Shown piece by piece: positions 1 to 64,000 of a stretch of DNA of 64,000 nucleotides. The first letter of the stretch is position 1. Each line of letters opens with the position of its first letter. This DNA is from a virus. Lineage: Duplodnaviria; Caudoviricetes. The translations under genes and the position numbers were made by a program. The notes under the pieces were generated by a model that did not search any database, had not been told where the DNA came from, and was given only the letters and a program-made list of their open reading frames with translations. Where the stretch lies: positions 1-64,000 of the IMG/VR virus record IMGVR_UViG_3300042470_001171. One strand, given 5' to 3'.

Positions 1-654
1 AACAATGTATCGGTGATCAATCCTGTCACCAATGCGGTGGTAGCGACCATCACCGTTGGCACTGCGCCTCTCGCCGTTGGCTATGCGCCGACCAGTGATC
101 GGATCTATGTGGCGAATCAAAACACCATCAATGTATCGGTGATCAATCCTGTCACCAATGCGGTGGTAGCGACCATCACCGTTGGCACTGCGCCTCTCGC
201 CGTTGGCTATGCGCCGACCAGTGATCGGATCTATGTGGCGAATCAAAACACCAACAATGTGTCGGTAATCAATCCTGTCACCAATGCGGTGGTAGCGACC
301 ATCGCGGTTGGCACTGCGCCTTACGGCGTTGCCTATGCGCCGACCAGTGATCGGATCTATGTGGCGAATCAAACCACCAACAATGTGTCGGTAATCAATC
401 CTGTCACCAATGCGGTGGTAGCGACCATCACCGTTGGCACTGCGCCTCTCGCCGTTGCCTATGCGCCGACCAGTGATCGGATCTATGTGGCGAATTTTAG
501 CGCCATCAATGTATCGGTGATCAATCCTGTCACCAATGCGGTGGTAGCAACCATCACCGTTGGCACTGCGCCTATCGCCGTTGGCTATGCGCCGACCAGT
601 GATCGGATCTATGTGGCGAATTTTAGCGCCAACAATGTGTCGGTAATCAATCCT
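1..654 (+). repeat. Near-identical 126-bp tandem repeats (about 5 copies) encoding YVTN blades
   Basis: aatcctgtcaccaatgcggtggtagc recurs at 126-bp spacing. Confidence 0.9.
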
Positions 655-3600
655 CGGGCAAATCTAGTTGATGCAGGCACCCGAGCCAGGGTGACCTTCG
701 CTCCAGGGTTGACCAATGCTGTTGCCGTAGGCGATGCCCTACAGTTCTGGGGAGCAGGCAACAAATTTGTTAGTGCCAGACTGCGATTAGCCAGTGCAAG
801 CTTTCCTAGCGCTGCTCGGCTATCAACGGACCTTGCTAATGGCTTTGCCTCGATTCGCAATACCAGCACTGCTACTTTTTATCGTAATTTAATACTTGCC
901 AATTTCGATGGCACCAGTTCGGTGACCGTCAATGGGACAAGCATTGCGCCCAACGCCGAAACTACTATTGGCTATTACAACATCACCACCCCTGTATTTT
1001 CGATCAATGTTACGGCTAGAGACCTAGATTTTTATTACAAAGCTGGCACTAGCTATCTGATTGCCACCAGCACCACTAACCAACTATTTCTTTACGCCTT
1101 TGATGCTACTACCGTATCAAGTGCCCCAGCGATCAAAGCGACTTTCACCACTAACGGGCTGAGCGCTTCTACACCTCGCCATCTAAGCTTTACAAAAGTA
1201 GGCTCTGATTTAGTCCTGCTGGTAGTGGGGGACACCATTAACCTGCTCTACCGCTTTGCTGACAACATTTTTGATGGCACCGGCACCATTACTATCAACG
1301 GCCAAACTATTGCCCACTCTAGCGGCTATGCCGTACCCACCAGCGCAGCATTGTTTTATTGGCTGCACAATACTACTGCTACCGACTCACTTTTAGGTGC
1401 GCTCTACCATAACACCGCAGCTAACCGCACTGTGATCGCTTTTGTGACCACCGCTGGCGTTAATGCCTACGAGCTGAACCTTGATGCTTTCAATGGCAGC
1501 GCTACAGTCAATGTCAAGGGTACTGATGTGATCCCCGTCAACAGGCAGTACACGTTGCCGGAGTACCTGTCCAGCTTCCAGATCCCTTCCTACACCGCCC
1601 CCCTAGCATTAAACTACAACAGTACTGATGCCGCCAATAGTTTCATCTCCGGCAATGCCAGTCGGATCGCTAGGCTAAATCAACTCAACCGCTTTAATAC
1701 AGTCATCGACCTACTGGCCCAAAGCTATACCACTGCCCCGGCCATCACCAAAACCTCTGCTAATGGTCCGCTGACTCTATCTACTGCCATCACCGCATTC
1801 CAGGCACTCTCTATTTTAGTGATTGGCGCTAGCTTGATCAGCTTGCGAAATAGCGATGGCACCACCGGCTACGCCAATGGCGAATATTACCCCTACGCCT
1901 ACACAGCTACCGACGACGCCGAGGGCACGATAAACGAAGGATTTACCTTGTCTGGGGCCGCGGCAGGTATTACCGGCACCTACCGCTTTACCATGTCCTC
2001 TGGCACTACCCTGACGCTAGGCAGCAAGGCCACCTATAACGACAACTTTACCGTCCCCTCCGGGGCTACCCTGGCGATCAGCCAGAACACCACCATTGGC
2101 AGCAATCTGATCCTCCAGGCGGGGGCGAATGTGGTGGCGGCTAACAATGTTGGTCCCTTCACCCTCACCATTCCCTACAGCGACCCTGGCCTAATCTACG
2201 ACCCTACCAAAATCACCATTGTTTCCCAGATCCGATTCACTGCACCTAATTTTGCCGATGGCTCCAGAGCCTATGCCGCTAGGGTGCAAAGCTTCACAAT
2301 AGCTAGCACTGCCATCAATACCACCACCGATGTAATCACCCTGGGCAACGATAGCCAGGGTAGACCTGCGGCCTTTGCCACCGCCGCCCCTTGGACCCAG
2401 GTACGCTTTAGCCTCAATAGTGGCGCAACTTTGCCCACAACCACCAGTAATGTCCTTAAGGATGGTGGCTTCTATTACTGGAGCGACGGTAAACTTTTCG
2501 CTAGCATCGCCAATATTCCTAGCACCCCGGTGGACTTTACCAGCCAGGGCAGTGGTGACTTTACTCTAGCCGCTGAGACTGAACTGTTCAATGTCGTGGT
2601 GTCTGGCGGCAGCGGCCTTGCCCAAAACTTAAGCCTGCCCAATGGTGCCCTGGTACGGCTTAAGGCCACCTACTGGGCGGAGTCTGGCGACATAGCGACC
2701 TCTGGCAGCTTCCTGGATACCCGAGACAGTCTGCTAGTGTGGAGTACCACTGGCGGTATTACCGTGGGTGCAGCTATCGGCCCAACCGTCTTAGAACCTA
2801 TCCACGAAGCCATCGTTGCCAGCACCCAGATCCAAAGCAATAAATATGGCGTACTAACCCCGGCCAATACGGGCTCTGGCCTATCTCAGTTCACCATTGC
2901 CCTAGAGGGTGTGGGCACTCTTCAGATCAATTCCAATGATACTGACGGCGTTGAGTTGATTCAGAATATTTTTCTTTGGTGGTGCTGGGTGCGCAGCACA
3001 GAAGCAGGCATTCGGCTGGCTAGCTTTGACACCCTAGAGGCGCTGTCGTTCACCAGTTACCAGGCGGGGCGGGTAGAGGTTGAAAATACCAACAGCACCA
3101 CACCCCTCAGCATTGCAGGCGGGAGCATTACGTTTCCCGGCAGCAGTACCGGGATTGCCGCCACCAGCTATGCGATCAACCTGAACGCTGATGTGTTTGG
3201 CACTGGCGCAACGACGGGCCTGACCAGTCCTGAGATCCGGCAAGCTGTAGGGCTGGCTAGCGCTAATGTGGACACGCAGCTATCGGCAATCAACAGCAAG
3301 ACCACGAACTTGCCAGCAGCCCCCGCAGCCGTTGGTGATATTCCCACCACCACGCAAATCTGGACTCATGCTACCAGGGCACTCACGGATAAGGACAGTT
3401 TCAACCTTGCCAGCTCCCAGACTTTTAGTACTACCGGATCAGTCGGTAGCGTAACTGGTGCTGTGGGCAGTGTCACCGGTGCCGTAGGTAGTGTCACCGG
3501 GGCGGTAACGGTAGGCATCATTAACAACAATGTGATCACGGCAAATGCTATTGCTACTGACGCATTTGACGCCGATGCCATTGCCGCTAGTGCAGTGACC

Positions 3601-3711
3601 GAGATCCAGGCAGGCCTAGCGACTCAGGCCAGCGTAGACACCAAGGCTAGTCAGGCTAGTGTGGATGCACTCAACGCCAAGGCCGACGACATTACGGCAT
3701 TGGTGCTATAG
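1..3711 (+). CDS. Large tail fibre/receptor-binding-like protein with N-terminal YVTN beta-propeller repeats (5' end probably outside the window)
   Basis: Frame open from base 1; about 5 copies of a 42-aa repeat (RIYVANxxxxNVSVINPVTNAVVATITVG); Thr/Ser/Ala-rich body; GAVGSVT repeats near C-terminus. Confidence 0.7.
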   Translation, partial: NNVSVINPVTNAVVATITVGTAPLAVGYAPTSDRIYVANQNTINVSVINPVTNAVVATITVGTAPLAVGYAPTSDRIYVANQNTNNVSVINPVTNAVVATIAVGTAPYGVAYAPTSDRIYVANQTTNNVSVINPVTNAVVATITVGTAPLAVAYAPTSDRIYVANFSAINVSVINPVTNAVVATITVGTAPIAVGYAPTSDRIYVANFSANNVSVINPRANLVDAGTRARVTFAPGLTNAVAVGDALQFWGAGNKFVSARLRLASASFPSAARLSTDLANGFASIRNTSTATFYRNLILANFDGTSSVTVNGTSIAPNAETTIGYYNITTPVFSINVTARDLDFYYKAGTSYLIATSTTNQLFLYAFDATTVSSAPAIKATFTTNGLSASTPRHLSFTKVGSDLVLLVVGDTINLLYRFADNIFDGTGTITINGQTIAHSSGYAVPTSAALFYWLHNTTATDSLLGALYHNTAANRTVIAFVTTAGVNAYELNLDAFNGSATVNVKGTDVIPVNRQYTLPEYLSSFQIPSYTAPLALNYNSTDAANSFISGNASRIARLNQLNRFNTVIDLLAQSYTTAPAITKTSANGPLTLSTAITAFQALSILVIGASLISLRNSDGTTGYANGEYYPYAYTATDDAEGTINEGFTLSGAAAGITGTYRFTMSSGTTLTLGSKATYNDNFTVPSGATLAISQNTTIGSNLILQAGANVVAANNVGPFTLTIPYSDPGLIYDPTKITIVSQIRFTAPNFADGSRAYAARVQSFTIASTAINTTTDVITLGNDSQGRPAAFATAAPWTQVRFSLNSGATLPTTTSNVLKDGGFYYWSDGKLFASIANIPSTPVDFTSQGSGDFTLAAETELFNVVVSGGSGLAQNLSLPNGALVRLKATYWAESGDIATSGSFLDTRDSLLVWSTTGGITVGAAIGPTVLEPIHEAIVASTQIQSNKYGVLTPANTGSGLSQFTIALEGVGTLQINSNDTDGVELIQNIFLWWCWVRSTEAGIRLASFDTLEALSFTSYQAGRVEVENTNSTTPLSIAGGSITFPGSSTGIAATSYAINLNADVFGTGATTGLTSPEIRQAVGLASANVDTQLSAINSKTTNLPAAPAAVGDIPTTTQIWTHATRALTDKDSFNLASSQTFSTTGSVGSVTGAVGSVTGAVGSVTGAVTVGIINNNVITANAIATDAFDADAIAASAVTEIQAGLATQASVDTKASQASVDALNAKADDITALVL

Positions 3712-3719
3712 GAGGAGCT

Positions 3720-4118
3720 ATGGGCGTTATCTACCGACCAATCTCACTCCTCCCTGACCTCGGTGATGCGGTCACCACCGCCACCGCCAGCATCAACCTA
3801 TCGGCCCTCAGTGCGGTAATCCTCGACAATGCTGGCCAGTTTGCCTATGCAGACAGTGGCACCCCCAGCCATGCCTACCGAGTCGCTGGTATTCTGCCCT
3901 ATGCGATCAGCCAAGGCACCGAAGGGGCTGCCTACAGGCTAGGGGAAATTAGCGATGCGGTGTGGAACTGGACCCGAGGTAGTCCCATTTACCTGGGCGC
4001 CAATGGCCAGCTTACCCAGACGCCACCGACAACAGGATTCTTGCTAGTGTTGGCTCAGCCTGTTTCCCCGACTGTGATTAACCTTCAACTACCTTCTCCC
4101 ATATTCTTAGGAGCTTAA
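3720..4118 (+). CDS. Putative virion structural protein
   Basis: AGGAG RBS; co-directional with structural cluster; WNWxxGxPIYLGxNGQLT motif. Confidence 0.55.
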   Translation: MGVIYRPISLLPDLGDAVTTATASINLSALSAVILDNAGQFAYADSGTPSHAYRVAGILPYAISQGTEGAAYRLGEISDAVWNWTRGSPIYLGANGQLTQTPPTTGFLLVLAQPVSPTVINLQLPSPIFLGA

Positions 4119-4122
4119 AGCC

Positions 4123-4641
4123 ATGACCACAAATAAGTTTCTGACCGTCGTAAACGGCAACACCACACTGACTCAAGCAGTCACCAGCAGTGCTGGAGTA
4201 GCCGACGCCAATAAAATACCTTCACTTGATACAAACGGGACGCTTAGCCCTACCTTTTTGCCTACTGGAGTTGAACTCCAAACGGTAGTCCTGCCGACCA
4301 GCGAGAACCTAGTCGCGGGCGATTTTATCAACATCTTTGACGATAGTGGCACTGTTAAGGCACGTAAAGCGGACGCCAGCAATGGGCGAGAAGCACGGGG
4401 CTATGTCCTGACAGCGGTTACATCGCCTGCTAACGCCACGATTTATCTGACTGGCCGCAATACTGGTGTCATTAGCGCAACAGTAGGGCCAGTATACCTA
4501 AGCGCCACAACTCCCGGAGGCTTTTCATCTACTCAACCCGCCACCCCTGGCGCAAATGTGATCCTCCAGCCACTGGGCCATGCCCTCTCACCTACGTCGA
4601 TTCTTTTTGAATATGACAGACCCATTGCCCTGACGGTATAG
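4123..4641 (+). CDS. Putative virion structural protein
   Basis: AGGAG RBS; tight operon; GPVYLS motif resembles preceding gene. Confidence 0.55.
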   Translation: MTTNKFLTVVNGNTTLTQAVTSSAGVADANKIPSLDTNGTLSPTFLPTGVELQTVVLPTSENLVAGDFINIFDDSGTVKARKADASNGREARGYVLTAVTSPANATIYLTGRNTGVISATVGPVYLSATTPGGFSSTQPATPGANVILQPLGHALSPTSILFEYDRPIALTV

Positions 4642-4645
4642 CGCC

Positions 4646-4945
4646 ATGACTAAGGCAGTCCAGCTCGGCAGTTCGGGCAACCTGGAGACCACCAACATTT
4701 TGCCGCTGGTCTCCTTGCGGCCTGAACCGTTTTACAAAACCATCACCCGCACCGATGGCGCTATCACGCAAATCAGCATCTACGTCAGCAATGGCGGGGC
4801 GGAGCTATACCGCAAAGCCATCACCCGCACCAATGGCGCCATTACCAGCATCACCGAGACTGACTACACCCGCAGCCCTGCGGTGACCCGCACCAAGACC
4901 ATTATCCGCACCGATGGCGCTATTACTGCCATAGGAGTCGCCTAA
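4646..4945 (+). CDS. Hypothetical protein with three ITRTxGAIT repeats
   Basis: Tight operon spacing; internal repeats. Confidence 0.6.
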   Translation: MTKAVQLGSSGNLETTNILPLVSLRPEPFYKTITRTDGAITQISIYVSNGGAELYRKAITRTNGAITSITETDYTRSPAVTRTKTIIRTDGAITAIGVA

Positions 4946-5364
4946 TGCCCCAAACCATTACCAGTGCCGCAATCCTAGGTTCTCGCTACACCAGCGGGGT
5001 GCAGTATCGCCTATTCGATGGCACCACCTTGGGTGCACTCACTAACGCTACCCACCTGGGTAACGGTATCTGGCGAGCGGTGGTGCAACTACCGGACGCT
5101 GGCGGCGAAGTGCGCTGGTTTGCCAATGCCGGGGCGGTGCCACTCGGGGTCGATGTGGTGGGTGCTGTGAACCCGGACATTGCTAGCACCCTGGCCCTGG
5201 CCCAAGCTTTTACCATGGGGCGCTTTAGGATCGACTATCCCAACAGTACTGCAACCCAGTACAACGTAGATGGCACCGTGCGCAAGGTGTTCAGTCTGCT
5301 AGATGATCAGGGCAACCCTGCCATCGATGCCCAGTCTGCCGTTGATCGGGTGCCGTTGCCATGA
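4945..5364 (+). CDS. Hypothetical protein (structural operon)
   Basis: TAATG overlap with upstream stop. Confidence 0.6.
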   Translation: MPQTITSAAILGSRYTSGVQYRLFDGTTLGALTNATHLGNGIWRAVVQLPDAGGEVRWFANAGAVPLGVDVVGAVNPDIASTLALAQAFTMGRFRIDYPNSTATQYNVDGTVRKVFSLLDDQGNPAIDAQSAVDRVPLP

Positions 5365-5401
5365 GAAACCATATTCCTGACGTCAGCAAAAAGGTGTAGC
5401 C

Positions 5402-5689
5402 ATGCTCTACCCCCTCGGCCTAACCGGCACCCTCTATCCCCTTGGCCTGCACCCTGGCCTGATCCTGGGGCTACGCCTGCTCAAGTGCATCCCCTGCATC
5501 CACCTGGATAGCCTCGCCCCTGCCCTGGACCTGCTAGCCCAGCACCCTAGCCTGGAACTGGCTAGCACTATCCCTAGCCTGGATCTGACCACCCTGGCCC
5601 CAGCCCTAGCGGTAGCGGCCATTATTGCAGGGTTGAATATTGGATCCATTGCGCCCACACTTAGCCTGGAGGATTGTGATTGTGACTGA
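5402..5689 (+). CDS. Hypothetical protein
   Basis: ORF in operon; Leu/Pro repeats. Confidence 0.45.
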   Translation: MLYPLGLTGTLYPLGLHPGLILGLRLLKCIPCIHLDSLAPALDLLAQHPSLELASTIPSLDLTTLAPALAVAAIIAGLNIGSIAPTLSLEDCDCD

Positions 5690-6116
5690 TGCTTTGAACG
5701 GAAAAACAGTATTGGTGGGAGCTGGCCTGGCCGGGCTAACCTGGGCATTTACCCGGCCCAGTGCGGATACCGTCACCAACTACACCAACGCCAGTATATC
5801 GGTGCGGTTCTTCGAGCTGGACAAGAAGTTTAAGCCGATCAGCACCACGCCAGCGCTGTCGCTCAGCATAGGCTCTGGCATCACCCGCAGCACCAATACC
5901 GCTAGCTCCCAGGCTGGCCTGTTCCAGGTGACAGCGGCCCAGCTAGGCACCCTGCTAGGCACCGCTGAGGCCAAGAACTTTGCCTATGTCTGGTACATTC
6001 AGCCAGCGGGCTATGAAGCTGTGCGGGCATTTGTGGGCGATGGCTATGATGGGCGGTTCCTGCTAGCCAAAGAGGGCTATGCAGGATCCCAGGACGGGGA
6101 GATCAAGGTGTCGTAG
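5682..6116 (+). CDS. Hypothetical protein, possibly baseplate-associated
   Basis: GTG start overlapping upstream stop, GGAGG upstream; beta-rich. Confidence 0.45.
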   Translation: MTDALNGKTVLVGAGLAGLTWAFTRPSADTVTNYTNASISVRFFELDKKFKPISTTPALSLSIGSGITRSTNTASSQAGLFQVTAAQLGTLLGTAEAKNFAYVWYIQPAGYEAVRAFVGDGYDGRFLLAKEGYAGSQDGEIKVS

Positions 6117-6343
6117 CAGCGTTGGCCACAGACATACTCACCCAATAACAGCGATCCCCAGCTAGCTGGTTGCTGACAGACCTGGCAAGACTCTGGCCGG
6201 TCCAGGCGGATCAAAACGTCATGGCCATAGTCAACCTCATCGGCCCCCAGCGGCCAGCCGGTTGGCTCTGGCGTATCCCCGGCTAGCTCGTCTAGCATAG
6301 TCCCTAGCCGGTCTAGCTCGTTCAGCATGGCCTGGAGGTCCAT
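6077..6343 (-). CDS. Hypothetical protein with CxxC...CxxxC
   Basis: TGATG coupling to upstream ORF. Confidence 0.5.
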   Translation of the reverse strand: MDLQAMLNELDRLGTMLDELAGDTPEPTGWPLGADEVDYGHDVLIRLDRPESCQVCQQPASWGSLLLGEYVCGQRCYDTLISPSWDPA

Positions 6344-6495
6344 CAGAACCTACCCGTGGCTACCAGCCAGGCCAGCACCGCTACAGCACCGATGGCCATG
6401 CCGGACAGCGTGAAGCGGATCTCGTGTTCAAAGACCTCGCGGCGGGCAATTTCATGGGCAATGGCCCGGACCTGCGCTTTGATGTCCTCGCTCAT
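6343..6495 (-). CDS. Small membrane protein (MSEDIK...)
   Basis: ATG at 6495 with GAGG; C-terminal hydrophobic helix; GGGCACCCT upstream. Confidence 0.5.
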   Translation of the reverse strand: MSEDIKAQVRAIAHEIARREVFEHEIRFTLSGMAIGAVAVLAWLVATGRF

Positions 6496-6544
6496 GGTGG
6501 ATCCCTCAGAGAATTTTTTATAGGGTGCCCAGGTTGGTGGTTGT

Positions 6545-6600
6545 GTGCTATACTCGGGGTAGCACATTGACAATTTGTGGTGACAGGTGACAGTGATGAA
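6545..6600 (+). promoter_or_regulatory. CRISPR leader A: extended -10 (TGTGCTATACT) and boxA-like GCACATTGACAA
   Basis: Same layout as leaders at 7649-7694, 18031-18082 and 23856-23907. Confidence 0.65.
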
Positions 6601-6740
6601 TCCCACTCCGGTGGGGGTTTCTCGACCACCGCCGCCTATATGGTGGACTTTGCCCCTCGCAAACACCTCCCCGCTTCGGTGGGGGTTTCTCGCTCTGACT
6701 GAGGCCTCAAAGCACACCCCACCACCGTGGGAGTCCTCAG
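6601..6740 (+). CRISPR. Mini-array A: 3 type I-E-like hairpin repeats, one 32-nt spacer and one short spacer
   Basis: CCCCAC-N4-GTGGGG plus GTTTCTCG handle; second repeat has TCGCAAACACCT extension. Confidence 0.8.
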
Positions 6741-7360
6741 CCAGCCTTAGCGATCCGCCATTGCTCGGCCAATGCGGCCATAAATTGCTCTGGATCCAGG
6801 CCCAGATCTACTGCCCTGGCCGCTAGCTCGGCTGCCGTGGCCGGGCTTAATTTTCCCTCAAGTTCGATCAGCTTTACCAGCGCCGTTGCTAGGCTACCAA
6901 TGGCCCGCAGGTCGCTGGTAGCCCGTGCATCACAGATCGACTGCACCACCTGCTCAATGGCTGTGCGCACATGCTCCAGGTTGGTCTTTTTGGTGCGGTA
7001 GCTGCCCAGGTCTGTCGCTGGCGGTGGTGGCGGTGCTGTCTTGGCCTTGTGGGGCACCTTTGCCGCCTCGCCTGGTGCATCCGCCATGGCTAGCTTTCTG
7101 GCCTGCCAGTCGCCTGCCTTGGCCCAGCCGCTGATCGTGGTATTGCCACAGCGGTCAAACCCTTCGCCCTTCAGCCGCCTGGATATTTCAGCCCATTGAG
7201 GCCCCAGCTCGCAGTACAACTCAAAGCCCCGTTCCTTGCAGGCTGGCGTAGCAGGCTGGCCGGAAGTCTTCACCACCTGCCGGTTGCCCCGCCTAGCACC
7301 AGGAGCTGGCTTGGGCGCATGCTTGGATCGTAGCTTTGGTGTAGGTTTCTTGGTTGCCAT
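6737..7360 (-). CDS. Putative terminase small subunit (HTH, Mu gp27/DUF1804-like)
   Basis: Basic N-terminus, FELY...EISRRL...TTISGWAKAGDW HTH pattern, helical C-terminus. Confidence 0.5.
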   Translation of the reverse strand: MATKKPTPKLRSKHAPKPAPGARRGNRQVVKTSGQPATPACKERGFELYCELGPQWAEISRRLKGEGFDRCGNTTISGWAKAGDWQARKLAMADAPGEAAKVPHKAKTAPPPPPATDLGSYRTKKTNLEHVRTAIEQVVQSICDARATSDLRAIGSLATALVKLIELEGKLSPATAAELAARAVDLGLDPEQFMAALAEQWRIAKAG

Positions 7361-7466
7361 GGATCCAGAATGCCCAGGCAACAAAAAACCCCAGCCGTGG
7401 CCGGGGTCGGAGTGGTGCATCTACAAAGCCTAATTTAACACGACTGGCTTATAGTTGGGTGTCAAA

Positions 7467-7648
7467 AGAAAAACCCCCACCAGTGTGGGGACTCGCCAGA
7501 GTCAAGAAGCACCCCCACCAGTATGGGGCGAGGGAGAGAACTCTGAAACATCCCCACCACTGTGGGGAAACATGCAACTATAGTTTGGATCCACCCCCAC
7601 CAAAATGGGGCTAGGTATTGTCATCGACACACCCCCACCAGCGTGGGG
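7467..7648 (-). CRISPR. Array B: 5 degenerate hairpin repeats with very short spacers (period 38-43 nt)
   Basis: Hairpins at 7475, 7513, 7552, 7595, 7633, each with a GT/AT-starting 8-nt handle on the minus strand. Confidence 0.75.
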
Positions 7649-7694
7649 CCACCGTCACCAAATTTTCAAGGTTCCTGTCCCCTACTATAGCACA
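7649..7694 (-). promoter_or_regulatory. CRISPR leader B: TGTGCTATAGT -10 and boxA GAACCTTGAAAA (7663-7674)
   Basis: Conserved among four arrays. Confidence 0.7.
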
Positions 7695-7705
7695 GTTAGC
7701 ACGGT

Positions 7706-8566
7706 TTAGCTAGCCGGTTCCAGTGAAACCACAACGCCAGCGGACTTGGTGGGAGTCAGCCTCAGCCAGACGCCGCCTAGGGACTTTGGCATGACGATCC
7801 GCTCCACCGCCCAGCCGTTGCCGCCCTGAAACTCCTCCTTGTAGGTGCCCGTCTGTACATGGTATCGGGGAGTTACCCGCACCTTGCCGGTTTCGATCAA
7901 CCGGTAGCAGGGGTGAGAAACGATGCTCCGCTCGTGATTGTGGCCATTGACGATCACATCAGCATCTGGTGCAATGCTGGCATACCGGCCACCGCCCATG
8001 GTGCCCTTGGTGACAATACCGCCCCAGGCCCCATGGTGGAAGAACAAGTTGCACCGCCGAACAGACTCGACGCCCTGACCCCGTTCCTTGTAGAACACAA
8101 ACCGAATCCAGCCCTGATAGCCCATGTGCTCGGTGATGGCCCCATGGCGGTCCCGCAGCTGCTGTACCACATTAGCCAGTGGGTCTATCTCCTGGTGGTT
8201 GATGATGGCTGTCTCATGGTTGCCGTTGCCCATCATCAGGATCTCCTGGCCGTAGGGTGCCAGAATGTCAGCGGACTCCTTGAATACCAAGTCGAAATAA
8301 TTGGCCCCCTGGTGCTCGGGGCGAATGCTGGCCTTGCTGCCGCGCCTGTCCCGCTTGCCCTGCATCAAGCACAGCACATCGCCAAAAAATAAGGCCCTGC
8401 CGTTGAGAGCCTTCATCTTTTCCAGGTGACTAAAAAATAGCTTGCGATCACATTTTGGGTTATCCAGGTGAATGTCGCTGGCCAGCAAAAAGTGATAGGC
8501 TTCCTCCCCGGTGTAGCGGATCCGGATTTCGAGGACTTCATCTGATAGTCGTCGCGTGGTTAGCAT
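7706..8566 (-). CDS. Calcineurin-like metallophosphoesterase
   Basis: SDIHLD, FGD, GNGNHE, HHG and GHNH motifs. Confidence 0.85.
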   Translation of the reverse strand: MLTTRRLSDEVLEIRIRYTGEEAYHFLLASDIHLDNPKCDRKLFFSHLEKMKALNGRALFFGDVLCLMQGKRDRRGSKASIRPEHQGANYFDLVFKESADILAPYGQEILMMGNGNHETAIINHQEIDPLANVVQQLRDRHGAITEHMGYQGWIRFVFYKERGQGVESVRRCNLFFHHGAWGGIVTKGTMGGGRYASIAPDADVIVNGHNHERSIVSHPCYRLIETGKVRVTPRYHVQTGTYKEEFQGGNGWAVERIVMPKSLGGVWLRLTPTKSAGVVVSLEPAS

Positions 8567-8603
8567 TTTGTTACAACCAGCACTATCTAAATAGTGCCCA
8601 AAA

Positions 8604-8631
8604 CAAAAACCCCAGCTTATAGCCGGGGTTT
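8604..8631. terminator. Intrinsic terminator hairpin
   Basis: AAAAACCCC...GGGGTTT stem with flanking A/T runs. Confidence 0.65.
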
Positions 8632-8649
8632 GGACGGCGCAAAAAAGGC

Positions 8650-8796
8650 TTACTTTTTGCGCTTTTTGTCTGCGTTTTCCGCTGCGGCAATGGCGATCAC
8701 AACGGCACCAGTTACGGCAAACAAAGCTGCATCAACTGGGCTGGCAATGCCTTGGCTGGCGGGCATGGGTAGATCGGCGGGTTGCATGGTGTTCAT
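8650..8796 (-). CDS. Small membrane protein (48 aa)
   Basis: CCACTTACAGAGGA leader before ATG; hydrophobic helix then basic tail. Confidence 0.55.
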   Translation of the reverse strand: MNTMQPADLPMPASQGIASPVDAALFAVTGAVVIAIAAAENADKKRKK

Positions 8797-8824
8797 GGTC
8801 TGTGGTCCTCTGTAAGTGGCCTGG

Positions 8825-9031
8825 TTAGTCTCCCCCCAGGGTGTTAAACGTGATCCGCTGGATGTCGCGGATCTTGACTTGGTTAGGCGATAGGGCGTGG
8901 ATCTGGGCTATTTGCAGCTGTGCAGCCGCCACAGCCATGCGAATATCTCCGCTAGCGATCTGGACAGTCGAACTGCCCTCCATCACCCCGCTTGCGTAAG
9001 CTTTCTGCCATTTAAAAACATAAGTCGCCAT
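8825..9031 (-). CDS. Hypothetical protein
   Basis: Leftward operon; GAGG upstream. Confidence 0.55.
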   Translation of the reverse strand: MATYVFKWQKAYASGVMEGSSTVQIASGDIRMAVAAAQLQIAQIHALSPNQVKIRDIQRITFNTLGGD

Positions 9032-9178
9032 ATCAATAAACCTCGTCTAGTTGTTGCTGTAGGGTCTCCTGCCAGCCCTGTTGCTGGCTTTGCTGTGCTT
9101 CCTGGCCTTGCTGCTGCTGTTGCCGTAGTTCCCGGCGTAGCTCGGCGGCCAGGGTATCGGCCAAAGACTTGCGTCGCT

Positions 9179-9385
9179 TCATGGCTCTTCCTCCAGCCGG
9201 GCTTGGTTCACCTTGGCCATTTCAGCAAACAGGGCAGCGGCTAAGTCACCCTGGAGGGCGTTGATACTGTTGTGCATCACGTTAGCCTCATCCATGGCGG
9301 ACTCCAGTTCACCCCGCCAGTAGGCCAAGTAGGCCAGCAGGCAGGCTAAGATCTCGGTGCGGGTAGGGTCAATGGGTAAGTTCAT
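9179..9385 (-). CDS. Hypothetical protein
   Basis: Leftward operon. Confidence 0.5.
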   Translation of the reverse strand: MNLPIDPTRTEILACLLAYLAYWRGELESAMDEANVMHNSINALQGDLAAALFAEMAKVNQARLEEEP

Positions 9386-9566
9386 GGTTATATCCCCAAA
9401 GATGGTAGGTTTCGGATCTGGGCTAGCACTAGCTCTAGTTCCTGCTGTGCATCCCCGTCTTCAGGGTGCCTAGCAATGATCTGGCGCATGTGGCTAGCTC
9501 TGGTATGCAGAAAAATGGATAGCTGCCCGGCCAGGCAGGGGCGTAGCCGGGCGGTGGTGGCGGCCA

Positions 9567-10202
9567 TTACTTTGAGCGGATCATTTGCTCTAGCTGGTCG
9601 CATTGCTCCGGCGTAAGCTGGTTGGGCGAAGTTGCGCCGAAGGTAGCCAGCATGGCTATCACTTCCTCGCGGCTAACGCCAAGGCTTTCCCGTATGTCCT
9701 GGATGCGTCGGTTTTGGTCCAGGGCGGCACCAGGGATAGTGTCAGCTTCGGTTTCGTCGAGCATCCCTAGCCCGCAGATCGACAGGGTAACCCGGCGCTT
9801 AGCTTTGGTCTCTGCCTTCATCAAGGCATTGGCCAACGCCTCACCAGAGAGGCCTTTGATGGGCACCACGCCGGTAGACTCATCTCGGCGGCCATAGGCG
9901 TTGGTGGCCCTAGCTAACACCACATAGCAGTCATCTACACGGGTACGCTCCACCAGCTCCACCGAAATGCCGTGGATGCTACGCAGTTGGTCGGTGGCGT
10001 CTTTCCGTGCGTACAAGGTTAGGCGGCCAGACAGTTTCAGATACTCGAAGGGCCTAGACAATGGGTTTAGGCCAACACTGCTACACAGAGCATTGTAATA
10101 GTTCATTCGCTCTGCTGGCGATAGTGCGGCCAAGTCCCCGTGGACTAGCACCTTTTCGAGGGTCTGGGCCTGGGCTTGAGGCTGGGCAATAATGTCAGTC
10201 AT
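9567..10202 (-). CDS. Phage ssDNA-annealing recombinase (RecT/Bet-like)
   Basis: GLNPLSRPFEY...LYARKDATDQLR...MKAETKAKRRVTLSICGLG; AGGAG RBS. Confidence 0.7.
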   Translation of the reverse strand: MTDIIAQPQAQAQTLEKVLVHGDLAALSPAERMNYYNALCSSVGLNPLSRPFEYLKLSGRLTLYARKDATDQLRSIHGISVELVERTRVDDCYVVLARATNAYGRRDESTGVVPIKGLSGEALANALMKAETKAKRRVTLSICGLGMLDETEADTIPGAALDQNRRIQDIRESLGVSREEVIAMLATFGATSPNQLTPEQCDQLEQMIRSK

Positions 10203-10241
10203 GGGTGGTTCTCCTAAGGGGCCCGGAGGCCCCAGCGTGGT

Positions 10242-10523
10242 TTAGAATTCGTCGTCAGCAAACGCTTCGGCCCGGACATCGGCGGGACACGATACGTCGC
10301 CCACCCTGGCCCCAGGGACTTCATCGGCGAAGATACCGGCTAGCTGAGTGGCTAGGAACACTTCACCACGGCCAGGAATGACCCGGACATGAAGGTTAAA
10401 CCATTCCCCGGAAGGGTAGATGACCTGGGCGACGTAAATTTTCACTCGGGGATCGTCGCTGATCGGCTCTTGGACTAGATCCAGCGCGGTGGGCTCGTAG
10501 CGTTCGATGGTAGTGGGATACAT
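10242..10523 (-). CDS. Hypothetical protein
   Basis: CCACTTACAGAGA leader. Confidence 0.6.
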   Translation of the reverse strand: MYPTTIERYEPTALDLVQEPISDDPRVKIYVAQVIYPSGEWFNLHVRVIPGRGEVFLATQLAGIFADEVPGARVGDVSCPADVRAEAFADDEF

Positions 10524-10594
10524 GGTGGTTCTCTGTAAGTGGTGTGGATGTGGCGGAACAGGAGGGGGCCAGCAAGTGCCAGCCCCAGGGGACT

Positions 10595-10903
10595 CTAGCC
10601 TAGGTGGCCCGGCTGAGGGGGACGGCCACCAGGGAACTGGTTCCGCTTGTCAGACTCAGCGCTAGCCACTACAGCGGTGCTGCGGCGGTTCGTGCAGGTG
10701 CCGTTCATGCACCGGGGGAATTGATCTCGGCTGGACTTGCTGAGTTGCTGGCTACCTTCCCGAGCACAGTCGGGATCCGAGCTGTAGCGCTCAGTCGGAC
10801 AGTGCCCGTCACCACGCAGTGCCACGGTGCTAGAGGCCAGAGAGGCGCCAGCGGGCAGGAACAGAGCAGCGGCCAGGACGGTTGCGGGGAAATGAAGTAA
10901 CAT
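10595..10903 (-). CDS. Hypothetical secreted Cys-containing protein
   Basis: Signal-peptide-like N-terminus; CCACTTAC leader. Confidence 0.5.
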   Translation of the reverse strand: MLLHFPATVLAAALFLPAGASLASSTVALRGDGHCPTERYSSDPDCAREGSQQLSKSSRDQFPRCMNGTCTNRRSTAVVASAESDKRNQFPGGRPPQPGHLG

Positions 10904-11184
10904 TAGGGAAGATCCTTTGTAAGTGGATTTAACTTAAGGGGCGAGTCGTTGGCGCGACGGACCCCTTTTCTCTGGGGTGACAGAACCCGGCTATTAGCTA
11001 GCGGTTGTTGGTTGCTGTCGATATTTCAATAGTAGGGCCTGGGCTTGGCATCTGTCAACTCATTAATAGCAATATTCTAATAGCTATCGCTTATAGGTAT
11101 CCCAAGAAAGCATCAGGTATTGTGCTACCCTGTTTTGGGAGATCTACGCGATAATTGGGAATGTCCAGCCAAGAGGAGATAACT

Positions 11185-11388
11185 ATGAAATCCCTAAGGG
11201 TGGCCTCCGGCCTCACTCAGGAGCAATTGGCGCGGAAGTTAGATATTTCCGTGTCTACCGTTCGCAATTGGGACGCTGGCAGATCGTTCCCTCACCTAAG
11301 CCCTGCAGCCATGGAAGCGCTAGCAGCAGCCCTGGGAACTGATCTGACGACTCTGGCAGCCGCCGAGCGAGCCCAGCGCAATGGCTAG
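11185..11388 (+). CDS. XRE-family HTH regulator (Cro-like)
   Basis: LRVASGLTQEQLARKLDISVSTVRNWDAG; GAGGAG RBS; at a divergence point. Confidence 0.85.
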   Translation: MKSLRVASGLTQEQLARKLDISVSTVRNWDAGRSFPHLSPAAMEALAAALGTDLTTLAAAERAQRNG

Positions 11389-11439
11389 AATGGCGGTGTT
11401 TTGTTGTTTTAGAACCCAACTAAAAGCCGCTGGCTATTT

Positions 11440-11527
11440 GCCCACAACAGTGGGCGTGTTTCGTGGGATCAAGGCTTTTCTGTGTCAAGAATGACGCATA
11501 CCACCCCACCGCCGTGGGGGTTATAAA
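11440..11527 (+). CRISPR. Two-repeat mini-array with one ~35-nt spacer downstream of the HTH gene
   Basis: GCCCAC-AACA-GTGGGC-GTGTTTCG ... CCCCAC-CGCC-GTGGGG-GT. Confidence 0.6.
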
Positions 11528-11573
11528 ACCCAACTCTAAGCCACAATCCACACATTTACAGAGAAAAACCACT

Positions 11574-11837
11574 ATGAAAGGCTGGACATTTATTCACAAC
11601 GGGAATGGCTACTGCCGTCCGGATCGGGAAGAGGTCGAAGAACTGCTTGCCGATCTAATCGAGAAAGACAAATTCTTTAAAAGGGAGTCAAAGTTTTCCT
11701 ACTGCGCCCCTGACGGCAGTCCTATCCAGTACGCCCAGGTGACGGTAGAGGAAGGCCACCTGATCAGCTACAAGGCAATTAAGCCACCCACCTCAAGAAC
11801 CCAACTAAAAGCCACCAGCCATCAGCCACACACTTAA
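11574..11837 (+). CDS. Hypothetical protein
   Basis: ATG after CACATTTACAGAGA leader. Confidence 0.55.
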   Translation: MKGWTFIHNGNGYCRPDREEVEELLADLIEKDKFFKRESKFSYCAPDGSPIQYAQVTVEEGHLISYKAIKPPTSRTQLKATSHQPHT

Positions 11838-11848
11838 AGACAACCGCC

Positions 11849-12448
11849 ATGCTGGCCAGACAACCCCTCGACTTCTATCCCACCCCCGGCCTGCTCACCT
11901 GGGCCTTGCTGGATAGCCATCGCTTTGTCCCCTGGCGCAACCAGGCCACCGTGCTGGAGCCCTGCAATGGCGAGGGTGCGATCAGCGATGTGCTGAAAGA
12001 ATCTGGCTTGTTCCGCCTGGTGGATACCGCCGACATTGATCCGGCCAAGACCAAGCCAGCAACCGCCATCGGTGCCACCAGCTTCACCATGGACGCCACC
12101 GATCCGCAAGCCTGGGCCCGGATGGCCCGCTACGACTGGGTGATCACGAACCCGCCCTACAACCAAGCCCCGGCGATCTTGCCATTGGCCTACGACAACT
12201 GCCGGGTGGGCATGGCCATGTTGTTGCGCCTCAGTTACCTGGAGCCCTGCAACAACCGGGCCCGCTGGCTGGCAGAACACCCGCCGGCCAAGCTGATCGT
12301 CTTTAACCCCCGGCCACGGTTCCGGGCGGATACAGTCGGCAGCGACTCGGTGACTAGCGCCTGGTTTATCTGGCACCGCTTCGGCAATAGCCAAGGGACT
12401 GAGCTTGAATTTTGTACTAACTGGAGAAACCATGGAACTGACAATTGA
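11849..12448 (+). CDS. Amino (N6-adenine/N4-cytosine) DNA methyltransferase
   Basis: DFYPTP, VLEPCNGEG (motif I), ITNPPY (motif IV). Confidence 0.8.
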   Translation: MLARQPLDFYPTPGLLTWALLDSHRFVPWRNQATVLEPCNGEGAISDVLKESGLFRLVDTADIDPAKTKPATAIGATSFTMDATDPQAWARMARYDWVITNPPYNQAPAILPLAYDNCRVGMAMLLRLSYLEPCNNRARWLAEHPPAKLIVFNPRPRFRADTVGSDSVTSAWFIWHRFGNSQGTELEFCTNWRNHGTDN

Positions 12449-13565
12449 CGCCAAAGGCCTAGCCGCTGTCCTGGCCCTGCCTAACCGGGCGGTGCCAAAC
12501 AGGCCCAGCAACCCTGTACTAACTAACCTGCTGCTCAATGCTGAGGGGGATACCCTGGCGGTGACAGGCAGTGACCTGGGAGCGGTGACCATCACCGCCA
12601 AGGCCAAGGCCAGCATTGCCGTAGAGGGCGAGATCCTGCTACCGGCCAAGCTACTCACCGATATGGTGGGGCGGATGGACGGGAACCTAGCGCTTAACTG
12701 GGATCCAGAAACCAGCCAGGCCACCATCAGCACTCTGGGAGGCAAGTATTCCCTATCCGGCCAGCCCGGGGAGGACTACCCGCTGATCGAGCGGGCAGAG
12801 GGCCAGCAGCTAACCATGGAGGCCAGCACCTTGGCCAGGGCACTAGAGTCCACGCTAGTCACCGCTAGCGATGACGAGAGTAAGCAGATCCTTTGTGGCG
12901 TTCACCTGCAACCCGTTGCCGATGGCCTCGAGGTTGCCTCCACCGATGGCCATCGCCTCAGCGTGTTCCCCGTGGCCCAGGAGGGCATTGAAGCATTTAC
13001 CCCTGTCACACTGCCTAGCAAAGGCCTGAAGGCCCTGAGTGGGCACCTGGGCAAGGCTGAGGGGATGGTGACGGTAACGCTAGACAACACCATCGCCACC
13101 TTTGACCTGGGTGGCCTGGTATTTACCACCCGGCTACTGGAGGGCCAGTATCCAGAGTACCGCCGACTCATCCCCCAGGCCTTTGTAGTGGAGACCCTGA
13201 TCAACCGGCAAGCCTGGATCGATGCCCTGAGCCGGATCATGGTGGTGGCTAGCCAAAAGCAAGGCATCATCAGGCACCAGTGGAATGACCAGGGACAGCT
13301 AGTGCTAGAAGCTGACGTACAAGGCTCTAGCGGGCGGGAGCTGGTTGACTGTGAGGCCAGCGAAGGCCAGGGTGAGGACGTGCTGGGCAAAGCTAAGAAT
13401 CCCATGGCCTTTAACGGCGACTACCTGCTGGATGGCCTCAAGGCCTTCGGCAGCGAGCAGGTGATCCTGCACACCAACACCCCGACCAGCCCAGCCACGA
13501 TCACCGCCCCCGGCAGCAGCCAGGTGTACCTGGTGATGCCAGTACAAATCAGGGACCAGATTTAG
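12432..13565 (+). CDS. dnaN: DNA polymerase III beta sliding clamp
   Basis: PVLTNLLL, GEDYP, STDGHRL, RLLEGQYPEY, YLVMPVQ; ~377 aa. Confidence 0.93.
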   Translation: MELTIDAKGLAAVLALPNRAVPNRPSNPVLTNLLLNAEGDTLAVTGSDLGAVTITAKAKASIAVEGEILLPAKLLTDMVGRMDGNLALNWDPETSQATISTLGGKYSLSGQPGEDYPLIERAEGQQLTMEASTLARALESTLVTASDDESKQILCGVHLQPVADGLEVASTDGHRLSVFPVAQEGIEAFTPVTLPSKGLKALSGHLGKAEGMVTVTLDNTIATFDLGGLVFTTRLLEGQYPEYRRLIPQAFVVETLINRQAWIDALSRIMVVASQKQGIIRHQWNDQGQLVLEADVQGSSGRELVDCEASEGQGEDVLGKAKNPMAFNGDYLLDGLKAFGSEQVILHTNTPTSPATITAPGSSQVYLVMPVQIRDQI

Positions 13566-13593
13566 ACCACACACTTACAGAGGAGACAAGACC

Positions 13594-13983
13594 ATGGAAC
13601 GCTTTACTTTTGCCGACTGCACCATCCAGGGCAGGCTGATCCGAGACCCCGAACTGCACACAACACCGTCTGGCAGCGCCCGTTGCCAGACCGCTATCAA
13701 TTGGTACAGCGGCAAGCACGCCAATGGCGAACCGTACTACAGCCTAATCGACGTAACGATCTGGAAGGAAGCAGGCATGGACGCTGTTGACAACTTACGC
13801 AAGGGCGACCGTGTGAAAATGGTCGGCTCACTGAAACGAGAACAATGGCAGGACAAAAATACTGGCGGCAACCGCTCTAAGCATGTGCTGCACGTTTGGG
13901 ATGCAGTCGAGCTGATCGAGCGCCCCAACCAGGACCAGCCAGCCCAGCCCAGCCAGCCCACCTACGAGGACATCCCCTTCTAA
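13594..13983 (+). CDS. ssb: Single-stranded DNA-binding protein
   Basis: GRLIRDPE, LRKGDRV, C-terminal EDIPF. Confidence 0.92.
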   Translation: MERFTFADCTIQGRLIRDPELHTTPSGSARCQTAINWYSGKHANGEPYYSLIDVTIWKEAGMDAVDNLRKGDRVKMVGSLKREQWQDKNTGGNRSKHVLHVWDAVELIERPNQDQPAQPSQPTYEDIPF

Positions 13984-14177
13984 TGAGCAGACTATCTTTA
14001 CGCCCCGGCTACTCCGTATCGTTCCGCGTCACCAAAGATAAGCCATGGATGGCGGCTACCGTACAATCCGTGGTAGGCAGTACAGTCTGGATCCGGCTAA
14101 ATGCCGATATTGACGGGCTCATCAGCCTGAACCTGGACGACCCAGCCGACTTGGACTGCATTGGCACGCCGTTCTAG
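13983..14177 (+). CDS. Hypothetical protein
   Basis: TAATG coupling to ssb. Confidence 0.55.
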   Translation: MSRLSLRPGYSVSFRVTKDKPWMAATVQSVVGSTVWIRLNADIDGLISLNLDDPADLDCIGTPF

Positions 14178-14210
14178 ATGAGACGACAGATCCCACCACC
14201 GTGGGAGTGC

Positions 14211-14234
14211 CTACGGGCACGTTTGAGAGTTAAA
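14211..14234 (+). repeat. Solitary CRISPR-like hairpin at the end of the dnaN-ssb operon
   Basis: TCCCAC-CACC-GTGGGA-GT, just upstream of a terminator. Confidence 0.55.
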
Positions 14235-14308
14235 AACCCCGGCATAAGCTGGGGTTTTTATTGCCAGTTATTGACTGAGTTATTGATCATTCCGATCAAT
14301 TCTTGGCC

Positions 14309-14376
14309 TGTGCCAGCTACTGTGCCACTAATTTACCTGGGGTATATTGACAAGCCCGATATAGTGGGGGTATATT
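14309..14376 (+). promoter_or_regulatory. Repeated sigma70 promoter cassette (TTGACA-N18-TATATT), copy 1
   Basis: Near-identical copies at 14648-14715, 15061-15128, 19259-19327(-), 25541-25607(-); partial copies at 23424, 42348(-), 43139. Confidence 0.85.
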
Positions 14377-14415
14377 AGAGACATGGAACGAACCACTTAC
14401 ACCGAGGACCGACTG

Positions 14416-14598
14416 ATGACCACCTTCACCACCACCCCTGCCGCTACCCCCACCTTTCGGAACGCCGCCCGCTGGCTCACCCGCCAGCCCTGGCAGTCAG
14501 ACCCAGCTTACTGGGTAGCCCAGGCCAAGACCCGCTACGACCTCACCAACCACCAAGTAGCCGCCCTACTCAACAACATGCAGCTACAACTAGGCTAG
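14416..14598 (+). CDS. Small cassette protein
   Basis: Own promoter, CCACTTAC-GAGGA leader and terminator. Confidence 0.65.
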   Translation: MTTFTTTPAATPTFRNAARWLTRQPWQSDPAYWVAQAKTRYDLTNHQVAALLNNMQLQLG

Positions 14599-14647
14599 GC
14601 CACCGCCACCCTACACTCCAGCCCCTCCCCCCGGAGGGGTTTTTTAT

Positions 14648-14715
14648 TGTGACAGTGGTTGTGCCACTAATTTACCTGGGGTATATTGACAAGCCCTATA
14701 TACCCCCTGTATATT
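14648..14715 (+). promoter_or_regulatory. Repeated sigma70 promoter cassette, copy 2
   Basis: TTGACA 14686, TATATT 14710. Confidence 0.85.
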
Positions 14716-14806
14716 GAGAACATACAAAGCAACCCACCCCGGATGGCTGGAACACCAGAAACGCTAGCCCAGGCAGGGGAGGGAGAATACACAAAAGGAG
14801 ACCACT

Positions 14807-15028
14807 ATGATTAAGTTCGAGCGCAAGAGCAACGGATCCCGTGAAGCCAAACTAAACATCAAAGGTCTTAACGCTTTTGCTAAAGCGGTAGAGCTTCAAA
14901 AGCTTGAGCGCCAAGGCTACACCGTTATGCCTTACAGATACGAAACCGACTCCAAAGGGTTTTTCACCAAGACAGTTTGGCTATACCGGGCTCACTGCGA
15001 AAACCGCACCATCTGGATCCACGCCTAA
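14807..15028 (+). CDS. Small basic cassette protein
   Basis: AAGGAG RBS; own promoter and terminator. Confidence 0.7.
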   Translation: MIKFERKSNGSREAKLNIKGLNAFAKAVELQKLERQGYTVMPYRYETDSKGFFTKTVWLYRAHCENRTIWIHA

Positions 15029-15060
15029 CCACCCTGCCACCCGGCGGGGTGGTTTTTTAT

Positions 15061-15128
15061 TGTGACAGTCATTGTGCCACTAATTAGCCCGGGGTATATT
15101 GACAACCCCAATATAGGGGGGGTATATT
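15061..15128 (+). promoter_or_regulatory. Repeated sigma70 promoter cassette, copy 3
   Basis: TTGACA 15099, TATATT 15123. Confidence 0.85.
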
Positions 15129-15134
15129 AGAGAC

Positions 15135-15335
15135 ATGGCCGAAAGGGCCGAGGGGATGCTACCCCCTAGTCAAAGCTTCCGGCGGGGGGAGATACGCAGT
15201 AACGAGATCTACATCGGTCAGCGCTGATAGCCAGACACCGCTTAAAGATCCTGTAGGGGCCGCAAGGTTCCTAGTGCCGGAGCCCTTCGTTTAGCGGGGC
15301 TGCCCACGGTGCCCCCCAGAGGGGAAGAACACTGG
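15135..15335 (+). ncRNA. Candidate structured non-coding RNA (~200 nt)
   Basis: Follows a strong promoter; no RBS-led ORF; GAAA and GCAA capped hairpins; long-range CTTCCGGC/GCCGGAG pairing. Confidence 0.5.
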
Positions 15336-15337
15336 TA

Positions 15338-15751
15338 CTACAAACTACAGGGGCGGTCAATGTGGTGGACGCCAAGATCGCATCCCTTGATCCTCAATGC
15401 TGCGTACTCCCCCCGCCTCTGTGTCTGGCCTGGGAATAACGATAGCTGCACTTGCTGAGGTTCAGCGGCAGGGCGGCCAACATCCTGATTTAGCCATTCC
15501 AGATAACCTGGATCGCTACCGCCCAGGTTAGGCCCTGGCGCTGGATGCTGGATCCCGCCAACCTTGACGATAGTGCGCTTTACCCATGGCGGATCCAGTA
15601 GGTTGCCTTCTATGTGGTTATACCAACGCATTTCTATAGCTCGGTGACACAATGCCCGGCCACGCATAGCCGTCAAGATATCACCCGTCCTGGCCGCTTC
15701 AGTAAGTAGCGCCTGTCCCTGCTCAAAAAGACATTTAGCCTCGTCTATCAT
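15338..15751 (-). CDS. Hypothetical protein
   Basis: ATGA overlap with sigma gene stop. Confidence 0.55.
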   Translation of the reverse strand: MIDEAKCLFEQGQALLTEAARTGDILTAMRGRALCHRAIEMRWYNHIEGNLLDPPWVKRTIVKVGGIQHPAPGPNLGGSDPGYLEWLNQDVGRPAAEPQQVQLSLFPGQTQRRGEYAALRIKGCDLGVHHIDRPCSL

Positions 15752-16338
15752 TGCGCCAGCCCCCAGCAGCTCACCTCGTAGACTGGCTCTGGCTCCCAGT
15801 CTGGCTCTGGTGGTGGCCTGCTATCGGGTAGCTCCCAGCAGTCGGTTAAGCCAGCCGCTAGCGGTGCATCCAGGCTGAGGCAGTCTGGCCGTAGCAACGC
15901 ATTGAGCGCCTGCGGGATCTGGTCTATCGGGATCCGGGTAGCGCTGGCCATGGCGGCATGGCTGGCCCGCTCGTCATAGAGCTGGCGTAGCAGGGTGAAC
16001 CGGTCTGACCAGCTACGCGGTATCTTCAGCGTCACCGCCCGGTCCCGGCGATGGTGCAATATCTCACCCCGGATGTAGGGCACAGCGTAGCTACTGAAGG
16101 CGGTGCCCTTAGCTGGGTTGTAGCGGTCCACTGCCTTGATCAGGCCGATCACTCCCACCTGCACCAGATCCTCGAATACTTCCACGCCGTCCTGGGCATA
16201 GCGGCCAGCTATCTTCTCCACCAGCCCCAGGTTGATCAGGATCAGAGTGTCGCGGGTACGCTTATAGTCGGCGGCTTTTAGTTGGGTTCTAAGCCGCGCA
16301 AATAACTCTTGTGTTTGGATCCGTATTTCCCGGCTCAT
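15748..16338 (-). CDS. Phage RNA polymerase sigma factor, SigF/SigB-like, apparently lacking region 4
   Basis: NLGLVEKIA, EDLVQVGVIGLIKAVDRY, FSSYAVPYIRGEILH, KIPR, SLDAP; ends soon after region 3. Confidence 0.88.
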   Translation of the reverse strand: MSREIRIQTQELFARLRTQLKAADYKRTRDTLILINLGLVEKIAGRYAQDGVEVFEDLVQVGVIGLIKAVDRYNPAKGTAFSSYAVPYIRGEILHHRRDRAVTLKIPRSWSDRFTLLRQLYDERASHAAMASATRIPIDQIPQALNALLRPDCLSLDAPLAAGLTDCWELPDSRPPPEPDWEPEPVYEVSCWGLAQ

Positions 16339-16428
16339 GCCACCCCCACCAGCCGATATAGTCAGTGTTCCCCTATACTATACTGGGTAAACTGTCAAGC
16401 TGGATCCAGTTGTGGGCACCCTGAAGCC

Positions 16429-17316
16429 ATGGATACTATTACCGTCACCTCCCAGCCCTCCCAGACTGCTAGCCTTGCCCTGCAGCAGGCCAGTAGCGAC
16501 GACCACCTGATCGAGATGTGGATCAGTCGTTCCCGAAGTGCTGGCACCCAGAAAGCCTACCGTCGAGCGATCACCCGGCTACGGGCTTGGCTAGCCCACC
16601 ACGACTGCCACCAGCTAGCCATGGTCACAGCGGCCATGCTGATCGACTATGAGGCCACGTTCCCGAAGCGCTGGAGCGATGCTACCTGCAACCTGCACAA
16701 GGCCGCCATCAAGTCGCTGTGGAAGTTTGGCAGCTCCATTCGTTACCTGCACTTTAATGTCCCCCATGCTGTCTACCGGCTAGGCAAGCCCAGGCCAGTC
16801 ATGGCGGAGCGGATCCTAACCGAAGGCGAAATGAGGCGGGCCATTGCCAAGGAACCTAGCCTGGAGGCCCAGCTATTCCTGCGCTTCCTATTTGCTACTG
16901 GCGTTCGGGCCAGCGAGGCGCTAGCGGTGCGGTGGTGTGACCTGCACCTACGCGGCCAGCGGGTGTTCCTGGCTATCCACCACGGCAAGGGCGACAAGGC
17001 CCGCGAGATCGGATGCTCCAAGGCTGTCTACGACGCGCTGATCCAGGCCCGGCCAGAGGATGCGCTGGACCAGGACGAAATATTCCCGGTGCCCTACCTG
17101 ATCGCTTGGCAATGGGTGAAGGTGGCCATGGCCAGGATCGGCAAGCCCCAGGCTAGCCCCCACTGGCTGCGCCATGCCCATGCTGTCACCGCAGCCGCCC
17201 ATGGCTCCGACTGGTGGAGCATTGCACAGCAATTAGGCCACGCCCGGCCGTCGTTCACAATGGACCGCTACGCCCATTTTAATGGGGTGTTTAGCTCGGA
17301 CTATGTGGATATTTAA
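16429..17316 (+). CDS. Tyrosine recombinase (XerC/D-like)
   Basis: TGVRASE, GKGDK, HWLRH, LGHA...RY catalytic set. Confidence 0.92.
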   Translation: MDTITVTSQPSQTASLALQQASSDDHLIEMWISRSRSAGTQKAYRRAITRLRAWLAHHDCHQLAMVTAAMLIDYEATFPKRWSDATCNLHKAAIKSLWKFGSSIRYLHFNVPHAVYRLGKPRPVMAERILTEGEMRRAIAKEPSLEAQLFLRFLFATGVRASEALAVRWCDLHLRGQRVFLAIHHGKGDKAREIGCSKAVYDALIQARPEDALDQDEIFPVPYLIAWQWVKVAMARIGKPQASPHWLRHAHAVTAAAHGSDWWSIAQQLGHARPSFTMDRYAHFNGVFSSDYVDI

Positions 17317-17350
17317 GCGCCTAAAACGCACAAAGCCCGGCAAAGCCAGG

Positions 17351-18030
17351 GCGGAAACTCCCACGATGGTGGGGTATAGGATAGGTACGGGCTGGAGGAA
17401 CGCCCACTAGAGTGGGGAATGCCAAGCCCAGTTTCACGCTGGAGCGATAGGGGCAAGACTCACCCCCACCAAAGTGGGGAGGTGTTTGCGAGGTGACGGG
17501 TCAGGCTAGCAAACTGGCCCTAACCGAGAAACCCCCACCGGAGTGGGGAGGTGTTTGCGAGTTAAGGGTGCTGGCGCGGTGCCTGACACTGACGAAAGGG
17601 AAAAACCCCCACCGAAGCGGGGAGGTGTTTGCGAATGCCGAGTCAATCGTGGTGGGCCTAACAGCTACCCCGGAGAAACCCCCACCGAAGCGGGGAGGTG
17701 TTTGCGAGCAGTGGGATCGGCACATTCAACGTCGGAGCGGTGGTCGATCAACCCCCACCGGAGTGGGGAAGTGTTTACCAGGCTGTTGTAAACGGGTTTC
17801 CGGCACATAGAAAAACCCCCACGAGGGTGGGGATACTGTGTTTCAGCCACCTCAAGGGCCAGGGGCGTGATAGGATAAACCCCCACCGAAGTGGGGAGGT
17901 GTTTGCGCTTGGGCACCGTGGCGCAATACGGCTTTTTCTCGGAGAAACCCCCACCAAAGCGGGGAGGTGTTTGCGAGAGGGTGCCCTATGGGCTGTCACT
18001 ATCGGCAGAAAAACCCCCACCGGAGTGGGT
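17351..18030 (-). CRISPR. Array C: 11 hairpin repeats; consensus TCGCAAACACCTCCCCACTTCGGTGGGGGTTTCTC(G/C); mostly 28-38 nt spacers
   Basis: Repeat anchors at 17462, 17531, 17605, 17678, 17751, 17815, 17879, 17947, 18013, plus degenerate hairpins near 17359 and 17402; unique spacers. Confidence 0.92.
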
Positions 18031-18082
18031 CCACCGTCACCTACCACCAAATTTTCAAAGTTCTTGCCCCCACTATAGCACA
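18031..18082 (-). promoter_or_regulatory. CRISPR leader C: TGTGCTATAGT -10, boxA-like GAACTTTGAAAA, GGTGACGGTGG
   Basis: Conserved among four arrays. Confidence 0.75.
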
Positions 18083-18150
18083 AAGCTGGCCAGTTGGTGC
18101 AGGCAAAGCAAACCCCCGGCGAGGGCCAGGGGTGGCAGGCAGGCTAGGGG

Positions 18151-18390
18151 CTAGATCCCCAGGCCAGAATCCAGCCAAGTGTCCGTGCATCGCTCCCAGC
18201 CAAGCCCATCCAGCAGGGCGAGGATGCGGGCGGTGGTGAAGTGCTGGTAGTTAACCTCGTCGGGAGCCAACAGGCTGGCCTCGCTAGCAGCCCGCCAGAG
18301 GGCGTCTAGGGCCATCTGGACAAGGCCCATGCGGGTGGCAGAGATATAAATGTCCCGCTGATCTCTTTGGTAGGGGTTGTCTCGTTTCAT
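18151..18390 (-). CDS. Small cassette protein
   Basis: CCACTTAC...GAGGA leader. Confidence 0.6.
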   Translation of the reverse strand: MKRDNPYQRDQRDIYISATRMGLVQMALDALWRAASEASLLAPDEVNYQHFTTARILALLDGLGWERCTDTWLDSGLGI

Positions 18391-18458
18391 GGCGTGATCC
18401 TCTCAGTGTAAGTGGTTGGTCCCCTCGCTGCGCTGTGGGGTGGCAGCGGTAGCCTAGG

Positions 18459-18674
18459 CTAGTCCTGAGTAGTCAGATAGGGAGTGCCTACTCCCACTCT
18501 GGGATCATGCTCGTGTTCAGCCTCGTATGCGGCTACATCGTCTGATGACATGGTGTTTAGTTCCTTCCCGTCCACCCAGTAACCACCGTTACTGTCGAAG
18601 ATCAAGACGGTCTGATCTAGTTGGTCCTGAGTCATTTGAGAGGTTATGTCTCGAAGTTGTCGCCAAGTTATCAT
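18459..18674 (-). CDS. Small acidic cassette protein
   Basis: CCACTTAC...GGAG leader; flanked by a duplicated ~45-bp intergenic segment. Confidence 0.6.
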   Translation of the reverse strand: MITWRQLRDITSQMTQDQLDQTVLIFDSNGGYWVDGKELNTMSSDDVAAYEAEHEHDPRVGVGTPYLTTQD

Positions 18675-18737
18675 TTGTTTAGACTCCGTGGGTAAGTGGT
18701 TGGTCCCCTCGCTACGCTGTGGGGTGGCAGCGGTGGC

Positions 18738-19205
18738 CTAGGCGGCCAGACTAGCCAGTAGCTCAGTCTTTTTCATCCGAGCTGCACCCTTGACGCCCCG
18801 AGCAGTGCCCAGCTTGCGCAACTCCCGGATACCCAGGGCGGCCAGCGGGGTGGCCTCGGGTTGGGGTTGGGGCACTGGGCTAGCTACCGGTGCCGGGGCT
18901 GGCTCTGGGGCCTCCTGGACGGGCTCAGGGGCTTGGCAGCTATCCACCCAGGCATCAACCCTGGGCTGCAGCCATAGCCGGGTTAGCTTGCCAGCCAGGT
19001 AGGCCAGCAGGCCCAGGCAGGCAATCATCTGGCCAGCCCAGCGGTAACGAGCCATGGCGGCTTCAGAAAAGAATGCTTCGGTATACAGGCCCCAGGCCCA
19101 GGCCGTGACCTGGCAAGCCCGGTCAGAGGCTCCGTACCAGGTCTCCCAGGCAGCGGCGACAAAAGAACCATTGTGGCGGGTGGTGGTGATAGTGGCAGTG
19201 TTCAT
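18738..19205 (-). CDS. Membrane protein with C-terminal Rho-N/HeH-like domain
   Basis: LGIRELRKLGTARGVKGAARMKKTELL; central hydrophobic helix; follows promoter cassette. Confidence 0.6.
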   Translation of the reverse strand: MNTATITTTRHNGSFVAAAWETWYGASDRACQVTAWAWGLYTEAFFSEAAMARYRWAGQMIACLGLLAYLAGKLTRLWLQPRVDAWVDSCQAPEPVQEAPEPAPAPVASPVPQPQPEATPLAALGIRELRKLGTARGVKGAARMKKTELLASLAA

Positions 19206-19320
19206 GGCGTTAATCCTTGTGTAGTGTGGATGGCCGCTGTAGCGGTGCGGCATGTCACCAATATAGCCGGGGTATATCGGGCCTGTCAATATGCTAGGGG
19301 TATATTAGTGGCACAACTTC

Positions 19321-19423
19321 TGGCACACTCCCACCAAGTGGGAAGTAGGGGATACCGACATAGGATCCACTCCCACGCTGGTGGGGCCTCTTCATGCAGT
19401 GATCCACTCCCACCGCAGTGGGT
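19321..19423 (-). CRISPR. Array D: 3 hairpins with short spacers immediately downstream of cas5
   Basis: CCCAC-N3/4-GTGGGA-GTG... x3. Confidence 0.7.
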
Positions 19424-19429
19424 ATCGCG

Positions 19430-19876
19430 CTAGGCCTCCTCCCGGGCAACAGCCCAGATCGGGCCAGACGGGACACAATTACGCCGTCCTAGGTATAGCT
19501 GGAATTTAGGCCGGGCCAGCGCCTTGGCAATGGTGCGGATCTGCTGCAAGTCACCCCGCAGGGTAACGGTAGAACTGAAGTCGCTCAGGTAGTGCCGGGT
19601 GGTGATGGCATTGCGGCCTGGGGCCCCGTCATAGGTGATAGCATCGCGGATGGTGTGGAAGTCCTCCAACACTCCGCCATGGCTTGTCTCGCCTATCTCC
19701 ACCTGCAGCCCGTCCAGTTCCGGCGCTGACTGGCCTCGACGTATCCCCAGGGCAGCACACAACATGCCGCGGATCGCCGACTCAGTTGGGGCATCCTCCG
19801 TCAGTCGTTGCTGCAGCCGTGGCCCGGTGCCATAGGCAGCCATGGGGCCTGCTAGCTTCAGGACTAGCCTAGGCAT
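19430..19876 (-). CDS. cas5e: Type I-E Cas5 (short, 148 aa)
   Basis: LKLAGPMAAYG...R.T...PTESAIRGMLCAALG...DFHT...RHYLSD...LYLGRRNCVPS. Confidence 0.9.
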   Translation of the reverse strand: MPRLVLKLAGPMAAYGTGPRLQQRLTEDAPTESAIRGMLCAALGIRRGQSAPELDGLQVEIGETSHGGVLEDFHTIRDAITYDGAPGRNAITTRHYLSDFSSTVTLRGDLQQIRTIAKALARPKFQLYLGRRNCVPSGPIWAVAREEA

Positions 19877-21122
19877 AGGCCACCTCCTTGCCAGCACCCA
19901 TGGCTACTTGCAGGGCCCCATCAATGGCCCCGTCCAGGGGCTGGCCGAACCAGCCTGGCTGGGTAGTCACTTCAGCTTTGTACAGCGACTTGTCGCCGTA
20001 GATGACGTTTAGCCGGTCCTGGTACTGGCGCAGCGCATCAGCGGCCTGGTGCGGGATACCCTGGGCTAGGAAGTCGTCGTCGGTGGTGCAGCTATTGATT
20101 GACACATGGAATGCCGGTGCCAAGGTGTAAGGCTGAGCCGCTGTCACCCGCACCTGCACATAGTCTGGCCGAGTTAGATGGGCATGGCTGCGCACATAGC
20201 CAGTCGGCAGGGTAGTGCAGAATGCTGTCAGGAATCCCCGGGCAAACTGCTGGGCCAGCTCGGGGTCGCCGATCAAGCGGGCCAGCTCAGTGACATTCAG
20301 GTTGGCATAGCGGTAGTAGACGGGCGAGATGATGGGCAGCTCCCCCAGGTGGCCAGCGCCAGACTTAGATTCCTCATCCAAGGGTTCAATGTCATCTTCG
20401 GCGGTGAAAAAGTCCGGCTCACCAATCACTTGGCCCATGCCCTTGACATTGGTGATACCAAAGGAATTAACCGAGATCGCATCCGCCACTTGGGTGCAGC
20501 CATCGACGCTGGCCTCAGTCAGGCTAGCCATCATCCGGCCAAACAGTGCGACATCCCCTGGTACTTGCTGGCCTAGCTTGCCCAGAGCTTTGCGGATGCC
20601 CTGCAAATCCCTGGCGCTAGGTTTTTCAGGCGCTGGAGCCTTCTTGGGGTTTATATCCAAAGCCTCCTGGTAACGCTGGGCCCGCTCCAGCATATCTCCC
20701 AGTAGCACCGAATGATCGGCGGCCAGAGCGGCAATGGTGTCCAGCTCATGCTCAGACAGGAATAACAGGTTGCCGCTATCCTCCAGCATGGCCGGGATCA
20801 GGTTGTCGTCTTTGAGGTTGAACAAGCCCAACAAGAACCGAGCCACCATCAAGTTATCAGCGTCACCGCCCAAAAAGCCAGTGCAGCAGCAGGATAGGCG
20901 ACTGGCCAGGGCGACGTCATGGCGACGGCTGCGGAAAGCCAAGGCCTTGCGGTCAACGGCCATCCATTCCCCATAGTGTTGCCGGGCGGCCCGTTTCTGG
21001 GACTGGCTGGAGAGCCGGGCCCGCCAGCTACCACCGTATTGGATCTTTTTGGGTGCCCCGGACTTGTCCCGGTTGGCATTGCTGGGCGGTAAAGCGTGGA
21101 TCAGGTGCACTTCGATAAACAT
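19869..21122 (-). CDS. cas7e: Type I-E Cas7 (Cse4/CasC)
   Basis: PSNANRDKSGAPK...GG...RARLSSQSQKR; DVALFGRM; DFFTAEDD; GAGHLG...YYRYA. Confidence 0.95.
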   Translation of the reverse strand: MFIEVHLIHALPPSNANRDKSGAPKKIQYGGSWRARLSSQSQKRAARQHYGEWMAVDRKALAFRSRRHDVALASRLSCCCTGFLGGDADNLMVARFLLGLFNLKDDNLIPAMLEDSGNLLFLSEHELDTIAALAADHSVLLGDMLERAQRYQEALDINPKKAPAPEKPSARDLQGIRKALGKLGQQVPGDVALFGRMMASLTEASVDGCTQVADAISVNSFGITNVKGMGQVIGEPDFFTAEDDIEPLDEESKSGAGHLGELPIISPVYYRYANLNVTELARLIGDPELAQQFARGFLTAFCTTLPTGYVRSHAHLTRPDYVQVRVTAAQPYTLAPAFHVSINSCTTDDDFLAQGIPHQAADALRQYQDRLNVIYGDKSLYKAEVTTQPGWFGQPLDGAIDGALQVAMGAGKEVAYA

Positions 21123-21150
21123 AGGGTTCCTCCCTTAAGGACTGGGCCTG

Positions 21151-21288
21151 GTGGCCACCCCCACCGCCGTGGGGCCTTTTTGGTTGTCGATCCACACCCA
21201 CCGGAGTAGGTTGTATGACGTGTCTGTGCAGGAGACACCCCCACCGGAGTGGGGCCACTGCTCAGCCCTGAGACACCCCCACCAATGC
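21151..21288 (-). CRISPR. Array E: 3 hairpins plus a partial one in the cas6-cas7 junction
   Basis: Hairpins at 21159, 21196, 21239 and a half repeat at 21277 inside the cas6 3' end. Confidence 0.75.
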
Positions 21289-21876
21289 TGGCGCGGGCTC
21301 AGGCGTAGTCACCGCCGCCACCGGCAGCAACGACAGCAGGCCGCAGCCGTACGCCTTTTCCCGGCCAATGCCGTTGACCATGGCATCAGCTAGCCGCTGG
21401 CTATGGGTCACCGTCAGATACCCGTCCACTACCGATACCTCAATGGGGAATGAACGAGTGTAATGCTCACGGCGCACATGATCATGGTGTTTTTGCACTC
21501 GCACCTGGCGCACCTCGAAGGTAGCACCTAGCCGATCCTCCCTGGCGGCCAGCCACTCAGCGGCAGGCACCGGATAGCGCCGACACCGGTCATCCCGGTT
21601 ACTTTGGGCCACAGAGTTGAGCCCCAGGCGGAAGCGGTAACGCTCCCCAACATTAAGCAGGTTATGCCTAAACTCCAGCTTCACCTGGGCCTCATAGGCT
21701 TTAGGCCACTTGGGCTTTTCTACCGACTGCACCAGGATGGATCCGCCGTCAACCCGGAACAATGCCCCGACTTGGCTGCGGGGGTCTGGGCCCAGATCGT
21801 CAGGAAAGCCCGCCATCACATAGCGGTGCAGGCTTCCATGGCCATCTGGCCGGGCAAAACGAGAAAGGTATAGCAT
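21262..21876 (-). CDS. cas6e: Type I-E Cas6 (Cse3/CasE)
   Basis: YLSR, HRYVMAGFP, LFRVD, LVQS...P.W, YRFRL, C-terminal GIGREKAYGCGLL G-loop. Confidence 0.93.
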   Translation of the reverse strand: MLYLSRFARPDGHGSLHRYVMAGFPDDLGPDPRSQVGALFRVDGGSILVQSVEKPKWPKAYEAQVKLEFRHNLLNVGERYRFRLGLNSVAQSNRDDRCRRYPVPAAEWLAAREDRLGATFEVRQVRVQKHHDHVRREHYTRSFPIEVSVVDGYLTVTHSQRLADAMVNGIGREKAYGCGLLSLLPVAAVTTPEPAPALVGVSQG

Positions 21877-22520
21877 TATCGTGATCCTCCGTAAACGGTT
21901 CTGTAATTGGCTTGCCGCAGCCAGTCCACCGCAGCAGTCTGGCTGGACAAAGTAAATGTGTTGCTATCGAACCGCACCACTTGCAGCTCGACGCCCAGGC
22001 GGCCCTGGACTAGCTGGGCACCCCGGGCCTGACGTTGGCCACCTACGATCAGGCGGTGCAGAAAAGCTTGGTCTTCGGCGGCAATAGGGCCATCCTGAAA
22101 ACTGCGCTTGATGCGCCCCACATGATCGCAAATGTCTGCCTTGGCCCGCTCGAAGCTGATCGGCACCCCAGCAATGCAATAAGTTGGTCGGGGCACCGCT
22201 GGCACTATCTCCCAGGTGAAGCTGGACAGCTCCCCGCTATCGCGGTGGGTCCGTAAGCGTTCCACCGTGGACTTAGCCGGTAGGCCAGTCTCATGGAATA
22301 GCACCAGGTGCTTTTTGCTGGGCCGAGTCCAGCGTCGTTGGTAACTGTTGCCCTGGCCGATGGCCTCCCGCACCTGGTCGGCAGGCTTTACCTCCACCAG
22401 CGTGTCGTACTGAGCACCGTCGACGACTATGTCAATGCGGTCCTGACCTACGGGCACCTCAGTGCGGCCACCATGGCGGACGGCCCAAGCGTCCCGAATA
22501 ATGTCATGGGGGAAGTTCAT
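21876..22520 (-). CDS. PD-(D/E)xK nuclease-fold protein coupled to cas6
   Basis: EV...RIDIVV...LVEVK...AIGQ..SY pattern; TAATG overlap with cas6 start. Confidence 0.7.
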   Translation of the reverse strand: MNFPHDIIRDAWAVRHGGRTEVPVGQDRIDIVVDGAQYDTLVEVKPADQVREAIGQGNSYQRRWTRPSKKHLVLFHETGLPAKSTVERLRTHRDSGELSSFTWEIVPAVPRPTYCIAGVPISFERAKADICDHVGRIKRSFQDGPIAAEDQAFLHRLIVGGQRQARGAQLVQGRLGVELQVVRFDSNTFTLSSQTAAVDWLRQANYRTVYGGSR

Positions 22521-22590
22521 CTGTGGTTTTCCAACCCAATTAATGGCTTATAGTTGGATGGTAACACTTTTTTGTTATCTGGAGAACTAC

Positions 22591-23409
22591 ATGACCGACA
22601 TCTTTACCTACCCCTGCATTGCCACCCCCCAGGGCACCGCCAGCCTAGCCGATCTGCTGGCCAGCCCTGAAGCCTACACCGACATCAGCGAACCCCACCT
22701 CACCCGCCAGGCGTTCCTACGCCTGCTGCTAGCCATGGCCAGTGTCACCATGAAAAACCAGCCCCTATCAGGCGATATGCCGCTGTGGAACAACTGGGGC
22801 GAGCCAGGCTTCCTGCAGGTAACAGGCCTGCCTGAGGCCTCCACCCGTAGCCCCCAAGCGATCATGGATTTGATGGATGGCTCCGGCCCCGCCCTGGTGC
22901 CCCGCAACTTCCTAGCCGCCCCAACCGAGGCCGACCTGATCAAGGCGCTGATCACCGCCTACTTCTGCGATAGGCCCGGGCTCAAGGCTCAGGTGAAGGG
23001 CCTGCCAGTATCTGGGCCCAAGCCTAGCCACATGGGCCAGCTAGTGGCCTGGAAGTGGGGCGATACCCTAGCAGACTTCCTGGAGCTCAACGGCGTGGCA
23101 ACGTCCTCCTGGGTGCCCTGGTGGAAGCGCCCCATCGACTACGGCGAGACGCTGGACGCTGACAACCCCGATCTGGTGCAATACCTCATGTGGCCATGGC
23201 GGCGACTCCAGGCATTCCCTGGCGGCATTGTCGTGGCCGCTGGCGTGAAATGCACCGTAGCCGATCCCTGGGCAATTGCCCGGGCCAGCCTGCGCCACCT
23301 GAGCAAAGGGCTAGCCGAGTTCGAGTTGACCGGGCCTGCCAGGGTGTCGGGCATGGTGCTGAACCAGGCTAGCCCGCTGGCGTGGAAGGAATGGGTGATA
23401 GCTAGGTAG
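22591..23409 (+). CDS. cas8e: Shortened type I-E large subunit Cas8e/Cse1-like (272 aa), divergent from cas6/7/5
   Basis: SLADLL...AFLRLLLA, FLQV, GDTLADFLELN, WPWRRL motifs of the Cse1 N-terminal domain; GGAG RBS. Confidence 0.65.
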   Translation: MTDIFTYPCIATPQGTASLADLLASPEAYTDISEPHLTRQAFLRLLLAMASVTMKNQPLSGDMPLWNNWGEPGFLQVTGLPEASTRSPQAIMDLMDGSGPALVPRNFLAAPTEADLIKALITAYFCDRPGLKAQVKGLPVSGPKPSHMGQLVAWKWGDTLADFLELNGVATSSWVPWWKRPIDYGETLDADNPDLVQYLMWPWRRLQAFPGGIVVAAGVKCTVADPWAIARASLRHLSKGLAEFELTGPARVSGMVLNQASPLAWKEWVIAR

Positions 23410-23487
23410 GTCTGCAGGGGGTGTTGACAAGTCGATTCACCCCCTGTATATTGAAATTGTTGAACCACTTACACCGAGGACAAAGCT

Positions 23488-23778
23488 ATGCTCACGAATT
23501 ACAATCCTTCTGAAATAGAAGAATTGAACAAAAAATTGGCCCCTGAGCAATGGGAGCCGATCACGTTTCAAGTCATAGACGAGGACAATAACGTCCACGA
23601 AAACATCCCTGGGAAATCGCTCTGGGTAGATCGCCGCTATGAAGTGGTGACATACCCATCAGGGCGAAAAGGCGTCCAGCTTCTAGGCGGCTGCCTAGAA
23701 ACGGTTCTTCTTCGAGAGCCGGAAACTGAAGAGGGCAAGAAGCAAGCCCTGCGGCTCAACATGCGGGTTGAAGTTTAG
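23488..23778 (+). CDS. Small cassette protein
   Basis: TTGACA/TATATT promoter, CCACTTACACCGAGGA leader, terminator 23806-23831. Confidence 0.7.
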   Translation: MLTNYNPSEIEELNKKLAPEQWEPITFQVIDEDNNVHENIPGKSLWVDRRYEVVTYPSGRKGVQLLGGCLETVLLREPETEEGKKQALRLNMRVEV

Positions 23779-23855
23779 ATCGCCAACCCCCCACCCCTCC
23801 CGCAGACCCCGGCCCCATGGCTGGGGTTTTTGCTTGGGCAGCTATGGCCAGCCTT

Positions 23856-23907
23856 GTGCTATAGTGTTGGCAGGAACCTTGACAACTTGGTGGTAGGTGA
23901 CGGTGGA
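23856..23907 (+). promoter_or_regulatory. CRISPR leader F: TGTGCTATAGT -10, boxA-like GAACCTTGACAA, GGTGACGGTGG
   Basis: Conserved among four arrays. Confidence 0.75.
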
Positions 23908-24492
23908 TCCCACTTCGGTGGGGGTTTTTCGTACCCCCGACAGGGCCTTAACGGCGCGTGGCAAACAGCTCCCCACTTTGGTGGGGGTTTTTCTTTTTTC
24001 TAGCCACGATCAACGGGCTGAGCGACTCGCAAACACCGCCCCACTTCGGTGGGGGTTTCTCCCGTGTGACAGCGCATTCCTTTTCATCCCCGCCTTGGTG
24101 GGGGTGTGTCGATTTGCGGTTAACTCATGCACCCCACCCCCGTGGGAGTCTGTCTGCCATTGCCCGGGCCAGCCAGCTAGCCCCACCACTGTGGGGGTGG
24201 GTCAAGCGGATCCCGTCAGCCCCACAGCGTGGGGGTTTCTCCTGTTACCGGTCATGCCCACCATCGTGGGAGTCTGTCCCTACAAAAATCAGCCCATTCC
24301 GGTGGGAGTCTGTCACCCTGGCTCAGCTACCTAGCCCCACCAGCGTGGGGGTGTCTCGGCTGATTTTGAGGCGGGCGTGGCGGTATCGGTCACCTAGCCC
24401 CACCAGCGTGGGGGTGTCTCGCCTTCGCCTCACGATCCCCACCAGCGTGGGAGTGGATCTTGACAGCCCTTAGCCCACCCCGTGGGAGTCTA
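23908..24492 (+). CRISPR. Array F: about 13 hairpin repeats; two tagged long spacers, then mostly short spacers
   Basis: CCCCAC-N3/4-GTGGG(G/A)-GT recurring at irregular ~36-68 nt spacing. Confidence 0.85.
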
Positions 24493-24634
24493 TATGTACT
24501 ACTTAAATACACCATGTATTCGTTTGCCTCCAAGGAAATTGTATCCGCAACTTTTCAAACCTGCACACCGCAAGGGTTTAGCGCCTTACCTCTAAAAGAT
24601 AATAGGCATTAATTCCCCCAGGCCATTTTTTAGC

Positions 24635-25000
24635 CTATTTTGGATCCAAATACTCCCTCAAAGCCGCTTCAATTACGGTGCTGCGGTAAGAGCGATCCGC
24701 CTCTGCCCGAGCATCCACCAGGGCCAGTAGGTCAGCGTCCAGGGTAATGGCTACCTTGGCCTTGGGCTGGTCGCCCTGCTGGCGGGGTGGCTTGCGCACT
24801 ACCCAGAATGATAGCCGTCGGCGCTTGCCGTCCTCCACCACCTGCTGGTTGATTTTGCCAGCCAGCAAAGCCTGCATGGCCTCCGTCTTTGGCTTGGTCT
24901 TGGACAAAAAGTAGGACGATCCCCAGTTTTCGGCCATGGCCACGGCGGGGTCTTCGTCCTGGTGGATAGAGATAGTCAGAAGGTTGGTAGTGGTTGCCAT
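24635..25000 (-). CDS. Protein with C-terminal ribbon-helix-helix (CopG-like) domain
   Basis: KVAITLDADLLALVDARAE...RSTVIEAALREYL. Confidence 0.7.
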   Translation of the reverse strand: MATTTNLLTISIHQDEDPAVAMAENWGSSYFLSKTKPKTEAMQALLAGKINQQVVEDGKRRRLSFWVVRKPPRQQGDQPKAKVAITLDADLLALVDARAEADRSYRSTVIEAALREYLDPK

Positions 25001-25198
25001 AGTCATACCTTTGGGCGCTGTCAAAAGTATGCCCATAGTCATACTTTGCAAGGGGTTGCAAGGTATGACCCTATCCATTGCAGAGGTATGAACCCCCCAA
25101 AACCCTAGCGCCAAGGCTGGCCTAGCGTTCGTGGCCTAGCGCCAAAACAAAGCCCCCAGCGAGGGCTAGGGGTGGAGGGTGGGGGGGTAACGCCGAAT

Positions 25199-25510
25199 CT
25201 ACCAAATAGTAGACTGGATAGGATGCCCTTCGGCATCCTGGTAACAGACTTCAAGATCTTCTCCCTGAATGTTCAGCTTCGTCACGTGCTCAAAGTCGTC
25301 GACAATCCGGCAGTGCTCCGGCAACCCCAAGCACTGAGACTCGGGAATGCGGGCAGCCGCAACGTACTGAAAATAGGAACCCGCTTCGGTACGGGTGCTG
25401 GGTATTTCCAACCATTCAATCCCGGGAATAACAGGAGAGTGATGGGAAGTCAATTGCCCGTCACGGACGTCACAGACAACAAGCTTTACATTTTCAACTT
25501 TAGTATTCAT
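25199..25510 (-). CDS. Small cassette protein
   Basis: Promoter cassette, CCACTTACGGAG leader and terminator. Confidence 0.65.
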   Translation of the reverse strand: MNTKVENVKLVVCDVRDGQLTSHHSPVIPGIEWLEIPSTRTEAGSYFQYVAAARIPESQCLGLPEHCRIVDDFEHVTKLNIQGEDLEVCYQDAEGHPIQSTIW

Positions 25511-25600
25511 AACCTTCTCCGTAAGTGGTTCAACAATTTCAATATACCCCCGCCATATCGGCATGTCAATACACCCCCAGTAAATTACTGGCACAACCTC

Positions 25601-25680
25601 TGGCACACTCCCACCACAGTGGGATCCGCCTGCAGCAGTCCAGCGACACACCTCCACGACACACCCCCACCGCAGCGGGG
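25601..25680 (-). CRISPR. Two-repeat mini-array directly after the ATPase stop codon
   Basis: CCCCGC-TGCG-GTGGGG-GTGTGTCG, 32-nt interval, TCCCAC-TGTG-GTGGGA-GTGTGCCA. Confidence 0.65.
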
Positions 25681-25686
25681 AACCTG

Positions 25687-26979
25687 CTAGGCGGTCTCCT
25701 GGCCTGGCTTGGTCCGGTAGAATGGCGTCAGTCGCTGGATCGGCGGGATAGCCAGATCAGGCACAACGCCGATCCTCAGGCTATTGGCGTAGATGGCATA
25801 GGTGCGGTTTACCCCGGGCTGGTTGCGGATCTGGCTGTGGTAGCCTTGGGCAGCCTGTCGGTCGGCGGGGGAGCGGATCAAGGCAGGATCCTGGAGCATG
25901 TTGTCAATGCTCTTGCTGTTGCCCTCCATCGGCTTGCCCAGGTTGTCCTGGGTGGTCTTGCAGCCTAGCCCCAGGGTGCATAGGTTATCCCGTAGGCCAC
26001 TGCTAAAGGTATTCCTGCCGCCAGACAGGCTCAGATCGCCTAGCAGGTGCGACTGGTTCACCATGATCAGGTGCATGTTTAGCTCCCGGCCTGCGGCGAT
26101 CAGACTAAGCAAGCGTTGCTCCATGGCCGACTTGACAGAGCCCTCCATGGCGCTGCACTTGCCCTTTAGCAGCATCCATTCGTCGAATACCGCCCAGATG
26201 TGGTTACCCACCGGGCGGCCCGCTTGGTTCAGCTCAAAGCGTCGTTCTAGCTCAGCTTCCAAGTCCCTGACTACCATCACATAGTCAACGCCAGACTTCA
26301 TCCTGGTAACAGCTGGGGTCAACTGTCCCCACTTGGAGCCCTTGGGATCACAGATCACCAGTTCATCGCCGCGGTTGGCCAGGATAGCGCACAAGCACTG
26401 AAGCAGGTGAGTTTTACCGGATCCAGTCGTCGCCGATAGCAAGATATGGATCTGGCTGGCCAGGTACTGGGGCAGGCTAGTGGCCAGCGGTACTGGCTTC
26501 CACCCCTCCACCACTGGCTCCGGTGGCGTCGCTGGCTGGCTTGGCGGTGGTGGTGACGGTGCGGGGCTCGCTGGGCTGGGCTGGCTTTTGGCCTTTGCTG
26601 GACTTTCCCCCTCCGTCTCCAGAGGGGGCAGCACTTTTGGGGCGCTAGCCATGGCACGTTCTATGAACATGTCCAACGTTTCCCGTTGATCAGCTTTCAA
26701 GCCTTGGAGCAATACCGATGGATCCTGGTAACTCTTGGCTACGATCTGACGGTTCTTGCGCAGCCTGCGGGCACCGTCGTAGGCCACCAGGCTAGCGGCG
26801 GCATAAGCAACTGCAGGGATCGACGAAAATGCAGAGAACAGCAGAAACACAACAACCCCCAAGGGTACATGGGCCTTAGGGATCTGTTGGGCGTAGTGCT
26901 GCCTCAACATATCGTTGAGAAATTCTGGAGCTTGCGAACTGCCTTTCAGGCTACTTGGCACGGGCTTTTGCTGACTCAT
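25687..26979 (-). CDS. Membrane-anchored FtsK/HerA-superfamily ATPase (Tra/coupling-protein-like)
   Basis: N-terminal hydrophobic helices, Pro linker, ATTGSGKT, DPKG, VFDEW, GRE...VNQS. Confidence 0.8.
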   Translation of the reverse strand: MSQQKPVPSSLKGSSQAPEFLNDMLRQHYAQQIPKAHVPLGVVVFLLFSAFSSIPAVAYAAASLVAYDGARRLRKNRQIVAKSYQDPSVLLQGLKADQRETLDMFIERAMASAPKVLPPLETEGESPAKAKSQPSPASPAPSPPPPSQPATPPEPVVEGWKPVPLATSLPQYLASQIHILLSATTGSGKTHLLQCLCAILANRGDELVICDPKGSKWGQLTPAVTRMKSGVDYVMVVRDLEAELERRFELNQAGRPVGNHIWAVFDEWMLLKGKCSAMEGSVKSAMEQRLLSLIAAGRELNMHLIMVNQSHLLGDLSLSGGRNTFSSGLRDNLCTLGLGCKTTQDNLGKPMEGNSKSIDNMLQDPALIRSPADRQAAQGYHSQIRNQPGVNRTYAIYANSLRIGVVPDLAIPPIQRLTPFYRTKPGQETA

Positions 26980-27463
26980 GGCCACCTCCTAAGAAACCGG
27001 GCACCTTTCCGCCCCGGCTAAGGTACTGCTGGACACACAACTGCATTCCAAACACACAGGCCAGGATCGACGCTACGGCCTGCCAGCGGATGTCGCCAAA
27101 CGTCACTCCACCAATGGCCACCAACTTATAACTGGATACTGGCGGCCACACCAAAAGGCCTGCAATAAAGTCCACCGCATAGCCCAGCGTGGCCCAGAGG
27201 GTAGCATCCAGCAGCTCTTCTGGATCCGCCAGAGCAAAGCTGGGCACCTTGCCGCCGACCAACTTATTTAGCGTCGGGAAAATTCCCGCGCCGCCATTGG
27301 TGAGGAATATAGGCTTCAGCTCGAAGCCCTGGACAAGCAGAAACACCACGACAGCGATTAGGCCACCCAGGCGACCGCCAAAGGTATCCTGGCCGACGGC
27401 GTTATAGGCCTTGAGGCTGTTGACAAAGATCGCTCCAGCCAACACCAGAAACAAGTACTTCAT
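26951..27463 (-). CDS. Multi-pass membrane protein
   Basis: About four hydrophobic segments; GGAGG RBS. Confidence 0.7.
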   Translation of the reverse strand: MKYLFLVLAGAIFVNSLKAYNAVGQDTFGGRLGGLIAVVVFLLVQGFELKPIFLTNGGAGIFPTLNKLVGGKVPSFALADPEELLDATLWATLGYAVDFIAGLLVWPPVSSYKLVAIGGVTFGDIRWQAVASILACVFGMQLCVQQYLSRGGKVPGFLGGGHESAKARAK

Positions 27464-27954
27464 TGGCCACCTCCCGCATGACGGGCCAGCCATGCCTGCT
27501 TGTACTGGCCGACGTCAAGGGTGCCATTGAAGGCGTACTCTTGTACTCTGCCATCGCCGTCGATAACGCCAGTATTGCCAGAGGTGTCGCACACCACCTG
27601 GCCACGGCTGTAGGTGCGGCCCTGCCAGTTGATAGGCATCATGCCCTCTGCAATGGGTTGGGCGGTAATGTCAGTGGCCCCGGTTACAGCCGTCTCTGGC
27701 CGCTGGAAATCAGCCTTGACGTAGTGAAAGGTGCAGCCCGCTTCATAGCGTTGGGCTGCCACCTCAGCCATTTGGCTTAAGTGGTCCTGGGTGCTGAGCG
27801 CGGCTACCTGCTCCTTGGCCGACTCCCGGCGTTGCTCTTTCACGGCCTTGCCGTCCTGCAGGATAGCAGCCCCCTGCTCAGTGCCACCTGAAAACAGGGT
27901 AAAGCCCACCAAGACAAGGCCGCCAATGGGCAAAATCAATTCTTCAATGCTCAT
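27460..27954 (-). CDS. Membrane-anchored hypothetical protein
   Basis: N-terminal hydrophobic segment; overlaps neighbours. Confidence 0.65.
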   Translation of the reverse strand: MSIEELILPIGGLVLVGFTLFSGGTEQGAAILQDGKAVKEQRRESAKEQVAALSTQDHLSQMAEVAAQRYEAGCTFHYVKADFQRPETAVTGATDITAQPIAEGMMPINWQGRTYSRGQVVCDTSGNTGVIDGDGRVQEYAFNGTLDVGQYKQAWLARHAGGGQ

Positions 27955-28358
27955 TCGTCCATCCCTCCAGCGTAGGGGTTTTCAGGCTTGGGGGTGGGAT
28001 CGGTAGCCCGACGGCGGCGCTCCATGACTACACTGCCAGCCACCATGGCGGCAACAGCGGCCAGCACCGCAATGAACAGCCAGGGCGGGCCAGCGGGCTC
28101 AGCCACCGCAGCAACCGGCTCAGCCACGGGTATAGGCTCAGTGGTTGCCAGCGGCGTAGCTACAGGCACCGCCTGGCCATGCTGGGTGAGGCCACGGATG
28201 TCGCAAACACCCGCAGCGTCTAGCTCAAACCATGCCTCTCTGGGACTGAGGCCAGCCTCCAGCGGGTATTGCTGATCGCCCCATAGCAGGTAGTTGGTGT
28301 CCCGGGGGGCGGGGCTCGATACCATGTCCTGGCACCGAGGCTTTGTAAGTGGATCCAT
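27951..28358 (-). CDS. Membrane protein (C-terminal TM helix followed by RRRR)
   Basis: Operon context; start uncertain. Confidence 0.5.
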   Translation of the reverse strand: MDPLTKPRCQDMVSSPAPRDTNYLLWGDQQYPLEAGLSPREAWFELDAAGVCDIRGLTQHGQAVPVATPLATTEPIPVAEPVAAVAEPAGPPWLFIAVLAAVAAMVAGSVVMERRRRATDPTPKPENPYAGGMDE

Positions 28359-28551
28359 TGTCAAGGTTCTCCGAGGATGAAGGTGGACAATTGCCGCCAT
28401 AGCAACGGGCCATTGGCTTTTTGTTGGCACAAATCGGCACCCAGGCTAAAGCCAACAAAAAGCCCCACCACAAAAATGGCGGTGGCCAGGATGGCCAGAA
28501 GGCCGTCGTCATGATCGCTGTGCATGGCTTGGCAAAAGGAGCGGAGTCTTA

Positions 28552-28618
28552 CCGCTCACCCCCACAATGGTGGGGCAATTAAAGCGCTTCAGCAGGATCC
28601 ACCCCCACTGGCGTGGGG
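28552..28618 (-). CRISPR. Two-repeat mini-array inside the Tra-like operon
   Basis: CCCCAC-GCCA-GTGGGG-GTGGATCC, 19-nt interval, CCCCAC-CATT-GTGGGG-GTG. Confidence 0.7.
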
Positions 28619-28625
28619 CTTGGCC

Positions 28626-29048
28626 CTAGTCCTCGTCAGTGCCACCGTAGGCAGCGGGCAAGCGCAGGGCCGGAGGCTGGATCCCGGCAGAGAAAGCTTT
28701 GAAGCGTTCCACCAAATCAGCGTCAGGACGCTTAGGCAAAAGGCCAGAAATGTCAATCGGCTCAATGGTGGTGTTGATCGTCATGGACCGGACGTTGGCC
28801 AGCCGGGCCATGACAGCGCCCATCAAGCCTTGGCCGCTAAGGGCGTCTTCAAGCAAAGGCGCTATCTGATCAGCCAGGCGCTCCTTAGTGGAGCTGTACT
28901 GCTCGGCCAGGCTGGCCAGGGCCAGGGCGTCTGACTGCATCTGGCCAGCAATGGCCATGGCCAGCTCATGGCCAGCGGCTAGCGGCGCAACACCCTCGGG
29001 GGTGCCGGTGGACTGAGACTGTTCGTTAAGTTGATCGGAGAGGTTCAT
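28626..29048 (-). CDS. Hypothetical protein
   Basis: ATGA overlap with upstream gene. Confidence 0.6.
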   Translation of the reverse strand: MNLSDQLNEQSQSTGTPEGVAPLAAGHELAMAIAGQMQSDALALASLAEQYSSTKERLADQIAPLLEDALSGQGLMGAVMARLANVRSMTINTTIEPIDISGLLPKRPDADLVERFKAFSAGIQPPALRLPAAYGGTDED

Positions 29049-29302
29049 AGGTTGTGGTCCTTTGCAAATTGGATTGTAAGTTGGCGGGCTGATTCCTTTG
29101 TTCGCCTGGAGCCTCGCAACTGAGCATAGTAAGCCAGTACTCTGGCGTACTGCGGAGTAAAAGCCTCATGTTTCAAAGCCAATTCTTTACGCAGTTCATA
29201 CAGTCGGCTACGGCTAACCTGGCGGCTAGCCAATGAACTGACTAATGACCGGAAATGATGCTCCGACATTAAGGCGTCGATCTGGCTGTCAGGATGCTCC
29301 AT
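29045..29302 (-). CDS. Putative small DNA-binding protein
   Basis: VSRSRLYELRKEL HTH-like segment; first gene of operon. Confidence 0.5.
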   Translation of the reverse strand: MEHPDSQIDALMSEHHFRSLVSSLASRQVSRSRLYELRKELALKHEAFTPQYARVLAYYAQLRGSRRTKESARQLTIQFAKDHNL

Positions 29303-29491
29303 AACGAGAAATCAACCTTTCGGGACGGTCTCATCGAACATTGTCGAACATTGTCGAACATTACAGGACGTTCGACAATGTTCGACGTAGGATCCACCAT
29401 AGCACAGCCTAGCCATTTTTGTGTCATTTATTTGGCGCTTTTGCGGGGACTGGTGGTAGGCTGTGACAGTTGTTATAATTTGTAGCTTTCT

Positions 29492-29680
29492 ATGGCCGAC
29501 ACAAGAAACCAGACCACCATCACCCTAAGCTGGCGGGCCTGTCGAGAATATGAAGAGGTCGCCGAATGGTTGGGCGTTCCTCCAGCTAGCCTGATGCGGT
29601 TCATTTTAGAAGAACACCACCGCTCAGCAGAGTTTCACGAACTACTCCAGCGGGCCAGGAAACGTGAAGCCCAGCCCTAG
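29492..29680 (+). CDS. RHH-like small regulator
   Basis: TTITL...EEVAEWLGVPPASLMRFILEE; TATAAT upstream. Confidence 0.55.
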   Translation: MADTRNQTTITLSWRACREYEEVAEWLGVPPASLMRFILEEHHRSAEFHELLQRARKREAQP

Positions 29681-29793
29681 GGTTTACGTCAAAAATAGTA
29701 CGTGGTATAAAGTTTTGATCAGTACCGCCGTTCTAATGCGGATATTGGGTATAGGAGTTTGGACTATTAACAAACTTACAGTCAGTCCTGGAA

Positions 29794-30072
29794 ATGAGCA
29801 CACGGATGGATCAAGCGTTGGAGCGGCTTGACAGTTGCATTGCGCTATATCGAGAAGTCGGTATTACTGGTTATAAATTGGAGTTGCACCCTGATTGCCC
29901 AGGCGTTTGGATCCTGGTATTGACTTGCACTCAAGCCAATGAGGCTGTGTTCAAGTCATTGCGTTCGATCTGGCTTATCTGCTCGGAGGAGTGGATCCTA
30001 GGCGGCATTCAGGTCAACGACCTGCAGCCACTCATGGCAGATAGCCTCAACCTTTGCCGCTGTTGGCCCTGA
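29794..30072 (+). CDS. Hypothetical protein
   Basis: ORF track only. Confidence 0.45.
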   Translation: MSTRMDQALERLDSCIALYREVGITGYKLELHPDCPGVWILVLTCTQANEAVFKSLRSIWLICSEEWILGGIQVNDLQPLMADSLNLCRCWP

Positions 30073-30391
30073 TCGGGTTACCGTTGGCATCGGCTTTACC
30101 GAAGTAGATGTCGAACAACGCTGCTGCTGTCACCGGCTGGCCATTGCCTAGCCGCAGCACGCCAGCGCTTTCTAGTGCCCACAACACCTCCATCGCCGGG
30201 GCCCCGGAGCGGCCATAGCGAGGGGATAGGTGCTGCAGGGTGCCAATGCCGATGATGACACCGGTGTCCTCTTCCAGCCTGTGGCAAAACTCGATCCAGT
30301 TTGTGCATCCATAGTTGCTACGAATAGCAACCAAGCAATCCGCAAAATTATGCGGGCTTGCATCCTCTCCCCAACTTATTCTAACTGGCAT
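30047..30391 (-). CDS. Hypothetical protein, possibly a repressor divergent from the replication operon
   Basis: GAGG RBS; position at a divergence point. Confidence 0.45.
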   Translation of the reverse strand: MPVRISWGEDASPHNFADCLVAIRSNYGCTNWIEFCHRLEEDTGVIIGIGTLQHLSPRYGRSGAPAMEVLWALESAGVLRLGNGQPVTAAALFDIYFGKADANGNPIRANSGKG

Positions 30392-30608
30392 TTTGTTTTT
30401 TCCTCTCTAGGGTTCACACCCCTAGCTTAGCACCCAACTTAAAGCAGGCAACCGTAGACAGCCAGAACCCTTCTAGTAGCAAAAGCCACAGCGTTTGTCG
30501 CCATGCGCTAGCCGATACAGGCGCATATCAAAGCGGGCACCCTAAAAAGACGGTTGCCAGTTTATAGCTGCTGACTTATAATTGGGTTGTAGTTTACAAG
30601 TTCACGCC

Positions 30609-30758
30609 ATGCAACAAAAACTAGTGCGGCTAGATCGAGGGCTGCATTACGAAGCTAAGGTCTACGCCACTAAAAGGCAAACTTCTCTCAAGGAGCTAAC
30701 CGAGACGGCCTTAGCCGAGTACATGCAGCGCAACCCTGACCCAGGCCAAGCGGCCTAG
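30609..30758 (+). CDS. Small RHH protein (49 aa)
   Basis: KLVRLDRGLHYEAKVYA...SLKELTETALAEYM. Confidence 0.65.
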   Translation: MQQKLVRLDRGLHYEAKVYATKRQTSLKELTETALAEYMQRNPDPGQAA

Positions 30759-30793
30759 GGTTTTTTATTGTCCACCTTTAGCAAAGAACAACG

Positions 30794-31963
30794 ATGGAGA
30801 AACAAATTTCAGATCTCGTCCGCATGGGCGAGACCATTCAGGCTCGAATCAAGCGGTTTGGGCCCCAGACAGCCCTAAGCATTACGAGGGCAGTCCTCGC
30901 GCTCAACGAGAACGAGGTTAACCAGGTGCAGGCCGAGCTAGAGCGTCTAGCGGAGCAGCTAGGCATTGTCGAGGGGATCAACGGATGGGTGTTGGACATC
31001 GGCGCTCTCATCCTTCGCATGAAGGACGACATCCATGCGGCCATTATCCGCACTGGACCCCAGACTACCCTTAACATCACTGTGGCCATTTTGGGTCTGG
31101 CCAAGTCCGATGCTAAGCAGGTGCAAGCCAATCTGGAGCGCCTGGCGGATCAGCTTGGCATCGCCCAAGGAGAAAAAGGCTGGGTGCTCGATACCAGCAT
31201 TCTCGCACCCGAACAGAAACGCAGATACACGTTGGAAAGCCATCGGATCCAGGTAGCACAGAAGGTTGCCTATGAAATGGGTCTGGAGGGCAAGCCTGAA
31301 GTAGCTTGGCGGGCCTTGTCTCGGCGGGTAACTGAACTAACCGGAGAGAAGATCCACGAGGCTTGGTTTGCGCCGTCTGGGCGAGGGGCTCACTTCCGGG
31401 AACACATCGAGGCATCCTTTGCCGATGGCGTGGCTGAGCGGGAGAAACAGATCGACGCCGTGGCTAGCGAGCTAGGTGGCATCGTCGAGGAAGTTGTTGG
31501 TGCCACCAATGGCAATGGCAATGGCCACCACCTGGACGACGGGCCTACCGAGGAAGACTTGACACTCATTCAGGAGATCGCCAAGCTTGAGGCTGACGCT
31601 GAAGAATACCAAGATCGCATCAAGGCGCTAGAGGCCCAGCTAGCGGCCATAGCCTGGGCCAAAGGCGAAGCTGAAGAATACCAAAACAAGATCGCCGAGC
31701 TAGAGGCCCAGCTAGCGGCCTCAGCACCGACCCAGGTACAAACACTCCAGCCAGATACCGGAGGCACCCTAGAGGGGATTCTAGCGGCCCTAGAAACCCA
31801 ACTAGAAGCCGCTAGCCTAAAGGCAGAAGCAGCGACTAAGGCGGTCGAAGCTGCCCAGGAGCAGGCGGAACTGGCTGAACTCGGCGTGGACCAGGCCCGC
31901 CAGCGGCTCCAGGCTGCACTAGAGGCAGTAAATACCCTCCAGTCGCTCAAGGAGGGTGAATGA
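30794..31963 (+). CDS. Coiled-coil protein with duplicated N-terminal domain
   Basis: Two ~67-aa repeats (GPQT.L.IT.A.L...QVQA.LERLA.QLGI...GWVLD); heptad C-terminus. Confidence 0.7.
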   Translation: MEKQISDLVRMGETIQARIKRFGPQTALSITRAVLALNENEVNQVQAELERLAEQLGIVEGINGWVLDIGALILRMKDDIHAAIIRTGPQTTLNITVAILGLAKSDAKQVQANLERLADQLGIAQGEKGWVLDTSILAPEQKRRYTLESHRIQVAQKVAYEMGLEGKPEVAWRALSRRVTELTGEKIHEAWFAPSGRGAHFREHIEASFADGVAEREKQIDAVASELGGIVEEVVGATNGNGNGHHLDDGPTEEDLTLIQEIAKLEADAEEYQDRIKALEAQLAAIAWAKGEAEEYQNKIAELEAQLAASAPTQVQTLQPDTGGTLEGILAALETQLEAASLKAEAATKAVEAAQEQAELAELGVDQARQRLQAALEAVNTLQSLKEGE

Positions 31964-32394
31964 AGGGTGCTGTCCTAAGCGCCCCTGCGGTGGTCCGTCA
32001 GTTGCAGCCACAGCACTGGCGGGCCCTCAACTTGAAGGGGCGTCTACTTGTGTTTGAGTCCATGCTGACCTACGACCCGGCTAGTGCCCTGCGCTATGCC
32101 CGGTTTGTGGCAGGCGAACGCCTGGATCCAGTAGCTCATGATCCAGAGAATACTACTCCGCCAGAGGTTAAGGCCATTAAGCGCCAGGTAGCCATGCAGG
32201 CCAGCGAATGGCTAGCCCAGGCCATGGAGCCAGAATGCTTTGCCGACTACGAGCGGCAGATCGTGGCGCTCATGAAAGGCAAGCGCTATGTGGTGCGCTA
32301 TCAGATTGGGCTACAGCTGGGCCTCTATGGCCGGGCGGTTGCCATCCACAGCCCCATGTTTGTCAGGAAAAACTCAGCCTATTACCTGGCCTAA
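31960..32394 (+). CDS. Hypothetical protein
   Basis: ATGA overlap. Confidence 0.6.
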   Translation: MKGAVLSAPAVVRQLQPQHWRALNLKGRLLVFESMLTYDPASALRYARFVAGERLDPVAHDPENTTPPEVKAIKRQVAMQASEWLAQAMEPECFADYERQIVALMKGKRYVVRYQIGLQLGLYGRAVAIHSPMFVRKNSAYYLA

Positions 32395-32445
32395 CCCTGT
32401 CTTGTGTTCCCTTCCCCTATCCACCCTCACACCCAAGGAGTTCCT

Positions 32446-33366
32446 ATGGGCGCAACCTTACACCCCGTATTCCAGCGGGAATCCATGATCTGGCAAAGCA
32501 TTCTGACCGCCAACGAAAAGCTATTGCTGCTTTGCCTCAACTCGTTCCTAGGCGCTGATGGCCGATGCTTCCCCAGCATTGCCACCATGAGCCGGATGAC
32601 TGGCCTCAGTCGCAGCACGACTAACCGCACCCTGGCCCTACTCGAAGACCAAGCCATCATCAACAGCCAGCAACGCTACCGCGATGACGGCAGCCAGACC
32701 GCCAGTGATCGGTTCCTGGATTTTGATGCCATTCCAATGGCCAAACCGGATCCAGATCCAGCCGAAAATCAAGGCGGGGGGGTATGTCAAAATGACATGG
32801 GGGTGTGTCAGGATGACATGGGGGTGTGTCACAGTGAAACGGGGGGGGTGTCAGACTGGGAGGGGGGGGGTGTCAGCTTGACACACCAAGAACTATCCAG
32901 AAGAACTATCCAGAAGAACTATCTAGATCTTTTCCCCCCTACCCCCCGTTCAGAAAAAAAAGGGAAAAAAGAAACCAGCAAGCTGGATCCGGAAAGAACT
33001 GTTGCGCCGCCCGCCGCCGCGCCGGTGGCCGCAGTGGATCCATCCAAGCCTGATCCATTCGCGGCCCAGTTTGCGCCCAGGCCGTGGCGGGAGAATGGGT
33101 GGGGCAAGATCTTGCCAAAGTTCTGCGAGTTCATGGTTGCTGGCAAGCACATTGTTGTTGACGGGCAGATGAACCCTAAGACGAAGGCGATGTACCATGT
33201 GTCAAACTTGGAGCGAGATGGCAAATGGGATAAACTGGAATATCTCTGGGCTGAGTACCAAGCCAGCCTGCAGCCAGCCAGGCCAAAGGCTAAGCTGGCC
33301 ACGGAAAGCTATGACGAGCGGGTGCGTCGGGAGATGAACCAACACCAACAGAGGGAACACGCATGA
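32446..33366 (+). CDS. Phage replication initiator (N-terminal winged HTH, lambda O-like position)
   Basis: CFPSIATMSRMTGLSRSTTNRTLALLE; internal iterons; directly upstream of dnaB. Confidence 0.8.
   Translation: MGATLHPVFQRESMIWQSILTANEKLLLLCLNSFLGADGRCFPSIATMSRMTGLSRSTTNRTLALLEDQAIINSQQRYRDDGSQTASDRFLDFDAIPMAKPDPDPAENQGGGVCQNDMGVCQDDMGVCHSETGGVSDWEGGGVSLTHQELSRRTIQKNYLDLFPPTPRSEKKGKKETSKLDPERTVAPPAAAPVAAVDPSKPDPFAAQFAPRPWRENGWGKILPKFCEFMVAGKHIVVDGQMNPKTKAMYHVSNLERDGKWDKLEYLWAEYQASLQPARPKAKLATESYDERVRREMNQHQQREHA
32776..32970. repeat. Putative origin: five GGGGGxxTGTCA iterons at 21-bp period, followed by an A-rich tract
   Basis: TGTCA at 32785, 32806, 32827, 32849, 32871; GAACTATCCAGAA duplicated; A-runs at 32954-32974. 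Confidence 0.75.
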
Positions 33367-34721
33367 TTGCTCAAGTCAAAGTACCCGTGCCTGTGGGCGA
33401 GGATGGCCTATTGCCGCCCCAGGCCATCGAGGCAGAGCGCGCCATCCTGGGTGCCTTGCTCTACCAGCCGGACCTGCTGGAAGAGGTCTCGGACCTGCTA
33501 TCGCCTAAAGCCTTTTACCTGGACTCCCACCGCCTGTTGTACGAAACCTGCCTTAGCCTGCTAGCCCGGGGCATCCCCTGCGATATGCTGCAGGTGGCCA
33601 TGGCGCTGGATGCCAAGCAGTTGGAGAGGGTCGGTGGCCGGGCAGGCCTGGCCAGCTTCCTGGATAGCGTCGTCAGTGGTGCGGCAGTCGATCTGCACTG
33701 CCAGCAGGTCATGGAAACCTGGACCCGGCGTCGGCTAGGCAAGCTGGGCCAGCTGATGGTGCAGCTACAGCACGAGAAAGTGCCGCTGGATGCCTTGCTA
33801 GAGCGGGCAGAAGCTGAGCTATCGGCTCTGATGCTGCAGGAGTCCACCGGTGGCCTGGTGCCCATGGCCGAAGTCGCTGCCGAGGTGTACACCGAAGTCG
33901 AGGCCAGGCTAGAGAGCCGGGAACTGCCAGGCTATCAAACCGGCTTCTCCCAGTTGGACGTCATGCTAAACGGTGGGCTCATGCCCGGGGACTTGATCAT
34001 TGCCGCTGGCCGCCCTGCAATGGGTAAGACCGCCTTCAGCCTCAACCTGGCTAATTTTTTGGCTGTTAAAACCCAACTAACAGCCTGCGTCTTTTCGCTA
34101 GAGATGGGTAGACAGCAGCTTGGATACAGGTTATTCTCGGCAGAGGCGAGCATTGAAACAGGCCTGATGAAGAAGGGACTTGTCACCGACAAGCAAATGT
34201 CCACCCTGGCTGGCACCGTTGCCAACCTGGCGGATCGGCCGATTTGGATTGACGACAACCCTTTGCCTAGCTTCAGCTACATCCGCAGCCAATGCCGCCG
34301 CCAAAAGCGTCGCCATGGTGCACTGGGGCTAGTCATGATCGACTACCTCCAGTTGATGGCCGATGGCCAGGCCAGTGGCAACCGGGCCATGGAGCTAGGC
34401 CACCTTACCCGCAGCCTCAAGATGCTGGCCAGGGAGCTGGACTGCCCGGTGCTGGTGCTTAGCCAGCTTAGCCGGGGCGTCGAGTCCAGGACCAACAAGC
34501 GGCCCCTGATGAGCGATTTGCGCGAGTCTGGATCCATTGAGCAGGACGCTGACTTGATCATGATGCTGTACCGGGATGAGTACTACGACCCGGAGTCCGT
34601 AGACAAGGGCATTGCCGAGGTGATTGTCACCAAGAACCGCAATGGCCCGACCGGCACCGTGAAGCTTCTTTTCGAGCCGCAATACCAGCGGTTTTCCGAT
34701 GCAACCTTTGAGGAGTACTGA
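33363..34721 (+). CDS. dnaB: Replicative DNA helicase
   Basis: PPQAIEAE, GRPAMGKT, FSLEM, IDYLQL, SQLSR, DLRESGSIEQDAD, KNRNG. Confidence 0.96.
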   Translation: MIAQVKVPVPVGEDGLLPPQAIEAERAILGALLYQPDLLEEVSDLLSPKAFYLDSHRLLYETCLSLLARGIPCDMLQVAMALDAKQLERVGGRAGLASFLDSVVSGAAVDLHCQQVMETWTRRRLGKLGQLMVQLQHEKVPLDALLERAEAELSALMLQESTGGLVPMAEVAAEVYTEVEARLESRELPGYQTGFSQLDVMLNGGLMPGDLIIAAGRPAMGKTAFSLNLANFLAVKTQLTACVFSLEMGRQQLGYRLFSAEASIETGLMKKGLVTDKQMSTLAGTVANLADRPIWIDDNPLPSFSYIRSQCRRQKRRHGALGLVMIDYLQLMADGQASGNRAMELGHLTRSLKMLARELDCPVLVLSQLSRGVESRTNKRPLMSDLRESGSIEQDADLIMMLYRDEYYDPESVDKGIAEVIVTKNRNGPTGTVKLLFEPQYQRFSDATFEEY

Positions 34722-35569
34722 TGAAAAGCGTTACATCAGTCAGCGGCGGCAAGACAAGCGCTTATATGGCGTTTCACTACCCAACGGACTACTACATTTT
34801 TTCAGTAGTCCTGACTGACCATGCGCCATCAGCACCTAAGGATTCTGGCCTGCTGCGGGAGGCTCAGGCTAGGATTCCTGGCTTTATTGCTACCCATGAA
34901 GCTGACCAGACTTTGGCCAATGTCCTAAGGCTAGAGCAAGAGCTAGGCAAGCCGATCCAATGGGTGGCGGCAGAATATAGCCTAGATCGGTTTGTTGCGA
35001 AACAAACCGATCTACCTAACTACCGTTCAGGTGGCCCGATGCTACCTAATAAGCAGTTGCGGTTCTGCACTATTCAGCAAAAGATCATGCCGATCTTTTG
35101 GCATGTATGGCGGTTTTGGTGGGACGGCGACCCACTGCTGATGAATATTGGCTTTAGGTGGGATGAACCCAGACGGGTAGAAGGCTGGAACTGCGACAAC
35201 GACAAGGTAAAAGCGCCAGTGGCTTGTGGGCTAACGCCTGATAAGCGCTGGCAGTATACCACCGTCGAATGGCGAGTGCCCCAGTTTCCTTTGTACAACG
35301 ACAGGATCAGTCACAACACTATCCGCCAATTCTGGAATCGTAAGGGCTGGGTGTTCCCTGAAATTAGCAACTGTCGCTTTTGCTTCCACCACACAGCGGT
35401 ACAGCTCCAACGCCAAGCCGTGTTGGAACCCGAAAACTTGCAATGGTGGCTAGCGCAAGAGGAGCGGGTTGGGGCCAGCTTTGGCACTCGTCCATTAGCT
35501 GAAATCCTGCGCCAGCCAGTGTTAGACGTGTTTGACGACAACCGGCAATCTTGTTTTTGTGGAGATTAA
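34721..35569 (+). CDS. PAPS-reductase-like (PP-loop) protein
   Basis: SVSGGKTS, RFCT...K, IGFRWDE..R, NCRFCF, terminal CFC. Confidence 0.7.
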   Translation: MKSVTSVSGGKTSAYMAFHYPTDYYIFSVVLTDHAPSAPKDSGLLREAQARIPGFIATHEADQTLANVLRLEQELGKPIQWVAAEYSLDRFVAKQTDLPNYRSGGPMLPNKQLRFCTIQQKIMPIFWHVWRFWWDGDPLLMNIGFRWDEPRRVEGWNCDNDKVKAPVACGLTPDKRWQYTTVEWRVPQFPLYNDRISHNTIRQFWNRKGWVFPEISNCRFCFHHTAVQLQRQAVLEPENLQWWLAQEERVGASFGTRPLAEILRQPVLDVFDDNRQSCFCGD

Positions 35570-35571
35570 TC

Positions 35572-35877
35572 ATGCCATTACCTTGTCTGCCAGTGCATGT
35601 GGTTGTTGCCACACAGCCTGGAATGTCTCAAAGTTTCGAGTGCCAGATTCCTGCCTTCAGCGAAGAGTCCGATCCAGCTGCTGCTGCCGCTGTGTGGCTG
35701 TGGCGCAAGTGGGGCGATATGCTGGTGCCCCCCGCCCAGCCCTGGCCCTGGCCGCTGGAGCAGTACACGGTGTTTTATGAGCTGCCTTTTAGCGGGCGGT
35801 TAGTGTTTGAGTCCCAGGCAGGCTATGCGCCGCCAGCCTGTTGGCCTAGGCCCGTCCTGCAGGAGGTGGCGGTGTGA
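35572..35877 (+). CDS. Hypothetical protein
   Basis: GGAG RBS; operon. Confidence 0.5.
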   Translation: MPLPCLPVHVVVATQPGMSQSFECQIPAFSEESDPAAAAAVWLWRKWGDMLVPPAQPWPWPLEQYTVFYELPFSGRLVFESQAGYAPPACWPRPVLQEVAV

Positions 35878-36065
35878 TGGATTCGTTGTCGCTTGAGAAA
35901 CAGCTTGAGGTCAACACCTTTGAGCGGGTAGTCGATGGCCTAGCTTTTACTGAGGCTAACTTCAAGGAACTGCAGGAGATCTGCAAGGGCCTGAAGCGAC
36001 TCGAAGTAGGTCAGCGGGCCTTCCTGGCTGATCAGGTCAAGTCGGCATGGGGGAAGCTGTCATGA
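35874..36065 (+). CDS. Small protein, possibly NblA-like
   Basis: LSLEKQLEVNTFERVV resembles the NblA LSLEQQF pattern; 63 aa. Confidence 0.45.
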   Translation: MMDSLSLEKQLEVNTFERVVDGLAFTEANFKELQEICKGLKRLEVGQRAFLADQVKSAWGKLS

Positions 36066-36298
36066 GTGAGGCCAACCGCTTGATCGGCCTACTGCGCCGC
36101 ATGCAACGCCACCGCAACAATGACCGGGTTCTGGCCATGCCTAGCACCGTAGGCCACTACCGTAAAGCAATGGCCCCAGATATTTGCCTGGGCTGCCAAT
36201 ACCACAGCCCTAGCAGCCGGTTTTACCTGCCCTGTGCGGTGCGCCCCTACGGCCCACCGGCCAACGATACCTGCCCTGATCAAGAGCCACGACCATGA
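36062..36298 (+). CDS. Cys-rich small protein (C..C.Y....LPCAVRPYGP....C.D)
   Basis: ATGA overlaps; Cys pattern. Confidence 0.55.
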   Translation: MSEANRLIGLLRRMQRHRNNDRVLAMPSTVGHYRKAMAPDICLGCQYHSPSSRFYLPCAVRPYGPPANDTCPDQEPRP

Positions 36299-36522
36299 AC
36301 CTAGCCCGACAACTGGCGGCCTATTGCACCGCCAACCCTGAAGAAACCAGCCGACTGGTGGAGGTCGCCATTGGCTACCTGCTAGAGCAGGCTAGCCCGG
36401 AGAACCTGCAAGCCATGGCAGCGCTGATGCCCAGGTCAGAGCCAGGGGCATCGTTGGCCTTGAGCCTGCGGATACTGGCTGAGGACAGGCGGACCTCGCC
36501 CTTTAGCCTGGGAGGGAAGTGA
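36295..36522 (+). CDS. Hypothetical protein
   Basis: Overlapping start/stop codons. Confidence 0.55.
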   Translation: MNLARQLAAYCTANPEETSRLVEVAIGYLLEQASPENLQAMAALMPRSEPGASLALSLRILAEDRRTSPFSLGGK

Positions 36523-37445
36523 TGAACTACTACAACGAAAATGATCCCCAAGCGTCGGCATGGTTGAAGGAGTTGATAGCTCAGGGCGCTTTGCCGGATG
36601 GCGTTGTTGACGATAGGAGCATTGAGGATGTCACTCCAATTGAGCTTGAGCCTTACGTCCAATGCCACTTCTTCGCCGGTATCGGCGGGTGGCCCTATGC
36701 CTTGCAACTTGCCGGATGGCCAGAGGACCGACCCGTATGGACCGGTAGTTGCCCATGCCAGCCTTTCAGCGCGGCAGGCAAAGGAGCGGGGACTGCTGAT
36801 GAGCGGCACCTATGGCCAGCGTTCTTTTGGCTCATTAGCCAGTGTCGCCCTGAGATCGTCTTTGGTGAGCAGGTTGCATCAAGCGATGCCCTTGGATGGT
36901 GGGATGTTGTATCAACTGACCTGGAAGCAGCGGACTACGCCTGCGGGGGAGTCGATCTATGCGCTGCGGGCGTCGGCGCGTTCCATCTGCGCCAGCGACT
37001 GTACTGGGTTGGCACCTTGGTCAACACCCCAAGCCAAGGACAACAAGGGCGGCTACAGCCGTCGGTGGGTGGAGAACGTTCACGGGCGATCTCTCAACGA
37101 TCAGGTGATGTTAGTTCCCTGGCCAACCCCGGCGGCCAGGGATTGGAAATCGAGCGCCAGCAACAAACATGGGGACAATGCCAGACCCTTGAACGAGGTA
37201 GCCAAGCTAACCCATGGCGACACCCCGACTGGCTCCCCTGCCGAGACGGCAAAGCCCGGCCAGCTCAATCCGGCATTTTCCCGTTGGTTAATGGGGTTCC
37301 CGCCGATCTGGTGTGTGGCAGCAATCCTGGCATGCCGGCAAATGAAACGGCGGAAGCCAGAACCATGAGGCTACGCGGCTACGGAAACGCCATCGTTCCC
37401 CAGCTAGCCGCCCAGTTTATTGCAGCAGTCATGAGAGGCAAATAG
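36519..37445 (+). CDS. C5-cytosine DNA methyltransferase, large (alpha-like) polypeptide
   Basis: FFAGIGG, GSCPCQPFS, GEQV, HLRQRLYW, GYGNAIV; no motif IX in frame. Confidence 0.88.
   Translation: MMNYYNENDPQASAWLKELIAQGALPDGVVDDRSIEDVTPIELEPYVQCHFFAGIGGWPYALQLAGWPEDRPVWTGSCPCQPFSAAGKGAGTADERHLWPAFFWLISQCRPEIVFGEQVASSDALGWWDVVSTDLEAADYACGGVDLCAAGVGAFHLRQRLYWVGTLVNTPSQGQQGRLQPSVGGERSRAISQRSGDVSSLANPGGQGLEIERQQQTWGQCQTLERGSQANPWRHPDWLPCRDGKARPAQSGIFPLVNGVPADLVCGSNPGMPANETAEARTMRLRGYGNAIVPQLAAQFIAAVMRGK
36598..37368 (+). CDS. Nested alternative-frame ORF: putative beta polypeptide carrying motif IX (start uncertain)
   Basis: WPTPAARDWK and GQLNPAFSRWLMGFP. Confidence 0.6.
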   Translation: MALLTIGALRMSLQLSLSLTSNATSSPVSAGGPMPCNLPDGQRTDPYGPVVAHASLSARQAKERGLLMSGTYGQRSFGSLASVALRSSLVSRLHQAMPLDGGMLYQLTWKQRTTPAGESIYALRASARSICASDCTGLAPWSTPQAKDNKGGYSRRWVENVHGRSLNDQVMLVPWPTPAARDWKSSASNKHGDNARPLNEVAKLTHGDTPTGSPAETAKPGQLNPAFSRWLMGFPPIWCVAAILACRQMKRRKPEP

Positions 37446-37447
37446 CC

Positions 37448-37645
37448 ATGCAACTAAGCTCCCAGGCAAAGGCCACATTCCGCAAAGGCATTGCCCGCAC
37501 CAAAGCCGCCCAGGCTGCGGCCAAGGAGCTAGCCGCCCTGGTGCTAGCCCAGCCAGACGCCCCGCCAGCCATGCAGGCCCTGGCCCGGCAGGTGCTTGAT
37601 CCGGTGGTGGTGGTAATGGAGGAAGAGCAGCAGGACGCGGCGTAG
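37448..37645 (+). CDS. Hypothetical protein
   Basis: Last gene of operon before array H. Confidence 0.55.
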   Translation: MQLSSQAKATFRKGIARTKAAQAAAKELAALVLAQPDAPPAMQALARQVLDPVVVVMEEEQQDAA

Positions 37646-37651
37646 GCCAGG

Positions 37652-37891
37652 CCCCACGGGTGTGGGGGTGAGTCTTGCGACTCTTGAGGCCCACTGCGGT
37701 GGGGGTGTCTCGACTTGGGGAAAGGTGCCCCACCAAGTGGGGGTGAGTCGAGATGGCGGGGAGGCCCACTGCGGTGGGGGTGAGTCGGTTTAGCTCCTGT
37801 GCCCCACTAGGTGGGGGTGACTCCTACAGGGTTATGGTGTCCCACGGGGTGGGGGTGGCTCAGTAGCCTTTGAGGCCCCACGGGGTGGGGG
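37652..37891 (+). CRISPR. Array H: 7 hairpin repeats with 12-15 nt intervals, right after the replication operon
   Basis: (C/G)CCCAC-N3/4-GTGGGG-GTG at ~36-38 nt period with unique intervening sequence. Confidence 0.8.
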
Positions 37892-37995
37892 AAGAAACCC
37901 AGCCATGGGCTAATGATTGGGTTGTGCTAAAATAGAAGTGCCCTAGGGCGGCTCAACACCCCAGGGCAATGTCCCCTACCACAACTAGGAGAGCT

Positions 37996-38697
37996 ATGAA
38001 TAGCTTAGCAGTTTTTGAGTTTGATTACAGTGGTTCCACCGTTCGCAGCACCGAGGATCGGCGGTTTAGTGTCTACGATGTGCTGGTAGCGTTCGGGGTG
38101 GCTGATAAGCCATCCAACGCTAAGAATGTCTATGATCGGCTTGCTGCAAGCAATCTAGAACTAACTACGATCTGTAGTAAGTTCAAATTCCCAGGCCGAG
38201 GGCAGCGAGACACCCCGGTAGCCACTGAAGAGGGCATCTACCAGATCCTGATGCTGTGCCCTGGCCAGCGTGGTGCAGAGTTCCGGGCCTGGGCCGCTGG
38301 CATTCTTGCCGACCCAGACAAGGCCCTGACCCATGCTGTCAGCAAGTACAAGCGCCAAGGCCGATCCGACAACTGGATTAAGGCTAGGCTAGACGGCAAG
38401 CTGAACCGCCGACACTTCACCGATACCCTCAAGGAACACGGTGTTGAAGGTATTGGCTATGCCAAGTGCAGCGATGCTATCAACGTCCCGATCCTGGGTG
38501 CCCCGGCCAAGCAGATCCAGCAGGCCCGGGGAGTAGTGCATACCAGGGATGGGCTTGATGATGTGGAGCTAGCGGCCATCAGCCTGGCTGAAGCAGTGGC
38601 TAGAAGGTCAATTGACCAGGATAGCCGCTGGGGCAATAGCCAGTGCGAAGAGGCTTGCGGCGATGCAGCTAGGAAGGTGAAGCGGGTTTTCGAGTAG
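37996..38697 (+). CDS. Bro-N/antirepressor-like DNA-binding protein
   Basis: FSVYDVL...FKFPGRGQRDTPVATEEGIYQILMLCPG..GAEFRAWA; AGGAG RBS; TGTGCTAAAAT promoter. Confidence 0.7.
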   Translation: MNSLAVFEFDYSGSTVRSTEDRRFSVYDVLVAFGVADKPSNAKNVYDRLAASNLELTTICSKFKFPGRGQRDTPVATEEGIYQILMLCPGQRGAEFRAWAAGILADPDKALTHAVSKYKRQGRSDNWIKARLDGKLNRRHFTDTLKEHGVEGIGYAKCSDAINVPILGAPAKQIQQARGVVHTRDGLDDVELAAISLAEAVARRSIDQDSRWGNSQCEEACGDAARKVKRVFE

Positions 38698-38779
38698 TAG
38701 AACCCAACTGTAAGCTGGTGGCTGTTGTCTGGGAATTATATGTTAAGCTGGATCCACAGCTTGACAAAATCCCTCGGTT

Positions 38780-40654
38780 ATGCGTAATACTCCTGACGAC
38801 AGCCAGATCAAACTGTTTGACTTTTTTGATGAAGTCAAGCCTAAGATTGAGCTAGGGCAGTCGTTTGAGCGCGTCGACGATGCTGCTAAGCAAGGGTTGA
38901 TTCCGCCGTACGATTTTCAAAGTCCTGAAGGAATACCGTTTTGGCTACTGGTTACTGCATCAGGGTTCAAGGGGGAAGAGCGAGATGATTGTTGTGACCT
39001 TTACGCCAAAAAGGGCTCAACCGACCTTGTCGATCCTGTGCAGTTGCCGGTCGAGCTAGCATGTCTGGCTCTATATAAAAATATTGAGTTTTATCGGTCC
39101 ACGAAGGCTGTTGACGATGACGCAATTATTGTCAGCATTGGCAGCAAACTTGGTAGCCTGAAGCAGGCGATCATTGATTCCGGTCAGACGATTTCTCAGT
39201 CTCAGTCAGTCAGGCGGGTGTTGACTGCCAGGGCATTGATTGATTACCTAGGGATTGGCGGGCATCCGTTTTTTGGTGAACAGGATCAAAGGTCAGGCCT
39301 GGAAATTAAGGTAGATGAGCGAATATTAAAGGCTTGCGTCCGTCCGATCACGGGTACTAATCTGCGGAGTAAAGCCCGAGGTAACGGGGATGAAGAGCGC
39401 AGTCTTTATCCTGATCGGATTGAATATTTAGTTCAGCAAGAAAAGTTATATACCTGGAAGGAACGTAGGGTTAACTACTACTGCGTGACCCCTCCGCCAG
39501 ATGAGCCAGATCCAGCCTCGGCTGTCGTTGAAGCTGAGGTTGAGGTAGTCGAAGTTGCCCAGGAAAGTCCTGGGGCGTTGGTACCAATCGCCCAAGCCCT
39601 GACCAATGCTGAGACGCTGCAAGACGTTTTAGAACACGGAGTTCGGCAGAGGTTTTATGAGACTTTTCAGGAAGACAAAAACCAGGAGTTGTTTGAAGGC
39701 GCTTTACTTGCCTGCGCTAGAGGAATAGGCCGTCAGTTTGAATGGGTCATGTTTGAAGGCAAGAAATGGCTAACGGTCAAACAGCTGGCATCATTGCTGA
39801 GCCTGGAGGAAAATAGCGTTCTTTGGTGGTTTAGAGGCTGCCCCGTACAAGAAACTGTTTTAACTGAGCGGTTGGCCGGGGATAGGTTAAAAAACTACAA
39901 AAACATTTATAACCCCCTGACCCCTCCAGAGGCAGGTGAGTGGTACTCACCTGCCTCTGGAGGGGTAGAGGGGTTGTTTGACAAAACGGTCCATCCATTT
40001 TCATCTCACTTGCTATTGTTCAACCCTGCCGGGGCGTCTTGGATAGCTTTGGCGGCGCGTACTGAGCCAGCCGAGTTGATTAAGAGCAGTTTTTGGGTTG
40101 CATTGGCAGAGATCGCTAATGTCCTAAAAGGTCAGATACAAACATCGGGAAATTCTCTTCAAACTTCCGATCCAGTCGCGTGGGAAATGTTGGTTAACAT
40201 ACATAGGGATGTACAGATTGTGAAAGATCGGTTGGATAATAATGTAGTTCCTACAACTATTAGGACAGAAGAGATAGTGAACGAAATCAACAGAAACACA
40301 AGCTCCCCACGGAGACATTTTCTCCCAGAAGCTATATCTGGCGCTATAGAGGCTTTCCTGTACATCACGCTCAATGCCGGGCGGGATGTCATAGACCAAA
40401 CGTTACTGATCAACGCTGATGGGTCTAAAACTAAAGATTGCGAGCTTGATCACATAAGGAGCAGGTCAGTCAGATCTGCCGAAAATTGTATGCCGCTAAG
40501 TAAATCTACTCATCTCAAAAAAACCCACGGACAACTGACACCTGAGGAAAAATCCACGCTTGAAAGGGCGGAAAAGGCCATAGAACACTATTGGGCACAG
40601 AAGAGTCAGATAGAGCCCTATCAGCCGGGCCTTTTACTTGACACCCAACTATAA
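38780..40654 (+). CDS. Large lower-GC protein with C-terminal HNH-like motif
   Basis: ELDHI...ENCMPLSKSTHLKKT. Confidence 0.55.
   Translation: MRNTPDDSQIKLFDFFDEVKPKIELGQSFERVDDAAKQGLIPPYDFQSPEGIPFWLLVTASGFKGEERDDCCDLYAKKGSTDLVDPVQLPVELACLALYKNIEFYRSTKAVDDDAIIVSIGSKLGSLKQAIIDSGQTISQSQSVRRVLTARALIDYLGIGGHPFFGEQDQRSGLEIKVDERILKACVRPITGTNLRSKARGNGDEERSLYPDRIEYLVQQEKLYTWKERRVNYYCVTPPPDEPDPASAVVEAEVEVVEVAQESPGALVPIAQALTNAETLQDVLEHGVRQRFYETFQEDKNQELFEGALLACARGIGRQFEWVMFEGKKWLTVKQLASLLSLEENSVLWWFRGCPVQETVLTERLAGDRLKNYKNIYNPLTPPEAGEWYSPASGGVEGLFDKTVHPFSSHLLLFNPAGASWIALAARTEPAELIKSSFWVALAEIANVLKGQIQTSGNSLQTSDPVAWEMLVNIHRDVQIVKDRLDNNVVPTTIRTEEIVNEINRNTSSPRRHFLPEAISGAIEAFLYITLNAGRDVIDQTLLINADGSKTKDCELDHIRSRSVRSAENCMPLSKSTHLKKTHGQLTPEEKSTLERAEKAIEHYWAQKSQIEPYQPGLLLDTQL
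39920..39966. repeat. Perfect 22-bp inverted repeat with 3-nt loop
   Basis: ACCCCTCCAGAGGCAGGTGAGT-GGT-ACTCACCTGCCTCTGGAGGGGT. Confidence 0.9.
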
Positions 40655-40848
40655 GCGGCTAGCCTGTTGACACATTCTGCAGCCGGTGTTAGCATGTTGG
40701 TTCCTGGCCTGGGGTGGTGCCTGGGCTTTGGTAGTAATTTCGCTTTTTTGGAGAAGGACGGTCGTTAGGCCGTCTTTTTTATGCCTTACCCCCCACCCCA
40801 GCCCGCTGGCCACCTGGCGGGCTTTGTCGTGGCTGGCCAGGGCTGGCC

Positions 40849-41397
40849 CTAGCGGTACGGGTCCACCGGGCCTATGGCCTTCCCCCCAGCCACCACAGCC
40901 CGGGCATCCACATCAGCGCCATAGCTAGCCATGGCATCCGCCGCCACTTCAGCCATAGCCAGGTCTAGCCTAGCTAGGTAAAGCTGGGGCCTAGCTGGCC
41001 AGATGCAGCATAGCCCGGGCTCTGCCGCCAGGGCATCTCCACTGGCCACCAGGGTAAGGTACTGGGCGGTGTCGGGGTCGATGGGATCATGGGGGAGGGT
41101 AGACAGCAGCCAGTCTGCCACCAGGCGGGCCTTGATCTCCTGGCCATGGCATAGCCAGCCGTAGAACACCTCCCGCAGATCTCGCACCCAGGCAGGGCAC
41201 CACCACAACACCTCCCCGGCCTCCAGCATGGCCGCCAGGGCATCAGTAGGGTATCCGGTAGCCTCCAGTGCCTCAACGTGGGCGCTGACAGCTTCTAGGG
41301 CTTCCTGGTCCAGGTCGGTGGCAAACCATAGCTCCCAGTCGGCTGAGGCTGTTGCTGAGGCGGCCTGGGCTTCCAGGTAAGCGGTGGTGGGGCTCAT
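40849..41397 (-). CDS. Hypothetical protein
   Basis: ATGA overlap with upstream gene. Confidence 0.6.
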   Translation of the reverse strand: MSPTTAYLEAQAASATASADWELWFATDLDQEALEAVSAHVEALEATGYPTDALAAMLEAGEVLWWCPAWVRDLREVFYGWLCHGQEIKARLVADWLLSTLPHDPIDPDTAQYLTLVASGDALAAEPGLCCIWPARPQLYLARLDLAMAEVAADAMASYGADVDARAVVAGGKAIGPVDPYR

Positions 41398-41753
41398 GGT
41401 TTGTCAGTCTTCCCAAAGAAAAAGTTGGCAGTGTCCTGGGCCACCCGATAGGACGGCCTATGAGGCTGTTCATCCCTGCGGATCGGGGTGACTCCCATGG
41501 TATTGCAATAGGCGTAGATGGCCTCCCTCAATAGCGCCATGTCTTTGCTGCGCCATAGCTTCATCGGGTGAATGCCCAGGGTGTCGACGATCAGCTTCTG
41601 GCACCATCCAGGGTTAACGCCTTGGGACTCCATGAATAGGAAAAAGTCTTTCCCCGCCTGCCTGCACTTTTCCGATAGTTCATCGTCAGAGTAGCGGGAT
41701 ATAACCTCTTCAATTTGCTGCAAAATTGCCAGGATCTTCTGGTTTTGGTTCAT
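41394..41753 (-). CDS. Hypothetical protein
   Basis: GAGG RBS. Confidence 0.6.
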   Translation of the reverse strand: MNQNQKILAILQQIEEVISRYSDDELSEKCRQAGKDFFLFMESQGVNPGWCQKLIVDTLGIHPMKLWRSKDMALLREAIYAYCNTMGVTPIRRDEQPHRPSYRVAQDTANFFFGKTDKP

Positions 41754-42136
41754 AATGTTTGTGCCTCACTTGTTAGCTGAATTAACGGTGGGGTAGCCGT
41801 TCCATCGTTTGTTGACGCAAGCGGTGGAACGCATCTACTATTTTACCCCATTTTTGATTAAAAGTCTTGGCCAGGGCAGGCCCCAAAGCAAAACCCCCAG
41901 CTAGGCCGGGGGTCTGCGGGGGAGTGTGGTTAGCACCAGGCTTCAAGCCCTTGGCTTCGACTTCCGTAGGCTAGCGACTGACGGGGAGGACAGCATCTCC
42001 GCCTAACCCCACTCCCCCCCCCACCACTCCCCCACCCCAGCCCGCTGGCCACCTGGCGGGCTTTGTCGTGGCTGGCCAGGGCTGGCCCCAAAGCAAAACC
42101 CCCAGCTAGGCCGGGGGTCTGCGGGGGAGGTGGTGG

Positions 42137-42313
42137 CTAGGCTACCTCGATCAGGGCCAGTAGCTTGGCCATTTCGTCACTGTTGTCTACGGTGTAGGCC
42201 CCGTTGCCATCGTTGCAGGTGACTTCCAGGGAGTCCTCGTTAACCTCGATGCTGACGATATGGGCCAGGTTGAGCAGGTAAGCGCCGTCTTGGATGGAAA
42301 TAAACTTGGGCAT
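42137..42313 (-). CDS. Small cassette protein
   Basis: TTGACA/TATATT promoter, CCACTTACCGAGGA leader, terminator. Confidence 0.65.
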   Translation of the reverse strand: MPKFISIQDGAYLLNLAHIVSIEVNEDSLEVTCNDGNGAYTVDNSDEMAKLLALIEVA

Positions 42314-42460
42314 GGGTCGGTCCTCGGTAAGTGGTTCGATACCCTCAATATACCCCCCCTGTATCGAACTGTCAACCCCGGCCATGGGTTTTTTGTTGAC
42401 GGCCATAGGCTTTTGTTCGGGTTTCTGCTAGGCTAGTGGGGACGTACATCGGATCCACCC

Positions 42461-42922
42461 ATGACTAAGACCCTTGCCCGCCTTGCCGACCTAGAGCCTG
42501 CCATCCTAGCTGAGCGGCCAGCCAGCGCTGATGCCCTGGGCGACCTACAACGCGCCATCCAACTGGTGAATGATGGCCTAGTCAGCGGGGAGCCTGTTGA
42601 TACCATGGCTGCCCGGTATGTGGCCTGCATGGAGGCCCTGGTGGTGCTAGCCAGCCAGCAAGGCAGTAGCTTGGCCCAGTGTCGGGAGTCGTTGCAGGAG
42701 CCGATCAAAGGCTTTAGCCAGTTCTACAATAGCCAGCATCCCACCTGGGAGAAGCTGCCCCTGTGGATGTCCTGCCTAGCTGGGGCGCTTAAGTATTACT
42801 CGAAAATGGCGATATACCACCTAGGCGCTATTTCTGAGGCTATCAACGACGGTGCCCGGATCAACCTGGCCAGGACCGCAGACGACCTGCTGGCCATGCA
42901 CTGGGCGGACAAGGTAGGCTAG
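42461..42922 (+). CDS. Hypothetical protein
   Basis: ORF track; helical composition. Confidence 0.55.
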   Translation: MTKTLARLADLEPAILAERPASADALGDLQRAIQLVNDGLVSGEPVDTMAARYVACMEALVVLASQQGSSLAQCRESLQEPIKGFSQFYNSQHPTWEKLPLWMSCLAGALKYYSKMAIYHLGAISEAINDGARINLARTADDLLAMHWADKVG

Positions 42923-43199
42923 GGCCAGTTAGCCCGGAGGAACCATGACCCAAGACCAGATGATCGTTGAGCTACAGGCCATGTCAGCCTTGCTGAAGAG
43001 TGGCCAGGACTTTGACCGGGAGGCCCTGATCGCGGAGCTGAGCCAGCTGCGGGACCAGCTGCGGGCTGAGGCAGAAGCAGAGTAGCCTTACCACCCCGCC
43101 AGTACCCCGGCTAGCCCGGGGTTTTTTATTGCAGGCTGTTGACGGTTCGATATGGTGGGGGTATAGTGGAGGAAAGAAACCACTTACGAGGATCACGTT

Positions 43200-43445
43200 A
43201 TGTCTACGCCTACTATGTGTCAAACCTTTGGGGCTGAGGTCAATCAAGCATTGGTGATGTTTGCGCCTGAGTACATGGGCGGCACAGTCGAGCAAGTTTC
43301 GTATGGTGATCGTGATGGTTGCCGCTATCAGAAGGATGACTTGATTATCGTTTTCGATGGCAGTCGTGTCAGCATTCCGCATAAAAACATCACCACTCAC
43401 TCGGTATGGTCTACCGTTGGCAAATATTTCTACAAGCCAGAGTAG
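43200..43445 (+). CDS. Small cassette protein
   Basis: TTGACG/TATAGT promoter, CCACTTACGAGGA leader, flanked by duplicated terminators. Confidence 0.7.
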   Translation: MSTPTMCQTFGAEVNQALVMFAPEYMGGTVEQVSYGDRDGCRYQKDDLIIVFDGSRVSIPHKNITTHSVWSTVGKYFYKPE

Positions 43446-43527
43446 CCTGACTCCACGCCACCCCACCCCGGCTAGTCCGGGGTTTTTTGTTGCCTGGGCA
43501 CCCTAAACAAAACGATGGGGATCTGCT

Positions 43528-43710
43528 ATGGCTATTGTCTACATTGTCCTGGGCCTGGCTGCCATGACAGCCTGCCTCCTGTTTGCCGGGGCCACCCGGG
43601 TCGCTATCCGTCGCCGGCATCGCTCCTGGGTATCCACCGCCTGGGCCTCGGTGATCAGCGCTGGCTGGGTCGTGGTCGCTGTCCGTGGCCTGATGCAGTT
43701 GTGGCACTAA
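43528..43710 (+). CDS. Small two-TM membrane protein (holin-like?)
   Basis: Two hydrophobic helices with an Arg-rich loop; GGGCACCCT upstream. Confidence 0.45.
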   Translation: MAIVYIVLGLAAMTACLLFAGATRVAIRRRHRSWVSTAWASVISAGWVVVAVRGLMQLWH

Positions 43711-43713
43711 ACT

Positions 43714-44070
43714 ATGTTGCTTTACTATCCCGATGGCCAGTCCATCAACATTCCAGACATTGACGCGCCTGCATGGATCCGACTCCATGGCATGACCACC
43801 GAACCGCCGTCAAGCCCGGCCCCATTGCCAGCGCCTAGCCCAGCTGCCATGCCCCAAGCTTTGGCCCTGATCAATGCAGCAGCTACGGCTGATGAGATCA
43901 GCGTCCTGCCCACCATCGGCAAGGGTGCGGCCAAGCTGATCCTGGAGGCCCGGCCAGAGGGTGGCTACCCGTCCCTAGCTGCTATCTGGGAGCAATGCCC
44001 TAGGGTGCTGGCAAGGCCCTATAGCACCGATCCAGCGGTGGTGGAGGCCTGGGATGCCGACGCCCCTTGA
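43714..44070 (+). CDS. Helix-hairpin-helix protein
   Basis: INAAATADEISVLPTIGKGAAKLILEARP.GGY. Confidence 0.7.
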   Translation: MLLYYPDGQSINIPDIDAPAWIRLHGMTTEPPSSPAPLPAPSPAAMPQALALINAAATADEISVLPTIGKGAAKLILEARPEGGYPSLAAIWEQCPRVLARPYSTDPAVVEAWDADAP

Positions 44071-44548
44071 CCAGTACGCTAGCCTTACTTTGGTAATGAC
44101 GGTGCCAGCTACGGCTACCACCAACGCCAGCGGGCTGCCGGAGTCGTTGGTGACTACCCAGGTCGGCGTAGCGTGGATCAAGGTCGGCAATGATCGGCTA
44201 CTGCAGGAGGCGGGCAGTACCTTGACCGAGATCCCGCTAGAGGGTTACTTCCTGGCACCCCAGCGGCCAGCCTCGACGATCCGGCCCGGGGTAACCATGC
44301 CCGCTTATTTATGGCGGCTGTCGCAGGACTTCACGCTGATCAACCCCAGCACTGGCCTGTTGCGTACCTGGGGAAGCTTGGCTAGCTTCAATGCCTTTGT
44401 TGAGCGCAACCGCCGCCACCTCGACCACGAAGGCCAGTTTACCCTAGGCGCTACCCTGGCTAGCCAGTACCAGCTCCCTGATCAACTGCTAGGCAAAAAG
44501 CTATCAGGGGTATTTAGCTATCGGGTGCAGTGGGGTGATGTGGTGTGA
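44054..44548 (+). CDS. Putative head-tail joining protein
   Basis: Position in neck operon. Confidence 0.45.
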   Translation: MPTPLDQYASLTLVMTVPATATTNASGLPESLVTTQVGVAWIKVGNDRLLQEAGSTLTEIPLEGYFLAPQRPASTIRPGVTMPAYLWRLSQDFTLINPSTGLLRTWGSLASFNAFVERNRRHLDHEGQFTLGATLASQYQLPDQLLGKKLSGVFSYRVQWGDVV

Positions 44549-46455
44549 GCCGCCAGCTAGTCAACATTGCCGACCGCTACGACGCCGAACTAGACAAGGC
44601 CAGTCAGGATGTGCTGAAGCGCATTGCAGCAGCCTATGACGTTAGCTACCGAGCTATGGTGGCTAAGCTGCGGGATGCCATGCCACGGCTGCAGCAGGCC
44701 GGCAGCATCTCTACGCTGGTGCGCCAGGGGGCGATTGCAGCGGAGCTGGGCGAGGCGCTCAAATTTCTTAACCCTAGCAATGAGCAAGCCATTGAGCAGC
44801 TAGGCTATGACGTAATTCAGCAGGCGGTTGACTTGGGCCAGCAAATGGCAGGCGACAGCTTGAACTATATCGGACTCCAGGCCCCGTTTACCACCATCCC
44901 GATTGGCGCAGTCCGTAACCAGGCGGAACGGTTCAGAGAGCGCCTAGTCAACTATTCCAACCAGCAAGCCAGCCAGATCAGCGCCGTAGTAGAGCAAGGT
45001 CTGATCCAAGGCTGGGGCACCCGCAAGATCGAAGGCCAGCTAAAGACGCTGGGGGTAAGCTTCAAGAGCAATGCGGAGACCATTGCCAGGACAGAAACCA
45101 TGAGCGCCTACAATGGGGCGGCCAAGAGCCGCTACGAGCAGGCAGGCGTGGCCTATGTGCAATGGATTGCCACCCCGGCTGAGGGCACCTGTAGCCTATG
45201 CTATGCCCGCAATACCAAAGCCTGGAAGACTGCCGAAGCGCCAGCGATCCCGGCCCATCCGCGCTGTCGTTGCACCTACCTACCAACGGCGTCGCTGAGT
45301 GACATTGACACCGCATTTTACGAAGACTACAGCAAGCAAGGCCTAGACGACCTGGAGCGCCAGGGCTTGCAGCCAGACAATGGGCCCACCTACTGGGAGA
45401 AAAAGGCAGGCGTCACCCCGGCTAAGCCTAGCTGGGTGCCAGGGCAGGCGGTGCCGGCTGCGCCGGCGGCGGCTAAGCCTGCGCTTAAATTTGAGGTACC
45501 TGAGCGCATTGGTAGCAACAACGTTAAGTTGTATGAAACCGCTGCGGGGCGCAGTCCTGAGCTTTCTAAGCAAGAGATCTTGAAAGCTCGCGAGTTTATG
45601 CCGAACGATGGCTACACGAAAGATAAAATCAAGAGAATTAGGTCTGAGTCTGCGTCTATCACCGCCGACGAGGCAAGGGCGATTGCATCTTACATTCACT
45701 CCGATTCTTACGGCGACATGGCTCGGAGGGTTTATGGTCCAAGCGATCAGCTGGGACCGGTCAGAGGTACTAACGCTGGCGTTGACGCAACAAATGTGCT
45801 TGCAGCGCAAGGCTTGCGCAAGTTAGCGGCTGTAACGGAAGACTCAATTAATGATAAAGCATTAGCTTTTGCTGAAAGAACGGGCAAGGATCCGGCGTTG
45901 TATGATAACGAAAGAGGGTTGACCCGACTAATGACGCTTGATAATGCGACAGCAGACAAGATCTTTAGTCGTTATCAAAAGGCGCTAAACGGTGACGAAC
46001 TGCTTGAAGAGGACACTTGGTTTGCAACTAGCACTCTTTCCCAGGATAAAATTCGTGTAGCCGGAGGAGTCAGCGCTAATTTCGTTTACAAGATCAGGCC
46101 GAGGCTCGATGGCGCGGGCCAAGGCCGTTATGTAGATCATTTTAAGAACGAGATGATCGAAGGCGAGGTTCTTTACCCTCCGTATTCCAGGTTTAGGGTA
46201 AAGTCGGTTCGCAAGGTCGACGGTTTAGAGCCAACTGTCGAGCAACAGCGTATGCGTGAAAATTCTTTAAACCTTAGGCGAGTGTCTGCCATGCAAGCAT
46301 TGCATGGCAGTAAATGGAAATCAGCCTGGAAGAAAGAGATTGGCGGCGAAGCTCCTAGTGCATCTGAGATGAAAAAATGGGAAGCTGATAGGGATGCGCT
46401 ACGCGGGATAAGATTTAGGCCGAATCAGTATGAGATTGAGCTAGAGGAGGTCTGA
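44545..46455 (+). CDS. MuF/SPP1 gp7 minor head protein with C-terminal ADP-ribosyltransferase-like domain
   Basis: AETIARTE...C..C...PAHPRCRC; C-terminal LTRL, FATST, EGEVLYPP..RFRV. Confidence 0.8.
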   Translation: MSRQLVNIADRYDAELDKASQDVLKRIAAAYDVSYRAMVAKLRDAMPRLQQAGSISTLVRQGAIAAELGEALKFLNPSNEQAIEQLGYDVIQQAVDLGQQMAGDSLNYIGLQAPFTTIPIGAVRNQAERFRERLVNYSNQQASQISAVVEQGLIQGWGTRKIEGQLKTLGVSFKSNAETIARTETMSAYNGAAKSRYEQAGVAYVQWIATPAEGTCSLCYARNTKAWKTAEAPAIPAHPRCRCTYLPTASLSDIDTAFYEDYSKQGLDDLERQGLQPDNGPTYWEKKAGVTPAKPSWVPGQAVPAAPAAAKPALKFEVPERIGSNNVKLYETAAGRSPELSKQEILKAREFMPNDGYTKDKIKRIRSESASITADEARAIASYIHSDSYGDMARRVYGPSDQLGPVRGTNAGVDATNVLAAQGLRKLAAVTEDSINDKALAFAERTGKDPALYDNERGLTRLMTLDNATADKIFSRYQKALNGDELLEEDTWFATSTLSQDKIRVAGGVSANFVYKIRPRLDGAGQGRYVDHFKNEMIEGEVLYPPYSRFRVKSVRKVDGLEPTVEQQRMRENSLNLRRVSAMQALHGSKWKSAWKKEIGGEAPSASEMKKWEADRDALRGIRFRPNQYEIELEEV

Positions 46456-46652
46456 TGTCACTTACGATTGAAGAAATGGCGCGAATCATTGTTGACAAAG
46501 AGATCCCTTTGTTACTAAGGATGGGGCCGCCTGACGAATACGCTGAGGATATTAAACTGGCACTAGCTGCTGGCCAACAAGATGACTATCTTGGCCTGGA
46601 TTACGATCAAGTGGTGGCTAAGCTTCGAGAAAATGCGAGGCAGGCGAAATAA
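46455..46652 (+). CDS. Small protein coupled to MuF-ART (candidate immunity)
   Basis: TGATG overlap; GGAGG RBS. Confidence 0.55.
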   Translation: MSLTIEEMARIIVDKEIPLLLRMGPPDEYAEDIKLALAAGQQDDYLGLDYDQVVAKLRENARQAK

Positions 46653-46690
46653 GCTTCAGGGCACCCTAGATCCAGCGCTCTGGATCCGTC

Positions 46691-47203
46691 ATGGCTGTCT
46701 CTGTCGAATACACTGCCACTGGCATCAGCCTAGCCCAGTATGCGGCTAAGGTTTCTGACCTAGGCCCGGTGCTGAATGCTACAGGGGCCTATATCGAGCG
46801 CCTATCCAAGGAAGCCATCATCCGTGGCCAGACCATTGGCGGCAAGCCCCTAGCGCCCCTGGCCCCGTCCACTGTGGCCGAAAAGCAATACCGCAAGAAG
46901 GCCCGGGGCATCCTGCGCCGCGATGGCGGCCTACTGGCTAGCCTAGCCTTTGCCCGCACCAGCGCTACCGAGGTGCAGGTGGGCACTAACCTGGAGTATG
47001 CGCCATGGGTGATCCTAGGCACCCAGCCCTATACCATCCGGCCCCAGAGTGCAGCCCGGCTGCGGTTCTATGGCCAGGATGGCTGGCGTAGTGCCAAGCA
47101 GGTCAACCATCCTGGACTGCCGGAGCGTAATATTTTTGATGGGTTCCAAGACAAGGCGATCCCATTCTTTGTTGATGCCTTTGGAAAATACCTGGAGTCC
47201 TGA
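46691..47203 (+). CDS. Phage virion morphogenesis protein (Mu gpG-like)
   Basis: APLAPST...ILRRDGGLLASL...VGTNLEYA. Confidence 0.8.
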   Translation: MAVSVEYTATGISLAQYAAKVSDLGPVLNATGAYIERLSKEAIIRGQTIGGKPLAPLAPSTVAEKQYRKKARGILRRDGGLLASLAFARTSATEVQVGTNLEYAPWVILGTQPYTIRPQSAARLRFYGQDGWRSAKQVNHPGLPERNIFDGFQDKAIPFFVDAFGKYLES

Positions 47204-47625
47204 TGAACACCCCATTCAGCCTAACTACAACCCTGATCCCTGTCCTGGTGGCCCGGCTGTCGCCCATTGCTGCCCTAGGCGTAGCGGTGCAAGGATTGCC
47301 CGATAGCAGACGCGAGAGCGGTTTTGTTGCCAATGATGCGGTAACGCTAGCCTGGATCGCCTGGAGCCCTGTCCAGGGGGCAGGGAACAGCGTTTCCGGG
47401 GCTGTTACCCAAACCATTACCTTGAACTGTCGCATATCGGTGCGTAAGCTTAGCCTACGGGACCAGGTAGCCGATCTGTTGTACCAGCGGCTAGCGGGCT
47501 GGCAGGTTAGCCAAGGAACATTCCTGCAGTATGGCGGCAGTGAAATTATCCCACCGGCTGACAATGACCCAGACTACCGCCAGGATGTGCGCTTTGCCAT
47601 GGTGGTTCAGAACCGGCCAGGGTGA
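47203..47625 (+). CDS. Putative tail terminator protein
   Basis: Size and position before tail tube; TGATG overlap. Confidence 0.5.
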   Translation: MNTPFSLTTTLIPVLVARLSPIAALGVAVQGLPDSRRESGFVANDAVTLAWIAWSPVQGAGNSVSGAVTQTITLNCRISVRKLSLRDQVADLLYQRLAGWQVSQGTFLQYGGSEIIPPADNDPDYRQDVRFAMVVQNRPG

Positions 47626-47707
47626 TGGGCACTCTTAAACCAGTGGGCGTGATGCCCCTAAAGATGGCGTGATGCCAGCATCCCACTAAAGCTTTAGAGG
47701 CAAAATC

Positions 47708-48484
47708 ATGTTCAAAGGTATTGGCGATCCGTGGATCCGCACCACGGCATTCTCTGGCACCAGCGCAAACGATCAACGAATGATGGTGCTGGGGCTACTA
47801 AGTTTCGAGTTGACGGCTGAATCTGAGTCCAAAGAATCGCAAAAGTTTAACAGCGAAGGTACCCTGGTTACCGCTAGCCGGGTGAAGGGCTCCACCAGCT
47901 ATAGCTTTACGCTGTCCTACAACGAAGTGGACTGGGGCACCCTGGGCTTTGCCCTAAACCAGTTTCCCCGCTCTGCCAGCGCTGTCACCATTCCTACCCT
48001 CAAGTATGGCACCGTCCCCGCGGCCGGGCCCTACACCATCACCGATGCAGGCATCAGCGCCTCTAACGTGTCGGTGGTAATCACCAAGTCCGGCGCGTGG
48101 GGCCAAGCTGGCCAGGCGCTGACGGTGGGTGGCTCTGGTGCCGGTACCGTTGCAGTGTCGGGTACGACGCTGACCTTCAATGCAGCCCAGGCGGGCGCTA
48201 GCGTGGCCTACCTGGCCTATGCCAGCTCCACCTACAATGCTCAGGACTATGGCGGTCCTACGGGCGGCAAGAGCTGGGGTACGTTCGAGTTTTGGGGCAC
48301 TATCTTTATGCCAACGCTTAGCAGTGGCACCAAGATCTACATCCCCGAAGCGTCGATCTCCGAAGACCCGACCATCACCATTGATGACGGGGTGCCAACG
48401 GTTGAGGTGGTCTGTGGTATGTCCACGCCAGCGGGCTGGGATAAGCCATTCCGTATCTTCAACCTGGATACGGCAACAGTCTAG
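47708..48484 (+). CDS. Putative major tail tube protein
   Basis: Beta-rich 258 aa, two genes upstream of tape measure. Confidence 0.65.
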   Translation: MFKGIGDPWIRTTAFSGTSANDQRMMVLGLLSFELTAESESKESQKFNSEGTLVTASRVKGSTSYSFTLSYNEVDWGTLGFALNQFPRSASAVTIPTLKYGTVPAAGPYTITDAGISASNVSVVITKSGAWGQAGQALTVGGSGAGTVAVSGTTLTFNAAQAGASVAYLAYASSTYNAQDYGGPTGGKSWGTFEFWGTIFMPTLSSGTKIYIPEASISEDPTITIDDGVPTVEVVCGMSTPAGWDKPFRIFNLDTATV

Positions 48485-48494
48485 GTAAGCGGCT

Positions 48495-49103
48495 ATGCCC
48501 TGGGTTAGTGACGATGACGGGTTTGACTACCGGCTATTGACGACTGGAGCGCTTGAGTTTCGGGACCGTCATGGCCGGTATCAACTGGTCTGGGGTTGCA
48601 ATGCCCAGGGCTGGCATGAATTTTGGGATCGGCTGGATCTGGTGCGGGAATTGCTAGCCAGCGCGCCGGATGACAAAACGTTGAGTGAACTATACCTGGA
48701 GCATCCAGCCTTTAGGCGACACTGTGACCGATGCCTGGAATTGAATGGCATCGACCCTGACTGGGTATCGCCCATGCTGATGCGCTGGCTATTGTTCCCC
48801 GCCGATGGCGAAACGCCAGCCCCCCTGGTGGCCCTCAATAGCCCCTACCCGGCCAAGCATCCACCCTTGCTAGGTGGTGAGCCGGTCAGTAGCCGGGTGG
48901 AGCTGCTAGCGGCCTTAGCGGCAGTCTGTGATGGCAACATGGCCGATGCGGTGGAGCTAGCCAATAGTACCCCCGCCAGGGATCTGCTAGCCGCGATGCA
49001 GTCCAGGGCCTGGGCGATGGCCAGCCAGGACGAAAAGGACAAGGCAATCTTGACCCAAAAGAAACGAGAAATGGCAGAGGCAAGGGGGCTGAACCGTGGC
49101 TGA
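48495..49103 (+). CDS. Putative tail assembly chaperone
   Basis: Position between tube and tape measure. Confidence 0.5.
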   Translation: MPWVSDDDGFDYRLLTTGALEFRDRHGRYQLVWGCNAQGWHEFWDRLDLVRELLASAPDDKTLSELYLEHPAFRRHCDRCLELNGIDPDWVSPMLMRWLLFPADGETPAPLVALNSPYPAKHPPLLGGEPVSSRVELLAALAAVCDGNMADAVELANSTPARDLLAAMQSRAWAMASQDEKDKAILTQKKREMAEARGLNRG

Positions 49104-52100
49104 TTTACGACTTGGGGTAAAGATCGGTGTCCAGGGTGGCGCTCAGTCGGCCAAAGAGATCCGTAACCTGGATGATCAGGTAAAGCGCCTGCAGGAACAA
49201 AATGCAAAGGCGGCCAGTACAGCCAAGTCCCTTGGCGCAGCCTATAACCTAAGTGGGGCTGAGGTAGACCAGCTGATCAACGAACTACGGCAGCTCGAAG
49301 GCCAGACCCGATCAACAGCAGGCGAGGCCAGAAAGCTGGATGCGGTATTCCAGGGGCTACTGCAGGGCTTTGGGCAACAGCTAACCCAGATTGGGTTTCA
49401 AGCCTTCAACAGCGCCGTCAGAGGCGTTGGTAATGTTATTGGTGGATCCATTTCAAGTTTTGTAGAGTTTCAGGGCGCACTGCAGCAGGCCGGTGCGATT
49501 AGCCAGAGCATTGGCACTCCTCAGTTTGAGGCGCTGGGCAACGAGATCGAGCGGCTGGGGATCGTCACGAGTAAGACACCTATCGAAATCGCCAAGACTG
49601 CTGTTGAATTAACTAGGGCGGGCTTTAGTGCGACAGAAACAGCTGACGCTCTTGAAGGCATTGCCAGGGCATCAGAGGCAACAGGAGAATCATTGGCGAC
49701 AGTCGGTGATATTGTGGCCAAGACGCTGCGGGCCTATGGGTTGCAGGCTAGTCAAAGCCTGGAGGTCGCTAATACTTTGGTGGCAACAGCAAACGCCACC
49801 AATACATCGGTATCAGGCCTCGGAGAGTCGTTCAAATATGTAGCCCCAGCTGCTGCTGCCGCTAATCAGTCTGTAGCAACTTCGGCTATTTTGCTAGGTG
49901 CATTGGGTGATGCTGGTATTCAAGGTAGCCAGGCGGGAACTAACCTTGCTGCAGCACTAGACAGGCTAAAGACTGCTTCGGCTGGCGCAAACAGTGAATA
50001 TGGCGATCTGGTCAAGGGAAACAAGAAGGCTACCCAGGCCTATGATCTGTTGGCGGCTAGCGTCAGAGATAGCAATGGCGAAGTCAGGGATCTGCTGCAA
50101 GTGATCCCCGAGATCCAAGCAGGCTTAGAAAACTTAAGCTCAGGCGATCAAGACCTAGTGCTTAAAGCTTTGTTTGGCATTGAAGGTGGTCGAGCGTTTC
50201 AAACCATTGCTAATACATCCATTGAGCGGATCCAAGAGATCACCGAAGAGGTTGCGGTATTAAGCCAGGAAGGGGAAGGTGCTGCAGTTAAGACCGGTAA
50301 ACTTTTGCTGGAGGGATTGTCAGGTAGCCTGGATCTGATTGGTGGATCCATTGGGACACTTAGAAATCAGCTGGGTGAGGCGTTTGGCCCGGCGCTGGAA
50401 GGATCCATCCGGTTTTTGACCGATGTGATTAATAAAATTATTGAAGCTGGCGATAGTTTTTCCGCCATCCAAGACGCTGGCACGCGTTTTGCTGAAACAT
50501 TGCGCGGCAATCCAGAGTTTGTGATTGAGCTGGCTAACGCATTTACAGACATCGCCAAGATACTTAGCCAGGGCATCGCTGATCAGATAAACCGAATCAC
50601 CACGGCACTGCAGACCAACCCACAAATCATCAGCGAGTTAGCCGCCAGGTTTGTTAGCGCCGCTGAGGCGGCTGGCCGGTTTGTGGCCTCCCTGCTGCAG
50701 ATCGCTGGTACTGTCGGCAGGATTGGCGCATCGTTTGCTGGTGCAGCTGGATCTTTGTTTACCAGTCTTGCCCCCACCCTGAGCGCATTGGTCGGAGTCA
50801 TCAATAGCGCAGTTCAAGCACTCCAGCCTTTGCTGTCCAATACCAAGCTGGTGGAGGTAGCCTTCCAAGCATTAGTAGTGCAGATGATTGCTGTGCGGGC
50901 TCAGAACTTAGTCAGCACATTTACCCAGATTACTGGCGGCCTTGTCGCCATGACCAGAAGCGTTATCGCTTCAACTGCAGCTACAAGAGCGCTGGCTACC
51001 GCCCAGGCCACGGGATCCAGGTCCGGCCTGCTATTGGCCCAGAACTTGGCTGCCCAAGGTGCTGCCGCCAGGACTGCGATCCAGGGCTTTGCCGGGGCCG
51101 CCGCCGCTGGCGCACAGTTCGCATTGCTGGCTGGAGCAATAGCTTCGGTGTCAGTCGCCTTGAGCCGGTTCAAGGATGGCGGCGCAGCGCTTAATGAAGG
51201 TGCTGACGACATTCGTAAGAGCTTGGCAGAAGTCCAGCTTGAACTGCAAGGAACCAGCAGCCAAGCTGCAGCCACTCAGCAGGGTTTACTGGAGTTGTTC
51301 CCTGCAGAGCCCCCGCCGACTGACTTTCTTGACAAAATTACTGAAAAGTTGGTGCAGATTAGGGAACGAATTGACGGGATTATAAAGTCTGTTCCTGGTA
51401 TGCAGCAGGCACTTCTTTTGGTGCCAGGTGCAAACGTAGCTCTTAACTTGCTGCCCGATACTACCAATGCTGAAAAGCAGCTTAATGACCAAAAGATAGC
51501 ATTAGAAAATATACTCACTGCCACCGATGAGGTGATTCGATCAACAGAACAATTTGGTACGACAGGGGTTAACGCCACTGGTCAGTACGTCAGTTCGCAA
51601 AAGCAAGCCCAAACCCAGCTTGAAGCTATTAATGCCACCCTGCTAGGGCTACAACGCCAGCAGGAAGGCTTGGATCCGGCCACGCTTGGGGCTGATGCGT
51701 ATCAGCAATTTACCACCCAGATCAATGCGTCTATCAAAGCATTAGAGCAAGAAAAGCTAGAGTTTCAGCGACGTTTTGACTTGGTGGACAGTTACCAGGA
51801 TCTAGTGACTCAGAACGCTAAGGCTTTACAGAAAATTGAGACAGATTCTCTCAACGCCCAGGCTAAGCTTGTCGAGGCAGGCGAGCCCCAGACGCGCATT
51901 TTGCAGGTTGAAGCTGACGCACTAAACAAGCGGGTAGCTCAAAATCGGGTATATGCCGACAAGCTAAAGACAGCTATTGAGGCTGGTATCTTGGATCCCA
52001 AAGAAGTCCAGCAGGCTCAGCTAGAAATTGAGTCTATCGAGCGTGATTCTGCTGATGCACGGCTGGCGATTGCTAACAAGCAGAAAGAGATCGCTCAGGC

Positions 52101-53643
52101 TGTAAGTGATGCGTTGGCTGATTCGGCTGAGGAACAGAAAAAAAGCCTTGAAGGGCTTACTGCCGCCAACCAGAAAGCCTTGTCCGACCTGGAGCTAGCC
52201 GCTGCCAACACCCGGGCTACCATCCTGGAGGCAGGCGGGGATCCGGCCAAGCTAGCTCAGGCGGAGCAGCAAGCTTTGAAAGATCGCATTGATGCTAACA
52301 AAGACTTCCTGGCTCAGCTAAAGGAGCTGACCCCGGCTGAGGGCGAGGAGGCCCAAAAGACTGCCGACCAGATCCGCCAGACTGAGCTAACCCTAGCCAA
52401 TGACCGGGTTGCCTTGGCCCAGCAGGTGCTTGAGGCGAAGGTAAAGGCGGCAGAAGAGGTAGCCAAGGCGGAAGTGGACCGGCTCAAGGAAGCGCGAGAC
52501 ACTGAGAGGGAGTCTGCACAGACGGAATTTGATACTCAGCAGGAGCAGGCTAGGAAAAGGTTTGGCGACGAGGATCGGGCGCGACAGGAGGCATTTGACG
52601 AAACACAGCAAAATAGTCGAGAAGCCTTTAATGAAAGCCAGCGAGATGCTGATGAAGCCTTTCAATTACGACAACAGAATGCGCAGAAAGCCTTCCAAAA
52701 GGCTCAACAAGCAGAGGCAAAACGATTCCAGGACCAGCTAAATGCAGAACGGGACCGGGGCAACCGGGAGTTTGACGCACTGCAAAAAGAGGTAGACCGT
52801 CGTGCCCAACTGGCTGAGGCGACCGGGGCGGAGCGGGCCGACTTGCAGCGTCAGTTTGATGAAGAAGATCGCCGGGCCAAAGAACGACGCAAGATTGAGC
52901 AGCAAGTGCTTAATCAGCGTGGATCCGTACTAGCTGATCAGGGCGACTTACTAAACCTGTCTCCCCTAGAACAGGCCAGGGCTGCATTTGAACAATCCTT
53001 GCAGGAAAAGCAAGTCGCATTTGACGAGCAGCAACAGATTGCACAGGAAGCGTTTGAGGTTAGGCAGCGAGCGGATCAGAAAATATTTGAGGACCAACAG
53101 AAGGAAGACCAAAGGCTTTTTGATAAAGTCCAACGAGAAGACCAGAAACTTTTTGAAACATCCCAGCAAGTTCTTCAAGAGCAGTTTCAGTCACGGCAGC
53201 AAGCAGCTGAAGCAGCCTTCAACGCCCAGCAACGCCAGCTAGACGAGCAAAGCGCCCAACGTCAGGCCGCTATCCTTGAGGCGGCTAGCCGTGGCATTGC
53301 GCCCCAGGTGCAGGCCCGGCGTGATGGTGGCCCGGTTGCGGCTGGCCAGCCCTACTTGGTAGGCGAGGAAGGCCCTGAGCTGATCACCCCCACCCGTCGG
53401 GGCTGGGTGCATACTGCAGGCGAGACAGCGGCTATCATGGCCCGTCAGCCCGTTATGGCCATCAAGCCCCAGTCTATAGCAGGCGTCGAGGCTAAGCTGT
53501 CGGAGCTGTTGCAAGAGGTGCGCCGGGGGCGGCGAGTGGTGGCCCCCACTAGCTTTACCCTGAACACTCAGAACCCGCTCAGTGATGCGGTGGAGCTACA
53601 GATCAAGCAAGTTAGGGCGCTGGCCCGGGGGAGGGTACTGTAA
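49096..53643 (+). CDS. Tail tape measure protein (TP901-like core)
   Basis: 1515 aa helical; LGESFKYVAP, GIQGSQAGT, GGPV..GQPYLVGEEGPEL. Confidence 0.92.
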   Translation: MADLRLGVKIGVQGGAQSAKEIRNLDDQVKRLQEQNAKAASTAKSLGAAYNLSGAEVDQLINELRQLEGQTRSTAGEARKLDAVFQGLLQGFGQQLTQIGFQAFNSAVRGVGNVIGGSISSFVEFQGALQQAGAISQSIGTPQFEALGNEIERLGIVTSKTPIEIAKTAVELTRAGFSATETADALEGIARASEATGESLATVGDIVAKTLRAYGLQASQSLEVANTLVATANATNTSVSGLGESFKYVAPAAAAANQSVATSAILLGALGDAGIQGSQAGTNLAAALDRLKTASAGANSEYGDLVKGNKKATQAYDLLAASVRDSNGEVRDLLQVIPEIQAGLENLSSGDQDLVLKALFGIEGGRAFQTIANTSIERIQEITEEVAVLSQEGEGAAVKTGKLLLEGLSGSLDLIGGSIGTLRNQLGEAFGPALEGSIRFLTDVINKIIEAGDSFSAIQDAGTRFAETLRGNPEFVIELANAFTDIAKILSQGIADQINRITTALQTNPQIISELAARFVSAAEAAGRFVASLLQIAGTVGRIGASFAGAAGSLFTSLAPTLSALVGVINSAVQALQPLLSNTKLVEVAFQALVVQMIAVRAQNLVSTFTQITGGLVAMTRSVIASTAATRALATAQATGSRSGLLLAQNLAAQGAAARTAIQGFAGAAAAGAQFALLAGAIASVSVALSRFKDGGAALNEGADDIRKSLAEVQLELQGTSSQAAATQQGLLELFPAEPPPTDFLDKITEKLVQIRERIDGIIKSVPGMQQALLLVPGANVALNLLPDTTNAEKQLNDQKIALENILTATDEVIRSTEQFGTTGVNATGQYVSSQKQAQTQLEAINATLLGLQRQQEGLDPATLGADAYQQFTTQINASIKALEQEKLEFQRRFDLVDSYQDLVTQNAKALQKIETDSLNAQAKLVEAGEPQTRILQVEADALNKRVAQNRVYADKLKTAIEAGILDPKEVQQAQLEIESIERDSADARLAIANKQKEIAQAVSDALADSAEEQKKSLEGLTAANQKALSDLELAAANTRATILEAGGDPAKLAQAEQQALKDRIDANKDFLAQLKELTPAEGEEAQKTADQIRQTELTLANDRVALAQQVLEAKVKAAEEVAKAEVDRLKEARDTERESAQTEFDTQQEQARKRFGDEDRARQEAFDETQQNSREAFNESQRDADEAFQLRQQNAQKAFQKAQQAEAKRFQDQLNAERDRGNREFDALQKEVDRRAQLAEATGAERADLQRQFDEEDRRAKERRKIEQQVLNQRGSVLADQGDLLNLSPLEQARAAFEQSLQEKQVAFDEQQQIAQEAFEVRQRADQKIFEDQQKEDQRLFDKVQREDQKLFETSQQVLQEQFQSRQQAAEAAFNAQQRQLDEQSAQRQAAILEAASRGIAPQVQARRDGGPVAAGQPYLVGEEGPELITPTRRGWVHTAGETAAIMARQPVMAIKPQSIAGVEAKLSELLQEVRRGRRVVAPTSFTLNTQNPLSDAVELQIKQVRALARGRVL

Positions 53644-54158
53644 TGGCAGCAGGGGAAATCAGGATCGGCATTGCTGGCAATAGCACCACCAACTTCAACA
53701 CCGCCAGCCTGGCTGTACTAACTTTGTACCGGGGCGAGGAAGGTATATCCTTCAGCCAGCGGGCCGCTATCGGCTATGACACCACGGGCACGCCCACCAA
53801 CTGGGGCACCACCCCGATCATCGGCCCTGCCTATGCGCCTAGGTTCCTGTGGACCTTGACGCCCTGGCTAACCACCAGCGAGGCCCAACACCTAGAGGCC
53901 CTGGCCATCTATCAGAAGTCCACTCAAAATGCCCTCAGGCTGATTGATGAAGTCGATCAGGTGGTTATAGACTCAACCTATAACAACCGCACCTTGCTAA
54001 GCCAGACAACGCCCTCCTGGGGGCCAGGCTATCGGGTAGGCTATGGCGTGTTTTCGGTGCAGCTACAGCTAGAGGATGCCTGGAGTGAATATATTGGCCA
54101 ATGGGCGGAGGATGACTCCGGAGCCAGGGCGGCGACGATTACCGCCGTCGAGCTTTGA
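53643..54158 (+). CDS. Putative distal tail protein
   Basis: TAATG overlap with tape measure. Confidence 0.55.
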   Translation: MAAGEIRIGIAGNSTTNFNTASLAVLTLYRGEEGISFSQRAAIGYDTTGTPTNWGTTPIIGPAYAPRFLWTLTPWLTTSEAQHLEALAIYQKSTQNALRLIDEVDQVVIDSTYNNRTLLSQTTPSWGPGYRVGYGVFSVQLQLEDAWSEYIGQWAEDDSGARAATITAVEL

Positions 54159-54888
54159 TGACCATGCAAAAGCCATAGTCAGCGCCAACTTTATCGCCTA
54201 AGTCTTGCAGTATTTCAACGACAGATGGATCCTGATCGGTCAGGTAGCGCACTGGCCCATCGACATCTGGGATCCCCCAGTAGGGCATCAGGAATGAGCC
54301 GCAGCTAGCTTCTATGCTGAACCCGGCAGACTCCATCATGGCGGTCATCTCGCTGAAGGTAAACTCTTTGACATGATCGTAGGAGCATAGAAAGTCGCCG
54401 TGGCCCAGAGCGCGATTGATACGCAGGTGGAGCGAGTCGCGGTTAGGGGTAGTTAGCACTAGCAGCCCGCCTGGGGCTAGCACCCGATGCCATTCCTTGA
54501 GCGCCCTGTCAGGCTCTAACAGGTGCTCGATGGCTTCCTTGGCGATGACGGTGTTGAAGGTGCCATCCTCAAAGTCAAGCTGGCATACATCACCCTGTTG
54601 GTAGCTAAATTCAGGAAATGCTTGCTGGGCTAGCGCGATAGCCACATCGCTAATGTCGATGCCCGTATAGTCAGCCAATGGATCCAAGTATGGCGCAGAG
54701 CCGCCCTGACCGCAGCATACTTCCAGGATCCGCCCTGGGTCATCGCCCAGGTAGGCCATTGTCTTTTGGTTGAGGTCTTCCATGCGGGCAATATCCCACA
54801 ATAGCTGCAGCGAATAGGCCGTATTGGTGTCATAGCGGCTATTCATCGATTCACGGATCTCTTCGGCTGTCTTTTCGCAGTATGTCAT
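54139..54888 (-). CDS. Class I SAM-dependent methyltransferase (Methyltransf_11-like), antisense within tail module
   Basis: ILEVCCGQG, GIDIS, GDV, EHL...RVLAPGG...TPN. Confidence 0.85.
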   Translation of the reverse strand: MTYCEKTAEEIRESMNSRYDTNTAYSLQLLWDIARMEDLNQKTMAYLGDDPGRILEVCCGQGGSAPYLDPLADYTGIDISDVAIALAQQAFPEFSYQQGDVCQLDFEDGTFNTVIAKEAIEHLLEPDRALKEWHRVLAPGGLLVLTTPNRDSLHLRINRALGHGDFLCSYDHVKEFTFSEMTAMMESAGFSIEASCGSFLMPYWGIPDVDGPVRYLTDQDPSVVEILQDLGDKVGADYGFCMVIKARRR

Positions 54889-54955
54889 AGTCCCTCAAAA
54901 TGCTGCTTCCAGAATGCCCAGGGCACCCTAAGGCTGTGACCTAGGGACAACAACC

Positions 54956-56908
54956 ATGCCTGCATTGATCCGCAGCCGACGCATACGGGTATTTATTGGC
55001 GCTGACCAGCAGGACTGGAGTACATCGGCGGGCGAGTTCTTGCCCCAGTGGGATAGCCTGTCAGAGTCGGGGCTGATTACCATATCGGCAACGCTGGAAA
55101 TTCTCAAAGTTAGCACCAACCCAGAAAGCATCGACCCCCGCGACAACCCAACCCGTTGGCGGCCCGGCCAGCTCGTCAGGGTCGAGGTAGCCAATAGTGC
55201 TGGAGCCTATGTCGTCCACCCGATGGGGCGCTTGTTCTTGCTGGAAGAGCCAGAGTTCCCGGCACCGGGGGAGGGCATTGTGTTGGAGCTAGGCTGTCGG
55301 CTGGCTTGGCACAATACCTTTGAGTACGACGATGAAAAGACCGGGGTGACGCTGGCTGCTGAGCTAAATTCAGGATCGGTTGTCATCAACTTGCTTAAGG
55401 CAAACGAGATCCTGCAAGCTGACATGGCCATAACAACGAACTGGCCCTATGGCGTAGTCAACCCAGACGGTAAAGGGCCGGGCGGCAGTTTTATTCAGCA
55501 AGCAGGCGAGATCGCCTACAGCAATGACTACCGGTTTTTGTACCAGAACACGGCAGGAACAGTGGTGGCTGGCCAGCTTAGCCTAGCCATAGCCAGCCCG
55601 ACAGCAACCATCACCCTGGGCACCAACGACGTGGCCTACCAAGCTGTGAAGACCGAGGGTAGTCCGCCAGACCAGATCAAGGTGGCGGGGTCAGGTGTTG
55701 TTAAGACCCGACTCAGGTATCCGATTGTTGATGTGGTGACAGTAGAAGGGGATAAGAGTCTTTATAAATACAGCAACTTTTTTGGGATTCAGACATGTGC
55801 CGGAGAAGGCACTATAGGCAGAACCACTACAAAAGTAGACCGCACGAAAAACGGAGCGCTGACCAATGAGGTAACAATTGTTCGTGAAGAAGGCATAACT
55901 GCTGGTGTTTCTAAAGATCCGGCAGTCGGGGCTAGTGGTCTTGCTGTTTGCGACTTAAGGAAATGGAAAACTACAACGACAACAAAAACGTTCAATGGTG
56001 CTAAGTTTGGCAGGCTAGAGCAGGAGATCCAGGAGATAGATCAAGAGCGTTTTACATATTTTGTTAGACAGGATGGGAGTTCTCAGATCGGATTTGTTGA
56101 TCTAGTCGGCAGGACGACCACAACTTACACTTACACTCAAGGCGAAACCGTTGAGCGCATAGAACGAGTCGAGGAGCAGATTCGATATTTGGTTGATGGA
56201 ACTTTGCAAAATCAACCTCCCTTTGAAACACCCAATACTCAACTTGTCGAAGTAAAGCGCGAGATTGACACATGGGAAAAGGTTGGCAAAGACACTTGGA
56301 AGAAAAGCCGCACTGAAAAGTATCCTCGCAAGTACAAGGACAATAACCCAGAAGGCGGTAGCGGAGCGCCGATCACCAGCAGCACTACGACGGTCAGCAA
56401 TTCTGGCGAGACGCAGCCACCCCGGGCTGAGCTTTTGGATGATGAATATTCCTTTGAAGATGTTGAATACCAGGCCACCATCAACTATACCCAGCCTGGC
56501 GGTGGCAGTGGCCGCACCAGAAAGCGGCTCTATGCCCTTCCCTATGGCTTCAGTCAGGCCCAGTGTGAAACCATGGCGCAGCTACACCTAAAGCTGATTG
56601 CAGGCCGCCACAGGGCCGCTATCGTCGAGCTACCGGTCACCGATGCACTGCTGACCGCGCCGCCCTTGTTTCCCTTCAATGTAGTAGAACCATCCGGGCG
56701 GATCTTGCACTACCGAGCCGATAGCGTCACCTGGGAGCATACGGTGGATACTTGCAAGGTGGCGGTGTCTGGCATCCTGGTGGGCACCACGCCAGCCCCG
56801 ACAGTGGGCAACCCCACCCCTGACCCAGAGCCCATCACTGGCACCATCGTGGTGGCTAATGCTGTGCCGGTCGAGGCCTCCGGCATTCAGGTGTTTGCCA
56901 CAGTATAA
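54956..56908 (+). CDS. Putative tail tip/hub protein
   Basis: 650 aa beta-rich; position after distal tail gene. Confidence 0.55.
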   Translation: MPALIRSRRIRVFIGADQQDWSTSAGEFLPQWDSLSESGLITISATLEILKVSTNPESIDPRDNPTRWRPGQLVRVEVANSAGAYVVHPMGRLFLLEEPEFPAPGEGIVLELGCRLAWHNTFEYDDEKTGVTLAAELNSGSVVINLLKANEILQADMAITTNWPYGVVNPDGKGPGGSFIQQAGEIAYSNDYRFLYQNTAGTVVAGQLSLAIASPTATITLGTNDVAYQAVKTEGSPPDQIKVAGSGVVKTRLRYPIVDVVTVEGDKSLYKYSNFFGIQTCAGEGTIGRTTTKVDRTKNGALTNEVTIVREEGITAGVSKDPAVGASGLAVCDLRKWKTTTTTKTFNGAKFGRLEQEIQEIDQERFTYFVRQDGSSQIGFVDLVGRTTTTYTYTQGETVERIERVEEQIRYLVDGTLQNQPPFETPNTQLVEVKREIDTWEKVGKDTWKKSRTEKYPRKYKDNNPEGGSGAPITSSTTTVSNSGETQPPRAELLDDEYSFEDVEYQATINYTQPGGGSGRTRKRLYALPYGFSQAQCETMAQLHLKLIAGRHRAAIVELPVTDALLTAPPLFPFNVVEPSGRILHYRADSVTWEHTVDTCKVAVSGILVGTTPAPTVGNPTPDPEPITGTIVVANAVPVEASGIQVFATV

Positions 56909-57157
56909 AAAACCCCCAGCATTTCCCAAGGTGCTGAGGGCTGAGAGTTAGGAGTTCGTGTGCAGGGCACAACCCAACTATAAACCGTAGGCTAGTGGCT
57001 GTCAACCGGCTGGGCACCCTATAGCTAGCTAGCCCGGTCCAGTCATGCGCACAGTTGCCATACTGCTAACCATCGTTATCGCTGCCACCTGGATCCAAGA
57101 TGCAGCCCGGAGACGTTCAGGTAGTGGCCGTCGAGTTTACCTTAGCCAGGAGAACCC

Positions 57158-57910
57158 ATGGAACGCCCCACTCTTACCATTGCCGTCGATACCTACCTGA
57201 AGCCGTTGCCTGAGCCAGCGGCTAGCTTTGAGGTTGAAGAAATTGCCAAGGTGCTGAAGGGCACCGTGATCCCGATCCTGGCCTATCGTCAAGAGCATGG
57301 CCATATCTGCTTCACCGTCGATGCCACTGGCTTCAACCTAGCCACCCTCCACCCATCTCGCAAAAATACCTGGTGGGTCTATGCTCAGCATTGCCTGGAC
57401 CCCCAAGGCCATGGCGCTGACAATGACCCCAAGGATACCCCCAGCGATACCGCCAAGGGCTATGGCATCGTCCTGCCAGGGTTCACTGGCAACTACTACA
57501 GCACCGACCCAATTGGCCTAAAAAGCCAGAGCTTTACCTGGGGTGAAGCGCTCCATGTCGATAGCGCTGGCAGCTACCGGCAACCTGCTAACCCGGATGT
57601 GGTCTACAAAATTATCAAGATCGCTGAGGTAATGCAGAATGTGCGTGGCCTATTCGGCGGCGCACCAGTCGTGGTTAACTCCTGGTACCGGGATCCAGTG
57701 ACTAACCGTAGGGTGGGCGGTGCCAGCCAGAGTCGGCATATGGTTGGCGATGCGGTTGACTTTCACATCCCTGGTGTATCGTTGGTGGATGTGTATAATC
57801 GTTTGGATCCATGGTGGGCTAGTCGAGGCGGGCTAGCCCGGGGCCAGGGTTTTGTGCATATTGATGGCCGGGGCTACCGGGCTCGATGGACCTATCCAGG
57901 GGTGAACTAA
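57158..57910 (+). CDS. Endolysin, peptidase M15A family
   Basis: SWYR...NRRVGGASQSRH..GDAVDF...GFVHID. Confidence 0.88.
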   Translation: MERPTLTIAVDTYLKPLPEPAASFEVEEIAKVLKGTVIPILAYRQEHGHICFTVDATGFNLATLHPSRKNTWWVYAQHCLDPQGHGADNDPKDTPSDTAKGYGIVLPGFTGNYYSTDPIGLKSQSFTWGEALHVDSAGSYRQPANPDVVYKIIKIAEVMQNVRGLFGGAPVVVNSWYRDPVTNRRVGGASQSRHMVGDAVDFHIPGVSLVDVYNRLDPWWASRGGLARGQGFVHIDGRGYRARWTYPGVN

Positions 57911-58096
57911 ATGGTACCAAGACAGGCAATTGTCACCAAGACCGATGGCACGGCTGTACGGGGCCTTGCCCAGATCCAGGGACAGCGGCTGATCATCCAT
58001 GGCCCGGATGGCGCGTGGTATAACTACGCACTCAAGGACTGTACGATCATCTGGGATCCAGAGCGCAGGCGTAGTAGTGGGAACACTAAGGCATAA
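57911..58096 (+). CDS. Hypothetical protein
   Basis: Abuts endolysin stop. Confidence 0.5.
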   Translation: MVPRQAIVTKTDGTAVRGLAQIQGQRLIIHGPDGAWYNYALKDCTIIWDPERRRSSGNTKA

Positions 58097-58108
58097 ACGG
58101 GGACTGAT

Positions 58109-59464
58109 ATGCCAGAGGTTGAACATAATATCCTGACTGGGGCCCAGCTCCATAGCTCGAAAGTGGTGACTTTCACCGGCGATCCGTCTAGCTATGTGCC
58201 AACTGAGGCAGGTATCCTGGTGCAATGCTTGACGGCACCCAATGCAGGTAAGCTGTACCGCACTACGGGCACTACTGCAGGGGCGCTAATGTCGGGCAGT
58301 GCCGCCGACGGCCAGGCGGCAACGGTAAGCATTGGCACCATCACCACTGGCAGCGCTGGCAGCAATGCCACAGTCACCAACAGCGGCACCACATCAGCGG
58401 CGGTGCTAGACTTCACCATCCCCCGGGGCGACGCGGGGGCCGGGGCCTTTGGCATCCGCTATACCTTCAGCACTAGCACCAGCAGCGGGCCTGGGGCTGG
58501 CCTGCTACGGCTTAACAATGCCAGCCCAGCCAGTGCCACCCAGCTTTATGTCAGCGAGACGGACCGCAATGGGGCGGCTATCGCTAGCCTGCTTGGCACC
58601 ATCGCCAATGGTAGCCCGATCCAGATCCTAGACGAGTCGGATCCATTGGCCTTTGCCTATTACACTGTCACCTCCTCCACAGACAACGGCACAGACCGCA
58701 CCCTAGCAGTGACCCATGTGGCCAGCAATGGCACCCTAGCAGGCGGGGTGACGCTGACCTGGGGGGTAGCTGGGGCGGCTGGATCGTCTGCGACCTCTGG
58801 CTTTGGCTTTAAGTACAGCTTCAATAGCACCACCACTAGCGGGCCAGCGGCGGGCCAGGTGCGGCTGAATAATGCAGCGTCTGCCAGCGCTACCCAGGTA
58901 TTTATTCACGAGACGGACCGCAACAGCAAGGCCATGGCCAGCCTGCTTAACTTGGTTGGGGCTGGGTCTGGCCTTCTGCTGGTCAGCGAGTCAGACCCCA
59001 GTCAGTATGCCTACTACACCGTCACCAGTAGCACCGATAACGGCAATGACCGGACGCTGGCGGTTGCCCATGTGGCCAGCAATGGCACGCTGAGCGGCAA
59101 CGTGACAGTCTCTATCGCTGGGGGCGGGACTGGCGGAGTCCAGGGCATCGGCACCGCATCGCCCCTAAACAGCATTACGCCCTTAGCCGCAAATTCGCTC
59201 TACGTCCAACGGACAACTGTTTTGAGCGATGCTCAGGGCGCTAGGGAAGTAGTCTGGGTGGCCACCGGCACCACTAGCGCTAGCTGGGTTGTGGCCTCAT
59301 CCAGTGCCATTCGGCGCAACAGTACTAGCAATCCTAATACAGTAGTGACGGCTAACTTTGCTGGCCAGTTTCTGATCAACTATGCCGTTGACATCTACGG
59401 CAATTCGACGGCGGCAACCCTTTATGTGTCAGGCAGTGGAGCAACGTCATGGTATGCCGTATAG
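58109..59464 (+). CDS. Tail fibre-like protein with a duplicated ~119-aa domain
   Basis: ATVTNSGT.SAAVLDFTIPRG motif; FG..Y.F...SGP..G..RLNNA...ETDRN twice. Confidence 0.7.
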   Translation: MPEVEHNILTGAQLHSSKVVTFTGDPSSYVPTEAGILVQCLTAPNAGKLYRTTGTTAGALMSGSAADGQAATVSIGTITTGSAGSNATVTNSGTTSAAVLDFTIPRGDAGAGAFGIRYTFSTSTSSGPGAGLLRLNNASPASATQLYVSETDRNGAAIASLLGTIANGSPIQILDESDPLAFAYYTVTSSTDNGTDRTLAVTHVASNGTLAGGVTLTWGVAGAAGSSATSGFGFKYSFNSTTTSGPAAGQVRLNNAASASATQVFIHETDRNSKAMASLLNLVGAGSGLLLVSESDPSQYAYYTVTSSTDNGNDRTLAVAHVASNGTLSGNVTVSIAGGGTGGVQGIGTASPLNSITPLAANSLYVQRTTVLSDAQGAREVVWVATGTTSASWVVASSSAIRRNSTSNPNTVVTANFAGQFLINYAVDIYGNSTAATLYVSGSGATSWYAV

Positions 59465-59469
59465 CCTTC

Positions 59470-60402
59470 ATGCGCTACCCGGCACCAGATCGGCGGGTGG
59501 CAGGTCGGTACATCTCAACCAGGGAATTGGTTAGGGGCCTTAACGATATTGGCGTGCAAGCGTTCTATAGCCGTGATTCAGACGTTAAGGCAGATTACTA
59601 TGCTGTCGATTGCCTGGATGAAATTAAATGGCTACCCAAGGCAGATCCGGCCCAGCGCATTGCCTGGATCCGTCGGGATGTGTACCGACTGACTGCCCGG
59701 CCAGCTATTGATGGGGTTGGCCATTTGTTTGCTAGCAGTCAGTTTGTCGCCAATGCCTGGACCCAGTACCCGGTCACAGTTCTGCCAGATCCGGTCTATG
59801 TGCCACGGTGGATTCGCCCACATTTCCGCAGCGGTGTGTTGTATGTTGGTCGGGTGTGCCGCAGCAAGGGGATCCCATTATTGCTGCAAGCCATGAAGTT
59901 TCTTAACCCACGCTGGCGGCTTACCATTGCCGGGCCAATGGTTGAGGACTTTGGCCCCATGGTAGAAAACTATAACTTAGCGCGGCAGGTAAAGTTCATC
60001 GGCGAGCTAAGGCAGTGGCAGGTTGGGCGGCTGTATCGACAGGCAGAGTGTGTGGTGGTGCCTAGCCAGTTTGAGCCATTTGGGCGGGCCATTGTCGAGG
60101 CATGGGCGAACGGTTGTACGCCTATTGCTATCGCTGGCAGTGGTGGCCCCCAAGAAATTATGGGCGAGATGGGGCGGTATCCATACTTGATAGACCACAA
60201 CCCCATGCGACTAGCCGGAGCGATCCGCGAGGTCACCGACAATGGTCGGCGGCTTAGCTATGGCCATTGTCGCCAGCTAGCCCAGCCCTATGATCGACGC
60301 ATTATTGCCCAGCGTTTTATGGAGGCCCTAAATGGCAACCCAACCCATCACCAGCCGGGTGCTGAACAGCCAACAACAACGCCTAGAGGGCCAGCAGGCT
60401 AG
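59470..60402 (+). CDS. GT4-family glycosyltransferase
   Basis: LYVGR...KGI..LL.A; VVPSQFEPFGRAIVEAWANG. Confidence 0.88.
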   Translation: MRYPAPDRRVAGRYISTRELVRGLNDIGVQAFYSRDSDVKADYYAVDCLDEIKWLPKADPAQRIAWIRRDVYRLTARPAIDGVGHLFASSQFVANAWTQYPVTVLPDPVYVPRWIRPHFRSGVLYVGRVCRSKGIPLLLQAMKFLNPRWRLTIAGPMVEDFGPMVENYNLARQVKFIGELRQWQVGRLYRQAECVVVPSQFEPFGRAIVEAWANGCTPIAIAGSGGPQEIMGEMGRYPYLIDHNPMRLAGAIREVTDNGRRLSYGHCRQLAQPYDRRIIAQRFMEALNGNPTHHQPGAEQPTTTPRGPAG

Positions 60403-61207
60403 CCAGTCGGCCAGTGCTGACCAGGCCCAGCGCACGGCCATCTATGACGGTGGCGGCAACTATCGCACCGTTGGCGCAGCCGGCAGCTACCGCCCCAAGG
60501 GAACGGTCACCTCTGGCGGGGTGCCGGTCGGCCAAGCAGTGCCAGCCAACAATGGTTTGGTTGGTGGTATGCCTGCTAGCTTTGGCGGCGATGCCCAAGC
60601 CATCCGCGACCTACGGGAACGCCTAGCCCAGGTCGCTGAGGAGCGAGGCTTCCAGGCATGGCAGGGCGACCCCAACACCCAAGGCCAGGGCGAGACACCC
60701 CTAGCGGCTAGGTACTTGTTTGACCGCTACCTAGACCGCGATACCATGACGCTGTACTACTGGCAGCAGTCGAGTGCTAACACAGGCGGCAGGTGGATCC
60801 CGGTTGCCTCTGGCCTGGACTCGCTGAGCGGCGGCATCGAAACGCCAGCGGTTAAGCAATACCCGTTGATCACCTACAACGATGAGCCACGCAAGATCAT
60901 GGCGTTGCACTTGCGGGTCAATGCGGATCCAGTCGTTGTGGCTAGTGTGACTCAAGGCGCTGGGGCTAGTACATTAGCTTGGACGGTCACCCAAAATAAC
61001 CAGCAGGTAAACCGCACCATCACGGCTACGCTGTTAGTCGATACCGCCAATGGCCAGAACCAGCCAGTAACCCTAGGCACCACGATCTTAGAGCTTGGCA
61101 GCCTGCTAAAGCTAGGCTTGACCGGCGTTACTGTCGGGCCTGAACTGCTGTCGTTTACGGTGCAGTTTCAGTCAGCAGCCTTTGATCTGGCCATGGAGGA
61201 AGAGTAG
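60332..61207 (+). CDS. Putative tail protein
   Basis: GGAGG RBS; operon context. Confidence 0.5.
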   Translation: MATQPITSRVLNSQQQRLEGQQASQSASADQAQRTAIYDGGGNYRTVGAAGSYRPKGTVTSGGVPVGQAVPANNGLVGGMPASFGGDAQAIRDLRERLAQVAEERGFQAWQGDPNTQGQGETPLAARYLFDRYLDRDTMTLYYWQQSSANTGGRWIPVASGLDSLSGGIETPAVKQYPLITYNDEPRKIMALHLRVNADPVVVASVTQGAGASTLAWTVTQNNQQVNRTITATLLVDTANGQNQPVTLGTTILELGSLLKLGLTGVTVGPELLSFTVQFQSAAFDLAMEEE

Positions 61208-61209
61208 GC

Positions 61210-62286
61210 ATGGGTAGGCAGCTAGGCTGGGTATGGTTTGGGGCGAGAGGGGCTAGGATCTATTGTGTTCCGTATTTTAATACCGCAGGAAATCAGTTTG
61301 GGATTGTAAACACAGGGTCAAACACATTGACGCTAACGACATTAGGCGCTAACCCTGGAATAGATTACTATTGGTTTAGATCTGTATCTGTAGGCAGGAA
61401 AGTTTATGCCTTGCCAACAACGCGCTTTTTTGGCACTAGTGATTATGAGTTTGGAATTATAGATACAGACACAGATACATTAACAATAACTGCGTTAGGC
61501 CTTAATCCGGGGATAGATTACTTTTGGATAGGCGTTTCAGCTGTAGGCACTAGGATTTATTGTATACCAAGCTCTGCTAGTGCAGGTAATCTATTTGGAA
61601 TAATAGACACAGAGACGGACACATTAACGTTATCAGCATTAGGGCTGGACGATCAGACAAGCTATAGATGGGGTGTTTCGGCGGCAGTAGCTACAAGGAT
61701 TTATTGTATTCCAGATTTTAACGTAGGGGCGAACCAGTTTGGAATTATAAACACGGAAACAAACACAATAGAGTTGACAACATTAGGAGTTTCACTTAAT
61801 GAGAATCATTGGTGGGAAACAATTCAGGCTGTAGGCACCAAGATCTACTGCATTCCTTATATTAATGCAAAGGGAAATTTATTTGGCATTATAGACACAG
61901 AAGCCAATATATTAACTTTAACGACACTAGGATTAAGCTCTGCCGTAGGGTACGCATGGATTGCTTCTGCAGTTGTAGGTACAAAAATTTATTGTATTCC
62001 ACAGCGCAACCTCGGAGGAAATCAGTTCGGCATCATAGACACAGAAACAAACACATTGACACTAACGACATTAGGTGCAGATCCTGCAATAAGTTATGGG
62101 TGGAGCGCATCTGCGGTCGTAGACAAGAAAATCTACTGTATCCCGACTCTGAACATTTTTAATGGAGGAAATCAGTTTGGGATTATAGACACAGAGACAA
62201 ACACATTGACGCTGACAACACTAGGCGAAAATTCTCAAGACGACTATCGCTGGTGGTCAGCTGTTGCAGTTCAGACCCAATCCTAA
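61210..62286 (+). CDS. Low-GC 7-repeat beta-propeller protein (candidate receptor-binding module)
   Basis: Seven ~47-50 aa repeats VGTKIYCIP...GNQFGIIDTETNTLTLTTLG. Confidence 0.75.
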   Translation: MGRQLGWVWFGARGARIYCVPYFNTAGNQFGIVNTGSNTLTLTTLGANPGIDYYWFRSVSVGRKVYALPTTRFFGTSDYEFGIIDTDTDTLTITALGLNPGIDYFWIGVSAVGTRIYCIPSSASAGNLFGIIDTETDTLTLSALGLDDQTSYRWGVSAAVATRIYCIPDFNVGANQFGIINTETNTIELTTLGVSLNENHWWETIQAVGTKIYCIPYINAKGNLFGIIDTEANILTLTTLGLSSAVGYAWIASAVVGTKIYCIPQRNLGGNQFGIIDTETNTLTLTTLGADPAISYGWSASAVVDKKIYCIPTLNIFNGGNQFGIIDTETNTLTLTTLGENSQDDYRWWSAVAVQTQS

Positions 62287-62390
62287 CCCCCACTCCAGTA
62301 CCGCCATGACACATCCTCTTTGCAGGTTATGTCATGGCACCCCTAGCCAGGGTCGCCATAGTAGGCTAGTCATGGGGGAGGGCGTAACCC

Positions 62391-63704
62391 ATGGCACACT
62401 ATCAGCTTTGTTATGGCCGGGTCAGCAGCAAGGACCAAAACCTGGACCTGCAGATCCAGCAATTTCAACAACAGGTAGAGTTTGACGAACTATTTACCGA
62501 GTCATTGTCTGGCCGCCGTCGGGACCGGCCCGAGTTTCTACGCCTAGTTGACCGGGCGCTTGAACTACGCCAGCACCGGCACCAGGTAACCGTCTGGGTG
62601 GTGGAATGGACCCGATGGGCAAGAGATACCGTCTGGGCGATGGAAAGCCTTGCCCAGCTAGAGGCCGCTGGCGTGCAGGTGAAGGAACTAACTACCGGCC
62701 AAGAAATCACGCTCCAGACCGCCTCAGGGCTGCTTACAACCGGCGTTAAGTCGCTCATGGCCCACTACTACTCTGAGGAGCTATCGGCACGGCTGAAGCG
62801 GGCTAACGTGCAACTACGCCGCCAGGGTAGGCCGATGGGTGGCCTGCCTCCCTTTGGCTACCAACGATCTGCTGACAATAGCTGCTACGAGCCCGGGCCA
62901 GACTGGGGCACGGCCAGAGAGGCGGTAGACTACTACCTAGAGCATGGCAACTTGCTACAGCTCACCCATATGATGCAAGACCGCTACGGCATTGGTCGAA
63001 ACAGGACGGTCTGGCGGGCGTGGCTAAAGAACCCTACCCTACGCGGTCACCTGCACTATCGCAAAACTAACGAATGGCGCTACAATGCTCACCCAGCCTT
63101 GATCAGCGAGGATGAGTACAAGCGTATCGAGTACTGGATCGACCTAAACCGTCAGCTGCGGGGCAACAACCAGGGCCGCATCCATGCGGTGCCGCCCATC
63201 GTGTCTTGTAGTTGTGGCTGTCGGTGCCGCCCCAACTCTCGCGGAAAGAATCGGTACTTTATCTGTGCTGCCAATGGTGGAGGATACCCTAACCGGCCAC
63301 GGTGCCCCCAGACCCGTTCCTGCCGCCAGGACATGATCGAAGCAGCTATCCAGGAGGCATTGATCGACCATGCCCAGGCTATCGCCCATAGCCTGAAATC
63401 TGACACAGCCTTTGACCCTGCCATTGCTGCCCTGGAGCAGGAGATAGCCGCACTCCAGCCCCTTGCCCACCGGGCTGCCATCGCTGAGGAGATAGCGTCC
63501 ATTGAGGCAGAGATCCTGGCTAGGCGTAGCCACCAGGGTCAGGCGCTAGCCAGCAGCCAGCAGCTACAGCAGCAAGCCATTGATGCCGCGTCGATGGACT
63601 GGAGTACCTTGGCCGCCCCAGAGCGCCGTCAGCTCTATGCTGAACTGGTGGAGCGGGTGATCATTCAAGGCAATGAAGTGCTAGAAGTACGGTTCAAGCG
63701 CTAA
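62391..63704 (+). CDS. Large serine recombinase (resolvase, recombinase, Zn-ribbon and coiled-coil domains)
   Basis: YGRVSS..Q, SGRRRDRPEF, RWAR, PPFGY, C.CG...C...C. Confidence 0.92.
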   Translation: MAHYQLCYGRVSSKDQNLDLQIQQFQQQVEFDELFTESLSGRRRDRPEFLRLVDRALELRQHRHQVTVWVVEWTRWARDTVWAMESLAQLEAAGVQVKELTTGQEITLQTASGLLTTGVKSLMAHYYSEELSARLKRANVQLRRQGRPMGGLPPFGYQRSADNSCYEPGPDWGTAREAVDYYLEHGNLLQLTHMMQDRYGIGRNRTVWRAWLKNPTLRGHLHYRKTNEWRYNAHPALISEDEYKRIEYWIDLNRQLRGNNQGRIHAVPPIVSCSCGCRCRPNSRGKNRYFICAANGGGYPNRPRCPQTRSCRQDMIEAAIQEALIDHAQAIAHSLKSDTAFDPAIAALEQEIAALQPLAHRAAIAEEIASIEAEILARRSHQGQALASSQQLQQQAIDAASMDWSTLAAPERRQLYAELVERVIIQGNEVLEVRFKR

Positions 63705-63730
63705 GAAAAAACCCCCAGCAATGCCGGGGG
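63705..63730 (-). terminator. Intrinsic terminator between convergent genes
   Basis: AAAAAACCCCCAGC-AAT-GCCGGGGG. Confidence 0.65.
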
Positions 63731-63765
63731 CGAGGGAGAACCACAGAGGAGAAACTTAACAGACG

Positions 63766-64000
63766 CTAGTCAGAGGTCAGGTAGACCTGGCCGGTCAGGT
63801 TGCCGGGGGTGCTGGTCTTGGTGGCGGTGGCCCGCACATAGACTGCTTCCCCTTCGCCAGCGGCTGCCATCAAGCTATTGACAGCAGCACCATCGAGCGC
63901 CAGGTACTCTTTACGAGCATTGCTACCAGACAGTAACTTAATACTGCCCAGGGTCACTTCGTTGGTAAAGCTGGAGTTATCCGCACCGGTCACATTGACG
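63766..64000 (-). CDS. 3' end of a gene entering from outside the window
   Basis: Frame open to the window edge. Confidence 0.5.
   Translation of the reverse strand, partial: VNVTGADNSSFTNEVTLGSIKLLSGSNARKEYLALDGAAVNSLMAAAGEGEAVYVRATATKTSTPGNLTGQVYLTSD

Follow-up and report, generated by a model that had tools for sequence, protein, structure and literature searches.

A phage-borne, reduced type I-E Cascade encoded together with a stand-alone PD-(D/E)xK protein

Introduction

How might a type I-E CRISPR-Cas locus that encodes no Cas3 act on its targets? The question is raised by a locus in the window, the 64,000-nucleotide stretch of viral DNA analysed here, in which the genes of a 214-aa protein, cas6e, cas7e and a short cas5e follow one another on the minus strand and a short cas8e gene runs divergently on the plus strand (Table 1). 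We consider it about an even chance that the locus derives from type I-E by reduction, is carried by mobile elements and uses the stand-alone PD-(D/E)xK protein for cleavage instead of Cas3. A literature search found no published description of such a system.

Table 1. Coordinates of the features of the cas locus and its flanking arrays in the window
Feature	Coordinates	Strand	Remarks
Array 1 with leader	17356-18135	-	Leader 18040-18135; 8-9 units of 36-nt repeat; inter-hairpin gaps 48-58 nt
Repeat hairpins directly downstream of cas5	19321-19429	-	19329-19343, 19371-19386, 19409-19422
Short cas5e (148 aa)	19430-19876	-	ATG at 19876; TIGR01868 6.1e-31, 107.9 bits (cut-off 68.95)
cas7e (417 aa), backbone subunit	19869-21122	-	PF09344 1.3e-67; TIGR01869 184.2 bits (cut-off 178.05)
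cas6-cas7 intergenic repeat hairpins, sense	21151-21257	-	21159-21174, 21239-21254, a weaker one between
cas6e (204 aa)	21262-21876	-	PF08798 1.6e-31; TIGR01907 52.2 bits (cut-off 45.2); PADLOC Cas6e 3.3e-30
PD-(D/E)xK nuclease gene (214 aa)	21876-22520	-	First gene of the operon; stop overlaps cas6 start (TAATG)
Divergent intergenic region, nuclease operon/cas8	22521-22590		70 bp, from ORF coordinates; putative promoters
Short cas8e (272 aa, from ATG)	22591-23409	+	Cse1 N-terminal domain only; C-terminal four-helix bundle absent
Array 2 with leader	23810-24452	+	Terminator-like hairpin, leader with extended -10 (TGCTATAGT), then array

Results

Locus and gene content

The ORF list confirms the five ORFs at the positions that an initial annotation had given them. 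That annotation had called the locus phage-borne, in agreement with the tailed-phage backbone of the source record, that of a lake phage (IMG/VR, 72,813 bp; CheckV completeness 79%), for which a profile search returned tape measure (2e-50) and head-morphogenesis matches. Its description of a reduced I-E Cascade without Cas3, Cas11, Cas1 and Cas2 was borne out by HMM searches over the whole 72.8-kb record. A six-frame search gave no match at E ≤ 1 for the Cas3 core (TIGR01587) or the Cas3 HD domain (PF18019); Cse2/Cas11 (PF09485) and Cas1 (PF01867) gave none at E ≤ 1, and Cas2e (PF09707) none at E ≤ 0.1. Cse2/Cas11 was not found at E ≤ 0.1 in four related records, and Cas1 and Cas2e were found in none of five records overall (four phage records and a MAG). 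The Cas3 core matched none of the three related phage records, one of which has direct terminal repeats, and the MAG gave only sub-threshold helicase matches, located elsewhere. These absences are HMM-based, on records rated 38-79% complete by CheckV, and such searches might miss a small subunit of very divergent sequence.

Cascade subunits

The backbone subunit matched only Cas7e models in PADLOC, and Cas6e is predicted by its family to be the crRNA endoribonuclease. The 3' end of cas6e extends into a degenerate repeat hairpin (hairpin-like copy at 21266-21291, family D3). The Cas5 length of 148 aa, also given in the initial annotation, holds for the ATG start that relatives use, whose Cas5e proteins have 144-148 aa; an alternative GTG at 19897 would give 155 aa (19430-19897). 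The match spans only positions 3-159 of the 230 in TIGR01868; compared with canonical Cas5e, the protein lacks the C-terminal third.

The 272-aa Cas8 has no direct Pfam match, and 6 of the 13 members of its short family match Cse1 (PF09481; best 6.5e-13). The members share 38-96% identity and have 220-290 aa, except for one of 170 aa that covers 62% of the query. The structural model is of low confidence (pLDDT 59.5). Its top 23 Foldseek matches are all Cse1 (E 5e-6), and VIA (Z 17.2) aligns model residues 1-272 to residues 1-367 of the E. coli Cse1 and 6-362 of the T. thermophilus Cse1. According to this alignment, exactly the region of the four-helix bundle is gone, which corresponds to the C-terminal loss proposed in the initial annotation.

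The PD-(D/E)xK protein

The AF2 model of the 214-aa protein (pLDDT 91.1) comprises a PD-(D/E)xK nuclease domain (residues 1-110) and an alpha/beta domain (approximately 108-210). The modelled secondary structure of the former (H5-16, E19-24, E27-33, E39-46, H47-63, E68-75) contains the core of the superfamily (alpha-beta-beta-beta-alpha-beta, D...(D/E)xK), from which nuclease activity is predicted. The best fold match in VIA is NucS (2vld_B; Z 10.0, rmsd 2.4 over 93 aa), followed by AF1548, Can1, Can2, Card1, SfsA and restriction enzymes. By its predicted fold, the product of the first operon gene is a PD-(D/E)xK nuclease.

Seven residues (D10, E21, D30, E43, K45, Q56 and Y60, with E43-V-K45 among them) do not vary across the 14 aligned sequences (25-91% identity), giving the pattern D..E..D..ExK..QxxxY; equivalent residues are visible in the homologue from locus L021. 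Weak PD-(D/E)xK Pfam matches were obtained for SfsA (6/14 members) and HSDR_N_2 (2/14), and none of the 14 matched VRR_NUC or Cse2. The restriction-endonuclease-type identity assigned earlier is thus supported by the fold, the ID..EVK..AIGQ..Y motif is present and conserved in the family alignment, and the overlap with the cas6 start was read directly in the sequence. The C-terminal domain structurally resembles 2k0m, an entry of DUF3223 (the DCL family, which has been linked to the maturation of rRNA). Six of nine distant homologues terminate in P-x-x-(V/L)GV(S/C/A)(R/P), the translated repeat hairpin, indicating that these genes also adjoin the repeats.

Conservation in relatives

The initial annotation had staked its reading beforehand on linkage of the nuclease to cas genes in relatives, and the linkage was upheld: the nuclease gene lies immediately upstream of cas6 in eight of nine assessable loci, down to approximately 26% identity. 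The eight loci (L005, L006, L018, L019, L021, L022, L023 and L024; Cas8 identity 41-98%) also keep the divergent cas8 arrangement, and Cas7 identity falls to 41-48% in the distant ones. The element backbones differ, from the tailed phage in the window to a ParA/ParB neighbourhood in L024. None of the five ORFs is disrupted at any locus where it occurs. Locus L010, in a cyanobacterial MAG, has cas8-cas6-cas7-cas5 and no nuclease homologue anywhere in the MAG; the Cascade core can thus persist without it. The whole of L021 occupies 5.6 kb (array-cas5-cas7-cas6-nuclease / cas8-array), which leaves no space and no spare ORF for further genes.

Canonical I-E arrays flank the locus on both sides in the distant relatives. 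L021 and L023 contain at least 13 canonical 29-nt repeats (GTCTT-CCCCAC-ATGC-GTGGGG-GTGGGTC; gaps 46-48 nt) with diverse spacers of 32-35 nt and a period of approximately 63 nt. The two loci have four trailer-side spacers in common, in the same order, and differ in the leader-side spacers. Such arrays and the leader-side turnover indicate that the system is live, and they argue that it serves interference and is not purely regulatory. In L021 a repeat lies inside the cas8 ORF, and in L024 an array is placed between cas7 and cas5.

Repeats and arrays in the window

The 36-nt repeat of array 1 reads CTCGCAAACACCT-CCCCAC-N4-GTGGGG-GTTTCTC. In array 2, three long units with the 36-nt repeat precede irregular short ones, and contigs from RNA libraries span 23902-24510 in this region. 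The last, trailer-end spacer is common to the window and L006, and the other spacers differ. Additional 34-37-nt units between repeat copies occur in lake metagenome contigs.

The hairpin is also abundant outside the arrays. CCCAC-N4-GTGGG sites number 35 against 0.19 expected and form intergenic clusters throughout the first 38 kb; solitary hairpins, approximately 50 in all, lie in 3' UTRs or within the cas operon. Those between cas6 and cas7 recur at this position in L005 and L006, and those after cas5 recur in L005, L006 and L007. Many units in the window have only approximately 15-26 nt from the handle to the next stem (micro-spacers), a short distance for cleavage based on an R-loop, which hints at other or additional roles; one micro-spacer matches the cas8 gene at 20/22 positions. 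A protospacer search with every spacer found none, and hence establishes no target, PAM or DNA targeting.

Discussion

Proposed mechanism

Family knowledge suggests the following course for the first steps. Array transcripts would be cut by Cas6e at the 3' base of the CCCCAC-N4-GTGGGG hairpin, the short Cas5e would cap the GUNNNUC 5' handle, and Cas7e would coat the spacer. The Cse1 N-terminal domain at the foot would read the PAM and open the duplex. The usual docking surface for Cas3, which is not encoded, would be gone because the Cas11 belly and the Cse1 C-terminal bundle are missing. DNA cleavage may then be supplied by the 214-aa protein, translationally coupled to cas6 and possibly brought to the R-loop or switched on there. 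Synteny, conservation and fold suggest this link between nuclease and Cascade. Against the scheme we counted the nuclease-free L010, the micro-spacers, the low pLDDT of the Cas8 model, the HMM basis of the gene absences and the lack of a protospacer. We also counted the motif itself, since PD-(D/E)xK with QxxxY is also the pattern of Cas4 and RecB, which has an adaptation role in CRISPR. Two reports are consistent with the scheme: the E. coli I-E system reportedly manages both silencing and plasmid interference without Cas11 (PMC12235044), and Cas3-less Cascades that cut through an HNH domain have been described (PMC10910872).

Alternative explanations

The mini-Cascade might only bind, silencing or blocking its targets like type IV-A, CAST Cascades and Cas3-free E. 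coli Cascade, with the nuclease merely co-transcribed for a separate phage job (recombination, degradation of host DNA or processing of its own DNA). Binding is reported as an established mode of action among type IV systems and type I systems that lack Cas3 (PMC11656645; PMC11519345), L010 retains its Cascade without the nuclease, and the micro-spacer units, including the one that matches cas8, look regulatory. However, a passenger gene is not expected to remain fixed at one position, whereas this one keeps its place beside cas6 on differing backbones and at low Cas7 identity, is translationally coupled to cas6 and adjoins the repeats even in distant homologues. We regard this explanation as unlikely. 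The system could serve primarily to process RNA and to control how phage genes are expressed, with Cas6e cutting the scattered hairpins and Cascade and nuclease acting on those RNAs, not on foreign DNA. The excess of hairpins, their conserved positions around cas7 and cas5, the repeat and array within the cas genes of L021 and L024, and the likeness of the C-terminal domain to 2k0m would fit such a role. It is quite unlikely as the primary one, because the ordinary arrays of L021 and L023 carry the signature of immunity and not of housekeeping, although RNA processing is compatible with it; the two are not exclusive.

It is improbable that the nuclease acts in adaptation as Cas4 does, trimming prespacers or aiding spacer entry with a host or unknown integrase, while interference is by binding. 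Its E..D..ExK..QxxxY motif is of the RecB/Cas4 type, and arrays turn over though Cas1 and Cas2 are not encoded. A Cas4 identity nevertheless found little support: the conserved Cys cluster is absent, with no Cys among the invariant columns; no Cas1-Cas2 partner is present nearby or elsewhere in the four phage records or the MAG; and the best folds are NucS, AF1548 and Can1/Can2-type, with no Cas4 or RecB chain among the 50 matches listed, a list that need not name every related family. The missing genes, the truncated Cas8 and Cas5 and the degenerate repeats in the window might also mark a decaying, functionless I-E remnant. This is very hard to credit: the ORFs are intact, the short forms are conserved families, the catalytic residues are invariant and arrays turn over. 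Nineteen runs of lake water, dated 2017-2025, contain the locus, and its contigs also occur in RNA libraries. This conservation argues strongly against decay.

Comparison with known systems

The locus shares with canonical I-E systems (E. coli, T. thermophilus and T. fusca) homologous Cas7e, Cas5e, Cas6e and Cse1 N-terminal domain, and a CCCCAC/GTGGGG repeat hairpin with a tail of approximately 8 nt. The canonical 28-29-nt repeat with a 6-bp stem, 4-nt loop and 8-nt handle is found in L021 and L023, with the canonical period, whereas the window keeps hairpin and tail in 36-nt repeats or irregular units. Unlike canonical systems, it lacks Cas3, Cse2/Cas11, Cas1, Cas2, the Cse1 bundle and the last third of Cas5e, and has an extra PD-(D/E)xK gene and arrays on both sides, divergently oriented.

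Cas11 is a helical bundle, whereas the C-terminal domain of the 214-aa protein is alpha/beta. I-E systems in which Cas11 is fused to a VRR-NUC (PD-(D/E)xK) nuclease have been reported (PMC10910872); they likewise tie a nuclease of this superfamily to an I-E effector but, as far as their brief description goes, appear to differ in this domain and in the Pfam families that are unmatched here. The I-E Cas5-HNH and I-F Cas8-HNH systems (PMC10910872; PDB 8yb6, 8zlu) are also Cas3-less Cascades with another nuclease instead, and the Cse1 of HNH Cascades ranks with the top structural hits of the short Cas8 (Z 16-17). In their description, Cas5 or Cas8 carries the HNH domain as a fusion and Cas11 is retained, whereas here the nuclease is separate, Cas5 is bare, and neither Cas11 nor the C-terminal domain of Cse1 is present. 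A Cas5-HNH identity was rejected, as Cas5 (148-155 aa) gives Cas5 matches only and has no HNH insertion.

Type I-F2, described as lacking Cas8 and Cas11 (PMC12956352), and type IV effectors are likewise minimal, mobile-element-borne class 1 systems without a small subunit. I-F2 is, however, described as retaining Cas3, and type IV has Csf-family subunits with DinG or CysH-like partners instead of I-E families. Type IV identity was rejected, since Cas7 matched Cas7e only and the Cas6e model exceeded type IV Cas6 (1.6e-14). For CAST, a search limited to TniQ (PF06527) gave no match in three phage records at E ≤ 0.1.

Read as a reduced I-E derivative with its own nuclease, the locus may represent a new compact way of RNA-guided DNA cutting, with a small nuclease in place of Cas3.

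Gene organization of the locus

The window covers positions 1–64000 of an IMG/VR virus record that is 72,813 bp long. The record encodes a tailed phage, with a tape-measure protein (phrog_4704, 2e-50), a Mu F-like head-morphogenesis protein, a DnaB helicase and recombinases. The putative effector genes form a minus-strand operon of four closely spaced genes, headed by the nuclease gene, and a divergent gene for a short Cas8. The stop codon of the nuclease gene overlaps the cas6 start codon (TAATG), with GGAGGA immediately 5′ of the overlap, and the Cas5e match is confined to positions 3–159 of the 230-position model. Summed from the ORF lengths, the five proteins total approximately 1,255 aa; E. 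coli Cascade and Cas3 together comprise approximately 2,300 aa.

Coordinates of the cas genes, arrays and distant hairpin clusters (window positions unless stated)
Feature	Position	Strand	Description
Nuclease gene	21876–22520	−	214 aa
cas6	21262–21876	−	204 aa; Cas6e by curated HMMs
cas7	19869–21122	−	417 aa; Cas7e by curated HMMs, over the NCBI I-E equivalog cut-off
cas5	19430–19876/19897	−	148 or 155 aa; Cas5e by curated HMMs
Short cas8	22591–23409	+	272 aa; divergent from the operon
Array 1	17356–18040	−	36-nt repeat CTCGCAAACACCT + hairpin + GTTTCTC
Array 2, first units	23908–24054	+	Same 36-nt repeat as array 1
Hairpin cluster	6601–6732		Intergenic
Hairpin cluster	7475–7648		Intergenic
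Hairpin cluster	11440–11519		Intergenic
Hairpin cluster	14191–14206		Intergenic
Hairpin cluster	25609–25680		Intergenic
Hairpin cluster	28560–28618		Intergenic
Hairpin cluster	37652–37890		Intergenic
Hairpin cluster	72267–72321 (record)		Intergenic

The initial annotation, which covered the window, had found neither cas3 nor cse2, and the same was true of the whole 72,813-bp record: six-frame HMM searches gave no match to the Cas3 core, Cas3 HD, Cse2 or Cas1 at E ≤ 1, and none to Cas2e at E ≤ 0.1. HMM searches were likewise negative for the Cas3 core, Cse2, Cas1 and Cas2e in three phage records related to this one (77.5 kb; 74.2 kb with direct terminal repeats; 29.3 kb), and for TniQ in three records; the CheckV completeness of the phage records is 38–79%, and small helical proteins may escape HMMs. 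In a related 5.6-kb metagenome contig (L021), the entire system is enclosed by two arrays, with no spare ORF.

The short Cas8

The 272-aa protein has no Pfam match of its own, and 6 of the 13 members of its family (mostly 220–290 aa, 38–96% identical) match Pfam Cse1, the best at 6.5e-13. A modest-confidence AlphaFold model (pLDDT 59.5, pTM 0.71), built from the family alignment, matches Cse1 structures only; the top 23 Foldseek hits are all Cse1, with E-values down to 5e-6, and VIA-align gave a Z score of 17.2 and an rmsd of 3.8 for 260 aligned residues. In the VIA-align superimpositions, model residues 1–272 span residues 1–367 of E. coli Cse1, 6–362 of T. thermophilus CasA, and 19–397 of T. 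fusca Cse1 in the Cascade entries 5u07 and 6c66. We therefore assigned the protein to the Cse1 N-terminal domain. The C-terminal four-helix bundle, which sits against Cse2 in solved Cascades, is absent. The loss of the Cas8 C-terminal region proposed in the initial annotation was thus borne out, as the model aligns to the N-terminal part of the Cse1 chains only.

The putative PD-(D/E)xK nuclease

Only 13 relatives of the nuclease were recovered when 1.84 billion representatives were scanned in full with HMMER. In the alignment of 14 sequences (25–91% identity to the query), Asp10, Glu21, Asp30 and the Glu43-Val-Lys45 motif are invariant, as are Gly55-Gln56, Ser59-Tyr60, His92 and Tyr114. The structural model is confident (pLDDT 91.1, pTM 0.84), and residues 1–110 form a PD-(D/E)xK core whose best fold match is the NucS/EndoMS nuclease domain (2vld_B; Z 10.0, rmsd 2.4, 93 aligned residues), followed by AF1548, Can1, CdiA-CT toxins, Can2, Card1, SfsA, McrC and many restriction enzymes. 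SfsA is also the best Foldseek match (E 2.9e-3). Sub-threshold Pfam matches are to PD-(D/E)xK families only: SfsA in 6 of the 14 sequences, HSDR_N_2 and HSDR_N in two each, and YhcG_C in one.

Residues ~108–202 are modeled as a separate α/β domain resembling the NMR structure 2k0m (Z 7.2, 89 aligned residues; Foldseek probability 1.00, TM 0.58 on the target), which probably represents DUF3223. Unlike Cas11, which is a helical bundle, this C-terminal domain is not one. A PDB sequence search with the nuclease profile gave chance-level matches only, a metagenome scan with a nuclease alignment found nothing, and an ESM Atlas search with the C-terminal domain gave no usable match; PHROGs and PADLOC contain no family for either the nuclease or the short Cas8. 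Separately, the nuclease domain matched six separate stretches of a 3,763-aa protein from a public library (P0043; E 3.7e-10), apparently a giant protein in which the domain is repeated.

Conservation of the gene order

The initial annotation had set the linkage between the nuclease and cas genes beforehand as a point on which its proposal could fail. Ten loci were searched by tblastn, the queries being the five proteins plus nine distant homologues of the nuclease; one locus (L007) was left out of the count because its contig ends within cas7. The nuclease is present in eight of the nine assessable loci. The divergent order, cas8 facing nuclease-cas6-cas7-cas5, is found as far as the contigs extend in four close relatives (L005, L006, L018 and L019), in L021, L022 and L023, where Cas8 is 48–55% and the nuclease ~26% identical, and in L024 (Cas8 41%), where it adjoins ParA/ParB genes on a 109-kb contig. 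Six of the nine distant nuclease homologues end at the C terminus in P-x-x-(V/L)GV(S/C/A)(R/P). This ending is a read-through translation of the repeat CCCAC-N4-GTGGGGGTGTCTCG, and therefore these six homologues also abut the repeats.

The sole exception is L010, a locus from a cyanobacterial MAG (contig of 116 kb) with colinear cas8-cas6-cas7-cas5 genes and no nuclease; a search with the query found no homologue anywhere in this MAG. In L010 (5575–13080), the short-Cas8 Cascade lies downstream of a methyltransferase gene and a PAPS-reductase-like gene with weak BrxP and DndC matches. Type IV-B systems have a CysH-like partner, which this PAPS-reductase-like neighbor recalls. In the L010 hairpins the loop is 3 nt long, and the stem varies in a compensatory manner (CTCCAA/TTGGAG and CCCCGC/GCGGGG).

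Repeat arrays and spacers

The repeat consists of a CCCCAC/GTGGGG stem, a 4-nt loop and a conserved GTNNNTC tail; the stem is presumably of I-E type, judging from its likeness to the Thermus I-E repeat. L021 and L023 have a regular 28–29-nt repeat (GTCTT-CCCCAC-ATGC-GTGGGG-GTGGGTC), with at least 13 copies downstream of cas5 in each and 13 more downstream of cas8 in L021. Their inter-hairpin gaps are mostly 46–48 nt; across seven sequences, gaps of ≤100 nt number 101, and 38 of them fall within these limits. Four consecutive trailer-side spacers are common to L021 and L023, and the leader-side spacers differ, which, as read from the sequences, is the pattern expected of polarized acquisition. 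In the window, units with the 36-nt repeat have gaps of 47–58 nt, and ahead of both arrays lie a terminator-like hairpin and a leader that is conserved and contains TGCTATAGT. The last spacer of array 1 is the only one that the window has in common with L006; L006 and L007 share another.

The 36-nt repeat occurs in only five other IMG/VR contigs. The locus is common in lake metagenomes: 19 lake-water runs from 2017–2025 contain at least half of its sampled words. Extra 34–37-nt units between repeat copies, one of them at the leader end, were present in contigs of two RNA libraries and one DNA run, a hint that the population is still gaining or losing spacers. For window positions 17480–17532, lake metagenome and metatranscriptome contigs include array variants in which 34–37-nt units are added or replaced. 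In the RNA libraries X11 and X19, both from one study, and in X20, contigs cover the cas genes and the arrays; such contigs are no proof of transcription, and the near-lack of coverage of cas8 in them carries no weight.

Protospacer searches with array 1 gave one chance-level match among 50,697 GenBank phage records and chance-level matches only among 401 cyanobacterial genomes (best per-genome E 0.0019). Exact 24–26-mers of three spacers had no matches in IMG/VR, the 77 extracted spacers found only self and shared-array matches among all collected loci, and the window units had no self-target in the phage's own genome besides repeat matches. Of the five loci retained from the cyanobacterial genomes, two (L027 and L029) were checked for arrays and have none.

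Hairpins outside the regular arrays

Beyond the first units of array 2, and in several other clusters, just 22–33 nt separate the hairpins. Sense-orientation hairpins also occupy the cas6–cas7 intergenic region, the stretch following cas5 and some ten further intergenic sites, and relatives have them at the same cas-operon positions; 35 CCCAC-N4-GTGGG sites were observed against 0.19 expected. In a count of hairpin pairing, all cells were paired, with five double changes, the 100% being a product of choosing hairpins for pairing. In L024, seven repeats form an array that separates cas7 from cas5 (6857–7236), and in L021 a repeat hairpin at 4550–4572 lies in frame within the cas8 ORF and encodes PHMRGGGS. 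The micro-spacer at 24156–24177, a very short unit between hairpins, matches the cas8 coding strand (23272–23293) at 20 of 22 positions and is conserved in four related phages; the match in L006 is likewise 20 of 22. It may reflect autoregulation or be a relic of duplication.

Well away from the cas genes, intergenic regions also contain clusters of Cas6-type hairpins (CCCCAC-N3-4-GTGGGG-GTNNNTC). Those at 7475–7648 and 6601–6684 have their own array-type leader, and that at 37652–37890 contains five strict hairpins and two weaker ones within longer gaps, with gaps of ~21–60 nt. Gap lengths in the window cluster at ~22–23, 27–28, 33, 47–48, 52–53 and 57–58 nt, in steps of ~5 nt, although the numbers are few; known Cascades have 6 nt per Cas7.

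Discussion

In the mechanism that we propose, array transcripts would be processed by Cas6e, and the short Cas5e, the Cas7e filament, Cas6e and the Cse1 N-terminal domain would assemble into a belly-less Cascade. The cut would be supplied by the PD-(D/E)xK protein, replacing Cas3. This proposal builds on the composition of the locus, the folds, the conserved motifs, the synteny and the array dynamics, all of which are shown; formation of the complex, DNA targeting, a PAM and cleavage are what it predicts.

Whether the nuclease is the effector seems to us evenly balanced. L010, which has no nuclease, is a point against its replacing Cas3, or at least leaves that replacement open, and the protospacer searches without a match bear in the same way on DNA cleavage. 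The RecB/Cas4-like motif of the nuclease also allows a role in adaptation; the conserved Cys cluster of the Cas4 type is absent. For the micro-spacers, regulation fits better than cleavage. The short units, scattered hairpins and cas8 match suggest Cas6 processing or autoregulation on top of an immune function, and regulatory roles of stand-alone repeats have been reported (bioRxiv 10.1101/2023.03.03.530964).

Tentatively, and with considerable doubt about the whole, these observations can be read jointly as a subtype-level offshoot of I-E in which a free-standing PD-(D/E)xK endonuclease took over from Cas3, and Cas11, the Cse1 C-terminal bundle and the C-terminal part of Cas5 were shed. What results would be an RNA-guided system for cutting DNA, with five genes and ~1,255 aa in all, that lake phages and plasmid-like elements carry and that gains spacers without its own Cas1-Cas2; in this phage lineage, its Cas6 hairpin would also have spread through the genome to process the phage's own transcripts.

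Precedents exist for parts of this arrangement. Cas3-less Cascades cleave with fused HNH domains, and a VRR-NUC-Cas11 fusion is noted in I-E (PMC10910872); E. coli Cascade without Cas11 is reported still to support silencing and plasmid interference (PMC12235044). We considered the I-E CAST of Streptomyces as kin and rejected it as unrelated, since it retains cas3 (bioRxiv 10.1101/2024.11.13.623437). In the literature searched, we found no description of a Cascade of the I-E type that has a truncated Cse1, lacks Cas11 and Cas3 and is paired with a stand-alone PD-(D/E)xK protein; one might be listed in supplementary tables, including the 188 modules of PMC10910872.

If the nuclease is the effector, this would be the third independent replacement of Cas3 by a Cascade, after HNH fusions, and the first to use a restriction-type enzyme that is a separate protein. 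The system, if confirmed, would be a working I-E-type effector in nature that needs neither Cas11 nor the Cse1 C-terminal domain. It also raises the question of how phage arrays turn over without Cas1-Cas2, and the solitary hairpins lead to the testable idea that the phage processes its own messages with Cas6.

Follow-up and report, generated by a model that had tools for sequence, protein, structure and literature searches.

Tandem short crRNA-like units in a lake phage with its own cas5e, cas7e and cas6e: candidate guides for small Cascade-type complexes

The stretch of DNA analysed here, a window of 64 kb that forms the first part of a 72,813-bp virus record, comes from a lake phage that looks temperate; the record encodes an integrase (16309–17316), a sigma-70-type factor, DnaB and a C5-methyltransferase. 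It contains tandem arrays of hairpin units in which the spacers are far shorter than those of standard CRISPR arrays. We consider it moderately probable that these micro-spacer units are genuine crRNA-like genes of a cut-down type I-E system belonging to the phage itself, and that they would serve as guides for mini-Cascades. The observations behind this proposal are the anatomy of the arrays, their repeat family, the cas genes that accompany them, the discrete length classes of the units, their conservation in relatives, the pairing of the stems on the RNA strand, and a pattern of spacer change centred on position 6.

Each hairpin of array H has a 6-bp stem (CCCCAC/GTGGGG) and a loop of 3–4 nt whose sequence is free, and an 8-nt handle fitting G-T-N-N-N-T-C-N stands directly 3' of hairpins 1 to 6, reading in order GTGAGTCT, GTGTCTCG, GTGAGTCG, GTGAGTCG, GTGACTCC and GTGGCTCA. 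The handle-less last hairpin (Table 1) recurs in relatives. The successive periods are 37, 39, 36, 38, 38 and 36 nt, the inter-stem lengths, measured between the end of one stem and the start of the following one, are 21, 23, 21, 22, 23 and 21 nt, and the stretch from a handle to the following stem comprises 13–15 nt, about two purine-rich pre-stem bases included. An initial annotation of this DNA had described micro-spacer arrays giving crRNA-like units of about 36–43 nt, and for array H this observation is confirmed, with seven hairpins, periods of 36–39 nt and 13–15 nt between handle and stem. Upstream of the array, the TAG stop codon of a 65-codon ORF lies 6 nt before hairpin 1, and the same ORF precedes the array in relatives too; a Pfam search of this ORF returned no family. 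A promoter scan of positions 36400–38200 detected no consensus sigma-70 site within or just upstream of array H. When the whole array was folded as one RNA, halves of separate hairpins paired over long distances (z = -2.3), a result that is uninformative on the individual units.

Table 1. Arrays, neighbouring genes and cas genes in the window, with positions counted from its first letter.
Feature	Position	Strand	Description
Array H	37652-37890	+	7 hairpins that would yield 6 crRNA-like units (handle, 13-15 nt, next hairpin)
Array H hairpins	37652-37667, 37689-37704, 37728-37742, 37764-37779, 37802-37816, 37840-37854, 37876-37890	+	Direct reading and covariance model R1
Terminal hairpin of array H	37876-37890	+	Without GTNNNTC handle; would close the last unit
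65-codon ORF	37448-37645	+	Last gene of the DnaB / C5-methyltransferase operon
Array B	7466-7650	-	5 short units; periods 38, 43, 39, 38 (5' to 3'); no long units
Array C	17355-18032	-	Long units, periods 62-74; long-unit contrast class
Short-unit array	19320-19425	-	3 units, periods 37, 43; begins 6 nt past the cas5e stop codon
cas5e	19430-19897	-	155 aa, short; TIGR01868 107.9 bits (cut-off 68.95)
cas7e	19869-21122	-	417 aa; TIGR01869 184.2 bits (cut-off 178.05); PF09344 E 1.3e-67
Short-unit array between cas6e and cas7e	21156-21300	-	Periods 44, 43, 39
cas6e	21262-21876	-	204 aa; TIGR01907 52.2 bits (cut-off 45.2); PF08798 E 1.6e-31
Array F, leader-proximal part	23906-24085	+	Three long units, ahead of the short ones
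Array F, distal part	24086-24490	+	Short units; periods 44, 49, 39, 36, 36, 43, (63), 39
Two-hairpin locus	25600-25682	-	Begins 6 nt past the stop of an ATPase-like gene (25687-26985)
Two-hairpin locus	28557-28620	-	Period 45; begins 7 nt past the stop of an ORF (28626-29048)

The core motif of these hairpins has 62 matches in the window against 1.39 expected, with a maximum of 6 in 100 shuffles, so that chance is excluded. Covariance model R1, which was built from 34 units, recognises 54 oriented units in this phage record, grouped into 12 arrays, and six opposite-strand echoes of palindromic stems were removed from the model matches across the phage records; an Rfam search of the window gave no family reaching its gathering score. 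Array B shows periods of 38, 39, 43 and 38 nt when read in plus-strand coordinates, exactly as the initial annotation had listed them, and the view that such units recur elsewhere was borne out by the short-unit arrays that flank the cas genes and by the distal part of array F. Array B is preceded by a promoter-like TGCTATAGT box of its own and by a conserved leader (7651–7700) that is common to arrays A, C and F, and its orthologues in the relatives G003 and G001 carry two to three long units ahead of the short ones. In array C, which represents the long-unit class, the handle reads GTTTCTC, a leader is present and a conserved tag (TCGCAAACACCT) stands before the stem. In all five leaderless arrays checked in the window, 6–7 nt separate hairpin 1 from the stop codon of the co-oriented gene before it, and these arrays would therefore be transcribed together with that operon, in which case the 3' end of the mRNA left by Cas6e cleavage would also carry a hairpin.

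The assignments of Cas5e, Cas7e and Cas6e are based on curated NCBIfam cut-offs, with Pfam beside them, and Cas6e is presumed to be the processing enzyme for the hairpins. Profiles of Cas1, Cse1 and Cse2 (PF01867, PF09481 and PF09485) gave no matches in this record and three relatives, the Cse1 and Cse2 negatives being weak because their models match just one of 14 control genomes. Model R1 matches both the phage units and canonical cellular arrays, in each case as a Cas6e-type hairpin with an 8-nt 5' handle, and the phage units belong to the type I-E repeat class. A canonical array at locus L082, with the same stem and GT...TC handle, adjoins a cse1-cse2-cas7-cas5-cas6e cluster, and metagenome arrays of the same repeat class (L086, L099 and others) reach up to 150 identical repeats at a 61-nt period. 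Among the cellular arrays of this class, some of which recur across several samples, 618 of 656 periods fall at 60–63 nt and 18 are below 50 nt, in agreement with the 61-nt standard that the initial annotation had used for comparison. The canonical repeat is made up of five pre-stem bases, a 16-nt hairpin and the 8-nt handle, with a spacer of 32 nt, so that the canonical inter-stem length is 45 nt (61 minus 16, or 8 of handle plus 32 of spacer plus 5 of pre-stem). The canonical period is absent from array H. Canonical I-E arrays (L082, L086, L099 and others) and phage units share the CCCCAC/GTGGGG stem, a 4-nt loop and an 8-nt handle of GT...TC plus one base, but the canonical arrays have identical repeats and 32-nt spacers, whereas in the phage short-unit class the repeats are not near-identical, with diverse, free loops, free handle positions 3–5 and periods of 36–49 nt. 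Units co-occur with cas genes: the four cas-positive records, which include the relatives G001, G002 and G003 with Cas7 proteins 88–94% identical, hold 35–61 units each, and G004, a more distant, cas-negative relative in which tblastn found no cas5, cas6 or cas7, holds none.

To describe the two kinds of unit, we considered in-register pairs in the four records, leaving out 17 of 158 pairs in which one match was not full length. The remaining 141 pairs divide into 85 short ones, with periods of 31–49 nt, and 56 long ones, with periods of 56–79 nt. Long units are mostly leader-proximal, with TTC, TTT or TTA at handle bases 3–5 in 69 of 86 and a TTCG or TCCG loop in 58 of 86, and a conserved tag precedes the next stem in 59 of 90 long units against 2 of 174 short ones; short units have diverse handles, and 52 distinct loops occur in 125 distinct units. 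The long spacers vary between phages at the leader end and are common at the far end, and contigs from RNA libraries contain many more long spacers between the same repeats, which indicates that the long units act as those of a live CRISPR array do. The short units form a separate class rather than a truncated version of the long one. An origin of the short spacers by truncation was considered and rejected: among 91 short spacers, 13 have a 9-mer in common with a long one, mostly in composite units, and by our own arithmetic about three do so independently where about one would be expected.

The lengths of the short units are not spread evenly. When the 85 short pairs are arranged by inter-stem length, 62 lie at 20–24 nt, 18 at 27–29, four at 32–33 and one at 16, with none at 25–26 or 30–31. 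The distribution was also examined in an extended set, in which about 25 fragments found by pattern scanning were added to the four phage records and short units outnumber long ones; the scanner recovers 178 of 182 full-length model matches and adds eight others. Locus L070, a duplicate of L073, and pieces of G001–G003 were removed from the fragment loci. In this set, 61 spacer families from 30 records comprise 42 at 20–24 nt, one at 25, 13 at 27–29, four at 32–33 and one at 16, and none at 26 or 30–31, the probability of at most one of 13 lying at 25–26 rather than at 27–28 being P = 0.0017. The families are unrelated in sequence, so that common ancestry of the spacers does not explain their common lengths, and within a family the length varies by at most one base, with one exception (29 versus 33). 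Relative to the canonical inter-stem length of 45 nt, the short classes correspond to a reduction of 24, 18 and 12 nt. In E. coli, according to the sections of PMC5159557 used here, each Cas7 subunit occupies 6 nt, and removal of 18 nt from the spacer yields a (Cas7)3-Cas5-Cas6e complex from which Cse2 is lost. The length classes with their empty gaps fit this 6-nt step, and by extrapolation the main short class may have room for two Cas7 subunits. No 6-nt quantisation was found in the lengths of the long units.

Orthologues of array H occur in nine distinct contigs, each behind the same 65-codon ORF. The initial annotation had pointed to unit length in related phages as a decisive property, and this length is conserved, with 43 of 44 periods at 36–39 nt. 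The order of the micro-spacers, a-b-c-d-e-f-g-h, is constant across the nine contigs, with units lost or duplicated, and array H of the window corresponds to units a, b, d, e, f and g of the series. One unit is triplicated in one phage, G002 has two appended units from other loci, and arrays reach 11 units. Stem pairing is maintained: over the five inner pairs of 133 distinct units (665 cells) there are 19 G-U cells and two unpaired ones, and the outermost pair is open in 43 of the 133. Stems that accept G-U wobbles and are so seldom unpaired point to pairing at the RNA level, on the strand of the neighbouring genes.

When units of one spacer family are compared, no difference is seen at the 312 sites of the four fixed handle bases, and the differences amount to 4% in stems, 6% in spacers (58 of 967 sites), 25% in loops and 35% at handle positions 3–5. 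Four-fold sites differ by 5–9% in the ORF adjoining array H and by 2–46% elsewhere, so that the spacers cannot be called more conserved than neutral sites, and the definition of the families by spacer similarity biases the spacer figure. Loops and free handle bases stand out by changing faster than this, perhaps through exchange between repeats. The distribution of changes along the spacer is more specific. In 18 variable spacer families, the minimal numbers of changes at positions 1 to 8 are 0, 1, 2, 0, 0, 6, 3 and 0, and changes are frequent from position 9 onward. Position 6 takes 6 of the 12 changes at positions 1–8 (P = 0.0018), and positions 6 and 12 together take 12 of the 32 changes at positions 1–13 (P = 0.002); the signal at position 6 consists of six events in five families from four arrays, and these are small numbers. 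Guides in Cascade have every sixth base flipped out and unpaired, and the type I-E seed comprises positions 1–5, 7 and 8. The position-6 pattern, small as the numbers are, fits guides that would pair with a target over about eight bases, and it is not expected for decoys or inert linkers.

Four freshwater metatranscriptome runs from one study hold the region as contigs, which give no RNA ends, strand or level. One RNA-library contig spans all of array F (23904–24510), with DNA carry-over possible. Since contigs cannot show RNA ends, the processing of the units is something that we infer. The bin that contains array H has a low depth, 0.13–3.0, from which we conclude nothing.

Searches for targets covered the phage records, the region upstream of the phage cas operon, and spacers from cellular arrays of the repeat class. 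Matching of the micro-spacers to five phage records outside the arrays, either exactly or with one mismatch from 12 nt, gave 38 full-length matches against 27.6 from shuffles, and no target. Seed matches (positions 1–5 and 7–10) in the phage's own genome numbered 17 against 12.2 +/- 4.5, with 26 of 200 shuffles reaching 17. Upstream of the phage cas operon no consistent micro-spacer match was found in three genomes; a single seed match 298 nt upstream of the operon was discarded, being intragenic and having no counterpart in G001 or G002. In the opposite direction, when 350 spacers from cellular arrays of the repeat class were compared with the phages, chance matches of at most 15 nt were obtained. 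Tandem long-type repeats in genome contigs were also considered as a lead to the host, and the two records obtained, a canonical I-E array in a MAG and an unrelated match, were both set aside.

In the mechanism that we propose, array H would form the 3' end of the replication-operon transcript, and array B would be transcribed from its own promoter. Cas6e would cut at the 3' base of each hairpin, releasing a product of 36–39 nt composed of the 8-nt GTNNNTC handle, about 8–10 guide bases, about five pre-stem bases and the next hairpin. The handle would be capped by Cas5e and the hairpin retained by Cas6e. To judge from unit length, there would be room for two Cas7e subunits in units of 36–39 nt, three in those of 43–44 nt and four in those of 49 nt, so that each unit would form a mini-Cascade carrying little more than a seed, and each seed would have a specific target of its own. 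The processing, the number of Cas7 subunits, the guide function and the nature of the targets are what we infer in this scheme. Against the guide reading stand the failure of the above searches to yield a target and the little specificity of a guide of 8–10 bases; moreover, Cascades lacking Cas8e and Cas11 are not known to open double-stranded DNA.

Two other functional explanations seem unlikely to us. The units might be decoys or competitors like Racr or Cracr RNAs, which would sequester or redirect the Cas6e, Cas5e and Cas7e of a host I-E system with the same repeat class; the shortest possible units would then occupy the largest number of Cas proteins per base. The hairpin and GTG..TC handles of the short units are indeed similar to cellular I-E repeats that are widespread and have a GTGTTTC handle, I-E systems are inhibited by phage repeat mimics according to the parts of PMC10651486 drawn on, the spacers of viral Cracr arrays are shortened and their complexes contain fewer Cas7-type subunits in the available part of 10.1101/2024.10.29.618823, and length classes 6 nt apart would also be expected of a decoy that is built on Cas7. 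Nevertheless, the units are tandem and lie in a genome with its own cas5-cas6-cas7, whereas Racrs, as characterised in the portion of PMC10651486 at hand, are solitary and not cas-associated; the single cas-less relative (G004) is without units; none of the 350 spacers from cellular arrays of the repeat class matches the phages beyond 15 nt; and changes centred on position 6, with positions 1–5 and 8 spared, would be unexpected if the spacer sequence were irrelevant. It is comparably improbable that the hairpins are RNA punctuation only, that is, sites of Cas6e cleavage and 3'-end protection for phage operons, with stretches between them that carry no information. The constant 6–7 nt between a co-oriented stop codon and hairpin 1 in the five leaderless arrays and the bracketing of cas7-cas5 by arrays would suit punctuation, and RNA-library contigs end near array borders, though repeats also break assembly. 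For that role, however, one hairpin would suffice, yet there are up to 11 units per array; array B, with its own promoter and leader, holds short units only; and both the length classes with empty gaps and the position-specific conservation would be left unexplained.

Very improbable, in our judgement, is a functionless origin of the short units as decayed trailer ends of ordinary CRISPR arrays. Such an origin would agree with the finding, in several phages, that the short units of arrays A, B, C and F lie beyond variable long units at the leader-proximal end, and with the rare short units in canonical arrays (18 of 656 periods below 50 nt). Short units are nevertheless the majority of in-register pairs (85 of 141), their spacers are unrelated in sequence and still fall into narrow length classes, their stems and four fixed handle bases are kept, and whole short arrays far from any long unit are conserved in nine contigs. 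The initial annotation was right to argue that so narrow a range of sizes counts against random decay. That annotation had left two alternatives side by side, guides for mini-Cascades and Racr-like decoys. The guides gain from the length classes, the conservation in nine contigs, the phage's own Cas5e, Cas7e and Cas6e and the position-6 pattern, while the decoys lose from the tandem and cas-associated arrangement and from leaving the position-specific conservation unexplained. Decoys of the Racr type are thus disfavoured, although such an activity may remain as a side effect.

Under the preferred reading as mini-Cascade guides, the closest published kind is the viral Cracr array, a source of crRNA-like regulatory anti-CRISPR RNAs (Liu et al., bioRxiv 10.1101/2024.10.29.618823), and our comparison with it draws on part of that preprint. 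Cracr arrays, like those described here, are phage-borne and multiplexed, with degenerate repeats and shorter-than-canonical spacers; they form complexes with fewer Cas7-type subunits, and their spacer size is functionally important. Their spacers of 17–24 nt, two to three per array, contrast with a guide of about 8–10 nt, within 13–15 nt separating handle and stem, and arrays of up to 11 units in our phage, which has about 50 units per genome at about 12 loci, far more than in Cracr, and shorter by one to two Cas7 steps. Cracr RNAs copy host CreA/CreR guides aimed at host cas or toxin promoters, and a spacer of this kind is expected to match such a promoter over at least nine PAM-proximal bases; upstream of the phage's own cas operon, three genomes gave no consistent match. 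Cracr elements are also cas-less and use the Cas proteins of the host, whereas this phage has its own Cas5e, Cas6e and Cas7e.

Racrs, solitary repeat units that act as RNA anti-CRISPRs (Camara-Wilpert et al., Nature 2023, PMC10651486), are likewise phage-encoded mimics of CRISPR repeats, and in the sections of that paper used here they bind Cas6 and Cas7. By the SRUFinder definition they have no second repeat within about 100 bp, in contrast to the seven hairpins 36–39 nt apart in array H; they show no link to cas genes, whereas here cas5e, cas7e and cas6e are in the same genome with two short arrays flanking them; and they give rise to aberrant complexes without Cas5, whereas the tandem units here carry a conserved Cas5-type handle. 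The E. coli Cascades that were engineered to carry shorter spacers (Kuznedelov et al., NAR 2016, PMC5159557, as far as the part consulted extends) have in common with our units the rule of 6 nt per Cas7. The -18 crRNA complex, without Cse2, corresponds to the 27–29-nt class and to the lack of a Cse2 match here, and the main class is one step shorter still, in a record with no Cas8e match. Those complexes, however, are laboratory constructs, with spacers down to 14 nt, whereas the phage units are natural and conserved; the authors speculate on ancestral complexes with as few as one Cas7. Other type I variants without Cas3 have 32-nt spacers in the part of PMC10910872 consulted. In the literature covered, we found no description of a phage with cas5-cas6-cas7 only and spacers of 13–15 nt; the supplementary IMG/VR candidate lists of the Cracr preprint and the Racr paper, outside our scope, may include this phage family.

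A further reading, conceivable but rather doubtful, is that the phage has about 25 seed-only guides per genome, used by a Cas5-Cas7(2–4)-Cas6 particle devoid of Cas8, Cas11 and nuclease, which would act in a manner like microRNA and Argonaute by binding single-stranded RNA (or single-stranded DNA) of the host or of rival phages through 7–10 bases, with sets of guides wired into different operons for release at different times of infection. If this were true, it would represent a natural RNA-guided regulator made from Cascade parts, and the smallest Cascade known.

More generally, if the micro-spacer units are working guides, Cascade backbones with no more than two to four Cas7 subunits are in use in nature; such small complexes have so far been represented by constructs engineered in E. 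coli and by viral Cracr RNAs, which fall one Cas7 short of the normal number. The system would provide a testable model of a near-minimal class 1 effector without large subunit or nuclease, and would test how a seed alone can confer specificity. A guide unit of 37 nt together with three small proteins may also be of practical interest for compact, multiplexed RNA-guided binding. For the biology of these phages, the finding bears on the use of CRISPR parts beyond immunity.

Hairpin arrays A, B, C and F of the phage share a promoter-like box, TGCTATAGT or TGCTATACT, together with a leader, roughly 45 nt long, that closes with GGTGACGGTGG or GACAGTGATG right ahead of the first hairpin. A second recurrent motif, CCAACTNTAAGCC, has 10 matches in the window against 0.39 expected. 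Genes often lie directly downstream of its copies, one of which stands some 25 nt upstream of where the nuclease-cas operon begins, and copies are also found directly after array B and array 11438. A promoter or operator specific to the phage is a possible role for CCAACTNTAAGCC, read perhaps by the phage sigma factor encoded at 15748-16338.

Coordinates of arrays, leaders, motif copies and spacer source regions (window positions unless a related phage record, G001 or G003, or the scanned locus L014 is named)
Feature	Position	Source
Box and leader regions, arrays B, C, F and A	7650-7720, 18033-18090, 23827-23905, 6530-6598	
CCAACTNTAAGCC matches	7446-7458, 11416-11428, 11530-11542, 11801-11813, 16273-16285, 22545-22557, 31798-31810, 38704-38716, 40645-40657, 56974-56986	Motif search of the window
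Array B orthologues with the AAACTTTGGTTT/CAACTCTGGTTG micro-spacer	G003 12908; G001 22725	
Long repeat of array F	24026-24063	
Source region of the G001 long spacer	G001 22428-22568 (= L014 2428-2568)	

Other tandem repeats are also present in the window. One, GGGGGTGTGTCAAAATGACAT (21-22 nt, 3.6 copies, 32778-32876), lies within or adjoining ORF 32404-33366, directly upstream of dnaB, and its copies look like iterons. Another, of 126 nt (5.2 copies, 94% matches), occupies positions 1-654, inside a 1236-codon ORF that extends past the window start.

When all short units (period 31-49) were compared among the window's own record and three related phage records, orthologous units differed by 25% in their loops and by 35% at handle positions 3-5, a divergence exceeding that of four-fold codon sites in most flanking genes. 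Such divergence points to repeats exchanging sequence with one another, or to selection that favours non-identical repeats. Among the array B orthologues, the micro-spacer (the spacer of a short unit) AAACTTTGGTTT of one phage is replaced by CAACTCTGGTTG in another, with positions 1 and 12 changed jointly and a possible 4-bp hairpin within the micro-spacer kept.

Short units also occur, rarely (periods 36, 38, 41 and 49), among hundreds of 61-nt units in canonical cellular I-E arrays whose repeats belong to the class of the phage units, at loci L096, L107, L099, L121, L122, L086 and related loci. A further locus, L082, a 6.8-kb contig from a genome_contigs record whose label is that of an Asgard archaeon MAG, combines a full cse1-cse2-cas7-cas5-cas6e operon with a canonical array; its repeat handle, GTTTATCG, is nearly the same as that of the phage long units. 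The Cas7 of L082 shares 28% identity with the phage protein.

Between copies of the long repeat of array F, RNA-library contigs carry at least 10 different spacers of 29-37 nt, so the long arrays are highly diverse in the lake population; despite this diversity, no cas1 was detected in the phage. One long spacer of G001 matches window positions 7889-7915, within ORF 7706-8566, at 26 of 27 bases, and does so equally in the G003 copy of this ORF, while the site in G001's own copy has 2 mismatches. A neighbouring G001 spacer matches the same site. The targets of the long units may be close relatives, or the phage itself.
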